Below, in pieces: positions 1 to 64,000 of a stretch of DNA of 64,000 nucleotides. The notes beneath the pieces were generated by a model. That model was not told where the DNA came from and did not search any database. It saw nothing but the letters and a program-made list of their open reading frames with translations. How positions within the stretch are numbered: position 1 is the stretch's first letter; each line of letters opens with the position of its first letter. The DNA is taken from positions 90,522,001-90,586,000 of the forward strand of contig NC_086097.1 in NCBI RefSeq assembly GCF_963921235.1, written 5' to 3'. The stretch comes from Mobula hypostoma. Taxonomy: Eukaryota. A program made the position numbers and the translations under genes.

Positions 1-251
1 TAACACTTCATTTTTCTATCATCCATCGAAGAGTTTCTGAAAATGCTATAATGAATCTGCCTCTAGTACCACCCTTGGCAGGGCATTCCATGTACTCAAC
101 ACTCACTGTTTAAAGAACATATCTCTGACATCCACCTATGCTACCCTCCAATCACTTTAAAATTATGCCCCCTCGTATGAGCCATTATTGCCCTGGGAAA
201 ATGTCTCTGGTAATCCACTCAATCTTTGCCTCTTATCATCTTGTACACCTC
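1..251 (-). mobile_element. CR1-type LINE, degenerate 3' fragment
   Basis: Reverse complement resembles the CR1 ORF2 C-terminal region also seen at 5200-5500 and 25800-26050 (gaggtgtacaagatgataagaggc...ttttcccagggc...tggaatgccctgcca). Confidence 0.75.
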
Positions 252-254
252 CGT

Positions 255-950
255 CAAGACTCTTAACAGTGCTGATGTACAAAGGAATTTTGGTGTCCCA
301 AGTCCATAGTTTCCTAAAAGTGGCAACACAAATGGGTAGAGCAGCATTCTTGCTTTCATCATAACGGGCAGAGATTATAAGGCTCAGGAAGTCATGACAC
401 AGCTGCATAAAACTTTGGTTATGTTTGCTATTGTATGCAGTCCTGGTTGTCACATTTACAGGAGGGATGTGGAGCTTCAGAGACAGCACTGGAGAGTTTG
501 ATCAGGATGTGCTCTGCATTAGAGGTATTTGCTTTAAGGATAGGAGAAATGGCCTGGATTATCTTTTTCTGGAATGTTGGAGGCTGAGGGGAGATCTAAT
601 AAAATTTTGTAAAATTATAAAAGACGTGGATAGGGTGAACGGCCAAAATCATTATCCTAGGGTCAAAATGTTGAATGCTAGAGGACATAGCTTTAAGGTG
701 AGAGGCAGAAGCTTTAAGAGGGGTATGTGGGGCAAGTTTTTTTTTTACACAGAAAATTGTAGGAGCCAGGAACTCACTGCTTGGGTAGTGGTAGAAGACG
801 AAGATAGTGGTGTGCAAGAGGCTTTTGGTTAGGCACATGAATATGCAGAGAATGGAGGAGTATGGATCAGATGCAGGGAGAAGGGATTTAATTTGGCATC
901 ATGCTTGGCACAGACATTGTGAGCTGCACTGTACTGATCTAGGTTCTAAA
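255..950 (+). mobile_element. CR1-type LINE, 5'-truncated 3' fragment
   Basis: ORF 425-832 contains LFLECWRLRGDLIKFCKIIKDVDRV...ARGHSFKV, the typical CR1 ORF2 C-terminus, followed by a CR1-like 3' UTR. Confidence 0.85.
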
Positions 951-2510
951 TCCTGTGATTGTGAAACTTACTGTAACCATGCAATCTCCTCACCCTAATC
1001 TATTATTTTCTGTTACTGAAACATTGGGAATAAAGTTTGAGGCTGCCTGTTGGACAAACCATGCAATGCCATAAAACGAATTACTTTTCACACGGGGCAA
1101 TTATTAGGAGCTTAAACAGACAGAGAGTCAAAGGAGATTGACCAAAGATGTAGTTGGTTGGTTGCATTGATTGGGGAGTTCCTGTGCACTACAGTGGGCA
1201 TTGTTCTATGTGCTCGGTAGTTTAAAATAGAGCCGCAGTAAACAGCTTCAGTCACAGCACACTAGCTTTTGCAATAAACGTACCTTGCTATTAAATGAGA
1301 AGGAATGATTGTGAACACACCAGGGAGCAATGGTTGTGGCAGTTTGGTTTGACCATAAATAGGGGTACAATAAAAGTGGAATCGCAATATACACTGTGGT
1401 ATAAATAATCATGTTTAATGAACGCACCTCTCTGGCTGCAGGGTAAACGGTGATATCTAGTGTACAGTAATATGCAAACACTCTCCCGCAAAGTGAACCT
1501 CTGACTATTGGTCTCCTGGTACTGCTCTAGAAAGAGGAGGGGATTCCCCCTAATGCTCCCTTAGTCTGCATTGCCAGTCAGCCTACAATGCATGTCTGGT
1601 CCAGGTGTGACAGGATGGACGGGATTTTAGCCCACATTCATTTTTACTGCAAAATGCCAATAGTTTGAAGAAGTTGTCTGGGTGACCAAAGCAACAAACG
1701 TCTGTCTGATATGAAATCCAGCAGCTGGCCAAAATTATTGAGCCGTCTAGAAATCAGGACATGCGAGGCAGCAATACCAGTTTCATCTGATAATCTCACA
1801 CCTGTAGTTCACCTGAGTAATACCATTGTGGCAGCTGGCTAGAACCAATTGTTCTGCTCAATGCATTACTGCCACATTTGTTGGTAAAATGGGAACATAT
1901 GAGAAATAGAAGCAAAAATGGGCTATTTGGCCCTTCATGCCAAATGGTAACGATTACTACATGCGCTGGGAAAAACGTGCTGGTTGTCCACTCTATCTAT
2001 GCCTCTTCTCATGTTATATACTTTAATCATCTTCTCATCTATCTTCACTCCAAAGAGTAAAGCTCTAGCTCACTCAACCTTTCAATTTTTAATTCATTTA
2101 TGGTCAGGTCAATATTGATATCACATCCCGCAATGCTCTGGGCAATGTGGTATTGAACTGCTGCAGTTTCTGGTGCAGCTGCTGTCTGGCAGGAGGTTCT
2201 AAGCTTTAGAGTTACTGAAGAATCAATCAGATATTTTCAAGTTAGGTTTGTGAACAGGAATGGCTCAGCAATTTTCCACAGTGTTGGCCACATATACTGC
2301 ATCAGTTCTGGAGTGCAGAGCTTAATCCTACAGCTGGAGTTTTGTAATGTCCCGCAGCCTTTGATTTCTCCATTTCTTGATATCGTGCAAAGAGAATCAA
2401 AATGGCTGAACAATAACTTCTGTGATGGGGGAATCTCATTGGGAAGCCAAGACTTGACTCAGGGTGTATGCAAATGTTTAAGTCCTGTCTTTAACACGCA
2501 TGTGCTAGGA

Positions 2511-5500
2511 AGATAACACAGTTTAACATATGGCTAAGGAGTTGGTGTAGGAAGGAGGGCATAAGATTTTTGGATCATTGGGCTCGGTGGAACCTGAACA
2601 GATGGGATGGTTTGCAGATGAACTGGAGAGGGATTAATATCCTAGTGGGAAGGTTTGTTAATGCTGCACACCAGGGTTTAAACTGGAGTTGCAGGGGAAT
2701 GGGAACCAGAGTGCCAGAACAGGTAGGAGAGGTGTGCAGGCAGATGTTGATAAGACTTCAGACAAATCAGGAATCAAAAGGTTGAGCAGGGTGTGACTAG
2801 TGTCCTGAGCTGTGTATATTTCAAAGCAAGAAGTATCATAGGAAAGGTGGATGATCTCAGGGCATGGATCAACACCTGGAATTATGACGTTGTAGTCATT
2901 AATGAGACTTGGCTGCAGGAGGGGCAGGACTGACAGCTCAGTATTCCAGGGTTACGTTGTATTTGACATGACAGAGTGGGAGGGATTAAAGGAGGAGGGG
3001 TGGCTTTATTAGTCAGGGAAAATGTTCTGGCAGTGCTCCATCGGGACAGACTGGAGAACTCGACCAGTAAGGCATTATGGGTAGAACTGAGAAATAAGAA
3101 TGATATGACCACGTTAATGGGGCTATATTAGAGACCACCCAACAGGCCTGGGGATTTAGAGGAACAAGTCTGTAAGGAGATTGAAGACTGTTGCAAGAAA
3201 CATAAAGTTGTTAAAGAAGGTGATTTTAACTTCCCACTTATTGACTGGGAATCCCATTCTGTAAAAGGACTAGATGGGATAGAGTTTGTCAAATGTGTTC
3301 AGGAAAGTTTCTGTCATCAGTACTTAGAAGTTGCAAACGAGAGAGTGTGTGATACTGGATCTGCTATTAGGGAATGAGACAGGGCAGGTGACAGAAGTTT
3401 TTGTAGGGGAACACTTAGCATCCAGTAACCACATTGCCATTAGTTTCAAAGTAAATATGCAAAAAGATAGGTCAGGTCCGCAGCTTGAGATTCTAAATTG
3501 GAGAAAGGCAATTTTGATGGTATCAGAAATGACCTGGCAAGTGTGGATTGGGACAGGCTGTTTTCTGGCAAGGATGTACTTGAAAAGTTGGAGGTCTTCA
3601 AATATGAAATTCTGGGAGTACAAAGTCTGTATGTGTCTGTCAGAATAAAAGGTAAAGATAACAAGTGCAGGGAACCTTGGTTTTCAAGAGATATTGAGAC
3701 CCAGGTTCAGAGAAAAAAGGAGGTGCATAGCAGGTAAAGGCAAGTAGGAACAAATGAGGTTCTGATGCAGTACAAGAAATGCAAGAAAGAAATCAGGAGG
3801 GCTAAAACAAGGCATGAAGTTCTGCAGCAGACAAAGTGAAGGAGAATCTTAGGGGATTCTACAGATATGTTAAGAGCAAATGGATTGTAGGGGACAAAAT
3901 TAGTCCTCTGAAAGACGAGAATGGTAATCCATGTGTGGAGCCAAAACAGATGGGGGAGATCTGTATTAGCATCTGTATTTACTCAGGAGAGTCTATAGAA
4001 GTGAGGCAAAGTGGCATAGCTTTATGGACCTTGTACAGATTATAGAGGAGGAGGTGTTTGCTACCCTGAGGCAAATCAGAGTGGACAAACCCCCAGGGCC
4101 TGACAAGTTGTTGCCTCGGACTGTACAGGAGGCAAGTGTAGAAATTGCTGGGGTCTTAGCAGAGGTATTTAAAACATCCTTAGTGACAGGAGAAGTACTA
4201 GAGGATTGGAGGATAGCCAAAGTTGTTCTGCTGTTTCAGAAGGCCTTTAAATATAAACTAGGAAATTATAGGACGATGAGTCTTACATCAGTTGTGGGAA
4301 CGTTTTTAGAAGGTATTCTGAGGGACCGGATATATATGTATTTGGATAGACATGGCCTGATTAAGGATAGTCAGCATGGCTTTGTGTGTGGTTGGTCATG
4401 TCTAAACAATCTTACAGAGTTTTTTGAGGAAGTTACCAGGGAGGTGGATGAAGGCAAGGCAGTGGATGTTGCCTATATGGACCTTAGTAAGGCATGTGAC
4501 AAGGTCCCGCATGGGAGGCTGGTCAGGAAGGTTCAGTCACTCAGCATTTAAGATGAGGTAGTAAATTGGATTAGATATTGGCTGTGTGGGAGAAACCAGA
4601 GAGTGGCAGTGGAGGGTTGCCTCTCTGACTGGAGGCCTGTGACTAGTGGAGTGCCGCAGGGATCAATGCTGCTTTTGTTTGTCATTTATATCAATGATCT
4701 GGATGATAATGTGGTTAACTGGGTCAGGAAATTTGTGGATGGCACCAAGATCGGGGGTCTAGTGGATAGCGAGGAAGGCTGTCATGACCTGTAGAGGGAT
4801 CTACATCAGCTGGGAAAATGGGCTAAAAAATGGCAGATGGAATTTAATACACACAAGTGCGAGATTTGCACTTCGGTAGGACCAATCAAGGTAGGTCTTA
4901 TACAGTGAACGGTCGGGCACTGAGGAGTGTGATTGAACAAAGGGATCTGGGAATACAGGTCCGTAATTTGTTGAAAATGTTGTCACAGATAGGTAGGGTC
5001 ATTAAGAAAGCTTTTTGCACATTGGCCTTCATAAATCAAAGTATTGAGTACAGGAGATGGGATGTTATGTCAAAGTTGTATCAGACATTGGTGAGGTCTA
5101 ATTTGGAGTACTGTGTGTAGTTTTGGTCACCTGTCTACAGGAAAGATGTAAACAAAGTTGAAAGACTACTGAGAAAATTTACATGAATGTTGCTGGGTCT
5201 GAAGGTCCAGAGTTATAAGGAAAGATTGAATAGGTTAGGACTGTATTCTTTAGAATGCAGAATATTGAGAGAAGATTTGATAGAGGTATACAAAATTATG
5301 AGCGGTATAGATAGGGTAAATGCAAGTAGGCTTTTTCCACTGAGGTTGGATGGGACTACAACCAGAGGCTGTGGGTTAAGTGTGAAAGGTGAGAAGTTTA
5401 AGGGAAACTTCACTCAGAGGGTCATGAGAGTGTGGAATGGGCTGCCAGCACAAGTCTTGCATGTGAGATCGACTTCAACGTTTAAGAGAAGTTTGTATAG

Positions 5501-5621
5501 GTAGGGATATGGAAGGCTATGGTCCCAGTGCAGATCAATGGGAGTAGGCAGTTAAATGGTTCTGCATGGACTAGATGGGATGAAGGGTCTGTTTCTGTGG
5601 TGTAGTTTCTATGACTCTATG
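2511..5621 (+). mobile_element. Long CR1 LINE copy: end of ORF1 (SGNH-esterase-like) plus disrupted ORF2 (APE endonuclease + reverse transcriptase)
   Basis: ORF1 tail FLDHW...DGLQMNWRGINIL; APE start VYFKARSI...YDVVVINETW; RT motifs PPGPD, SQHGF, YMDLSKACDKVPH, SGVPQGS, FVDGTK. Many stops/frameshifts. (tctatga)-type tail at 5608-5622. TSD-like atgtgctagga (2500-2510) / atgtgccagga (5622-5632). Confidence 0.95.
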
Positions 5622-6263
5622 ATGTGCCAGGATAAGGGTTTTCTTGGAACCTCCTCCTTCACTTGACTGGTTGATCAGCCACTACCATTCAGGATGGATT
5701 GAGCAAGACTAACACACTTTGTTGATTCTGAGATTGATTAAATCCTTTGTGCATTGCTTTTACTTCTTGGCACCCCGTATATCCTTCTGCATAAACTCCG
5801 TAATTCTGGTGCTGCACTTGTAGTTAAGCTTGCTGCTGTTCCTGGCTTATAGTCCTGCACTCTTCATTGAATCAGTATTGGTCTCTGACTTGGTGGGTTT
5901 GGTCTGAAAATTGGTATAGGACTGAATGGCCTCTTTTGATGTTGTTCAAGATAGGGAAATGGATCTGCTGTGGGATTTCAAGGCCATTTTGCAAGAGCTG
6001 GGAAAGCCCTGCAATTGCTGTCCATGCAGGTACTGTTGAGGAAACCTTGGCACAGTCTGCCATCCACTTCATAGATTTCACACTTTATAGACACAGGTTA
6101 TCAATGATGGGTAACAATGAACACTCAAGGTAGACTAAGGGAATGATAGTCAGCAGACTGATTTTCCCTGGTGAATTTAAACTGTTTTTGTATGTTTGGA
6201 GCCACTTTCATGCAGACATGGCAGAGAATTTTCTTCATTGTGCTTAGACCCCCAACTCCTCCA

Positions 6264-6560
6264 GGCAATTTGGTAGCATAATGCTATTGCAGCATCAGTG
6301 ATCTGGGTTCAGTTCCTGCATTGTCTGTAAGGAGTTTGTGTATTCTTCCCATGATCTCGTGAGGTTGCTCCAGGCACTCCAGTTTCCTACCACATTCCAA
6401 AGGTGTATGGGTTGGGGTGAGTAAGTTGTGGCCTGCCATGTTGGCACCAGAAGCCTGGTGTGGGTTGTCCCCAGCACATCCTTGGGCTATGTTGACCATT
6501 GCTGCAAACAATGCATTTCACTGCATGTTTCAATGTACGTGTGCCAATAAAGCCAACCTT
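6264..6560 (+). mobile_element. tRNA-derived SINE (V-SINE-like body), degenerate
   Basis: B-box-like gggttcagttcc, body gtaaggagtttgtgtattcttccc...cagtttcctaccacattccaaa shared with the other SINE copies here, 3' aataaa tail. Confidence 0.7.
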
Positions 6561-7242
6561 TACTCCATTGCAAGATCAGTTTGTAGAAGGTAGAATATCA
6601 TGGTGGCATCTCCTGGTTTCCTGCATGTGCTGCACACAGTTCAAGGTGTGTACAACCAAACCAAGTTGACAAAGATAGCACCAAGTTGCTGTTACGCAGG
6701 GACTGATGTCACCAGTGTACATGGGAGGAGTGTGGGACGGCGCAGTGTTATTTCTTAAGGAGTATAGTGTGTGCTGCAGTGAATGTAATCATGAACTGTA
6801 ATTACATATTCTCTTAACTGAATATCCTTGGGTGATCCAGTTTCCAGGCTCCTAAACTTTCAAGTGGCTGAACTGAGAAATCTACTGTGACTTTAATACC
6901 TATTTTGGGATTGGGGTATGTGATATGAACAGGTAGGTATGCCCCTACTGTACACACTGTGATCCCAACTTTATAGATAGGACAAGCTGCTGCAGCCATA
7001 GTGTGTGTAGTCATTTCTCCTGATTTAGTGCAAAGGAACATTTGTTGGAATGGTGAATGTACTGTGACCAAAGCCATTTAATGAGGCTCTTTATTTGTAC
7101 AGCTCAACACAAAATATCATTTGATTGTTTACAGCACAAAAACAGGCCATTCAACCCAAACATCCTTCGCTTTAAAAACCCGGCTCTTCTACTAGATGTC
7201 TTCCTGATACGTCCTTTCATTTGTACTCGATTGTTTTCCTAT

Positions 7243-7450
7243 TTCCCACTCCCACTCCCATCAGGGAGGAGGTGACATAGCACTCATGTCAGGACCACCA
7301 GATGCAAAAACAGTTACTTCCCCAAGCAGTAAGGCTGATCAACGCCTTCTTTATCTTTTGTGTTTTTTTTGTGCTGCAGATATATGGAGTAGCAATTATT
7401 TCATTCTCCTTACACTTCAGTACAGGACAATCTTAAATCTTGAATCTTGA
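7243..7450 (+). mobile_element. Rex1/Babar-type LINE 3' remnant
   Basis: ctcccatcagggaggagg...aggaccaccagatgcaaaaacagttacttcccc matches the LPSGRR...TTR..NS.FP C-terminus of the other Rex-type copies; tcttgaatcttgaa tail. Confidence 0.65.
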
Positions 7451-7609
7451 ACAGTGCTAAATAATACTATTAATTTTGTTGCACTCTTTTCCATTCATTC
7501 ACTTGCCACTCCATTTGGAACTTTATTTTAATACTTTAGATATCAGATACATTTTGCTGGCAATTATATACTCCTCGAAGTATAGTCATAGCTGTAATGA
7601 CATAGCTGT

Positions 7610-8635
7610 AACTGGCAGACCACAGTACGTGTGCTTGCAACACTGTGTGTCCGACAGGGTGATCAGCAGCACTGGGGCTCCACAGGGGACTGTCTTGTCT
7701 CCCTTTCTCTTCATCATTTACACCTCGGACTTCAACTACTGCCCGGAGTCTTGTCATCTTCAGAAGTTTTCAGATGACTCTGCCATAGGTGGATGCATCA
7801 GCAAGGGAGATGAGGCTGAGTACAGGGCTACGGTAGGAAACTTTGTCACATGGTGTGAGCAGAATTATCTGCAGCTTAATGTGAAAAAGACTAAGGAGCT
7901 GGTGGTAGACCTGAGGAGAGCTAAGGTACCGGTGACCCCTGTTTCCATCCAGGGGGTCAGTGTGGACATGGTGGAGGATTACAAATACCTGGGGATACTA
8001 ATTGACAATAAACTGGACTGGTCTAAGAACACTGAGGCTGTCTACAAGAAGGGTCAGAGCCGTCTCTATTTCCTGAGGAGACTGAGGTCCTTTAACATCT
8101 GCCGGATGATGCTGAGGATGTTCTACGAGTCTGTGGTGGCCAGTGCTATTATGTTTGCTGTTGTGTGCTGGGGCAGCAGGCTGAGGGTAGCAGACACCAA
8201 CAGAATCAACAAACTCATTCATAAGGCCAGTGATGTTGTGGGGATGGAACTGGACTCTCTCACGGTGGTGTCTGAAAAGAGGATGCTGTTTAAGTTACAT
8301 GCCATCTTGGTTAATGTCTCCCATCCACTACATAATGTACTGGGTGGGCACAGGAGTACATTCAGCCAGAGACTCATTCCACCGAGATGCAGCACAGAGC
8401 ATCATAGGAAGTCATTCCTGCCTGTGGCCATCAAACTTTACAACTCCTCCTTTGGAGGGTCAGACACCCTGAGCCAATAGGCTGGTCCTGGACTTATTTC
8501 ATAATTTACTGGCATAATTTACATATTACTATTTAACTATTTATGGTTCTATTACTATTTATTATTTATGGTGCAACTGTAACAAAAAACAATTTCCCCC
8601 GGGATCAGTAAAGTATGACTATGACTATGACTATG
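7610..8635 (+). mobile_element. Young 5'-truncated Rex1/Babar LINE; RT C-terminal half still open
   Basis: Within ORF 7476-8480, from TGRPQYV onward: STGAPQGTVLSPFLF, QKFSDD, LNVKKTKELVVD, YKYLG, KKGQSRLYFLRRLRSF, no stop for ~290 codons. (atgact)n tail at ~8615-8635. The first ~45 codons of the listed ORF are flanking DNA. Confidence 0.93.
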
Positions 8636-9019
8636 TAATGCAGGAAACAGGCAGCCTATTGTGCTTACCAAGGTCCCACAAACAGTAACGATGAAATTAC
8701 CAGGCAATGATTGAGGCATAAATGTGGCCAGAACACAAGGAACAATTTCCCTGCTCTTTTAGTTAATGGAGTCTTTTCTATCCACTTGAGAAGCTCTGTC
8801 TAATCCTTCATGCAAAAGATCAGGCTATGTGAACAAAATGGTACAACTTTTAAAAGGAGAGCAGTATCAAAAGGGAGATTTAGATGATTTAAAAGAACAT
8901 TATAACAAGATTAGTGTTCGTGTTCTATCTGGTTGTTATGAGGTTTTGGCAATTGTGGGGAGCCCTTGGTATGTGACAGCCATCACTTTGTAGATGCTCA
9001 AGGCATAAATTCCATGAAA

Positions 9020-9450
9020 ATAGCCTTAACAGCAGCATATTACAAACATAACAAATGCAAGTTACGTCAACTTAGATTAACACACATTATACATACCTTA
9101 TAAAATAAATAAAAAGGAAAATATAATGACATTAGTGCAAGTTGGAGGAAATGTAGTCTGAGGTAGGATTAATGTTTTTCAGGTCGGTTCATGAACTTGA
9201 TGGTAGTGAGGATGAAGCTATTGTTGAACCTGGAGGTATGGGTCTCCAAGCTCATCTACCTCCTACCAGACGGCAGCAACGAGAAGAAGGCATGGCTTGA
9301 ATCCTGCAGTCCCTTAATGATGGATATTGCCTTCCTGAGACATTACTTCTTGTCAGTGTTTTCAATGTTGGGGGAAGCTGCATCCATGAAGGAACTGGCA
9401 GTGTCTACTAATGATAGTATGCATCAGTGGTGCAAAACTGAATGTTCAAG
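9020..9450 (-). mobile_element. Rex1/Babar-type LINE 3' remnant
   Basis: gttcatgaacttgatggtagtgaggatgaagctattgttgaacctgg...tacctcctaccagacggcagc is the reverse complement of the LLPSGR...RF.NSF C-terminus. Confidence 0.7.
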
Positions 9451-9854
9451 GTAGTTGAGCACAATGGTCCGTAGGTGCTGCTAAACCTTGATACAATCCT
9501 TCTGGGTCTCAGCTGGAATATTGTGTTCTTGTTGGGACACCACACTTTCGGAAGGACATGAATTCCTTAGAAAAGGTGGAGGTGAGATTGAATGGGCCTT
9601 TAGCTGCCTTGAGAATCTGGAGAACTGATCTCCCCATAGTAGGGAAGTTTGGGAGAAAATTTGATAAACCTGATTGATTTTTGAGGTGATAAGGAGAAAT
9701 TCTTCCTGTTGGTGTAAGACTCAGAAACTAGAAGTCAGGCTTAAGGTGATGTGCTAAAGTACGAGAGATGACCAAAGGGATTTCTGTTGACCCAATGAGT
9801 TTCTTTGGGCTGGAATGTACAGACTAAAATGCTAATCAAAGATATATATTGCTT

Positions 9855-10170
9855 AGTACAGGCCATTTAGCCGATTAGGTCTACACTGGCTCTCAGAACT
9901 TTTCCATCAGAATTAGTCACCCCCCACCCCACTACACACACTTATTTCCCTGTAAACTATTTTCTCTTGCATGTGTTCCAACCTTTCTTTAATCCTCCTG
10001 CTGCCTACTGGCACTAAAGATGATTTACAGTGGCTAATTAACATACCAGGATGTCTTTGAGATGTGGGAGGAAACAGGAGTATCTGGAGGTCACATGGAG
10101 AACATGAAAGCTCCATATAGAAAGCACCCAAGGTGAGGAGCAAAGCTAGGCCAGTGAAGTTGTGTGGCAC
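9855..10170 (-). mobile_element. tRNA-derived SINE, degenerate
   Basis: gatgtgggaggaaacaggagtatctggaggtcacatggagaacatgaaagctccata is the reverse complement of the SINE body seen at 21135-21485. Confidence 0.65.
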
Positions 10171-10274
10171 CATACTGTCCTCAATAGGTTTCCAAAGCAA
10201 ATTAGTATCTGTTTATTATTGTCTCCTCTAGCAAAATCATGCCATAATTATACTGTCATTTTAAAAAGAAAACT

Positions 10275-13105
10275 AAATTAAAAGTAATTTTGTCATCAAA
10301 GTATATATATGGCACTATATACATCCTGAGATTTATTGTCTTGAAGGCATTCACAGTAAATACAAAGAAACACAATTGAGTTAATGAAAGACCACACATA
10401 ACAAGATGGACAGACAACCAATGTGCAACAGGCAACAAACTATGCAAATGCATATGTACGGGGTTTCTTCTTTGTATGTTAAATTTAAAATGGCTTCTTT
10501 GTTATGTTAATCTTTTAAACTGCTGCGTATGTGGATTAAAATGGCTTCTATGTTATGTTAAATGCTGAGAAAGTCTCCAGCTAGAAATTTGCTTGAGTTA
10601 ATACAGATAGCAGGGTGCTATTAGCCAAAGGGTATCCACGTTATTATTTCTTGGGGTGATAATGCTGTCTCATATGACTGGGAACGAGGGGTTTTGGCGG
10701 GGAGTCGGACGAGAGACTGGGAGGGCGACGGACATACGGGAAGGCATTGGTCGATCACTCCGTGTGGTCCTGAAGAACTTCCTGAGCTCCAACTTGTGCA
10801 CGAAGAACTTGAACTTTGATAAGTCTGGCGTCTTTTTTTCCATTCCTTCTTTTTCCGTATGGAACTTATATTAATTTCATAGACTTAGTAATATCTATAA
10901 AGTGTACCTGGTAAAATGTACAGTGTGTGCTGGCTGATGATTGATGTTTGAAACTGATTTGGGTGGCAGTGGTACAGCAACCGACCCTGCGGGAAGCGTC
11001 CAGGCGGGCGCCGGGCGGGATTTCCCCTAGACATATACGAGCCAATATAGCGGAGCTTTACACATATAAAAAAAAAATAATAATAATAATAGTAAATAAA
11101 TAAGTAATAAATATCAAGAACATGAGATGAAGACTCCTTAAAAATATGTCCATAGGTTGCAGGAACAGATCAGTGCTGGGATGAGTGAAGGTCAGTGAAG
11201 TTATCCCCACTGATGGTTGAGGAGTAATACCTGTTCCTGAATCTAGTTGTTTTGGTCCTGAAGATCCTGTACCTTTACCTGATGGTAGCAGCAAGAAGAG
11301 AGCGTGGCCAGGATGGTGGGGGTCCTTGATGAATGATGCTGCTTTTGTGCTACAGTGCTCCAGGTAATGGTCAATGGTGGGGAGGACTTTTTCTGTGACG
11401 GACTGGGCTGTATCCACTACCTTTTGTAGATTTTTCCTTTCAAGGGTATTGATGTTTCCATACTAGACCACAATGCAACCAGCCAATATACACTTGAACA
11501 CACCTCTATAAAAGTTCGTCAAAGTTTTAGATGACATGCCAAATCTTCACAAATTTCTAAAAAACTGTGCTTTCTTCACTTACATGCTGGGCCCAGGACA
11601 GATCTTGAAATGATAACACTGAGGAATTTAAAGTTCCTGTCCCTCTCCACCTCTGATTCCCTGGATGATGACTGGCTCATGGACCTCTGGTTTCCTCCTC
11701 CTGAATTCAATAATCAGCTCTTTGGTCTTACTGACATTGAGTGAGAGGTTGTTGTTGTGGCACCCTCAGCCAGGTTTCAATCTCCCTCCTATAAGCTGAT
11801 TCATCACCACCTTGATTCAGCAAGTTTGAATGTGGCATTGGAGCTGTGCTTTGCCTCATAGTCATAAGGATAATGAGAGTAGAGCAGGGGGCTAAGCACA
11901 CAGCCTCGTGGTGCACTAGTGCTGATGGAGATTGTGGAGGAGATGTTGTTGCCAATCTGTATTGACTCCGATCTGCAAACGAGGAAATTGAGGATCCTGT
12001 TGCTCAAGGAGGTATTGAGGCCAAAGTCTTGAAACTTATTGGTTAGTTTTGAGATGATGATAGTATTGAAAGCGGAGCTGAAGTCAATGAAGAACATACT
12101 GGTGTATGCACCTTCATTGTCTAGATGTTCCAGAAATGAGAGACGAACTAATGAAAAGGCATTTGCTGTGGCCCTGTTGTGATGGTAGGCAAATTGGAGT
12201 GGTTTGAGGTCTCTTCTCAGGCACGAATTGACATGTTTCATTGCCAACCTCTGAAAGCACTTCATCACAGTGGATGAAAGTGCTGCTGGACAATAGTCTA
12301 TGAGGCACTGATGTAATTGTAGCCTGCTTGAATCAGGTGGGTACCTCACAGTGCCAAAATGAGAAGTTAAGGATAGTAGTGAACACTCCAGCCAGTTAAT
12401 CAGTGCAGGCCTTTAGTACTCGGCCAGGTACCCCGTCTGGGCTGGATGCTTTCCATGGGTTCACTCTCCTGTAGGATGCTCTCATGTCTGCCTCAGAAAC
12501 CAAAATCATAGGGTTATTGGGGGCTGTAGGAGTTGGTGAAGATGCCGCCATGTTTTGATAGTCAAAGTGAGCATAAAAGGTGTCTGAGAGCGAAACCTGG
12601 CTATCACCTATGTTGCTTAGTTTAATTTTGCAGCAGGTGGTAGCATTCAAGCCCTGACAGAGCTGTCAAACATCCTTCAGTGATTCAGGTTTGGCCCATA
12701 ATTTCTACTTTGCATGTGAGATGGCATTCTGGAGATAGTACCTAGACCTCTCGTATTTTGCTTGATCGCTAGACTTGAATGCCACTGATCTGGCCCTCAG
12801 CAGATTGCGGATTGCATGCTTCATCCAGGTCCCCTAGTTGGGGAAGACTGAATGATTTTGTGGGGACACATTTGCCTATGAGTGTTTTATAATGTCTGTG
12901 ACAACTGTTCAGACCCTCTGATGTGTCCTTTGACATGGCCCAGACCACCGACTCAAAGCAATTCTGTAGCCGTTTCTCTGCTTTCCGCGACCACCCTTTT
13001 GTGTTCCTTACTTCTGGAACCTTGCTGTCTGGTTTCTACCTGTATTCAGCCAAGTGATCAGATTTCCTGAAATGCGGGCTGGGTGAGATCCTTTGCCACT
13101 GCTGT
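10275..13105 (-). mobile_element. Long degenerate Rex1/Babar LINE (RT region + 3' UTR), interrupted by a solo LTR
   Basis: Minus-strand ORFs give [68 protein letters not shown]. Confidence 0.9.
10455..11062. mobile_element. Solo LTR (608 bp) of an LTR retrotransposon/endogenous retrovirus
   Basis: Begins TGTA (10455), ends TACA (11062), flanked by a perfect 4-bp direct repeat cata (10451-10454 / 11063-11066); the Rex-type 3' UTR resumes on both sides; internal short repeats taaaatggcttct. Confidence 0.8.
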
Positions 13106-13109
13106 GAAA

Positions 13110-13475
13110 CTTCTTACCAAATCATATCTTTCGCATACATACCCCCGTTGTCCATCCTTCCTGATTGGTTAGTCCTCAATCAATCAGATTTCCACAGTCC
13201 TACCTTTTACAATCAAATTCTAGTTCTTACTTAGAGTGAGATTTTCATCTTTGTTAAAATACTTTTTCTTTAGTTTTATTTCAATGGCTTCCTTCACCAG
13301 GACTAACCAATCAGGAGGGATGGACAACAGGACTACAGGACTAGACATGCCTAGGCATCATCCCTGATAAAGATGGCAGAGTTAGTCATTGAAATGTTGT
13401 TTATAATCGATACCTGTACCTGGCTGGAAGCCTGAGAAGAGTTCATTCGTCATATACACCGGGAATACTAGATCC
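13110..13475. mobile_element. Penelope-like element remnant (Penelope/Poseidon-type C-terminus) with inverted pseudo-LTR and decayed hammerhead motif
   Basis: Minus strand from 13300 reads LVKEAIEIKLKKKYFNKDENLTLSKN*. 30-bp inverted repeat 13147-13176 / 13299-13328 (29/30 match). ctgataa-a-gatggc(agagtta)gtcatt-gaaatgtt at 13364-13398. Confidence 0.7.
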
Positions 13476-14764
13476 TTTTTCACCATGTGTTGTATACTGT
13501 TGATTTCGTGAGCTTCATTCCTGTGAAGAATTTAGTTATACCCTGCTGTATATGATAATAAACTAACCTGAATCTGAATCTGAGGTAGGCACGCTGACAC
13601 TCAATGGAATCATTATTTGGAGTGCCATCCAATCAGGGTGTTTCTTCTCAGCCTGCATATGGGCCGTCTTCACATCAATGTTTGAGTAATTGATCTTGGT
13701 GTAGCCCCCTATCAATGTGATTTATCCTGTCCATAAGAGACATCCGTGTCACTGGCAGAGCCCACAAGCACAGAACCATGCAGGGAATGGCTTTTTTCCC
13801 CAGTCCCTGCAATTCATTACCCAGAAAGGGTATACAACTCATCTTTGGATGAATGATTAAATGGATGGGGCTACAGCAGCTGCCTGCTGTAGTGTCTCTT
13901 AATTAAACAGAGCAACAAAATTACACAAGGTAGCTGAAACTTGCTGCTAAAAGCCTGGAATGGAAAATGTTAGCACCGGTATGGCACATTGGAAATAATA
14001 CAGGATAAAGACAAAAGTTTGAAGGCATAGGTTTCCTTTCAGATCACAGGATGTCCAAGAAATTTTGTCACTGGGTGATTCACAGTCAACACACTGAAGG
14101 TACCTTCCTCTCTTTTCCACTTAGGAAAGAACCAGCACTAGGAATAGGAAGAGGCACTGCTAATCTCCATCCTTGTTATCTTGCCATAGTATTCCCAAGG
14201 CTTTCCATGGAGGAAAGAATGCAGTAGGTAGTGGTAAAGGTAAAGCAAGCTCATGTAAACGTGGGTGGGATTGGCCAGTTCAGGCCAGCACTGAGCCTTG
14301 TATTCAGCCATGATAATGATCTGACAAGAACAGAGAGACCCATTCAGACCAAATCACTTTGCATCACTTGTATCTACTACAATCTTTCCTTGTTGGAAAT
14401 ACTTGATATTACCTGGACAAGATAACAGGGAAGGAGACTTCCCTGTTCTGAGACCCTATTCTACTCCATTGCTATTTCTTTCCCTGTGTGAAGTGGAGGA
14501 GGGAAAACTACTTCAGTGTTCTGTGACCTCCTCAACATTGACAAATACCTCACTCTCTGGGATATCCTGTGATAGTAAAAGTACCTCCACAAATCCAAAC
14601 CTTCATTTGCACCTCATTACACTATTCAAATTTAGGCATGTCCTGCTTCAACCTATTCTAATCTATTGATATTCCTTCCACAGCAAAATCTGTTGATTTG
14701 TCTCTTGGAAACTGGAATTGCCCCTTACAGTCACAGCCTGGAGAGATTAGCATCCTTTCATTAG

Positions 14765-15365
14765 GTGAGTCTGTTAGCATCATTTACCGTGTTTGGTGAA
14801 CCCGATGTGGCCTCCTGTATAATCGGTGAGACCCAACATAGATTGGGAGACCATTTTGCTGAACATCTACGTTCTGCCCTCCAGAAAAAGCGGGATCTCC
14901 CAGTGGCCACCCATTCCAGTATGTCTATCCGTGGCTTCCTCCACTGTTGTGGTGAGGCCACACTTAGGTTGGAGGAACACCACCTTATATTCCATTTGGA
15001 TAGCCTCCAACCTGATGGCTTGAACATCGATTGCTCGATCTTCCGGTAATAACCCAGCCCACCCCCCCCACCTTTGCCATTTCTCATCCCCTTTTCCCTC
15101 TATCACCTTATCTCCTTGTCCTCCCATCACCTTCTTTCTTCTGTCTCTTTCACCAATCAACTTCCCAGCTCTTTACTTCATCCCTCCCCCTTCAGGTGTC
15201 ACCGATCACCTGGCATTTCTCTCTCCCCTCCCCCCACCTTTTAAATCTACTCCTCAGCATTGTCTCTCCAGTCCTGCTGAAGGGTTTCGGCCTGAAACGT
15301 CGACTGTGCTTTTTTTCCATAGGCGCTACCTGGCCTGCTGAGTTCCTCCAGCACGTCTCACATTG
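14765..15365 (+). mobile_element. Penelope-like element 3' end (GIY-YIG endonuclease C-terminus + pseudo-LTR)
   Basis: ORF 14765-15049: IIGETQHRLGDHFAEHLRS...LEEHHLIFHLDSLQPDGLNID; pyrimidine-rich UTR; hammerhead-like agtc-ctgctga-agggtttcggcct-gaaacgtc-gact at 15270-15305. Confidence 0.9.
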
Positions 15366-16074
15366 TTTAGTCAATTTCAGTACAGAATTGAGCATAAAAG
15401 CAGCTCCTTTTGTAACTATGGAATGTGAGCTGGCCCCAGTTAGAGAATAATCCTTGTAAACTGAAGCCTGACCACTTGAATTTCAATGAGAATGGGATCT
15501 GTGCAACTGATGTCAAAACTCTTGCCTTTGAATTGGTAGGAGGAGCATTTATGAAAAATTAATTCTAAACTCTTAGTCATTTTACAGAATGATCCATGCA
15601 CACTAGATACTATCCTCTGGGACATCCTGTCGATGTGAAAAGGACTGCAGGGAATAAAAGAATCAACATTTTTTCTGTAGTGTATAATTTTATTTCCACA
15701 TTTGAATGGTTCAGCAGCTCCAGATAAAACGACAATTTAAATTTAAGGCTCTACAAATGTTTCTGCAGAAAATTTATTGTGATTTTACAGTGATAATTCC
15801 TGTGCTGATCACTATTCAAAATTTGTCCGAAAAATAAATTACTTACACTATTGGGTTCAAATTACAGCTCGTTAGTGGCTTGATAGGTTTTGTAAGTGTC
15901 TTAATATCATTTCAATTCTTAAAAATCCTTTATATTTAGTTGCTTAAACTAACTTCTAATTGTCCAAGTTCCTTCAAATGGATTATGGAATGTTGCAGTT
16001 ACAAAATGGAAATTCACCTTCACAGTATTGTTCACCGTCAGCTTGGTTTAGTTTGTGATGTGCAAAGGTGCATG

Positions 16075-17840
16075 CATATAGATGCGCTTTATTGATTATC
16101 GCTCAGCATTTAATACCATCATCCCCTTTAAACTAATCAATAAGCTCCAAGTCGTTGACCTGAACACCAACTTGTGCAATTGGATCCTGGGTTTTCTCAC
16201 TTGCAGACCCCAGTCAGTTTTGATTGGGAAAAACATCTCCTCGACGATCTCTTTCAGCACAGGGCTATGTGCTTAGCCCCCTGCTCTACTCTCTTCATAT
16301 CTATGACTGTGTGTCTAAGCACAGCTCCAGTGCCATATTCAAGTTTCCTGACAACACCACTGTTGTGGGCTGTATCAAAGGTGGTGATGAATCAGCATAC
16401 AGGAGGGAGATTGAAAATTTGGCTGAGTCATGTCATAACAACCTCTCACTGAATGTCAGCAAGACCAAGGAGCTGATTGTAGACTTCAGGAGAGGGAAAC
16501 CAGAGGTCCATGAGCCAGTCCTCACTGGAGGATCAGAGGTGGAGAGGGTCAGCAACTTTGAATTCTTGGCTGTTACCAGACATCCCACCCTGCAAAAACT
16601 CATTTCAGGGAGGTAGCACCATCAATTTGCGGGAGACTCCCGGAACTTCCGGGAGAGGTGGGATGTCTGCAGTAGAGTAGCTCCTTAGCAGCTAGCCAGC
16701 TAGTTTAAATAACGTTAGCTATGCTAATGAACGAATGACACCTGTTAAACTCACCTCAACATGTCTTTTACAGTCTTAACCCACCATGGACAATAGAAAA
16801 GTCACTGTTGCAAACAGTGCAGTGAGCAACACTGTCATTATTTTTGACCCCTATTAGGCAGGGGTACACTTTAGAGTAGTCTGGGGTGACGTACGTTTTA
16901 TATATATATTTTTTGGAACACTCTGCCATGGCGCGCTCTCTCTCTCTCGCTTGCGCGCTCTCTCTCTGTCTCGCTCGCGTGCTCTCTTGCGCTCTTGCTT
17001 TCTCTCACTCGCAGGCTCTCAAAAAAATTGATTTCCGTGATACTGTATATAATTTGCCGGCATCAGGGAGCCACTATTCATATGCGGGAGACTCCCGGAA
17101 CTTCTGGGAGAGGTGGGATGTCTGTGTTACTATTTCAGAGGACCTGCCCTGGACCCAGCATATAAATGCAATGGCGAAGAAAGCACAGCAGTGCCTCCAC
17201 TTCCTTAGGCGTCTGTTGTGATTCGACGTGACATCAAAACCTTTGGCAAATTTCTGTCGTGGAGAGCGTATTGACTGGCTGCATCAAGGCCTGGTGTGGG
17301 AACACCAATGCCTTTGAACAGGTAGTGGACTCAGCCCAGTTCATCCTTCCAACCATTGAGCACACCTACATGAAATGCTGCTACAGGAAAGCAACATCTA
17401 TCATCAGAGGTCCTCACCACCAAGGCAATGCTGTCTTCTTGCTGCTGCCATCAGGTAGAAGGTAGAATGTACAAGAGCCTCAGGACTTGCACCACCAGGT
17501 TCAAGAACAGTTACTACCTGTCAACCATCAGTCTCTTGAATAGAAGAGGATAACTACACTCACTTGCCCAACCACTGCGATGTTCCTGCAGTCAATGGTC
17601 TCACTTTAAGGACTCCTTATCTCATTATCTCATGTTCTCATTATTTATTGCTATTTATTTATATTTTCATTTGCACAGTTTGTTGTCTTCTGCACTTTAC
17701 TTGATCTTTCTCTGATCCTGTTACAGTTACTATTCTATAGATTTGCTGAGTATGCCGCAGTTAAATGAATCTCACGGTGTATGTGCTGACATATACGTAA
17801 TGTACTCTGATAATAACATTGTCATTGAACTTTGAACTTT
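16075..17840 (+). mobile_element. Rex1/Babar LINE, 5'-truncated and degenerate, split by a TIR element
   Basis: [62 protein letters not shown]...KKAQQCLHFLRRL; (ttgaact) tail near 17825-17840. Confidence 0.92.
16577..17124. mobile_element. Non-autonomous TIR DNA transposon (MITE, hAT-like ends), 548 bp
   Basis: Perfect 13-bp TIR cagacatcccacc (16577-16589) / ggtgggatgtctg (17112-17124); 6-bp TSD tgttac (16571-16576 / 17125-17130); removing it rejoins the Rex-type coding sequence. Confidence 0.88.
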
Positions 17841-18149
17841 ATTGGGGACTACGTTTCATGATTCTTTGTAATTCCTCTGTGCAAGTCGATGTGCTTGTTT
17901 TTGCGATACACGTTGGCACCTTGTGGATAGTGCAGCAATACCTGTCTTTCCTCAGACTCAACTTACGGGCTCAAGACACACCTATAAAATGAACAAGTAA
18001 ACTGAGCTTATATTCAACTATAAGGCTGAGGAAGGGCTGCAGCATTGAAGGCAATGCCTTTCGGGTGAGGCATTTAAAGTCAAAGCAGATTTTATTGTCA
18101 TATGACAAGAGATTTGACTAAAAACATTACTTTTCTGAAGCAAATTGTG

Positions 18150-19545
18150 ATGAACTAGCACCACAAAAAGTGAGGAGGTAGGTGGAGGCGAGGCTGGTTT
18201 AGGGGATGAGCTATGCTGGGGCATTGGGAGTCTGCAACCACGTTGCAGAGAGAGTTGGTGCTATCCCTCCCTGAGATGGAGTGAGCGATTTGGAGGGGAG
18301 TCAACGCGGAAGAGTTTCGATGCCCGTCCACCTAACCCGGGTGTGAGTTTGGATCACTCCAACTCCAAGCCGATTTGGTGAGATGGAGAAGGGCTTCGGG
18401 CTGTGTCGCTGCGCTGGGATCCGAGTCCTAGAGCAAGGCAATATCTGGTGCTTGGACAATTTAAATGTCAGCCCAGATAGCCTGGAAGCCTGAGTGTTGG
18501 GAATGGAAGCGAGGAATGGGCTGATGTTGCTCGCTCCCTCTGCAGTGCCGAGGATGAACTGATCTGGCTGGTGTGATGAATTGTAACCGAGGTTTGGGCC
18601 GCCTCCGGCTGCTCTGGGAACGGATCTACAAGATCCTTCTGTCTACAAGAAGGGTCAGAGCCGTCTCTATTTCCTGAGGAGACTGAGGTCCTTTAACATC
18701 TGCCTGAAGATGCTGAGGATGTTCTATGAGTCTGTGGTGGCCAGTGCTATCATGTTTGCTGTTGTGTGCTAGGGCAGCAGGCTGAGGGTAGCAGACACCA
18801 ACAGAATCAACAAACTTATTCATAAGGCCAGTGATGTTGTGGGGATGGAACTGGACTCTCTCACGGTGGTGTCTGAAAAGAGGATGCTGTCTAAGTTGCA
18901 TGCCATCTTGGACAATGTCTCCCATCCACTACATAATGTACCGGGTGGGCACAGGAGTACATTCAGCCAGAGACTCATTCCACCAGATGCAACACAGAGC
19001 GTCATAGGAAGTCATTCCTGTCCGTGGCCATCAAACTTTACAACTCCTCCCTTGGAGGGTCAGACACCCTGAGCCAATAGGCTGGTCCTGGATTTATTTC
19101 ATAATTTACTGGCATAATTTACATATTACTATTTAACTATTTATTACTATTTTTCTATTACTATTCTATTACTATTTATTATTTCAATGACCATTACTAT
19201 TTACTATTTACTAATAGTAATATTACTATTACTATTTCTATTACTATTTATTATTTATGGTGCAACTGTAATGAAAACCAATTTCCCCTGGGATCAATAA
19301 AGTATGACTATGACTATGACTATGGATCTGGGAACGCTGTCTGGTTTGGAATGCTGCTGGCTTGCTTCAGTTGTTTGCATGATTTGTGGGTTTTTTTCCC
19401 TATCTCTCTGTGCAGTGGTTTTTGGTCTTTTTAAAACTGGGTTATTTGGGTTTCTTGCTCTGTGCTCTGTAAGCAGATAAATTTCAAGGTGTATAATTTT
19501 TACATTCTTTGGCAATAAGTGTACTTTGAATCTTTGAATTTTGAA
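18150..19545 (+). mobile_element. Non-autonomous repeat with Rex-like 3' tail, interrupted by the 18628-19323 copy
   Basis: GC-rich body on the left; right part ends caataagtgtactttgaatctttgaa, like Rex-type tails elsewhere in the window. Confidence 0.45.
18628..19323 (+). mobile_element. Second young Rex1/Babar copy, same family as 7610-8635
   Basis: Near-identical to 8038-8635; one in-frame stop (tgctag vs tgctgg) and a small deletion; (atgact)n tail; TSD ggatct (18622-18627 / 19324-19329). Confidence 0.93.
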
Positions 19546-19579
19546 TATGCACAAATGCAATTTGAACATTTTGAATTTG

Positions 19580-20180
19580 ACGCTGCCCAGTCCATCAGGT
19601 ACACATCCCTCCCCACCATCAGTAGTATCGAGATGAGGTACGACCTCAAGAAGGAAACATCTACCATCAAAGGTCTCCGTCATCTGTGCCATGCCATCTT
19701 CTCATGCATGGGCGCAATGATATACTTACAGTAAAATCACAGGTACATGGCATCAGATAGGCAGCACTGACCAGAAAAACATAAATTGAACATAGATTGT
19801 ACCCAGTTTTTGCTAGAAAGACCACGATTAGAACAAGTAAAAATCCATTTTAGTGCAAAGTGATCAAAGTGGTCTCATGTTGCTATACTGTAGTGATTAG
19901 GGTTGTGCCACTTGGTTCAAGAACTGAAAGCTTGAAAGGGAATAGCTGTTCTTGAGCCTGGTGTTGAGGGACTCTAGGCTTCTGTACCTTCTGCCTGATG
20001 GCCTGGATGGTGAGGATCTTTGATGATAGGTTGTCTTTTTGAGGCCACACCTCATGTAGATACTATTGATGGTTGGAAGGGATGAGCCTGTGATGGACTG
20101 AGATGAGTCTGTTACTCTTTTATATTCCTATGCATTTGAATTGCTATACCAGACCATGATGCAACTAGCCAGGACATATG
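19580..20180. mobile_element. Two Rex1/Babar 3' remnants (+ 19580-19710; - 19720-20180)
   Basis: AAQSIRYTSLPTI on +; ttcaagaac...ctgttcttgagcctggtg...tgtaccttctgcctgatgg on -. Confidence 0.6.
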
Positions 20181-21134
20181 TAAATGTTTATTAGAGAATC
20201 CAATACCATAAAGATACACTGGATGGAAAGGAAGTAATGAATCTGTGATTCACTCTGGGCAGTGTTACTGCTGTCTGTCAGTCCACAGCAGTGCAGTTGC
20301 CGTACCGTACATGAATACAAGTTGTGCTATTATCAGTGGAGAATGAGTCTGTAAAACATTGAGCTGTCCGACTGCAGTTGTTCAGGTTCAGTGCTTTTCA
20401 AGCGTTGAATTATGTCAAATACTTTTTATTGAATAAAAGATTGGTTTAGCTGCAGTTGGGAGCTTTGTGCCCAATCTACGCAATGCTTTTTGGGAGGGAA
20501 GTGAAATCTATGGAGAAGATTTACTGGAATGATCTCAGAGATAAGGAATTTTAGTTACGTGGTGAGACTGGAGAAGTTGGGTTTAATCTTGGAGGAGAAG
20601 GGAAAAGGTGGAAAAGCAGTTTGAGGTACATGTTCAGTACAATGAAGAATGAAGACAATAATGGAAAAATATTTCTACTGAAGGATAGCCAAGATCCACA
20701 GATTATAGGTGATGGTGTTAAACTCAGAGCAGACATGAAGAATACGCTTTTCAAGCTACAAGTAGGTTCAATCTAAAATTCACAGAGAAAGTGAAATCAT
20801 AGCTTTTCAAAAAGAACTAGATTATTATGGAAATGAAAAAAACAATCGCACAGCTTTGGAGAAAGAGGCAGGAAGGAGGACTTTTTGAAACACTCTCTTA
20901 ATAATTTGACATGTACATAGAACCTAAATGGCTCCCTGCTCTGTTGTATTAATTCTGCAATTCTGTGAAATGAATAGGCAGCAGTGGTTTTGGTTGCTTC
21001 TTCACAGTGGGTTTGTGGTGGTAATGTGGCCAAGTTAGCTGAGCAGCAAAGCTAAACCTTGGTTTAGCAATCGAAAGTCCTCAGTCCAAATCCCACTGGC
21101 GCAGGTTAAATTCAGCTAATAATCTGGAATATAT

Positions 21135-21485
21135 AGGATGGCATAGTGGCGCAGCTGGTAGATCTGCTGTCTTACAGCTCCGGCAGCCTGGGCTTGATCC
21201 TGATATCCGATGCTGTCTGTGTGGAGTTTGCATGTTCTTCCTGTGACAGTGTGGGTATCTACTGAGTCCTCTGAATTCATTCCACATCCCAAATACGTGC
21301 AGTGGTAGGTTAATTAGCCACTGTAAATAGATTGTAGGTGAGCACAGAGGTAGGAATAGAATCTCAAGAAAGTTGATTGGAGTACCTGGAAAAATAAAGT
21401 GGGCCAAATATGGGGATAGCATTGATAGTCAGAATGGACTCAGTGGGTCGAAGGGGTTGTATCCATGCCCTGTAATTCTATGATT
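21135..21485 (+). mobile_element. tRNA-derived SINE with CR1-like tail (V-SINE/HE1-like)
   Basis: A box tggcgcagctgg, B-box-like ggcttgatcc, body tgtgtggagtttgcatgttcttcctgtgac, tail gtaattctatgatt. Confidence 0.78.
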
Positions 21486-22774
21486 GAGGATTAGGCTTTA
21501 CGTTAGGCTAAAGGGGCTCAGATAACCTGGTGATGAACTCTGGCATTAATATTAGGAAATATGAATGGAGGGGTAGCACATTTGCTTTTGAGTCAGGAGG
21601 CTCCATAGCAAAAGCTGAACAAGGGATAAGTATCTTGAGTCACTACCTGTCCTCCCCACCCACTCACTCTCACATAGAACCCAATCTCACTCCAACTCTG
21701 CACCTTGAGATAGGCAGTGACAACTGAGACTTCAGGAACACACTGACAGCCTTGGCTGAGGCTTTATCAGCTGTCAAAGCTGCCATTGAGCATAGGTGTA
21801 TTTAAATATCCCTGGCCTCAGAGAAGTTGCTACTGTTAATTTCTGTAATGTCACAGAAACCACGATTCTGCCCCCCCCCCAAAAAAAAACAACTCTGGTC
21901 TGGTGAGCTTTAAATTGAAGCAGTGAAGCAAGAGCCTTTATTTTAATATATGATTAGAATGAATTGTTGAATTTACCAAAAAATTCAAGGCTGTAGTTGG
22001 GTTCTTGGAAACCTTCCCAGTGTGGGTGTGAATAATATAGATACATTTTCAGTCCGGATTGAGCAGAAATATTTGCATCTACTTAATTGGTTCCTGCACT
22101 GCAGGGATACCCTGCAATCTCCCAAAATTAATAATTAATCCCTCAGTCACTGCTACAGCTAACCACTGGAAAGAAACCTTGATTCTTCCTATCTCTTTGT
22201 CTAAAGTGTATGAAAATGCAGTGAGGCAGAAGCATAGTTTATCACTTATATGAGGCGAACACTAGGCAGGGGAATAAAGGAATGCCTCTGGGTGAACTTC
22301 TCCATACTTTCACTACATATATGAATGTTAGGTGAAGAAATGCAGAGATGTTGCTCCAGGTTTGCCAATGGAATTAAAGTAGGTGCCGCAGTAAGAAGTG
22401 CAGGTTGGGCAGGAATTTGGGAAAGGACAGTTCAGGGTGAGGGCATAGACGTGCCCGAAGTGGTACAGTGCAGAGAAAGGCAAATCCAATACTTTGGACT
22501 GAGAAAGATTCCTTAGGATGCTTTTCTCAGGCAAACCAGTGGCAACATTACAATAGCCAATGAGTTGGAGATGGAGAAAGACCAGCAATGGCTCAGAATC
22601 TATGGAAAATCTAAAGACAAAATTAAAGCCTGCAGTCAAAACAGAATAATTTCCCCACAAAAAACACCGCTGTGTATAAACACTGAGTATAAATGTAAAT
22701 GCAGGGTTTTATAACGATAAAGCTTGATTGATGGGGTGGGTGGGTTGCTTACAACACATTGGCTTTCTTCAGTG

Positions 22775-23050
22775 AGACATAGGAGAGTGCAGATGCTGGA
22801 AATCTGGAGCAGCACACGAAGCCCAGGAAGGAACTCAGCAGGTCGAATGCATCTATGGAGAGACCACAGAACACAGAGCATTACAACACAGTACAGGCCT
22901 TCCAGCCCACAATGCTCTGCCAACTCTTTAACTGACTCCACAATCAGTCTAACCTTCCTTCACATACAGCTTTCCATTTTTCCTTCAACCATGTGCCTGT
23001 CAAAGAGACTCTTAAATGCCCCTAATGTATCTGCCTCTACCACCACCCCA
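22775..23050 (-). mobile_element. Penelope pseudo-LTR fragment abutting a CR1 3' end
   Basis: tgcagatgctggaaatctggagc...gaactcagcaggtc (pLTR), then acaacacagtacaggccttccagcccacaatg...tgcctctaccaccaccc (CR1 tail). Confidence 0.65.
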
Positions 23051-23694
23051 GCAGAGCTTTATTCCAGTAGGTCACCAGTTGTGCACTGCTGACACTGACT
23101 GTAGACAGGTCATCTGAGTCCATAGTCCACCGTAAAACTCTAAGCTTGTCAAAAGCAAGCACTGTGCCATAAATTATGGCCTTCTCTCATTATGCACGCT
23201 AGTGCACAGCAGTGTTACAGGTACTGAGATAAACTCAACACTAGTGGGCTGATTCAATATCTTGTGTATTCTGTCTGACTTGCCTTGAGAGTTGACTGAT
23301 TCATGTGGACATTTAATCTGTAAACAAGTGTGTAATCTTTCCTGATAAAGAGGGTCAGATTGGGTAGATGTGAAAAGTCCTGGCTAATCGATGCTATTGT
23401 TATAAAACGTGGAGCATTGTTTAATCTGAGCAGAATCAGGGTTGGGAATGAAACTGAGACCGTGTGACAAGGGAGCAGAAGTAGCTCAGTCAGCCTTTCA
23501 AACCTGTGCCAAATTCCAAGATGATCGGAGCTGGTGTGCCCCGGCCTCATTTCTACCGTGCTGGCTCCCCACAGCTTTGAATTCTCAGACCTTTCAAAAA
23601 TTTCTTTGCTTCCTCTTTAAAGAGCTCCAGTATTGAGTCTCCACAACCATTCAGAGGAGGGAAATCCAGAAATGCATCTCTCACACCACCAAAT

Positions 23695-24462
23695 GTTTCC
23701 ATCCGGTGGTGTGCTGGGGCAACGGCATCAACATGATGGTGCCAACAGGCTCAATAAACTGATTAGATAGGCCTGACGAAGGGTTCCGGCCTGAACCGTC
23801 GACTCATCTTTTCCATGGATGCTGCCCGACCTGCTGAGTTCCTCCAGCGTGTTGTGAGTGTTGCTTAGAAAGGCTGGCTCTGTTATAGGAGTCAAACTGG
23901 ATATAATGGAGACTGTAGTAGAACAAAGGACCCCCCCGGAAAACCCTGGCAACTCTGGACAATGTTTCTCACCCTCTACATGCTACCTTGGCTGAACAGA
24001 GGAGCACTTTCAGTAATAGACTAAGACAACTGTGCTGCTCCAAAGAGCGCTATATGAGGTCATTCTCACCCTCAGCCATTAGGCTCTATAATGAGTCTAC
24101 CGAGAGCCAGGGAAGTGATGATCCCCTCCCATTAGACTGTTAATAACCTCTAATTACCAGGGCTCTGTTTATCACACCTTGCTATCACGGACACCCTGTG
24201 CAATACTACCATCATTTCTTATCTGGATCGTGTGAATGTGCACCCATTGCTGTATAATATTACAGTAATTCTTGCACTAGTGTCTTATCAGTGTGAACTT
24301 GGAAATTTTGTAATCTTTGACTTGTAAATCTTGTACATCTTATTTTCAAGGTAAATTATTTTTTTATTCTTCCTTCTCTTCTAATAGTTATATATCTGTG
24401 CACTTGTAATGCTACTGTGACACTATAATTTCCTGTGGGATCAATAAAGTATCTATTTATCT
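23695..24462 (+). mobile_element. Rex1/Babar LINE 3' fragment
   Basis: VVCWGNGI...NRLNKLI|RKAGSVIG...LDNVSHPLHA...FSNRLRQL; ends gggatcaataaagtatctatttatcta. Confidence 0.85.
23773..23864 (+). mobile_element. 92-bp Penelope pseudo-LTR mini-insertion starting at a hammerhead core
   Basis: ctgacga-agggttccggcct-gaaccgtc...gtgttgc flanked by ttagataggc (23763-23772) / ttagaaaggc (23865-23874). Confidence 0.8.
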
Positions 24463-24596
24463 AGCAAAGTTAAGTTTATTAGAAAATATATCATAGAACA
24501 ACACAGCAGAGTATAGATCCTTCGGCCCACGATATTGTGCCAAGTCTAACCTACTCCAAGTTCGATCTAGTCTTCCCTTCCACATTGTCTACATAG

Positions 24597-26188
24597 TTGG
24601 ATCTTCTTAAAAACATCAAAATTGATAAGTCCCCAGGGCCGGATATGATATACCCCAGGTTGCTGTGGAAAGTGAGAGAAGAGATTGCTGGAGTAGTAGC
24701 TATGATCTTTGAATCCTCTTTGGCTGCAGGGGAGGTGTCAGAGGATTGGAGAATGACAAATATAGTTCCCTTGTTTAAAAACGGTAATAGGGAGAATCCT
24801 GGGAACTACTGGTGAGTCTTACGTCGGTGGTCTGCAAACTACTGGAAAGGATTCTTAAGAATAGGATCTATGAGCACTTGGGGAAGTACAGTCTACTCAA
24901 GAATAGTCAACATGGCTTTGTGAAGGGAAGGTTGTGCCTCATGAGCCGAATTGAGTTTTTTGAAGAGGTAACAAAAGAAATTGATGAGGGTAGGGTGGTA
25001 GATGTGGTCTACATGGATTTTAGCAAGGCATTTGACAAGGTTCCCCACAAGAGACTCATCCAGAAAGTCATGAGGCATGGGATCAGTGGAACCTTGGCTG
25101 TTTGGATAAAAAATTGGCTTAAAGGAAGAAAGCAGAAGGTCGCAGTGGAAGGAAAGTATTCCGCCTGGAGGTCAGTGACTAGTGGAGTACCACAAGGATC
25201 TGTCCTTGGACCCCTACTCTTTGTGATTTTTATAAATGACCTGGATGAAGAGGCGGAAGGATGGGTGAGTAAGTTTGTGGATGACACGAAGATTGGAGGA
25301 GCTGTGGATGCAGCTGTAGGTTGTCGAAGGTTACAAGAGGATATAGACAGGATGCAGAGTTGGGCAGAAAAGTGGCAGATGGAGTTCAGTCTGGAACTGT
25401 GAGGTGATGCATTTTGGAAGGACAAACCAGAAGGCTGAGTACAGGGTTAATGTTCGGTTACTTAAGAGTGTGGATGAACAGAAGGACCTTGAGGTTCAAA
25501 TTCATACATCCCTCAAGGTCACTGCACAGGTTGATAGGATAGTTAAGATGGCCTATGGGATGCTAGGCTTCATTAATAGGGGGTTTGAGTTCAAGAGTAG
25601 AGAGGTCATGTTGCAACTCTACAAATCTCTGGTGAGACCACACTTAAAGAGTATTGTGTTCAGGTCTGGTCACCTCATTACAGGAAGGGTGTGGAAGGTA
25701 TGGAGAGGGTGCAGAGGAGATTTACCAGGATGTTGCCTGGATTGGAAAACAAGTCTTATGAGGCAAGGTTAGCAGAGCTGGGACTTTTCTCTTTGGAGCA
25801 TAGAAGGATGAAAGGGGACTTGATAGAGGTCTACAAGATTATGAAAGGCATAGATAGGGTGGATAGCTAGTACCTGTTTCCCAGGGCACGAATAGCAAAT
25901 ACCAGAGGGCATATGTACAAAGTTAAGGGAGGGAAGTTTAGGGGAGACATCAGGGGTAAATTTTTTACACAGAGGGTTGTGGGTGCTTGGAATGACTTGC
26001 CAGGGATGGTGGTGGAGGCTAAAACATTAGGGGTATTTAAGAGCCTCTTGGACAGGCACATGGATGAAAGAAAAATAGAGGGTTACGGGGTAGTGTGGGT
26101 TTAATAAGTTTTTTTTAAGGAATATATGGGTTGGCACAACATCGAGGGCCGAAGGGCCTGTACTGTGCTGTAGTATTCTAGTGTCTAG
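24597..26188 (+). mobile_element. Younger 5'-truncated CR1 LINE (RT domain), nested antisense in the older CR1
   Basis: KSPGPD, SQHGFVKG, YMDFSKAFDKVPH, SGVPQGSVLGPLLF, FVDDTK; few frameshifts; tail tgtagtattctagtgtctag. Confidence 0.95.
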
Positions 26189-28950
26189 CCCTTCATTTTT
26201 CTTTCATCGATGTACCTATCTAAGAGTCTCTTAAATGTCCCTAATGTTACTGCCTCTACCACCACCTCTGGCACCATAGTCTATGCACCTATCATTCTCT
26301 GTGTACAAAAACCTGCCTTTGACATGCCCTTTATATTTTTCTCCTAACATCCTAAAGCTATGGCCACTTGTAATAACCACCTTCACCCTGGGAAAATGTC
26401 TCTGGCTGTCTACTCTATCTGTACCTCTTATCATCTTGTATAACTCTATTGAGTCACCTGCCATCATTTTTTGCTCCAAAGAGAAGAGCCCTAGCTCACT
26501 CCAACCTATGCTCATAAGACATGCTTTCTAACCAAGGCAGCAACTTGGAAAATTCCCTCTGCATCCTCTCTAAAGCTTCCACATCCTTCCTGTAACGAGG
26601 TGACCAGAAGTGAATAGAATACTTCAAGTGTCGTCTAACCAGAGTTTTACAGAGCTACAACATTACCTTATGGCTCTTGAACTCAATCCCCCAAGAAATA
26701 AAGCTCAAAACGTTATATGTCTTCCTACCCACCATATCAACTTGTATGGCAACTTTGAAGGATTGATGGACTTGAACCCCCAGTTCCCTCTATTCTTCTG
26801 CACTGCTAAGAATCCTGTCACTAACTCTATATTTTGCCTTCAAGTTTCAAAAGTGAATCACTTCACATTTTTCTGGACTGAATGCCATCCGTCATTTCTC
26901 AGTCAAGCTCTGCATCCTGTCAATGTCCCATTGTAACCTAGGACAACCTACTACACTATCCACAACACCACCAATCTTCGTATTATCTGTAAACTTACTA
27001 GCCCACCATTCCAGTTCTTCATCCAAGTCATTTATAAAAATCACAAAGAGCAGGGGCCCTAGAGCAGATCCCTGCGAATCACTACTGGTCACCAACCTCC
27101 AGGCAGAATATGCTCCATCCACTACCACCCTTTACCTTCTATAGGCAAGTCAATTCTAAATCCATACAGCCAAGTTTCCCTGAATCTATTCCAACTTTCT
27201 GAATAAGCCTACTGTGCTGATTACTGATTTAACTAAAATCTATATACATTTTTTTTCTTGAGACATTGTAAGTGTTCCTTACTTTGATGTACTCTTGTTA
27301 ATTTTGGATAATAGTAATAAAAAGATTTGAAAAGTAAATCTATATACATCGCATCCACTGCTCTAACTTCATCTATATGTTTGATCTCTTTCTCAAATAA
27401 TTCAATCAGAGTCATGAGGTGTGACCTGTCCCTCTTAGAGCCATGTCCCTAATCACATTATATTTCTCCAAATGATCGTAAATCCTCTCTCTAAGAATCC
27501 TTACCAATTGTTCACTAACCGCTGGACAATAATTCCCAGGGTTATCCCTATTACCTTTCTTAAACAAAGGAATAGCATTTGCCAACCTCCAGCCACCTGG
27601 CATTATTCCTGTGGCCAGTGAGGGTGCAAAGGTTATCACCGAAGGTGCAGCAATCTCTTCTCTCTCTTCCTGGAGAACCCTGGGGTATATCCAATTGGGC
27701 CTCAGGGACTTTTCTATCCTAAAGTTTTTCAAAAGTTCCAGCATATTCTTTTTCTTAATATTGACACGTACCATCATATCAGCCTGCTCTACGCTGACCT
27801 CACATTCGTCAAAGTCCCTCTTACTGGTGAATATTGAAGAAAAGTATTCATTAAGGACCTCCCCTAACTCTAGGCACATGTTTCCTCTTTTATCTCTAAT
27901 TGGTTCTACCCTCGCTCTAGTCATCCTCCTGTTCTTCACGACTGTCTTAGGGTTTCCTTAGTCCTACTTGTCAAGGCCTTCTCATGTCTCCAAGTCCATT
28001 CTTAAGCTTCTTCTGGCTACCTTCTATCTCTCAAGAGTCCTGTTTGATCTTTGCTTCCTAACCTTAAGAATGCTTCTTTCTTCCTTCTGACTGGATATTC
28101 CACATCTTTTGTCAACCATTGTCACCTTTAACCTGCCATTATTTTCTGCTCAATGGGACAAACCTATCCAGAACCTCATGCAAGTGCTCCCTAAACGGCC
28201 TTCACATTTTTCTTGTACATTTCTCTGAGCACATCTGCTTCCATGTTTCTGCCTAATAGCATCATAATCCCCCCCATCTCTAACTAAGTGCTTTCCCATA
28301 CTGCCTGCTGTGATCCCTGTCCAAGATTATGGTAAAGGTCATGCATTGTGGTCACTGTGTCTGGAATGTTCACCAAGCAAGAGGTCTGTCACCTGAACAG
28401 GTTCATTGCCTAGTTCCAGATTTAATATGGCCTCTTCTCTAGTCAGCCTGTTTACATATTGTATTAGGAATCCTTCCGGGCACAGCTAGCAAATTCTACC
28501 CCATGTAAACCTTTTGCACTGAGGAGGTCCCATTCAATATTAGGGAAGTTGGAATGACTTATGATAACAACCCTGTTGTTTTTGCATCTTTCCAAAATCT
28601 GGCTCCCGATCTGCACCTCAGTGTCTCTGTTACTAATGGGATGGGGTCTATAGAGTAATCCCAATAGAGTCATTGCTCCCTTCCGGTTTCTGACACTGGC
28701 TACTGTCAATCACTCCATGATGCCCTCCCTTTCTGCAGCCGTGATACTTTCCCTGTTTATCATGACACTTTCCCACCTATTGTTAGCTCCCTCCCTGTGC
28801 CTTTTGAAAAATCTAAATGCTGCAACAATTAGCAGCCATTCCTGCCTTTGTGACAGCCAAGTCTCTGTAATAGCCACAACGTTGTATTTCCAGGGACTGA
28901 CCCACATTGACCTTTGTTTGTTATTTGCCATGTTGTAAGATGTGGACCAT

Positions 28951-29181
28951 GCAATACACACAAAATGCTGGAGGAACACAATAGGCCATGCAGCATCTAT
29001 GGAAAAGAGTGAACAGTCGACGTTTCGGGCCGAGACCCTTTAGCAGGTGTCCTGATGAAGGGGTTTGACCCAAAATGTCAACTGTTCACTCTTTTCTGTA
29101 GATGCTGCCTGGCCCACTGAATTCCTCCAGCATTTTATATGCTTTGCTTTGATTTCCAGCATTTGCAAATTTCCTCTTGTT
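28951..29181. mobile_element. Palindromic pair of Penelope pseudo-LTR fragments
   Basis: Left arm 28951-29047 is an imperfect reverse complement of right arm 29051-29147; 3-nt spacer; each arm has a decayed hammerhead motif. Confidence 0.8.
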
Positions 29182-29211
29182 TGCTTTCTATGTTGTTGGC
29201 AAATTTTTCTA

Positions 29212-29516
29212 TAGGCATCCGTTAATCTCGTGGGACCATAGATTTGCGCCTTGCAAGGTTTCCAGGGTGCAGGCCTGGGCAAGGTTGTATGGAAGACCGG
29301 CAGTTGCCCATGCTGCAAGTCTCCCCTCTCCACACCACCGATATTGTCCAAGGGAAGGGCATTAGGACCCATACAGCTTGGCACCGGTGTCGTCGCAGAG
29401 CAGTGTGTGGTTAAGTGCCTTGCTCAAGGACACAACACACCGCCTCAGCCAAGGCTCGAACTAGCGACATTCAGATCACTAGATGAACGCTTTAACCACT
29501 TGGCCACGCGCCAAGA
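29212..29516 (-). mobile_element. tRNA-derived CORE-type SINE
   Basis: Minus strand: A box TGGCCAAGTGG, B box GTTCGAGCC, CORE-like gtgtccttgagcaaggcacttaacc; 12-bp TSD caaatttttcta (29200-29211) / caattttttcta (29517-29528). Confidence 0.85.
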
Positions 29517-30374
29517 CAATTTTTTCTACATAAGTGGGTTTGCCATTACCTTCTGGGCAGTGTCTTTATAAGCCAGGTGGCCCCAGCCATTATCAATACT
29601 CTTTAGAGATTGTCTGCCTGGTGTCAGTGGTCACATAACCAGGACATATGATATGCACCAGCTGCTCCTACAACCATCCATCACCTGCTCCCATGGTTTC
29701 ACATAATCCTGATCGGTGGGTGGGGGGGGGAGGCGGGGGGAGGCTAAGCAGGTACTACACCTTGCCCAAGGGTGACCTGCAGGCTAGTGGAGGGAAGGAG
29801 CGCCTTACACCTCCTGTGGTAGAGACGCATCTCCACCTACCACCTATTTCTTTTTCCTGATACTTCTCCCATTAAAATAGACACATTCAACCTATCCAAC
29901 TGACTGTGGTTATGCCTTTACATTGCCTATCCTTCCTCACAGTCTCTCTACACACTAAATCTAACTTTACACTAACTGCTCCGTCATTTAATCTGTCATT
30001 CTTGTTCCCATCCCCTAGTGAAACTAGTTTAAACCCTCCCAACAGATCTAGCCAACCTGCCTGCAAGGATATTGGTCCCCCTCAAATATATGCGTAACCT
30101 ATCCCTTTTGTATAGGTTTTTTCTTCCTTAGAAGAGATCCCAGTGTTTCACAAATCTACAACCCTGTCCCCTACACCAGCTCTTCAGCCACCTATTCATC
30201 TGATAAATCATCCTATTTTTACCCACACAGGCATCAGTGCAGAGGTTACCACTCTTGAGGTTCTGCTTTTCAGCTTCATACCTACTGTAACTCCCGATAT
30301 TCTTTCTTCAGGACCTTATCCTTAAAACCTCCACAAAATCTCTTAAGCATTCCCCTAACCATTGCCACCACTAT

Positions 30375-30921
30375 AGATGGAAACTGCACCATCTTGGATC
30401 GCAAGACCCTGCAGTGGATAGTGAGGTCAGCTGAGAAGATCATCAGGGTCTCTGTTCCCACTATTAGACATTTTCACCACACGCTGCATCCGTAAAGCAA
30501 ACAGCATTATGAAGGACCCCACGCACCCCTCATACAAACTCTTCTCCCTCCTGCCATCTGGCAAAATGCACTGAAACATTCCGGCTCTCACAACCAGACT
30601 ATGTAACAGTTTCTTCCCCCAAGCCATCAGACTCCTCACTACCCAGAGCCTGGACTGACACCAACCTACTGCCCTCTACTGTGCCTATTGTCTTGTTTAT
30701 TATTTATTGTAATGCCTGCACTGTTTTGTGCACTTTATGCAGTCTTGGGTAGGGCTGTAGTCTAGTGTAGTTTTGTGTTGTTTTTTACGTAGTTCAGTGT
30801 AGTTTTTGTATTGTTCATGTAGCACCATGGTCCTGAAAAACATTGTCTCATTTTTACTGTGTACTGTACCAGCAGTTAAGGTTGAAATGACAGTAAAAAG
30901 TGACTTGACTTGACGACTTGA
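30375..30921 (+). mobile_element. Rex1/Babar LINE 3' fragment inserted in the CR1 ORF1 region
   Basis: RKTLQWIVRSAEKII...KDPTHPSYKLFSLLPSG...TTRLCNSFFPQAIRLL; (gactt)n tail. Confidence 0.88.
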
Positions 30922-31921
30922 CACTCTTCTCTTCTCCTTCCCTTTTGAGCCACAAAGCCAGACTCAATGCCAGAGATCTGCAGCTTGCTGCAGCCTTGCC
31001 CTAGTAGATTGCCCCCTCCCCATAAAAATATACATTAAAATATACTTGTTATTGTGTAGAATAGCCACAGGAGTATTCTGCACGTTCCCTGTCCTGACAG
31101 TCACCCAGCTACTTGCTTACTGCAATTCTGGGGTTACTATTTCCCTGTAGTTCTTATCTCTCACCTCCTCATTGTCCTGAATGAGACTAAGGTCATCCAG
31201 CTGCAGCTCCAGTTCCCTAACATGGTCTGTAAGGATCTCCCCCGCAGAAGAACCTCTCGCGGATATAGCAGTGAGGGAGAGTGGATGGGACCCATATCTT
31301 TCACATCTTGCATGAGAAGCACACCGCTGAGTTGGGCTTAATTCTCCCAACTCTAGCTCGGCATGAATAGGCAAAGCAAGAGTAACCTTAGAGAAACCAC
31401 AACCTAGAGGGAAATGAGCTGTCAACATTTTGGGTCGAGAACCAGTCTAGATGAAGGGTCTTGGATCAAAATGCCAACTGTCTCTTGGCTTTCTTCTTTG
31501 ATGTTGCTACATGCAGCTGTTTTAAACGTGGGAATCAGGAGCTTCAGATTCCAAGTTCAGAAACCATAAAAAACTAGTGGATAGGAAAAAACACATAATG
31601 AGAAAGATTAATAAAATCTTGACTTTTATCTCAAGAAGCAGCGAATACCAGGCAACAAAAGTTATTTTACAGTTATACGAAGCATTGATCAAGCCTTAAT
31701 TAGCCTATGCCATTTCAGGAAGATTGTATAGGGTAATGCAGGGCTGATTAATCTGAATGTCAAGAATCTCTCCTGAGAGCAGTTTGTGTGGAGTAGATTT
31801 ACAGGGCTTTTTCCATCAATTAAGGGATGATCTAAATGAGGTATTTATGATCATCAAAGGTTATGAAAGGGTAGATAGAACCAGTTCCTGGAATCCCAAG
31901 CAACACTGCTATAGTGTCTTT

Positions 31922-32225
31922 AGATGGCACAGTGGTACAGCTGGTAGAGCTGCTGGCTCACATCGCTGGTGTCTTGTGTTTAATCCTGTCCTCTGCTCCT
32001 GTCTGTGCCAAGTTTGCATGATTTCCCACACAGACTTCCTCCCAGTGCTCTGCTATCCCCTAACATCCCAAAAGCATGTACTATAGGTTGGTAGGTTAAA
32101 TAGAATCGGGGGTTGGGAATCAATGGGGTATGAGGAGAATGAAGTTAATATAGGCTTAGTCTAAATGGGTAGTTGATAGTTGGCACAGACTCAGTGAGGT
32201 TGTTTCCTTCTTGTACGACACCATG
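31922..32225 (+). mobile_element. tRNA-derived SINE, degenerate
   Basis: gatggcacagtggtacagctggtagagctgctggctcaca head; body similar to 21135-21485. Confidence 0.7.
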
Positions 32226-32344
32226 AAAACAGCCCTCAGCATTTATAGAACAAGGTGGAACAGGTTTGGATTTGGAGTTGGATTTCAGAGGCATTATCAG
32301 GAAGCTCTTCATCATTCATAGAGTTTCCTGGCAAAATAAGACAG

Positions 32345-32940
32345 AAACAAGAGATACTACAGATACTGGTAATCAAGAGCAACTCACAAAGTGTTGGAGA
32401 AACACAGCTGATCAGGTAGCATCTATGGAGGGAGATGTTTTAGGTTGAGATCTTTCACCAGGAATGTCAATGCTGCCCTGGTGTTTTCCAACTGACTGCA
32501 TAACCCCTCTGTTCCTTTCCTTTCCCCATATCTCATTGGCACTATCACCTCTTCTCTTTCCCCTCCCTGCTCTTGTTCTGCCCATCACACCCATATTCCT
32601 TGCACCAGTTTCCCTCCTCACCTCCTTCCATTTATTCCATGGCCCACTGGCCCTCCTGTCAGATTCCATTTTCTTCAGCCCTGTATTATTTCCACCTATC
32701 ACCCACAAGCTTTTTACATCATTCCCACTCTCTAACACCATCACCTGTCTATCACCCATTTATCTGGATCAATCTATCACCTTTAAGCTCCTGCTCCACA
32801 ACTTACACTACCTTTTTATACTGACTATCTCCCCTTGTTCTTTCCATTCCTGATGAAGGGGCTCAACCCAAAATTGACTTAAATTCCCTTCAATGATTCT
32901 GCCTAATCTGATGAGCTTCTCCACCATTTGTGTGTTTTAC
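32345..32940. mobile_element. Old Penelope remnant with inverted pseudo-LTR ends
   Basis: Left end cagatactggtaatc...gcatctatggaggg (minus pLTR), pyrimidine-rich centre, right end cctgatgaaggggctcaacccaaaa...tgtgtgtt. Confidence 0.7.
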
Positions 32941-33207
32941 CTTTGCAATAATTAGGCTTTCTAAGTAGAGGTTGATGGATTTTTCTGAAGTGATGGATTT
33001 GGAAGAAAGTGGAATGTTTGCAATTGGGAGGCAGTTTAGTTTTGAGGCAACTACAATGCAGAACAGGATTGTGAAGTTGAATGACATATTCCCCCTTAGA
33101 TGGGAGATGAGCATTGCTGGTCAGGTAGTCTACCCAACTTTCAGCTAGAGGTAGCTTCTTCACTGTCAGTCTACTGTAGCATACGTCTGACCTCCAGAAT
33201 AAATAAT

Positions 33208-36200
33208 TAGACCATAAGATATAGGAGCACAATTAGGCCATTTTCCCATCGAGCATGCTCTGCCATTTCATTATGGATGATCCATTTTTCCTCTCAGCCC
33301 CAATCACCTGCCTGCCCCCCACCTCCCACCACTGTATCCCTTTTTGTCCTGACCAGAAAAGAACCTATCAACCTCTGCCTTAAATATATATATAGACTCT
33401 CCACATCCACTCTATCAAGGCCTATAAGTTTCAATTAAGTCACCCTTCATTCTTCTGAATTCCAGTCAATACAAGCACAGTGCCACCAAACACTCTTCAT
33501 ATGACAAGCCATTCAATCCTGGAATCATTTTCATGAACCTCCTTTGAACCCTCTCCAGTTTTAGCTCATCCTTTCCAAGATAACGATAGTCCAAATGAGG
33601 CCTTATTAGTGCTTTATAAAGTGTCAACATTACCACCTTGCTTTTATATTCTAGTCCTCATGAAATGAATGCTAACTTCACATTTGCCTTCCTCACCACA
33701 GACTCAACCTGCAAATTAACCTTTAGGGAATCCTGCACAAGGACTCCCAACTCCATTTACGCCTCAGATTTTTGTATTTTCTCTCCATTTAGAAAATAGT
33801 CAACCCTTTCAGTTTTTCTACCAAAGTGCATGACCATACACTTTCTGACACTTTATTCCATCTGCCACTTCTTTGCCCAATTCTCCTAATCTATCTAAAT
33901 CCTTCCACCTATTTTTGTATCATATGCAAACTTTGCAACAAAGCCATCAATTTCATAATCTAAATCATTGATATATAATGTAAAAAGAACTGGTCCTAAC
34001 ACAGACTCCTGTGGAATGCCACAAGTCACTGGCAGCCTACGAAAAAAGTTTCCCTTTATTTCCACTCTTTGCCTCCTGTCGATCAGCCACTGCTTTTTCC
34101 ATGCTAAAATCTTCCCTGTGTTACCATGGGCTCATAGCTTGTTAAGCAGTCTCATGTGTGACACCTTGTCAAGGGTCTTCTGAAAATCCAAGTACAGAAC
34201 ATCAACCAATTCTCCTTTGTCTATCCTGTTTGTTATTTCTTCAAAGAATTCTAACAGATTTGTCAGGCAAGATTTTCCCTTGAGGAAACCATGCTGACTA
34301 CGGCCTATTTAATCATGTGCCTCCAAGTACCACAAAACCACATCCTTAACAATCAACTCCAACATCTTCCCAATCACTGAGGTCAGACCAACTGGTCTAT
34401 AATTTCCTTTCTTCTACTTCTTTCCCAGCTTGCAAAGTGGAGTGACATTTGCAATTTTCCAGTCTTCCAGAACCATTCCAGAATCTAGTAATTCTTGAAA
34501 GATTATTACTAATGCCTCCAAGATATCACAAGCCACTTCTCTCAAAACACTGGGGTGGGCTCCATCTGGTCCAGTAACTTATCTACTTTCAGATCTTTCA
34601 ATTTTCCAAGAATCTTCTCCCTAGTAATTGTAACTTCACACATTTCATGACCCCTGACACCTGGAACTTTCACCATACTGCTAGTGTCTTCCACAGTGAA
34701 GACTGGTGTAAAATACTTATTCAGTTCATCCGCCATTTCCTACCTCTCCAACATTGTTTTCCAGCAGTCCGATATCCATTCTCACCTCTCTTTTACACTT
34801 TATGTATTTGAAGAAACTTCTGGTATCCTTTTTAATATTTTTGGCTAGCTTACTTTTGTATTCCATCTTTACCTTCTTAATAACTTTTTAGTTGCCTTCT
34901 GATGATTTTGAAAAGCTTCCCAACCCCCTAACATCCAACTAATTTTCCTCTATTCTATGACCTCTCTTTGGCTTTTATGTTGGCTTTGAAGCCCATTGTT
35001 AGCCATTGTTGTGTTATCTTGCCTTTAGAATACTTCTTCCTCTTTGGGATGTATACATCCTCCGCCTTCCAAATTGCTTCCAGAAATCTCAGCCATTACT
35101 GCTCTGCCATCATCGCTGCTAGTGTTCTTTTCCAATCAATTCTGGCCAACTCCCCTGTAATTCCCTTTACTCCACTGTAATACTGATACATCTGACTTTA
35201 GCTTCTCCTTCTCAAATTTCAGGGTGAATTTGATCATATTATGATCACTGGCCACTAAGGGTTCCTTTACCTTAAGCTCTCTGATCAATTTCAGTTCATT
35301 ACACAATGCCCAATTCAGAATAGCTGATCTCCTGGCGGGCTCACCACAAGCTGCTCTAAAAAGCCATCTCATAGGCATTCTAGAAATTCCTCCTCTTGGG
35401 ATCCGGCACCTAATTAATTTTCTCGATCTGCCTGCATATTTAAATCCCCCATGACTATAGTAGCATTGCCCTTTTGGCGTGCATTTTCTACCTCCCATTG
35501 TAATTTGTAGACCATATCCTTAGTACTGTTTGGGGGTCTGTATATAGCTCCTATCAAGGTCTTTTTACCCTTGCAGTTCGTTAACAATATCCACAATGAC
35601 TCAACACCCTCTGACCCTATGTCACCTCTTTCTAATGATTTAATTTCAATTTTTACCACACCCTCTGCCTTCCTGCCTGTCTTTTCAATATTGTGTATAT
35701 CCTTGGGCATTAAGTTCCCAGCTATAATCTTCTTTCAGTTATGATTCAGTGATGCCTACAACATCATACATGCTAATCTGTGACTGTGCTACAAGTTCAT
35801 CAACCTTATTCCGTATACTGTGTGCATTCAAATATAACACCTTTGGTCCTGTATTCACCCTTTTCGATTTTGTCTGCCTTTTACATTGCAACTCATCCTA
35901 CTGACTGCAATTCTACTTATCCTCAGCCTCTCCTCGCTAAGAATCTCACTACACTTTGCCTTTTTGTAAACCAGCTATCTTATCTTCAGCACTATCACTC
36001 CAGTTCCCATCACCCTGCCAATTTAGTTTAAACCTACCCAAACAATGCTAGCTAACTTGCCTGCAAGGATGTTGCTCTCCATCGGGTCCAGGTGCAAACA
36101 TCCCTTTTTGTACAGGTTGTACCTTCCCCAGAAAAGATTCCAATGATCCCTAAATCTGAACCCCTGACCCCTGACCCCCGCACCAGTTCCTCCACAATGC

Positions 36201-36250
36201 ATCCACCTGCCAAATCATCCTATTTTTACCCTCACCGGCACATGGCACAA
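33208..36250 (-). mobile_element. Long degenerate CR1 LINE (ORF1 end, APE, RT, 3' UTR)
   Basis: Minus ORFs LIGAIYRPPN...IVMGDLN, PLVASDHNMIKF, MADELNKYF; tail accataagatataggagc at 33211. Confidence 0.92.
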
Positions 36251-36779
36251 TCATTCATTGACATATACGGGTTTACTTGCACACAAGTAGTACTGTAGTG
36301 AAGAAGCATTTGGTCTCAATTTCGTTATTGCAGATATGATTTTTGTATCTTGCATGGGAATTACTGGCAGGGTTGATCACTGCAGTTAGTTGTCTGAGTT
36401 CTTCTAAAGCATCTCCCCAATCTATATCCTCTGACATCAAGAAGAGTAAGAGTTCGGCACGGACTAGAAGGGCCGAGATGGCCTGTTTCTGTGCTGTAAT
36501 TGCTATATGGTTATATGGTTATAAGAACAAGTTCCACAGGTATGTGACTGCCTGCAGATTCCCCTCCAAGTCACACACCATCCTGACTTGGAACTGCATT
36601 GCCAGCTTGTCACTGGGTCATCCTACCCAGCAGCGTTACTCAAGTACCTTCACCTGAAGGACTGCAGCATTTCTAGGCCGCAGCAGCTCACCCTTCCTTT
36701 CTTAAAGATGATCAATTAATACTGGCTTGCCAGTGATTCCCAGATACTGATAAAATTAATAAAAAAGATACACACACAT

Positions 36780-36915
36780 ATTGGCATATGTTCCTCACAA
36801 AGACATGGTATACAAATAAATGCACATACACTGTCATATATTAGAAGTATATGTATATGTGGATGTGCAGACATGCGTGCACACGCACGCACACACACAT
36901 GCAAACACGTGAGAG
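36780..36915. repeat. Degenerate (CA/TA/CG)n alternating purine-pyrimidine tract
   Basis: acatgcgtgcacacgcacgcacacacacatgc and flanks. Confidence 0.6.
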
Positions 36916-37584
36916 CATTTACTGGATTTGTAGAGTAAATAGCTAATAGTGATTTAATGAACACAAGATTCACCTGAAGCTGGAAATCTTGAGCAACACA
37001 CACAGAAAGCTGAAGGATCCCAACAAGTTAGGCAGTATCTGGAGGGGAGTAAGCAGTCAATATTTTGGACCTAGACTCTTCAGAGTCCTGATGTTTTTGT
37101 GAATGATCAAGTCGAACTGTTGAAAGGCTTGGCTACTGTGAGCATAATTCAAGCATTGGTAGTATCCATTAGTGATGGCAGCAAGTTGCCTGTGAGCCAG
37201 AAATATGAGTTCTCTTCTGCTTCATTATCATCTGCAGTGAATGCAAAGCAATATATGATAGGTATATTGACCAGGAGTAATCAATATATTGAAATATGCA
37301 TGACACTACCAAATAAGAACAGAGTGATCTATTGAACATAATACACATCGGATCTCTGCTAGAAATTGGGTAAACAAACTACTCTTGGGAAGACACTAAA
37401 CCATGAAATTTCAAGGTTGTTAGTGATGAAGCACTTAGACTTGGCTAAAACGCAGATGTCAGCTGACCTGTGAATGAAACAACAGTACAGAGAAATTTAG
37501 TAGGAATTGGGTTTCATCTGAATACTTATCTGTCTGTTGAAGCTTATTGAAAAGACAATAAACTGAACAATATATAGTCGTAGG

Positions 37585-37722
37585 CACCCATACACACACC
37601 AACACAAATACACACACACACAAACACCCACGTGCATGCATGCATACACGCGCACACGTACACACTCCTATGCATATGTATGTATATCCATACAGATATG
37701 TACGCCAACACACACGCATGCG
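37585..37722. repeat. Degenerate (CA)n microsatellite region
   Basis: cacacacaca...cgtgcatgcatgcatacacgcgcacacg. Confidence 0.7.
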
Positions 37723-39964
37723 AAAATTAACAAGGATACATGTAAGTCACACAAACATTTACGAACATGATTTCCTTCTGTCTCTTTAGCAGAGGGAAAG
37801 GAACACAAGCAATTTCCTTGGGGTTGAGGGTGTTTGTATCCCTTCCACCTCTATGGGTGTTGAAGTGGTTCATGAAGTGATGGGAGAGGGTTTGCTGAAT
37901 GACAGTATGGGAGAGACATTTTTTTTCACCAGTGGAGCTGGAGCCAGGGAGAGTGGTTAGTGAGTGGCAGTGTGACGGGCCTGCTGTAACAATGGCAAAG
38001 ACATCAACACAAGATGTTGGCCAGGATTCTAGTAACGTGAACTCCCAGATCCAGTGTAACCTGCTCAAAATGAACTGATGCATTGTATTGATAGTTAGCG
38101 GGATGAAAATCTGTAGGGTATTTTTTTAACTTATTTGGCAAGTATTTATAAGTTGGACTGCTCTGCCTGTGACTGCGGATTAATCAATGATTTAAAGTAG
38201 ATTTGCATAATTATTTGAACAGGAAATGTTTGTCGTGGTACATTCATTACTGCACAAAGGAGGCCATCTAAGGAGTCAAGCCTTGCTTTGATGCTTTCCT
38301 TAAGTGTTGGTTCGCTGCATCTTCCATTATGATATTTTCCTTTCAGTACTGATCCAATTTTCTATAGATGTCATTGATTATACCTGCTCCCAAGCTTTCA
38401 GAGCTAAAAGTTTCTGGTCATTATCACTCACTGCATAATTAAGTTCTATCTCACATTTTGCCCATCATCCCCCCCCCCCCCCATTGTAACCTCTTGTGCA
38501 AAATCTTGGTCTTTGTTCTATCAATCAATGGGTACAACAATTCTTTGCCTGCTGTGCAATAACCTGTCATGATAAATCAGATCTCCCTGTAGTCAACCTT
38601 TTCTCCAAGAAACACAACCCCAAGCTTCTTTCCCTAACGCTTAGCCGCTTTATTCCCAGAAAATTCTGCTAAATTTCTACTGCACCCTCTCAATGATATA
38701 CACATCCTTCATACCCTGGTGGTTGGATCTTAAAGCAATAGGCTAGCTGTAATCCAACCAGAACTTTATGAAGATTCAGCAGAACTTTTCTGCTCTTATA
38801 CTCAATGCCTTGGTTTGTGAAGCTCTTAGATTTATACTGGCTTATATTTAAGGAAAGAGTATATTCGGAAGCCCTTACACTACCTGGGAGAGTAAAAATG
38901 TCTTCCTGATCTGAATAGTCATACGATACGGAAACAGGCCCAGTGGCCCACCAAACCTGCTGACCATCAAACATTGAGCACCAATCTGTAATAATTCTAC
39001 ACTGATGCCATTTAATTCTCTATACATGCCTCCCGGATTCTACCACTCACTCTCACTAAGGAAAACTTCCAGTAGCCAATTATCCTCCCGTGTTTGGGAT
39101 GTGGGGCGGAAACAGAACCCCCGGGGTCTGTGCACGTAGAGGCCAGGGTGGGGCTATGAGTGAGCAAGTCTATCAGCTGTTCCACCCTGCCACATCACGT
39201 GACTGTCAATGAAGCCTGGAGGAACTGGATGTTTGTAAATAGGTGAAAAAATCTGGCAGCATCCTTCTCATTCGTCATGTGCTTACCTATGCATCAATAT
39301 TGTGAGGGTTTAAATTCAGGCACCGGACCAGCTGTAACTGGTGACTGGACAACTAATACAAATTTGACAACGTCCTATATAGCCGCTCAACCATTTTATC
39401 TATTATCGCTGTCAGTCTAACTAAAGTCAATATTTTTTGATCCACATCTTTTTAAGTCAGGGAAAGAAGGTATTAAAGCACAAAACTGGGGAGTTAGATT
39501 GCGTGATGGCAATTACATAAATCATGTCTATCATTCACCAATGGACAGGTGTGGCAGTAGAAGCTTTTACCATTCAATAAAAGATTGTAATAAATCTCTT
39601 GAAAACACATGGGCACATAAATGAAAGCAATATAGAGATCACAGGCATTTCGAAACATGCACAAATCATATGTTATGCGCCAGAAGCCAGAGGTAAATAG
39701 ATCTAGAATAACAAAGCAAAGCTTCTGCATCACCGTTCCAGGTTTGTAATTCATCTTCTTTTCTACATTCAGATCTTCATTGATGAATAGATCCAAAGAC
39801 CACATTGAACTCACCCCCTGAAAAACGTATGAATGCAATCCCCTCCACGGCATTTGAATGAAATTTCAGTTTGGACAACCTAGACAACCTAAATAAATGC
39901 GTGAGAGCATATGTACATTGAACAACTCTGACACTGGAAACCTCTTACAACAGTAAATGCTTAG

Positions 39965-41630
39965 TTCAAAGTTCAAAGGTTCATTTATTATCATAGAATG
40001 TATGCAGTATACAACTCCGAGGTTCGTCTTCTCCAGATAGCCATGAAACTAAGAAAAATCATGGCAGTCGTTCAAAGAGAATCATCAAATCCACCCCTCA
40101 CCACATAAAAAAGAACGGCAACATGATCATTAACGGAGGGTGGAGCTTAGGATGATGGTGCTCAACGGTGACTCCTTTGCTTGCATCTTCAGAAACAGCT
40201 CTGTTTCTATCTTTAACATCTCTATCTTTCCTTTTCAGGGTTCTTTTGACCTGGAGTTGCACGCCGTCTTCGGGTCTTTGTGGAAATGGGATCCGCTCAT
40301 AGGGTCTAACGACTGGACGCTTTTCGATAGGCCAAGGAAGTGGCCTGGAAGATCAGCGTGCCTTCAGAGTGCCAGATTTTCATGGCTCTGAAGGCAGGCA
40401 GTTTCGAGGTTGGTGGGTGAACACGGAAGATTGAAAACAGCGAGCTGGCTGCTGGCTGCGTGCCCAGAGACCCGAGTTCTGGAAGCTCGGAAAAAGTGAC
40501 GCAACGGACTTTTAACGAAACAACTCACTGACTTATGGTATTATGTCTCCCTTCTTGCTGTGAAACGAGGACATCTTTTTCCCTTATTAGAGAGAGGGAG
40601 AGAGCCTGTGGTATGTTGAATACCGGGTGAACGAGTAGTCTTTGGGGTACTGCAAGTCTGTGTCTTTATTGATGCTTTGCTGCACACTTGAGTGCTCGGT
40701 GGAGGGTGCAGATGCTTTTTTGCTGGTGAGGGTGTCATCGCTTTGCTGCTGCTTATGCGTGGGAGGGGGGAGCTGGGGGGCTTTGGGGTTCTAACATCTA
40801 ACTGTCATTCATTCCTTGGGGCACTCCTCTGTTTTTGTGAATACTTGCAAAGAAAAAGAATTTCAGGATGGATATTGTATACATTTCTCTGACATTAAAT
40901 ATATCTATTGAAACCTACAACCCCCTCATACAAAACACAACAACCTCCCCACCCACACAAGAAAACTAACAAACAGAACAAGAACATTGACCCCAAACCT
41001 CCCCTCCCCCTGTGCAAAATGCAACAAGAATATTAACCCCTAAACCCCCTCCCTTCACACAAAAAGACAATGAGAAAGAATGGGCAAAAGCACAGAATAT
41101 AAAAAGCATAAGACAGAAAAAGGCCACAGTCCATAAGCACTCCGTAAATGCAGAACCTCGGTAACATCCTCTGATATCATCAGAAAAGAGAGACACCACC
41201 ACTCGAATGCAGAGGACACCACAAGCCACTACACATGATAGGCTCCCCCCACATACCCCTCCTCTTGCAGCAGAGGGATCCCATCAGCAATCAAAAGGCA
41301 GGCAGTTGATGCTGAGCCCTCTCTCTCCTTCTACGTTTGCCTGGATGTTTCAATCTTCCTTGTTGCTTTAACCGGTGATTCGTGGTTGCATTAATCAGTG
41401 AACATCTAAGTTTCTTTGCCTCAAGAGCATTTGCTTCCCGGAATCCTGTCAGAGACAGCAAAGCACAGGATCACTCAAATGATCTCCAAACTGTAAATTA
41501 TAGACTCTACAGTTCCAGAAACACGTATAATATGAAAAAACAGATGTAAAAGAAGTGAAATAAGCAGTTTTGTGGACTATCTGGAAGATGTTGACCGAGG
41601 GAGCATTGTACGAAGGGCAGTAACATTCTG
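39965..41630. mobile_element. Two nested non-autonomous repeats with Rex-like tails (outer -, inner + ~40135-40915)
   Basis: Outer begins gttcaaagttcaaaggttcatttatta (reverse of a ttgaac tail); inner ends gacattaaatatatctattgaaacct; outer A/C-rich sequence resumes at ~40918. Confidence 0.5.
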
Positions 41631-42050
41631 ATAATTAATAATCCAACCATTTGGAAAGGCCAATGGTTTGACATCTGGCTTGCCAGGTGATGTTTGCAAT
41701 TCCCCACTCAACGAGGCCCTGTTTCCCCTGCTTGTCACCTACTCACTGGGTTCCTGGTTCCCGCACACCTTTCCACTTACTGGGGCTCAGATTCTAACAC
41801 TCCTTTAAACTCACCAGGTTATAGTGGCCATGCTCTCTTAAAAACTTAGCAACTTCAAAGTTACTGTGCTTTATCTCTCAAAAAGTGAAATAAAAATGCT
41901 TTGGAGTTTTATTGTATACAGTAGTTATTATTTGTCATTATCACTGATTGGTTTTTTATGTTAACCATCTGTTATGAAAAGTCCACAATGGATGGTCTCA
42001 AGCCCGGTTGCAAGAGAGGGAGAGTTTGGTACAGGGCTAGCAATCCAAAA

Positions 42051-42817
42051 AGACCATAAGACATGGGAGCAGATTTAGACCATCTAGCCCATTGAGTCTG
42101 CTCGGCCATTCAATCATGGCTGATCCTTTTTTCTATCTTCTCCTCAATCCCAGTTCCTAGCCTTCTCCCTGTAACCTTTGATGCCATGTCCAATCAAGAA
42201 CCTATCAATCTCTGCCTTAAATATACCCAACGACCTGGCCTCCACAGCTGCATGTGGCAACAAATTCCACAAATTCACCACCCCTGGGCTAAAGAAATTT
42301 CTCTGCATCTCTGTTTTGAAAGGGTGCCCCTCTATACTGATGCTGTGCCCTCTTGTCCTACACTCTCCCAGCATGGGAAACATCCTTTCCACATCTACTC
42401 TGTCTAAGACTTTCAACATTCGAAAGGTTTCAATGAGATCCCCCCTCATCCTTCTGAATTCCAGCAAGTACAGACCCAGAGCCACCAAACGTTCCTCATA
42501 TGATAACCCTTTCATTCCTGGAATCATCCTTGTGTATCTCCTCTGGATCCCCTCCAATGCCAGCACATCTTTTCTAAGATGAGGAGCCTAAAACTGTTAA
42601 CAAAACTCAAGGTGAGGCCTCACCAGTGCCTTATAAAGCCTCAGCATCACATCCTTACTCTTGTATTCTAGACCTCGAAATGAATATTAACATGGCATCT
42701 TACCTGCAAGTTAACCTTTAGGGTGTTCTGCCCAGGGACTCCCAAGTTCCTTTGCATCTCAGATTTTTGGATTTTCTCCACATTTAGAAAATAATCCGCA
42801 CATTTATTTCTACTACC
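42051..42817 (-). mobile_element. CR1 LINE 3' fragment, relatively young
   Basis: ORF 42144-42566: LEGIQRRYTRMIPGMKGLSYEERL...RRMRGDLIETFRML...RTRGH...VVNLWNLLP. Confidence 0.93.
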
Positions 42818-44658
42818 TTTTCAGTTGAAGACATTGTGCGATGAGGAAATTGCAACCTGGATCATTTTTGGACATTTCAGAAATCTTCCTGCTCCTTTAG
42901 CATTCCAACCCGAGACATCTGGCCAATCTCTTCCCATTACACTCCCTCCCCCAACCTTCCCACTGCTTCACATACCTGGGCAATTATTATCGTGCTGCTG
43001 TTGGTATGTTGTTGTCTCAAACTTCATTTTAAGGTTACCAGTGATCCATCGGATAGATGTAGTGTACAACTTCAATGAAATATATTGTTCACTGTGGTGT
43101 GTGGAAAGAAATATTTATATAAAGCCTTTCACTATCTCAGGACACCTCAGGACACTCAAAAGGCAATGAAGTGGTTATTAATGTATGGAGGGGAATGTGC
43201 CAGACAATTGGAGAAGGACAGGTCATCACATAGAATTGAACAGCACAGTAAAAGGTCCTTTGGTCCTCTGAATCTATGTCAACCTTTAAATACCTAATTA
43301 CACTTTGTCTATACTTAAATCATTTTATTCTCCCATACACCCATCAATTCACCCAGATTCTGCCCCTCATGTACACACTTAGGCCAATATACAGCAACTG
43401 AAGAACTCAGTAACTACGCACATTTGGAATATGGAGGAAACTGAGGTGCCCAGACGAAATCCACACAGTCTTCGGGGGAATGTACACATTCCACACTGGT
43501 ACTAGGAATGTTAACCTTACTACAGCCATAAGAGAAGAGACCTTCCTTCCGCTGGTGCTTCTGGGCACCTTTAATGGGCTTTTGATTCACACATGCCCTG
43601 GGATTTGGGCAACTTGTGAAGAAGCAAGAGAAGGCAAAGAAAGGCTTCTGCCAGTATAGAGCCATACCGGTGATGTATGGCCGCTCAGACTTTGTTGCAT
43701 TTGGTTCCTAGGCCCATTTGCCCTTTTCTTTAGATTCTAAATGCAGTAGATCTTGGACCAGGCCTGGTCTGGTTCTAAATAAGGATCTTGGCCTGAAACA
43801 TCGACTACTTATTGATTTCCATAGATGCTGCCTGACCTGCTGAGTTCCTCCAGCATTCTGTGTGTGTTGCACTGGTTAGGTGCCACTTTTGTAAAATGAG
43901 GAAGCCTTTGTGTTAGGGCGGGGACGAGGCAAAGAGGATGAGCGGGAGAAGTAAGTGTGAACATAGTACCACTCTCTACGGTCTCCAGCCTTTCGCTAGC
44001 TATTACCACATTGGTATTTCAGCCCCATTTCACCAGGAACCAGTACCTAATCTGTTTGCTCAACCTGCCAGATTTTGCAAAGCAAGTGAGAAAAACTAGT
44101 CAGTCAACATATATCAGTGGATGCTATCCATAGATGCTGCCTGACTTGCTGAGTTCCTCCCATCCCATCCCATTTTTCATCCTATCCAATCCTTGGGTGC
44201 TTCCTTCCAATAGACTTGAAGTTCTACCAGTCAAGAACTCCCTCTGACACTACTTCTGGCACAAGGATCTTGATGTCGGTGCCAAGGAAATCGAGGTGCT
44301 TACTCTTGGATCTGTGACAATCACCTTATCTTGTATTCCCCAAGCCCTCACCATTGATTGGGTTCAGTGCTCAGCTCTCATTAGGAGAAGGAACCATGGT
44401 GTGATGTGACACAAGATCGTTTCACCTGGTTCATGATACCACCGATATCCTGTGGCCCTAGGAAAGACATCAATCACCATTGGTGTCTCCTAAACACTTC
44501 AGTCCTGGCATAAGGTACAGACAAATATCAGCAGGACAAAAAGCACTATGTTCTTTCATGTAAACAACAGGAATTCTGCAGATGCTGGAAATTCAAGCAA
44601 CACACATCAAAGTTGCTGGTGAACGCAGCAGGCCAGGCAGCATCTCTAGGAAGAGGTA

Positions 44659-44696
44659 CAGTCGACGTTTCAGGCCGAGACCCTTCGTCAGGACTA
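44659..44696 (-). ncRNA. Minimal type I hammerhead ribozyme motif (PLE-type)
   Basis: Minus strand: agtc-CUGACGA-agggtctcggcct-GAAA-C-GUC-gact; stem I agtc/gact, palindromic ACGU in place of helix III. Confidence 0.8.
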
Positions 44697-45192
44697 ACTG
44701 AAGGAAGAGTGAGTAAGAGATTTGAAAGTTGGAGGGGGAGGGGGAGATCCAAAATGATAGGAGAAGACAGGAGGGGGAGGGATGGAGCCAAGAGCTGGAC
44801 AGGTGATAGGCAAAAGGGATACGAGAGGATCATGGGACAGGAGGTCCGGGAAGAAAGACAAGGAGAGGTGTGACCCAGAGGATGGGCAAGGGGTATAGTC
44901 AGAGGGACAGGGGGAGAAAAAGGAGAGTGAGAAAGAATGTGTGTATAAAAATAAATAACAGATGGGGTATGAGGGGAAGGTGGGGCATCAACGGAAGTTA
45001 GAGAAGTCAATGTTCATGCCATCAGGTTGGAGGCTACTCAGACGGAATATAAGGTGTTATCCCCTTTGCCAATGACCTGTCCAGCTCTTGGCTCCATCCT
45101 TCCCCCTCCTGTCTTCTCCTATCATTTTGGATCCCCCCCTCCCCTCCCCTCCCCCTCCCACTTTCAAATCTCTTACTAACTTTTCCTTCAGT

Positions 45193-45230
45193 TAGTCCTG
45201 ACGAAGGGTCTCGACCTGAAACGTCGACTG
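45193..45230 (+). ncRNA. Minimal type I hammerhead ribozyme motif (PLE-type)
   Basis: agtc-CUGACGA-a-gggt(ctcg)acct-GAAA-C-GUC-gact; predicted cleavage after C45225. Confidence 0.8.
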
Positions 45231-45757
45231 TATCTCTTCCTAGAGATGCTGCCTGGCAACTTTGATGTGTGTTACATGTTTTTTCATGTCTTTTAATTTT
45301 GAGGCCTTGAGCTACCAGTGGCCTTTTTGCCGTGTTGGTTTGAATTAATTGTTACCATCCTGTGTCCTTGGGTGTAGGAATTTTGTACTCAATCTGCAGG
45401 TCTGATGTTGATGTTCATTGGCTGTGTGTCTAGTTTGAAAGAACATGCTCTTTTACAGAAGGAAGAAATCAATCATTTTATCCTGCACAATATCCAAGCT
45501 TAAAGCTTTAGCTCTTCACAGCATCACATGTTCCTAGGCTAATACTAGTCATTAATAAAGACTCTCTCAATAGATACTCTGCACTAACAGACACTTTCTG
45601 TTGACACCCTATATTGATAAATCTATGCATGATAGGTATTTTCCCTTATTGATTGATACCATTGAATAATTCTCTTTATACTAATAGATAATTTACTGGC
45701 AGATCATTTTTATTAATAGATATTCCACACTGATAGATGGTCTGTATTAGTGGATAT

Positions 45758-46110
45758 TATCAGGGCGCTGGAGCAGGGATCCAATCACAGACCCAGTACT
45801 GAGCACACAGTGATATTAATTGAGTAACAAATCCGGAGGTGCAAACAAAGTCAGCGTCAAAGTTCAGGCAGAGATCAAAACATCCAGAGAAATCCAAACA
45901 CCAGAATTGGGAAACAGGCAGAGTCGATATTCGGATGGAAAGAGTACAGATACGAATGCTGGAAAGGCTCAGGAAATTTCACTGGCACAATCTGGCAACA
46001 AACAGGTGAAAATACAGGACTGAAATACACTGAGCAATAAACAGAGAGGCAGATGATAGGTGGAGCACAATGAGACACGGGTGGCAGCAATACAGGTAAT
46101 AATGAGAAAC
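45758..46110 (-). mobile_element. Probable older LTR (3' part), interrupted at 46111
   Basis: Reverse complement ends gggtctgtgattggatccc...ccctgata (decayed TGACA terminus) and is T-rich like fish Gypsy-type LTR R/U5; sequence character changes abruptly at 46111. Confidence 0.5.
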
Positions 46111-46828
46111 TGTCATGGTCTAGTCCGCGAAATCTGCATTCCGGTTCACGGTCCGGTCCATGGACTCAGGACTCCGGGTCTTCCAGCTGTCCCTTTTTGA
46201 CTAAATCAAAGGCACCTGATTCCCATCTTTGGGCTTGCAATATAAGTAGCCTTGGGATTGAGTGTGGGCTGCTGGTTTGTCTTATCAGTCCCCCTTGGAG
46301 CAACCTGCTGGTGGAAGGCTAGTGCAGCCAATTGGCATCTTTAGGCTGTGTCGGGGAAACATCCCCTCATGGAGCCTTGCTGTCAATAGTTGAAGCTATC
46401 TTTGTGGTATGGATTTGGCTGTTCCTGGGCCAGCTGAGTGGCTGCCAACTGCTCTGATCTAGGTAGGGATCCGGCTGTTTCCTGGGCCAGCTGAGGTTGA
46501 TGGCTGAACTGAGACGCGGAGCTACCCTGGAGCAAAGATGGAACTGTCTGTTGTTCTTCGTTGTTTGTCTCTTGTCCTCGCCTCTGTGGGGTAAGTCAGG
46601 CTGTCTTGCTGTTGCCCTGTGGGGGGACATGTCTTGTCTTTGCCTCTGTTGGGTAAGTCTGATTGTCCTGCTATTACTCAACAGGTGGACCTGTTCCACC
46701 TTGGTGTGGAGACGTAGATGAGTCCTGGCTTATCGAAGGATAAATCCCGGCTCTAGGTTGATGTTCAGTTCCCAGTCTGTCTCTTAGCTCCAGTCTCCGA
46801 GTAATCAGCCTCCACATTTCACGACAAA
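46111..46828 (+). mobile_element. Probable LTR 5' part (Gypsy-like) leading directly into the satellite
   Basis: Starts TGTCA; CACCTG (46213-46218) ~28 bp upstream of TATAAG (46241-46246); internal short direct repeats (cctgggccagctgag x2; gcctctgt.gggtaagtc x2). The 3' terminus is not in the window. Confidence 0.6.
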
Positions 46829-49800
46829 GATCCCGCAGCCAAGCTGCGAGAGCCCAAGCCTCAGGGACCCCGCAGCCGAGCTCCGAGAGCCCAAGCCTCG
46901 AGGGCCCCGCAGCCGAGCTCCGAGAGCCCAAGCCTCGAGGGCCCCGCAGCCGAGCTCCGAGAGCCCAAGCCTCGAGGATCCGGCAGCCGAGCTCCAAGAA
47001 CCCAAGCCTCGAGGATCCCGCAGCCGAGCTCCAAGAACCCAAGCCTCGAGGATCCAGCAGCCGAGCTCCAAGAACCCAAGCCTCGAGGATCCCGCAGCCG
47101 AGCTCCAAGAACCCAAGCCTCGAGGATCCCGCGGCCGAGCCCCAAGAACCCAAGCCTCGAGGATCCCGCAGCCGAGCTCAGGGCCCAAGATCCCAGCACC
47201 CAAGCCTCGAGGATCCCGCAGCCGAGCTTCAAGAGCCCAAGCCTCTAGGATCCCGCAGCCGAGCTCCAAGATCCGATGTCTCGAGGAACCCGCAGCTGAG
47301 CTGCAGGCTCAAGACCCAAGGCTCGAGGACCGTGCAGCCGAGCCCAAGGCCCAAAACCCCAGCACCCAAGCATCGAGGACCCCGCATCCGAGCAACAAGA
47401 ACCGAAGCCTCGAGGATCCTGCATCCGAGCTCCAAGAACCCAAGCCTCGAGGTTCCCCCAGCCGAGCCCCAAGAACCCAAGCCTGGAGGATCCCGCGGCC
47501 GAGCTCCAAGAACCCAAGCCTGGAGGATCCCGCGGCCGAGCTTCGAGAACCCAAGCCTGGAGGATCCCGCGGCCGAGTTCAAAGAACCCAAGCCTCGAGG
47601 ATCCCCCGGCCGAGCTCCAAGAACCCAAGCCTGGAGGATCCCGCGGCCGAGCTCCAAGAACCCAAGCCTGGAGGATCCCGCGGCCGAGCTCCAAGAACCC
47701 AAGCCTGGAGGACCCCGCGGCCGAGCTCCAAGAACCCAAGCCTCGAGTATCCCGCGGCCGAGCTCCAAGAACTCAAGCCTGGAGGACCCCGCGGCCGAGC
47801 TCCAAGAACCCAAGCCTCGAGGATTCCGCGGCCGAGACCCAGGAATCGAAGCCTCGTGGATCCCGCGGCCGAGCTCCAAGAACCCAAACCTCGAGCATCC
47901 CGCAGCCGAGCTCCAAGAACCCAAGCCTCGAGTATACCGCAGCCGAGCTCCAAGAACCCAAGCCTCGAGGATCCCGCAGCCGAGCTCCAAGAACCCAAGC
48001 CTCCAGCAGCCCGCAGCTTAGCTCCAAGAACCCAAGCCTCGAGGAGCCCGCAGCCGAGCTTCAAGAACCGAAGCCTCGAGGATCCTGCATCCGAGCTCCA
48101 AAAACCGAAGCCTCGAGGATCCCGCGGCCGAGCTCCAAGAATCCAATCCTCGAGGATCCCGCGGCCGAGCTCCAAGAACCCAAGCCTCGAGGAACCCGCG
48201 GCCGAGCCCCAGGAACCCAAGCCTCGAGGCTCCCGCGGCCGAGCCCCAGGAACCCAAGCCTCGAGGTCCCGCGGCCGAGCCCCAGGAACCCAAGCCTCGA
48301 GGAACCCGCGGCCGAGCTCCAAGAACCCAAGCCTCGAGGATCCCACAGCCGAGATCCAAGAACCCAGGCCTCTAGGAACCCGCAGCTGAGCTCCAAGAAC
48401 CCAAGCCTCGAGGATCCCGCATCGAGTTGCAGGCTCAAGACCCAAGGCTTAAGGACCATGCAGACGATCCCGAGGCCCAAGGCCCAAGACTCCTGTACCC
48501 AAGCCTCAAGGACCCCGCAGCCGAGCCCAAGACCCCAGCACTGAAGCCACGAGGATCCTGCAGGTGAGCTCCAAGAACCCAAGCCTCGAGGATCCCGCAG
48601 CCGAGCTCCAAGAACCCAAGCCTCGAGGATCCCGCAGCCGAGCTCCAAGAACCCAAGCCTCGAGGATCCCGCAGCCGAGCTCCAAGAACCCAAGCCTGGA
48701 GGATCCCGCAGCCGAGCTCCAAGAGCCCAAGCCCCGAGGATCCTGCAGCCGAGCTGCTAGAATCCAAACCTCGAGGATCCAGCTGCCGAGCTCCAAGAAC
48801 CCAAGTCTCGAGGATCCCGCAGCCGAGCTCAGGGCCCAAGATCCCAGCACCCAAGCCTCGAGGATCCCGCAGCCGAGCTTCAAGAGCCCAAGCCTCTAGG
48901 ATCCCGCAGCCGAGCTCCAAGATCCGATGTCTCGAGGAACCCGCAGCTGAGCTGCAGGCTCAAGACCCAAGGCTCGAGGACCGTGCAGCCGAGCCCAAGG
49001 CCCAAAACCCCAGCACCCAAGCATCGAGGACCCCGCATCCGAGCAACAAGAACCCAAGCCTCGAGGATCCTGCATCCGAGCTCCAAGAACCCAAGCCTCG
49101 AGGATCCCGCAGCCGAGCCCCAAGAACCCAAGCCTCGAGGATCCCGCGGCCGAGCTCCAAGAACCCAAGCCTCGAGGATCCCGCGGCCGAGCTCCAAGAA
49201 CCCAAGCCTGGAGGATCCCGCGGCCGAGCTCCAAGAGCCCAAGCCTCGAGGATCCCGCGGCCGAGATCCAAGAACCCAAGCCTGGAGGATCCCGCGGCCG
49301 AGTTCCAAGAACCCAAGCCTGGAGGATCCCGCGGCCGAGTTCCAAGAACCCAAGCCTGGAGGATCCCGCGGCCGAGTTCCAAGAACCCAAGCCTGGAGGA
49401 TCCCGCGGCCGAGTTCCAAGAACCCAAGCCTGGAGGATCCCGCGGCCGAGTTTCAAGAACCCAAGCCTGGAGGATCCCACGGCTGATCTCCAAGAACCCA
49501 AGCCTCGAGGATCCCGCAGCCGAGCTCAGGGCCCAAGATCCCAGCACCCAAGCCTCGAGGATCCCGCAGCCGAGCTTCAAGAGCCCAAGCCTCTAGGATC
49601 CCGCAGCCGAGCTCCAAGATCCGATGTCTCGAGAATCCCGCGGCCGAGCTCCAAGAACCGAAGTCTCGAGGATCCCACAGCCGAGCCCAAGGCCCATGAT
49701 CCCAGCAACCAAGCCTCGGGGATCCTGCAGCCGAGCTCCCAGAACCCAAGCCTCGAGGATCCCGCAGCCGAGCTCCAAGAACCCAAGCCTCGAGGATCCC

Positions 49801-52800
49801 CCAGCTGAGCCCCAAGAACCCAAGCCTGGAGGATCCCGCGGCCGAGCTCCAAGAACCCAAGCCTGGAGAATCCCGTGGCCGAGCTTCAAGAACCCAAGCC
49901 TGGAGGATCCCGCGGCCGAGTTCAAAGAACCCAAGCCTCGAGGATCCCCCGGCCGAGCTCCAAGAACCCAAGCCTCGAGGATCCCGCGGCCGAGCTCCAA
50001 GAACCCAAGCCTGGAGGATCCCGCGGCCGAGCTCCAAGAACCCAAGCCTGGAGGATCCCGCGGCCGAGCTCCAAGAACCCAAGCCTGGAGGATCCCGCGG
50101 CCGAGCTCCAAGAACCCAAGCCTCGAGGATCCCGCGGCCGAGCTCCAAGAACCCAAGCCTCGAGGATCCCGCGGCCGAGCTCCAAGAACCCAAGCCTCGA
50201 GGATCCCGCGGCCGAGCTCCAAGAACCCAAGCCTCGAGGATCCCGCAGCCGAGCTCCAAGAACCCAAGCCTCGAGGATCCCGCGGCCGAGCCCAAGGCCC
50301 ATGATCCCAGCAACCAAGCCTCGGGGATCCTGCAGCCGAGCTCCCAGAACCCAAGCCTCGAGGATCCCGCAGCCGAGCTCCAAGAACCCAAGCCTCGAGG
50401 ATCCCGCAGCCGAGCTCCAAGAACCCAAGCCTCGAGGATCCCGCAGCCGAGCTCCAAGAACCGAAGCCTCGAGGATCCTGCATCCGAGCTCCAAAAACCG
50501 AAGCCTCGAGGATCCCGCGGCCGAGCTCCAAGAATCCAATCCTCGAGGATCCCGCGGCCGAGCTCCAAGAACCCAAGCCTCGAGGAACCCGCGGCCGAGC
50601 CCCAGGAACCCAAGCCTCGAGGATCCCGCGGCCGAGCCCCAGGAACCCAAGCCTCGAGGATCCCGCGGCCGAGCCCCAGGAACCCAAGCCTCGAGGATCC
50701 CGCGGCCGAGTCCCAGGAACCCAAGCCTCGAGGATCCCGCGGCCGAGATCCAAGAACCCAGACCTCTAGGATCCCGCAGCTGAGCTCCAAGAACCCAAGA
50801 CTCGAGGATCCCGCATCGAGTTGCAGGCTCATGACCCAAGGCTTAAGGACCATGCAGACGATCCCGAGGCCCAAGGCCCAAGACTCCTGGACCCAAGCCT
50901 CAAGGACCCCGCAGCCGAGCCCAAGGCCCAAGACCCCAGCACTGAAGCCACGAGGATCCTGCAGGTGAGCTCCAAGAACCCAAGCCTCGAGGATCCCGCA
51001 GCCGAGCTCCAAGAACCCAAGCCTCGAGGAGCCCGCAGCCGAGCTCCAAGAACCCAAGCCTCGAGGATCCCGCAGCCGAGCTCCAAGAACCCAAGCCTCG
51101 AGGATCCCGCGGCCGAGCTCCAAGAACCCAAGCCTGGAGGATCCCGCGGCCGAGCTCCAAGAGCCCAAGCCCCGAGGATCCTGCAGCCGAGCTGCTAGAA
51201 TCCAAACCTCGAGGATCCAGCTGCCGAGCTCCAAGAACCCAAGCCTCGAGGATCCCGCAGCCGAGCTCAGGGCCCAAGATCCCAGCACCCAAGCCTCGAG
51301 GATCCCGCAGCCGAGCTTCAAGAGCCCAAGCCTCGAGGATCCCGCAGCCGAGCTCCAAGATCCGATGTCTCGAGGAACCCGCAGCTGAGCTGCAGGCTCA
51401 AGACCCAAGGCTCGAGGACCGTGCAGCCGAGCCCAAGGCCCAAAACCCCAGCACCCAAGCATCGAGGACCCCGCATCCGAGCAACAAGAACCGAAGCCTC
51501 GAGGATCCTGCATCCGAGCTCCAAGAACCCAAGCCTCGAGGATCCCCCAGCCGAGCCCCAAGAACCCAAGCCTCGAGGATCCCGCGGCCGAGCTCCAAGA
51601 ACCCAAGCCTCGAGGATCCCGCGGCCGAGCTCCAAGAACCCAAGCCTGGAGGATCCCGCGGCCGAGCTCCAAGAACCCAAGCCTCGAGTATCCCGCGGCC
51701 GAGCTCCAAGAACTCAAGCCTGGAGGACCCCGCGGCCGAGCTCCAAGAACCCAAGCCTCGAGGATTCCGCGGCCGAGACCCAGGAATCGAAGCCTCGTGG
51801 ATCCCGCGGCCGAGCTCCAAGAACCCAAACCTCGAGCATCCCGCAGCCGAGCTCCAAGAACCCAAGCCTCGAGTATACCGCAGCCGAGCTCCAAGAACCC
51901 AAGCCTCGAGGATCCCGCAGCCGAGCTCCAAGAACCCAAGCCTCTAGCAGCCCGAAGCTTAGCTCCAAGAACCCAAGCCTCGAGGAGCCCGCAGCCGAGC
52001 TTCAAGAACCGAAGCCTCGAGGATCCTGCATCCGAGCTCCAAAAACCGAAGCCTCGAGGATCCCGCGGCCGAGCTCCAAGAATCCAATCCTCGAGGATCC
52101 CGCGGCCGAGCTCCAAGAACCCAAGCCTCGAGGAACCCGCGGCCGAGCCCCAGGAACCCAAGCCTCGAGGAACCCGCGGCCGAGCCCCAGGAACCCAAGC
52201 CTCGAGGATCCCGCGGCCGAGCCCCAGGAACCCAAGCCTCGAGGTCCCGCGGCCGAGCCCCAGGAACCCAAGCCTCGAGGATCCCGCGGCCGAGCTCCAA
52301 GAACCCAAGCCTCGAGGATCCCACAGCCGAGATCCAAGAACCCAGGCCTCTAGGAACCCGCAGCTGAGCTCCAAGAACCCAAGCCTCGAGGATCCCGCAT
52401 CGAGTTGCAGGCTCAAGACCCAAGGCTTAAGGACCATGCAGACGATCCCGAGGCCCAAGGCCCAAGACTCCTGTACCCAAGCCTCAAGGACCCCGCAGCC
52501 GAGCCCAAGGCCCAAGACCCCAGCACTGAAGCCACGAGGATCCTGCAGGTGAGCTCCAAGAACCCAAGCCTCGAGGATCCCGCAGCCGAGCTCCAAGAAC
52601 CCAAGCCTCGAGGAGCCCGCAGCTGAACTCCAAGAACCCAAGCCTCGAGGATCCCGCAGCCGAGCTCCAAGAACCCAAGCCTCGAGGATCCCGCGGCCGA
52701 GCTCCAAGAACCCAAGCCTCGAGGATCCCGCGGCCGAGCTCCAAGAACCCAAGCCTCGAGGATCCCGCAGCCGAGCTCCAAGAACCCAAGCCTCGAGGAT

Positions 52801-55800
52801 CCCGCAGCCGAGCTCCAGGAACCCAAGCCTCGAGGAACCTGCGGCCGAGCTCCAGAACCCAAGCCTCGTGGATCCCGCGGCCGAGCTCCAGGAACCCAAG
52901 CCTCGAGGATCCCGCGGCCGAGATCCAGGAACCCAAGCCTCGAGGATCCTGCGGCCGAGCTCCAGGAACCCAAGCCTCGAGGATCCCGCGGCCGAGCTCC
53001 AGGAACCCAAGCCTCGAGGATCCCGCGGCCGAGATCCAAGAACCCAAGCCTGGAGGATCCAGCGGCCGAGCTCCAGGAACCCAAGCCTCGAGGATCCCGC
53101 GGCCGAGCTCCAGGAACCGTAGCCTCGAGTAACCCGTGGCCGAGCTCCAGGAACAGAAGCCTCGAGGATCCCGCGGCCGAGCTCCAGGAACCCAAGCCTC
53201 GAGGATCCCGCGGCCGAGCTCCAAGAACCCAAGCCTCGAGGATCCCGCGGCCGAGCTCCAAGAACCCAAGCCTCTAGGAGCCCACAGCTGAGCTCCAAGA
53301 ACCCAAGACTCGACGATCCTGCGGCCGAGCTCCAAGAACCCAAGACTCGACAATCCTGTGGCCGAGCTCCAAGAACCCAAGCCTCGAGGATCCCGCAGCC
53401 GAGCTCCAAGAACCCAAGCCTCTAGGAGCCCACAGCTGAGCTCCAAGAACCCAAGACTCGACGATCCTGCGGCCGAGCTCCAAGAACCCAAGCCTGGAGA
53501 AACCCGCGGCCCAGCTCCAAGAGCCCAAGCCCCGAGGATCCTGCAGCCAAGCTGCTAGAATCCAAACCTCGAGGATCCCGCAGCCGAGCTCCAAGAGCCC
53601 AAGCCTCGAGGATCCCGCAGCCGAGCTCCAAGAACCCAAGCCTCTAGGAACCCGCAGCTGAGCTCCAAGAACCCAAGCCTCGAGGATCCTGCATCGAGTT
53701 GCAGGCTCAAGACCCAAGGCTTAAGGACCATGCAGACGATCCCGAGGCCCAAGGCTCAAGACTCCTGTACCCAAGCCTCAAGGACCTCGCAGCCGAGCCC
53801 AAGGCCCAAGACCCCAGCACTGAAGCCTCGAGGATCCCGCAGCCGAGCTCCAAGAACCCAAGCCTCGAGGATCCCGCAGCCGAGCTCCAAGAGCCCAAGC
53901 CTGGAGGATCCCGCAGCCGAGCTCCAAGAGCCCAAGCCCCGAGGATCCCGCAGCCGAGCTGCTAGAATCCAAACCTCGAGGATCCAGCTGTCGAGCTCCA
54001 AGAACCCAAGCCTCGAGGATCCCGCAGCCGAGCTCAGGGCCCAAGATCCCAGCACCCAAGCCTCGATGATCCCGCGGCCGATCTCCAAGAACCCAAGCCT
54101 CGAGGATCCCGCGGCCGAGCTCCAAGAACCCAAGCCTCGAGGATCCCGCGGCCGAGCTCCAAGAACCCAAGCCTGGAGGATCCCGCGGCCGAGCTCCAAG
54201 AACCCAAGCCTCGAGGATCCCGCGGCCGAGCTCCAAGAACCCAAGCCTCGAGGATCCCGCGGCCGAGCTCCAAGAACCCAAGCCTCGAGGATCCCGCAGC
54301 CGAGCTCCAAGAACCCAAGCCTCGAGGATCCCGCGGCCGAGCTCCAAGAACCCAAGCCTGGAGGATCCCGCGGCCGAGTTCCAAGAACCCCAGCCTGGAG
54401 GATCCCGCGGCCGAGTTCCAAGAACCCAAGCCTGGAGGATCCCGCGGCCGAGCTCCAAGAACCCAAGCCTCGAGGATCCCGCGGCCGAGCTCCAAGAACC
54501 CAAGCCTCGAGGATCCCGCGGCCGAGCTCCAAGAACCCAAGCCTCGAGGATCCCGCGGCCGAGCTCCAAGAACCCAAGCCTGGAGGATCCCGCGGCCGAG
54601 CTCCAAGAACCCAAGCCTCGAGGATCCCGCGGCCGAGCTCCAAGAACCCAAGCCTCGAGGATCCCGCGGCCGAGCTCCAAGAACCCAAGCCTCGAGGATC
54701 CCGCGGCCGAGCTCCAAGAACTCAAGCCTGGAGGTTCCTGCGGCCGAGCTCCAAGAACCCAAGCCTGGAGGTTCCCGCGGCCGAGCTCCAAGAACCCAAG
54801 CCTGGAGGTTCCCGCGGCCGAGCTCCAAGAACCCAAGCCTGGAGGACCCCGCGGCTGAGCTCCAAGAACCCAAGCCTCGAGGATCCCGCGGCCGAGATCC
54901 GAGAACCCAAGCCTCGAGGATCCCGCGGCCGAGATCCGAGAACCCAAGCCTCGAGGATCCCGCGGCCGAGCTCCAAGAACCCAAGCCTCGAGGATCCCGT
55001 GGCCGAGCTCCAAGAGCCCAAGCCTCGAGGATCCCGCAGCCGAGCTCCAAGAGCCCAAGCCTCGAGGATCCCGCAGCCGAGCTCCAAGAACCCAAGCCTC
55101 TAGGAGCCCACAGCTGAGCTCCAAGAACCCAAGACTCGACGATCCTGCGGCCGAGCTCCAAGAACCCAAGCCTGGAGAAACTTGCGGCCCAGCTCCAAGA
55201 GCCCAAGCCCCGAGGATCCCGCGGCCGAGCTCCAAGAACCCAAGCCTCGAGTATCCCGCGGCCGAGCTCTAAGAACTCAAGCCTGGAGGACCCCGCGGCC
55301 GAGCTCCAAGAACCCAAGCCTCGAGGATCCCGCGGCCGAGCTCCAAGAACCCAAGCCTACAGGATCTCGCGGCCGAGCTCAAAGAACCGAAGCCTCGAGA
55401 TACCGCAGCCGAGCTCCAAGAACCGAAGCCTCGAGATCCCGCGGCCGAGCTCCAAGAACCGAAGCCTCGTGGATCCTGCAGCCGAGCTGCTAGAATCCAA
55501 ACCTCGAGGATCCAGCTGCCGAGCTCCAAGAACCCAAGCCTCGAGGATCCCGCAGCCGAGCTCAGGGCCCAAGATCCCAGCACCCAAGCCTCGAGGATCC
55601 CGCAGCCGAGCTCAGGGCCCAAGATCCCAGCACCCAAGCCTCGAGGATCCCGCAGCCGAGCTCCAAGAGCCCAAGCCTCGAGGATCCCGCAGCCGAGCTC
55701 CAAGAACCCAAGCCTCGAGGATCCCGCGGCCGAGCTCCAAGAACTCAAGCCTGGAGGTTCCCGCGGCCGAGCTCCAAGAACCCAAGCCTGGAGGTTCCCG

Positions 55801-58800
55801 CGGCCGAGCTCCAAGAACCCAAGCCTGGAGGACCCCGCGGCCGAGTTCCAAGAACCCCAGCCTGGAGGATCCCGCGGCCGAGTTCCAAGAACCCAAGCCT
55901 GGAGGATCCCGCGGCCGATCTCCAAGAACCCAAGCCTGGAGGATCCCGCGGCCGATCTCCAAGAACCCAAGCCTGGAGGATCCCGCGGCCGATCTCCAAG
56001 AACCCAAGCCTGGAGGTTCCCCCGGCCGAGCTCCAAGAACTCAAGCCTGGAGGTTCCTGCGGCCGAGCTCCAAGAACCCAAGCCTGGAGGTTCCCGCGGC
56101 CGAGCTCCAAGAACCCAAGCCTGGAGGTTCCCGCGGCCGAGCTCCAAGAACCCAAGCCTGAGGACCCGCGGCCGAGCTCCAAGAACCCAAGCCTCGAGGA
56201 TCCCGCGGCCGAGCTCCAAGAACCCAAGCCTCGAGGATCCCGCAGCCGAAGCTCCAAGAGCCCAAGCCCCGAGGATCCCGCAGCCGAGCTCCAAGAACCC
56301 AAGCCTCGAGGATCCCGCGGCCGAGCTCCAAGAACCCAAGCCTCGAGGATCCCGCAGCCGAGCTCCAAGAGCCCAAGCCTCGAGGATCCCGCGGCCGAGA
56401 TCCGAGAACCCAAGCCTCGAGGATCCCGCGGCCGAGATCCAAGAACCCAAGCCTCGAGAATCCCGCAGCCGAGCTCCAAGAACCGAAGTCTCGAGGATCC
56501 CACAGCCGACAGCCGAGCCCAAGACCCCAGCACTGAAGCCACGAGGATCCTGCAGGTGAGCTCCAAGAACCCAAGCCTCGAGGATCCCGCAGCCGAGCTC
56601 CAAGAACCCAAGCCTCGAGGATCCCGCGGCCGAGCTCCAAGAACCCAAGCCTCGAGGATCCCGCGGCCGAGCTCCAAGAACCCAAGCCTCGAGGATCCCG
56701 CGGCCGAGCTCCAAGAACCCAAGCCTCGAGGATCCCGCAGCCGAGCTCCAAGAACCCAAGCCTCGAGGATCCCGCTGCCGAGCTCCAAGAACCCAAGCCT
56801 CGAGGATCCCGCAGCCGAGCTCCAAGATCCCAGCAACCAAGCCTCGAGGATCCCGCAGCCGAGCTTCAAGAACCCAAGCCTCGAGGATCCCGCAGCCGAG
56901 CTCCAAGAACCCAAGCCTCGAGGAACCCGCAGCAGAGCTGCAGGCTCAAGACCCAAGGCTCGAGGACCGTGCAGCCGAGCCCAAGGCCCAAAACCCCAGC
57001 ACCCAAGCTTCGAGGACCCCGCGAGCTCCAAGAACCCAAGCCTGAGGTCCCGCGGCCGAGCTCCAAGAACCCAAGCCTGGAGGATCCCGCGGCCGAGCTC
57101 CAAGAACCCAAGCCTGGAGGACCCCGCGGCCGAGCTCCAAGAACCCAAGCCTGGAGGATCCCGCGGCCGAGTCCAAGAACCCAAGCCTGGAGGATCCCGC
57201 GGCCGAGCTCCAAGAACCCAAGCCTGAGGATCCCGCGGCCGATCTCCAAGAACCCAAGCCTGAGGATCCCGCGGCCGACTCCAAGAACCCAAGCCTGAGG
57301 TTCCCCCGGCCGAGCTCCAAGAACTCAAGCCTGGAGGTTCCTGCGGCCGAGCTCCAAGAACCCAAGCCTGGAGGTTCCCGCGGCCGAGCTCCAAGAACCC
57401 AAGCCTGGAGGTTCCCGCGGCCGAGCTCCAAGAACCCAAGCCTGGAGGACCCCGCGGCCGAGCTCCAAGAACCCAAGCCTCGAGGATCCCGCGGCCGAGC
57501 TCCAAGAACCCAAGCCTCGAGGATCCCGCGGCCGAGTTCCAAGAACCCAAGCCTCGAGGATCCCGCAGCCGAGCTCCAAGAACCCAAGCCTCGAGGATCC
57601 CGCGGCCGAGCTCCAAGAACCCAAGCCTCGAGGATCCCGCAGCCGAGCTCCAAGAACCCAAGACTCGAGGATCCCGCAGCCGAGCTCCAAGAACAGAAGT
57701 CTCGAGGATCCCACAGCCGAGCTCAGGGCCCAAGATCCCAGCACCCAAGCCTCGAGGATCCCGCAGCCGAGCTTCAAGTGCCCAAGTCTCGAGGATCCCA
57801 CATCCGAGGTGCAAGAGCGCAAGCCTCGAGGATCTCGCAGCCGAGCTCCAAGAACCGAAGTCTCGAGGAACCCGCAGCCGAGCTGCAGGCTCAAGACCAA
57901 AGGCTCGAGGACCGTGCAGCCGAGCCCAAGGCCCAAGGCCGAAGGCCCAAGACTCCCACACCCAAGCCTCGAGGAGCCCGCAGCCGAGCTCCAAGAACCG
58001 AAGCCTCGAGGATCCCGCAGCCGAGCTCCAAGAACCCAAGCCTCGAGGATCCCGCGGCCGAGCTCCAAGAACCCAAGCCTCGAGGATCCCACAGCCGAGC
58101 TCCAAGAACCCAAGCCTGGAGGATCCCGCGGCCGAGCTCCAAGAGCCCAAGCCCCGAGGATCCTGCAGCCGAGCTGCTAGAATCCAAACCTCGAGGATCC
58201 AGCTGCCGAGCTCCAAGAACCCAAGCCTCGAGGATCCCGCAGCCGAGCTCAGGGCCCAAGATCCCAGCACCCAAGCCTCGAGGATCCCGCAGCCGAGCTT
58301 CAAGAGCCCAAGCCTCTAGGATCCCGCAGCCGAGCTCCAAGATCCGATGTCTCGAGGAACCCGCAGCTGAGCTGCAGGCTCAAGACCCAAGGCTCGAGGA
58401 CCGTGCAGCCGAGCCCAAGGCCCAAAACCCCAGCACCCAAGCATCGAGGACCCCGCATCCGAGCAACAAGAACCGAAGCCTCGAGGATCCTGCATCCGAG
58501 CTCCAAGAACCCAAGCCTCGAGGATCCCCCAGCCGAGCCCCAAGAACCCAAGCCTGGAGGATCCCGCGGCCGAGCTCCAAGAACCCAAGCCTCGAGGATC
58601 CCGCGGCCGAGTTCCAAGAACCCAAGCCTCGAGGATCCCGCGGCCGAGCTCCAAGAACCCAAGCCTGGAGGATCCCGCGGCCGAGCTCCAAGAACCCAAG
58701 CCTGGAGGATCCCGCGGCCGAGCTCCAAGAACCCAAGCCTCGAGGATCCCGCGGCCGAGCTCCAAGAACCCAAGCCTCGAGGATCCCGCGGCCGAGCTCC

Positions 58801-61800
58801 AAGAACCCAAGCCTGGAGGATCCCGCGGCCGAGCTCCAAGAACCCAAGCCTCGAGGATCCCGCGGCCGAGCTCCAAGAACCCAAGCCTCGAGGATCCCGC
58901 GGCCGAGCTCCAAGAACCCAAGCCTCGAGGATCCCGCGGCCGAGCTCCAAGAACCCAAGCCTCGAGGATCCCGCGGCCGAGCTCCAAGAACCCAAGCCTC
59001 GAGGATCCCGCGGCCGAGCTCCAAGAACCCAAGCCTCGAGGATCCCGCAGCCGAGCTCCAAGAACCCAAGCCTCGAGGATCCCGCGGCCGAGCTCCAAGA
59101 ACCCAAGCCTCGAGGATCCCGCGGCCGAGCTCCAAGAACCCAAGCCTGGAGGTTCCCGCGGCCGAGCTCCAAGAACCCAAGCCTGGAGGTTCCCGCGGCC
59201 GAGCTCCAAGAACCCAAGCCTGGAGGTTCCCGCGGCCGAGCTCCAAGAACCCAAGCCTGGAGGTTCCCGCGGCCGAGCTCCAAGAACCCAAGCCTGGAGG
59301 ACCCCGCGGCTGAGCTCCAAGAACCCAAGCCTCGAGGATCCCGCGGCCGAGCTCCAAGAACCCAAGCCTGGAGGATCCCGCGGCCGAGCTCCAAGAACCC
59401 AAGCCTCGAGGATCCCGCAGCCGAGCTCCAAGAGCCCAAGCCTCGAGGATCTCGCATCCGAGGTCCAAGAGCCCAAGCCTCGAGGATCCCGCAGCCGAGC
59501 TGCAAGAATCCAAACCTCGAGGATCCCGCAGCCGAGCTCCAAGAACCCAAGCCTCGAGGATCCCGCAGCCGAGCTCAGGGCCCAAGATCCCAGCACCCAA
59601 GCCTCGAGGATCCCGCAGACGAGCTTCAAGTGCCCAAGTCTCGAGGATCCCACATCCGAGGTGTAAGAGCGCAAGCCTCGAGGATCTCGCAGCCGAGCTC
59701 CAAGAACCGAAGACTCGAGGAACCCGCAGCCGAGCTGCAGGCTCAAGACCAAAGGCTCGAGGACCGTGCAGCCGAGCCGAGGCCCAAGGCCCAAGGCCCA
59801 AGACTCCCACACCCAAGCCTCGAGGAGCCCGCAGCCGAGCTCCAAGAACCGAAGCCTCGAGGATCCTGCATCCGAGCTCCAAAAACCGAAGCCTCGAGGA
59901 TCCCGCGGCCGAGCCCCAGGAACCCAAGCCTCGAGGAACCCGCGGCCGAGCTCCAAGAACCCAAGCCTCGAGGAACCCGCGGCCGAGCTCCAAGAACCCA
60001 AGCCTCGAGGTCCCGCGGCCGAGCCCCAGGAACCCAAGCCTCGAGGAATCCGCGGCCGAGCCCCAGGAACCCAAGCCTCGAGGAACCCGCGGCCGAGCTC
60101 CAGGAACCCAAGCCTCGAGGATCCCGCGGCCGAGCTCCAAGAACCCAAGCCTCGAGGATCCCGCGGCCGAGCTCCAGGAACCCAAGCCTCGAGGAACCTG
60201 CGGGCGAGCTCCAGGAACCCAAGCCTCGAGGATCCCGCGGCCGAGCTCCAAGACCCCAAGCCTCGAGGATCCCGCGGCCGAGCTCCAAGAACCCAAGCCT
60301 CGAGGATCCCGCGGCCGAGCTCCAAGAACCCAAGCCTCGAGGATCCCGCGGCCGAGCTCCAAGAACCCAAGCCTCGAGGATCCCGCGGCCGAGCTCCAAG
60401 AACCCAAGCCTCGAGGATCCCGCGGCCGAGCTCCAAGAACCCAAGCCTCGAGGATCCCGCGGCCGAGCTCCAAGAACCCAAGCCTCGAGGATCCCGCGGC
60501 CGAGCTCCAAGAACCCAAGCCTGGAGGATCCCGCGGCCGAGCTCCAAGAACCCAAGCCTCGAGGATCCCGCGGCCGAGCTCCAAGAACCCAAGCCTCGAG
60601 GATCCCGCGGCCGAGCTCCAAGAACCCAAGCCTCGAGGATCCCGCGGCCGAGCTCCAAGAACCCAAGCCTCGAGGATCCCGCGGCCGAGCTCCAAGAACC
60701 CAAGCCTCGAGGATCCCGCGGCCGAGCTCCAAGAACCCAAGCCTCGAGGATCCCGCGGCCGAGCTCCAAGAACCCAAGCCTCGAGGATCCCGCAGCCGAG
60801 CTCCAAGAACCCAAGCCTCGAGGATCCCGCAGCCGAGCTCAGGGCCCAAGATCCCAGCACCCAAGCCTCGAGGATCCCGCAGCCGAGCTTCAAGAGCCCA
60901 AGTCTCGAGGATCCCACATCCGAGGTGCAAGAGCGCAAGCCTCGAGGATCTCGCAGTCGAGCTCCAAGAACCGAAGTCTCGAGGAACCCGCAGCCGAGCT
61001 GCAGGCTCAAGACCCAAGGCTCGAGGACCGTGCAGCCGAGCCCAAGGCCCAAGGCCCAAGGCCCAAGACTCCCACACCCAAGCCTCGAGGAGCCCGCAGC
61101 CGAGCTCCAAGAACCGAAGCCTCGAGGATCCTGCATCCGAGCTCCAAAAACCCAAGCCTCGAGGATCCCGCGGCCGAGCCCCAGGAACCCAAGCCTCGAG
61201 GAACCCGCGGCCGAGCCCCAGGAACCCAAGCCTCGAGGAACGCGCGGCCGAGCTCCAAGAACCCAAGACTCGAGGAACCCACGGCCGAGCTCCAAGAACC
61301 CAAGCCTCGAGGTCCCGCGGCCGAGCCCCAGGAACCCAAGCCTCGAGGAATCCGCGGCCGAGCCCCAGGAACCCAAGCCTCGAGGAACCCGCGGCCGAGC
61401 TCCAAGAACCCAAGCCTCGAGGAACCTGCGGCCGAGCTCCAGGAACCCAAGCCTCGAGGAACCTGCGGCCGAGCTCCAGAACCCAAGCCTCGTGGATCCC
61501 GCGGCCGAGCTCCAGGAACCCAAGCCTCGAGGAACCTGCGGCCGAGCTCCAGGAACCCAAGCCTCGAGGAACCTGCGGCCGAGCTCCAGAACCCAAGCCT
61601 CGTGGATCCCGCGGCCGAGCTCCAGGAACCCAAGCCTCGAGGATCCCGCGGCCGAGCTCCAGGAACCCAAGCCTCGAGGATCCTGCGGCCGAGCTCCAGG
61701 AACCCAAGCCTCGTGGATACCGCGGCCGAGCTCCGAGAACCCAAGCCTCGAGGATCCCGCGGCCGAGATCCAAGAACCCAAGCCTCGAGGATCCCGCGGC

Positions 61801-64000
61801 CGAGCTCCCAGAACCCAAGCCTCGAGGATCCCGCAGCCGAGCTCCAAGAACCCAAGCCTCGAGGATCCCGCATCGAGTTGCAGGCTCAAGACCCAAGGCT
61901 TAAGGACCATGCAGACGATCCCGAGGCACAAGGCCCAAGACTCCTGGACCCAAGCCTCAAGGACCCCGCAGCCGAGCCCAAGGCCCAAGACCCCAGCACT
62001 GAAGCCACGAGGATCCTGCAGGTGAGCTCCAAGAACCCAAGCCTCGAGGATCCCGCAGCCGAGCTCCAAGAACCCAAGCCTCGAGGATCCCGCAGCCGAG
62101 CTCCAAGAACCCAAGCCTCGAGGATCCCGCAGCCGAGCTCCAGGAACCCAAGCCTCGAGGAATCTGCGGCCGAACCCCAGAACCCAAGCCTCGTTCATCC
62201 CGCGGCCGAGCTCCAGGAACCCAAGCCTCGAGGATCCCGCGGCCGAGCTCCAAGAACCCAAGCCTCGAGGATCCTGCGGCCGAGCTCCAAGAACCCAAGC
62301 CTCGAGGATCCCGCGGCCGAGCTCCAAGAACCCAAGCCTCGAGGATCCCGCGGCCGAGCTCCAAGAACCCAAGCCTGGAGGATCCCGCGGCCGAGCTCCA
62401 GGAACCCAAGCCTCGAGGATCCCGCGGCCGAGCTCCAGGAACCGTAGCCTCGAGTAACCCGTGGCCGAGCTCCAGGAACAGAAGCCTCGAGGATCCCGCG
62501 GCCGAGCTCCAGGAACCCAAGCCTCGAGGATCCCGCGGCCGAGCTCCAGGAACCCAAGCCTCGAGGATCCCGCGGCCGAGCTCCAAGAACCCAAGCCTGT
62601 AGGATCCCGCGGCCGAGCTCCAAGAACCCAAGCCTCTAGGAGCCCACAGCTGAGCTCCAAGAACCCAAGACTCGACGATCCTGCGGCCGAGCTCCAAGAA
62701 CCCAAGACTCGACAATCCTGTGGCCGAGCTCCAAGAACCCAAGCCTCGAGGATCCCGCAGCCGAGCTCCAAGAACCCAAGCCTCGAGGATCCCGCAGCCG
62801 AGCTCCAAGAACCCAAGCCTCGAGAAACCTGCGGCCGAGCTCCAAGAGCCCAAGCCCCGAGGATCCTGCAGCCAAGCTGCTAGAATCCAAACCTCGAGGA
62901 TCCCGCTGCCGAGCTCCAAGAACCCAAGCCTCGAGGATCCCGCGGCCGAGCTCCAAGAACCCAAGCCTCGAGGATCCCGCAGCCGAGCTCCAAGAACCCA
63001 AGCCTCGAGGATCCCGCAGCTGAGCTCCAAGAACCCAAGCCTCGAGGATCCCGCATCGAGTTGCAGGCTCAAGACCCAAGGCTTAAGGACCATGCAGACG
63101 ATCCCGAGGCCCAAGGCCCAAGACTCCTGTACCCAAGCCTCAAGGACCCCGCAGCCGAGCCCAAGGCCCAAGACCCCAGCACTGAAGCCACGAGGATCCT
63201 GCAGGTGAGCTCCAAGAACCCAAGCCTCGAGGATCCCGCAGCCGAGCTCCAAGAACCCAAGCCTCGAGGAGCCCGCAGCCGAGCTCCAAGAACCCAAGCC
63301 TCGAGGATCCCGCAGCCGAGCTCCAAGAACCCAAGCCTCGAGGATCCCACAGCCGAGCTCCAAGAACCCAAGCCTGGAGGATCCCGCGGCCGAGCTCCAA
63401 GAGCCCAAGCCCCGAGGATCCTGCAGCCGAGCTGCTAGAATCCAAACCTCGAGGATCCAGCTGCCGAGCTCCAAGAACCCAAGCCTCGAGGATCCCGCAG
63501 CCGAGCTCAGGGCCCAAGATCCCAGCACCCAAGCCTCGAGGATCCCGCAGCCGAGCTTCAAGAGCCCAAGCCTCTAGGATCCCGCAGCCGAGCTCCAAGA
63601 TCCGATGTCTCGAGGAACCCGCAGCTGAGCTGCAGGCTCAAGACCCAAGGCTCGAGGACCGTGCAGCCGAGCCCAAGGCCCAAAACCCCAGCACCCAAGC
63701 ATCGAGGACCCCGCATCCGAGCAACAAGAACCGAAGCCTCGAGGATCCCGCATCCGAGCTCCAAGAACCCAAGCCTCGAGGATCCCCCAGCCGAGCCCCA
63801 AGAACCCAAGCCTGGAGGATCCCGCGGCCGAGCTCCAAGAACCCAAGCCTGGAGGATCCCGCGGCCGAGCTCCAAGAACCCAAGCCTGGAGGATCCCGCG
63901 GCCGAGCTCCAAGAACCCAAGCCTCGAGGATCCCGCGGCCGAGCTCCAAGAACCCAAGCCTGGAGGATCCCGCGGCCGAGCTCCAAGAACCCAAGCCTGG
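46829..64000. repeat. 37-bp GC-rich tandem array (satellite), >17 kb, runs off the window
   Basis: Consensus GCCGAGCTCCAAGAACCCAAGCCTCGAGGATCCCGCG (25/37 G+C, 4 CpG); ~460 monomer-equivalents by length; pure runs e.g. 60270-60780; 37-aa periodicity in the translated ORFs (3 monomers). Confidence 0.98.

Follow-up and report, generated by a model that had tools for sequence, protein, structure and literature searches.

A 37-bp satellite array of more than 17 kb behind the 5' part of an LTR-like element in the ray Mobula hypostoma

Short arrays internal to mobile elements, and segments of long terminal repeats (LTRs), are among the sources of satellite DNA listed in the accessible parts of two accounts (PMC12628747; PMC6947457). 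The mouse Ms6-hm and Hm-2 repeats lie in MaLR LTRs (Kelly 1994, via the available portion of Table 1 of PMC9659126), and the same table gives a Gypsy LTR as the source of MALREP, a satellite of the swamp eel Monopterus albus, besides potato and maize cases. In Lathyrus sativus, short arrays within Ogre elements gave rise to nine of 11 satellites, according to the accessible text of Vondrak et al. (PMC7004042). Amplification of part of a retroelement into local tandem arrays is also described, in the available parts of the sources, for maize CRM1TR/CRM4TR (PMC3648361) and for squamate SINE-derived satellites (PMC10702118). The growth of element-internal repeats into long arrays, LTRs included, is already published for mouse, fish and plants. 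In the open literature there was no report of the repeat described here or of an LTR-borne satellite in sharks or rays; subscription papers lay mostly outside this search.

The locus lies in a window of 64,000 nucleotides of Mobula hypostoma (contig NC_086097.1, positions 90,522,001 to 90,586,000 of the forward strand), and all coordinates below count from its first letter. The original prediction was that a 37-bp minisatellite within an LTR had expanded massively while still attached to its parent element, and that it might be transcribed from the LTR promoter. On this reading, the array would resemble the Ogre/FabTR or MaLR cases in the way it works, as a satellite derived from a retrotransposon. 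As far as the accessible descriptions go, it would share with Ms6-hm and Hm-2 the origin of a vertebrate tandem array within the LTR of a dispersed element. Those mouse repeats have simple units of 4-5 bp, whereas the unit here is 37 bp long, occurs with longer variants and a kilobase block structure, and was probably tandem already in the parent family. With Ogre/FabTR, again as accessibly described, the likeness would lie in short runs at a fixed place in a dispersed LTR family that occasionally expand to long arrays, and the same two rival scenarios apply. However, the plant arrays lie downstream of gag-pol rather than behind the 5' end, and their linkage to the element is seen on long reads, whereas here it is deduced. 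MALREP, a fish satellite likewise ascribed to a Gypsy LTR in the accessible entry, is centromeric by the title of its paper; in the ray array, in contrast, the parent's 5' part is attached. The available descriptions of the maize and squamate arrays differ from the present case in their parents, and the CRM monomers consist of long LTR-UTR segments rather than an internal minisatellite.

Two nested LTR-like elements

The first 45.7 kb of the window has a GC content of about 43% and is packed with decayed LINE and SINE fragments; four of the seven reading frames scanned against Pfam match reverse transcriptase. The contig reaches at least 87.6 Mb before and at least 10.5 Mb beyond the window, so the array at the window's end is not contig-terminal. 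Several repeat pairs lie in the flank. Two LINE 3' ends (8038-8564 and 18639-19171) share 95% identity and TTACTA-type tails, and a reading frame in the first LINE region (7461-8477) has RVT_1 and ALKBH8_N matches. An inverted pair of about 1 kb (25046-26085 and 26186-27216, 72% identity) adjoins a reverse transcriptase-coding frame at 24791-25399. A SINE-like pair (44632-44821 and 45058-45257) is inverted, about 240 bp apart and 90% identical over 200 bp, and a similar self-inverted stretch (78%) lies at 28951-29147. Rfam returned no matches, and a 13-bp match to the 37-bp monomer at 21997 is chance-like and was dismissed. Beyond this flank the following features adjoin one another.

45758-46110, minus strand: older high-copy LTR-like element, host of the insertion (loose ends in runs X1 and X5, and minus-strand read-out).
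46106-46110, plus strand: predicted left copy of the target site duplication, (G)AAAC (sequence, and empty-site continuation in run X9).
46111-46828, plus strand: the 'head', the 5' part of a high-copy dispersed LTR-like element (motifs, and family boundary in contigs).

The relatives of these elements were sampled by aligning contigs from four of 24 public runs to positions 45300-46940 at 80% likeness. X1 and X14 are from organism A, X5 from organism B and X9 from organism C; X14 was taken as RNA by guess only. Individual records comprised 24 listed loose ends of 1,235 and 32 listed contig pieces of 22,317. With this method summed contig depth is not equal to copy number, and a hole in coverage proves nothing. 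Because X1, with a depth of 5 on the unique flank and no differences from the window there, is perhaps the source sample, it is not independent evidence for this locus.

The TGTCA start proposed at 46111 is present and coincides with a family boundary. TGTCA is by itself frequent (68 occurrences in 46.8 kb). However, many contigs begin at 46111 (183 in X1, 170 in X5 and 7 in X14, with 6 in X9 beginning at 46110), and the letters upstream are mixed among them (agreement 0.33-0.53), which lifts this occurrence above chance. A second pile-up of mixed-flank loose ends, before 45760, holds 117 contigs in X1 and 130 in X5; thus two high-copy families start here. Position 45758 is the decayed terminus of the older element, which is broken off at 46110. 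Read on the minus strand, this element has CACCTG (CAGGTG at 46003 on the plus strand), a TATA-like stretch and, about 60 bp before its end, a hexamer one letter off AATAAA, a layout that we take to be that of an LTR. Five X9 contigs run on in the older element past 46110 with an agreement of 0.95, and this empty site indicates that the 46111 element inserted into the older one after (G)AAAC. The terminus at 46111 is genuine: it belongs to a dispersed, high-copy family, a copy of which has inserted into the element at 45758-46110. The two elements have no similarity above shuffles (44 of 200 shuffles score as high), and a second copy of either is lacking in the 46.8 kb of non-array DNA of the window.

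LTRs begin with TG, end with CA and are flanked by target site duplications of 4-6 bp, and fish Gypsy LTRs run from TGTCA to TGACA. The head has the expected CACCTG at 46213 and TATAAG at 46241-46246. Its summed depth of 6,800-141,000, compared with 5 for the unique flank in X1, marks it as dispersed and multi-copy, and it is covered in runs of all three organisms. The small internal duplications foreseen in 46111-46828 were found as a 62-bp pair at 46570 and 46632 (74-82% identity) and a pair spaced by about 56 bp at 46406 and 46462. In other family copies, joints at 46565-46639 skip or repeat the 62-bp unit, and since the head's own duplication varies in this way the family appears repeat-prone. 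Each 62-bp copy contains a splice-donor-like GTAAGT (46591 and 46653). The CpG observed/expected ratio of the head is 0.35, and no open reading frame of more than 120 amino acids lies wholly inside it. The only match in a scan with head motifs, 25 bp (46581-46605) in a metagenome contig (L001:41-65) that is otherwise unrelated, was set aside as chance.

The proposal of an LTR with a TG start is therefore borne out in its 5' terminus, which is common to many copies of a high-copy dispersed family; as for the remainder, no 3' CA end, primer binding site, polypurine tract or gag-pol is seen in the window. TGACA, AATAAA and ATTAAA were not found on the plus strand of 46111-64000, and the window ends inside the array. 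This pattern would also suit a parent of another kind in which the array had grown in place, such as the 5' region of a different retroelement or a non-autonomous DNA transposon whose short ends read TGTCA, or an array lying in a leader behind an unrecognised LTR end; the GTAAGT motifs would fit a leader. Such a parent or position is very unlikely, given the sharp TG start shared by many copies, the order CACCTG then TATAAG, the mirror layout of the neighbouring family and the TGTCA...TGACA form of fish Gypsy LTRs. The available part of a preprint points the same way, in that batoid LTR elements belong mainly to Gypsy/DIRS1 (bioRxiv 10.64898/2026.10.27.761883). The 46111 element is best called LTR-like, on the strength of its 5' end, its TATA-like box and these family traits.

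A block mosaic of 37-bp monomers

46829-64000, plus strand: 37-bp tandem array, open at the window end (Tandem Repeats Finder and monomer segmentation).
46829-46976, plus strand: four edge monomers with private variants (sequence, monomer comparison, and letters in X1 and X5).
47162-47525, plus strand: first copy of a cassette of 50-, 37- and 42-bp variant monomers (monomer-order comparison).
50770-51688, plus strand: longest recopied block, 24 monomers and 919 bp, 99.0% identical to 63010-63928.

The array runs from 46829 straight to the window end, with the direct transition that had been claimed. Its 17,172 bp hold 458 monomers, 185 of them distinct, in a single orientation and with a GC content of 0.66; 15-mers of the commonest monomer do not occur on the opposite strand of the array. 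Most monomers (376 of 458) are 37 bp long, 18 are 50 bp and 9 are 42 bp, and since none is longer than 50 bp the array has no foreign insert. The commonest monomer has 63 exact copies (for example 48155-48191), from which the 376 37-mers differ by a mean of 2.2 changes. With more than 10 kb of head-to-tail, homogenised monomers, the array qualifies as a satellite. Three monomers folded as single-stranded DNA showed no special structure (z = -0.41), and the monomer motif had no matches in viral or in prokaryote contigs.

Identical monomers come in runs of six or seven that alternate with cassettes of variant monomers. Thirteen pairs of blocks, 364-919 bp long, are 97.6-99.5% identical, and the cassette at 47162-47525 recurs at 48813, 51251, 58233 and 63491 (98.6-99.5%). 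The 50-bp landmark of this cassette is present 12 times, unevenly spaced. Rare monomer types repeat exactly in runs of up to 10, whereas no such run exceeded 2 when monomer order was shuffled 100 times. No period stands out except multiples of 37, and a regular higher-order repeat was not found. As the recopied blocks are irregularly spaced, the array is a block mosaic rather than a regular higher-order repeat. Position 9 of the monomer toggles between two letters in long tracts: one letter is found in 16 of the first 17 monomers and in the variant cassettes, the other mostly in the homogeneous runs. This switch may mark older and newer layers of the array.

The array has a CpG observed/expected ratio of 0.79, compared with 0.35 for the head and 0.25 for the flank. 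At CpG, transitions occur 1.7 times as often as at other G/C sites (0.049 against 0.028 among 134 distinct 37-mers, with one variable CpG excluded), a mild methylation signature.

The array contains stop-free frames that could be mis-called as genes, including frames of 1,240-1,499 amino acids at 49453-53421 and 58380-62879 (minus strand) and 58181-61903 (plus strand). Frames of up to 1,499 amino acids are what a protein-coding repeat would offer, but they are found in both orientations, the unit length of 37 is not divisible by 3, and stops are even across the six frames (24-35 each). The array frames have no Pfam match and no homologues among 2,608 candidates (lengths 91-293 amino acids); seven weak matches reach 26-33%, and the two of these that were inspected are simple repeats and unrelated. 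An assembly artefact would fit just as poorly, since 185 distinct monomers in an irregular mosaic are presumably unlike a collapsed or looped assembly. Neither coding function nor artefact is a credible account of the array, and its long frames on both strands are a warning to annotators that they are not genes.

The array begins about 590 bp past TATAAG. There is no AATAAA or ATTAAA between TATAAG and the array or within it, so transcription starting at this promoter would run into the array unless the transcript were spliced from the donor-like motifs at 46591 or 46653. Read-through of the array from the putative element promoter is thus possible, to judge from the motifs. The presumed RNA run X14 is uninformative on transcription of this copy, because all eight of its listed pieces differ from the window and come from other copies, and contigs give no start or strand.

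The junction and the sister copies

Whether the 37-bp unit belonged to the element before it grew depends on what other copies of the head carry. Position 46822, seven letters before the array, is covered by 42 contigs in X1 and 62 in X5, and 99.6% of the depth there differs from the window letter, so these contigs come from other copies. Depth in the junction bin (46785-46839), as a fraction of the head median, is 0.40-0.50 in X1, X5 and X14; at 46822 itself depth drops to 1,499 in X1, about 7% of the head median. Monomer depth relative to median head depth is 2.8 in X1, 2.6 in X5 and 2.4 in X14, and the visible array accounts for about 4% of the monomer depth of X1. A relative of the 50-bp variant that is missing from the window has a depth of 98 in X1. 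In organism B the junction and the monomer are covered and the unique flank 45300-45629 is not, a hole that proves nothing. From depth and coverage, other copies probably carry the 37-bp unit too.

The picture is different in X9 of organism C, where the head is covered and monomer depth is only 0.12 per head, so that the unit is not common to all relatives of the head. The depth of X9 declines steadily from about 46720, ahead of the array start, over 46720-46940. This suggests that organism C has a subfamily with a different 3' part. The claim that the minisatellite is internal to the element thus gains from coverage across the junction and from the ratios of 2.4-2.8 in three of four runs, and loses from the low X9 value and from the fact that none of the 32 listed contig pieces (of 22,317) bridges 46829.

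An independent 37-bp satellite might instead have come to abut a 3'-truncated element by chance, through a deletion or because the array spread across the 3' half of the element. Such an abutment would explain the missing bridge among the listed pieces and organism C's possession of the head with hardly any monomer, and the head and monomer are indeed unrelated, with no similarity above shuffles (107 of 200 as high); nor is the monomer similar to the older element. It is nevertheless improbable. Contigs from other copies cover 46822 in X1, X5 and X14 with no loose end near 46829 among the 24 listed of 1,235, the monomer/head ratio is alike in three runs from two organisms, and the 46-kb flank is ordinary LINE/SINE DNA without monomers. 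Against growth from a unit internal to the element, the monomer depth could also stem from other arrays or from the part of this array beyond the window.

The edge of the array bears on its origin too. The first four or so monomers had been described as distinct. Their private variants are real: GAGAGCCC is confined to monomers 1-4, and AGGGCCCC to positions 46901 and 46938. However, these monomers differ by only two to five changes from other monomers, and 26 of the 458 monomers have three or more changes from their nearest non-adjacent neighbour. At the five edge positions listed, X1 and X5 carry the array's majority letter at 87-98% of depth. The edge variants therefore look like decay of this copy, and the possibility that the edge monomers are the parent's ancestral unit was ruled out by these letters, since the majority letters in X1 and X5 are those of the array.

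The junction could also be a recombination product, formed between the short run of the element and a large array at another place, or the family could have captured its unit from an older satellite (scenario 2 in the accessible text of PMC7004042); the far end of the array would then not be the parent's. Both versions fit the contig alignments equally well, and the far end lies outside the window. They are nonetheless unlikely, as they require an extra rearrangement, the first cassette and the edge monomers grade into the array without a break, and an old, abundant satellite sits poorly with the low monomer depth of organism C, provided that C is an outgroup.

Order of events and significance

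The remaining explanation, that an element-internal minisatellite expanded in place after insertion, with the parent's 3' half expected beyond the array, is the likely one. The order of events is set by divergence. Array blocks differ by 0.5-2.4%, while 71% of 9,495 X1 contigs are less than 95% alike to the 45300-46940 stretch; the array thus grew after this copy had landed and aged, and its blocks are much younger than the parent copy. The claim of massive expansion with the parent attached holds in this form, with more than 450 monomers behind the element's 5' part and growth that postdates insertion. It is, moreover, implausible that 17 kb or more of array passed through reverse transcription.

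The proposed course starts with a family, or a main subfamily in organisms A and B, that would bear a short run of 37-bp units and longer variants about 590 bp downstream of its TATA-like box. A copy of this high-copy LTR-like retroelement family inserted at 46110/46111 into the older repeat, as the contigs show, and its short run would then have grown in place to more than 17 kb. The pattern is one of repeated copying both of single monomers, giving the runs of six or seven, and of blocks of 0.4-0.9 kb; from established satellite biology, slippage, unequal exchange and gene conversion are the likely mechanisms. The outermost monomers would have escaped homogenisation and decayed. Beyond the array, this course predicts the parent's 3' half with TGACA at its end, followed by (G)AAAC and then the remainder of the older element. 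The array does not code for protein, and it is most likely either selfish or neutral.

The origin of a satellite usually leaves no lasting trace, whereas here the parent's 5' part is attached. The datable order of older element, insertion and block-wise growth, together with what are probably many unexpanded sister copies, makes the locus a usable case of satellite birth. It extends a mechanism known in mouse, teleosts, reptiles and plants to a cartilaginous fish. A further idea, put forward tentatively and rather doubtful, is that the family is a 'seed bank' of thousands of LTR-like copies, each with a few 37-bp units behind a promoter, of which a few ran away into satellites that are still read through. 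If so, one vertebrate genome would hold a natural series, with one seed at many sites and in many array lengths, and what triggers the step from minisatellite to satellite, be it position, transcription, methylation or seed structure, could be tested directly.
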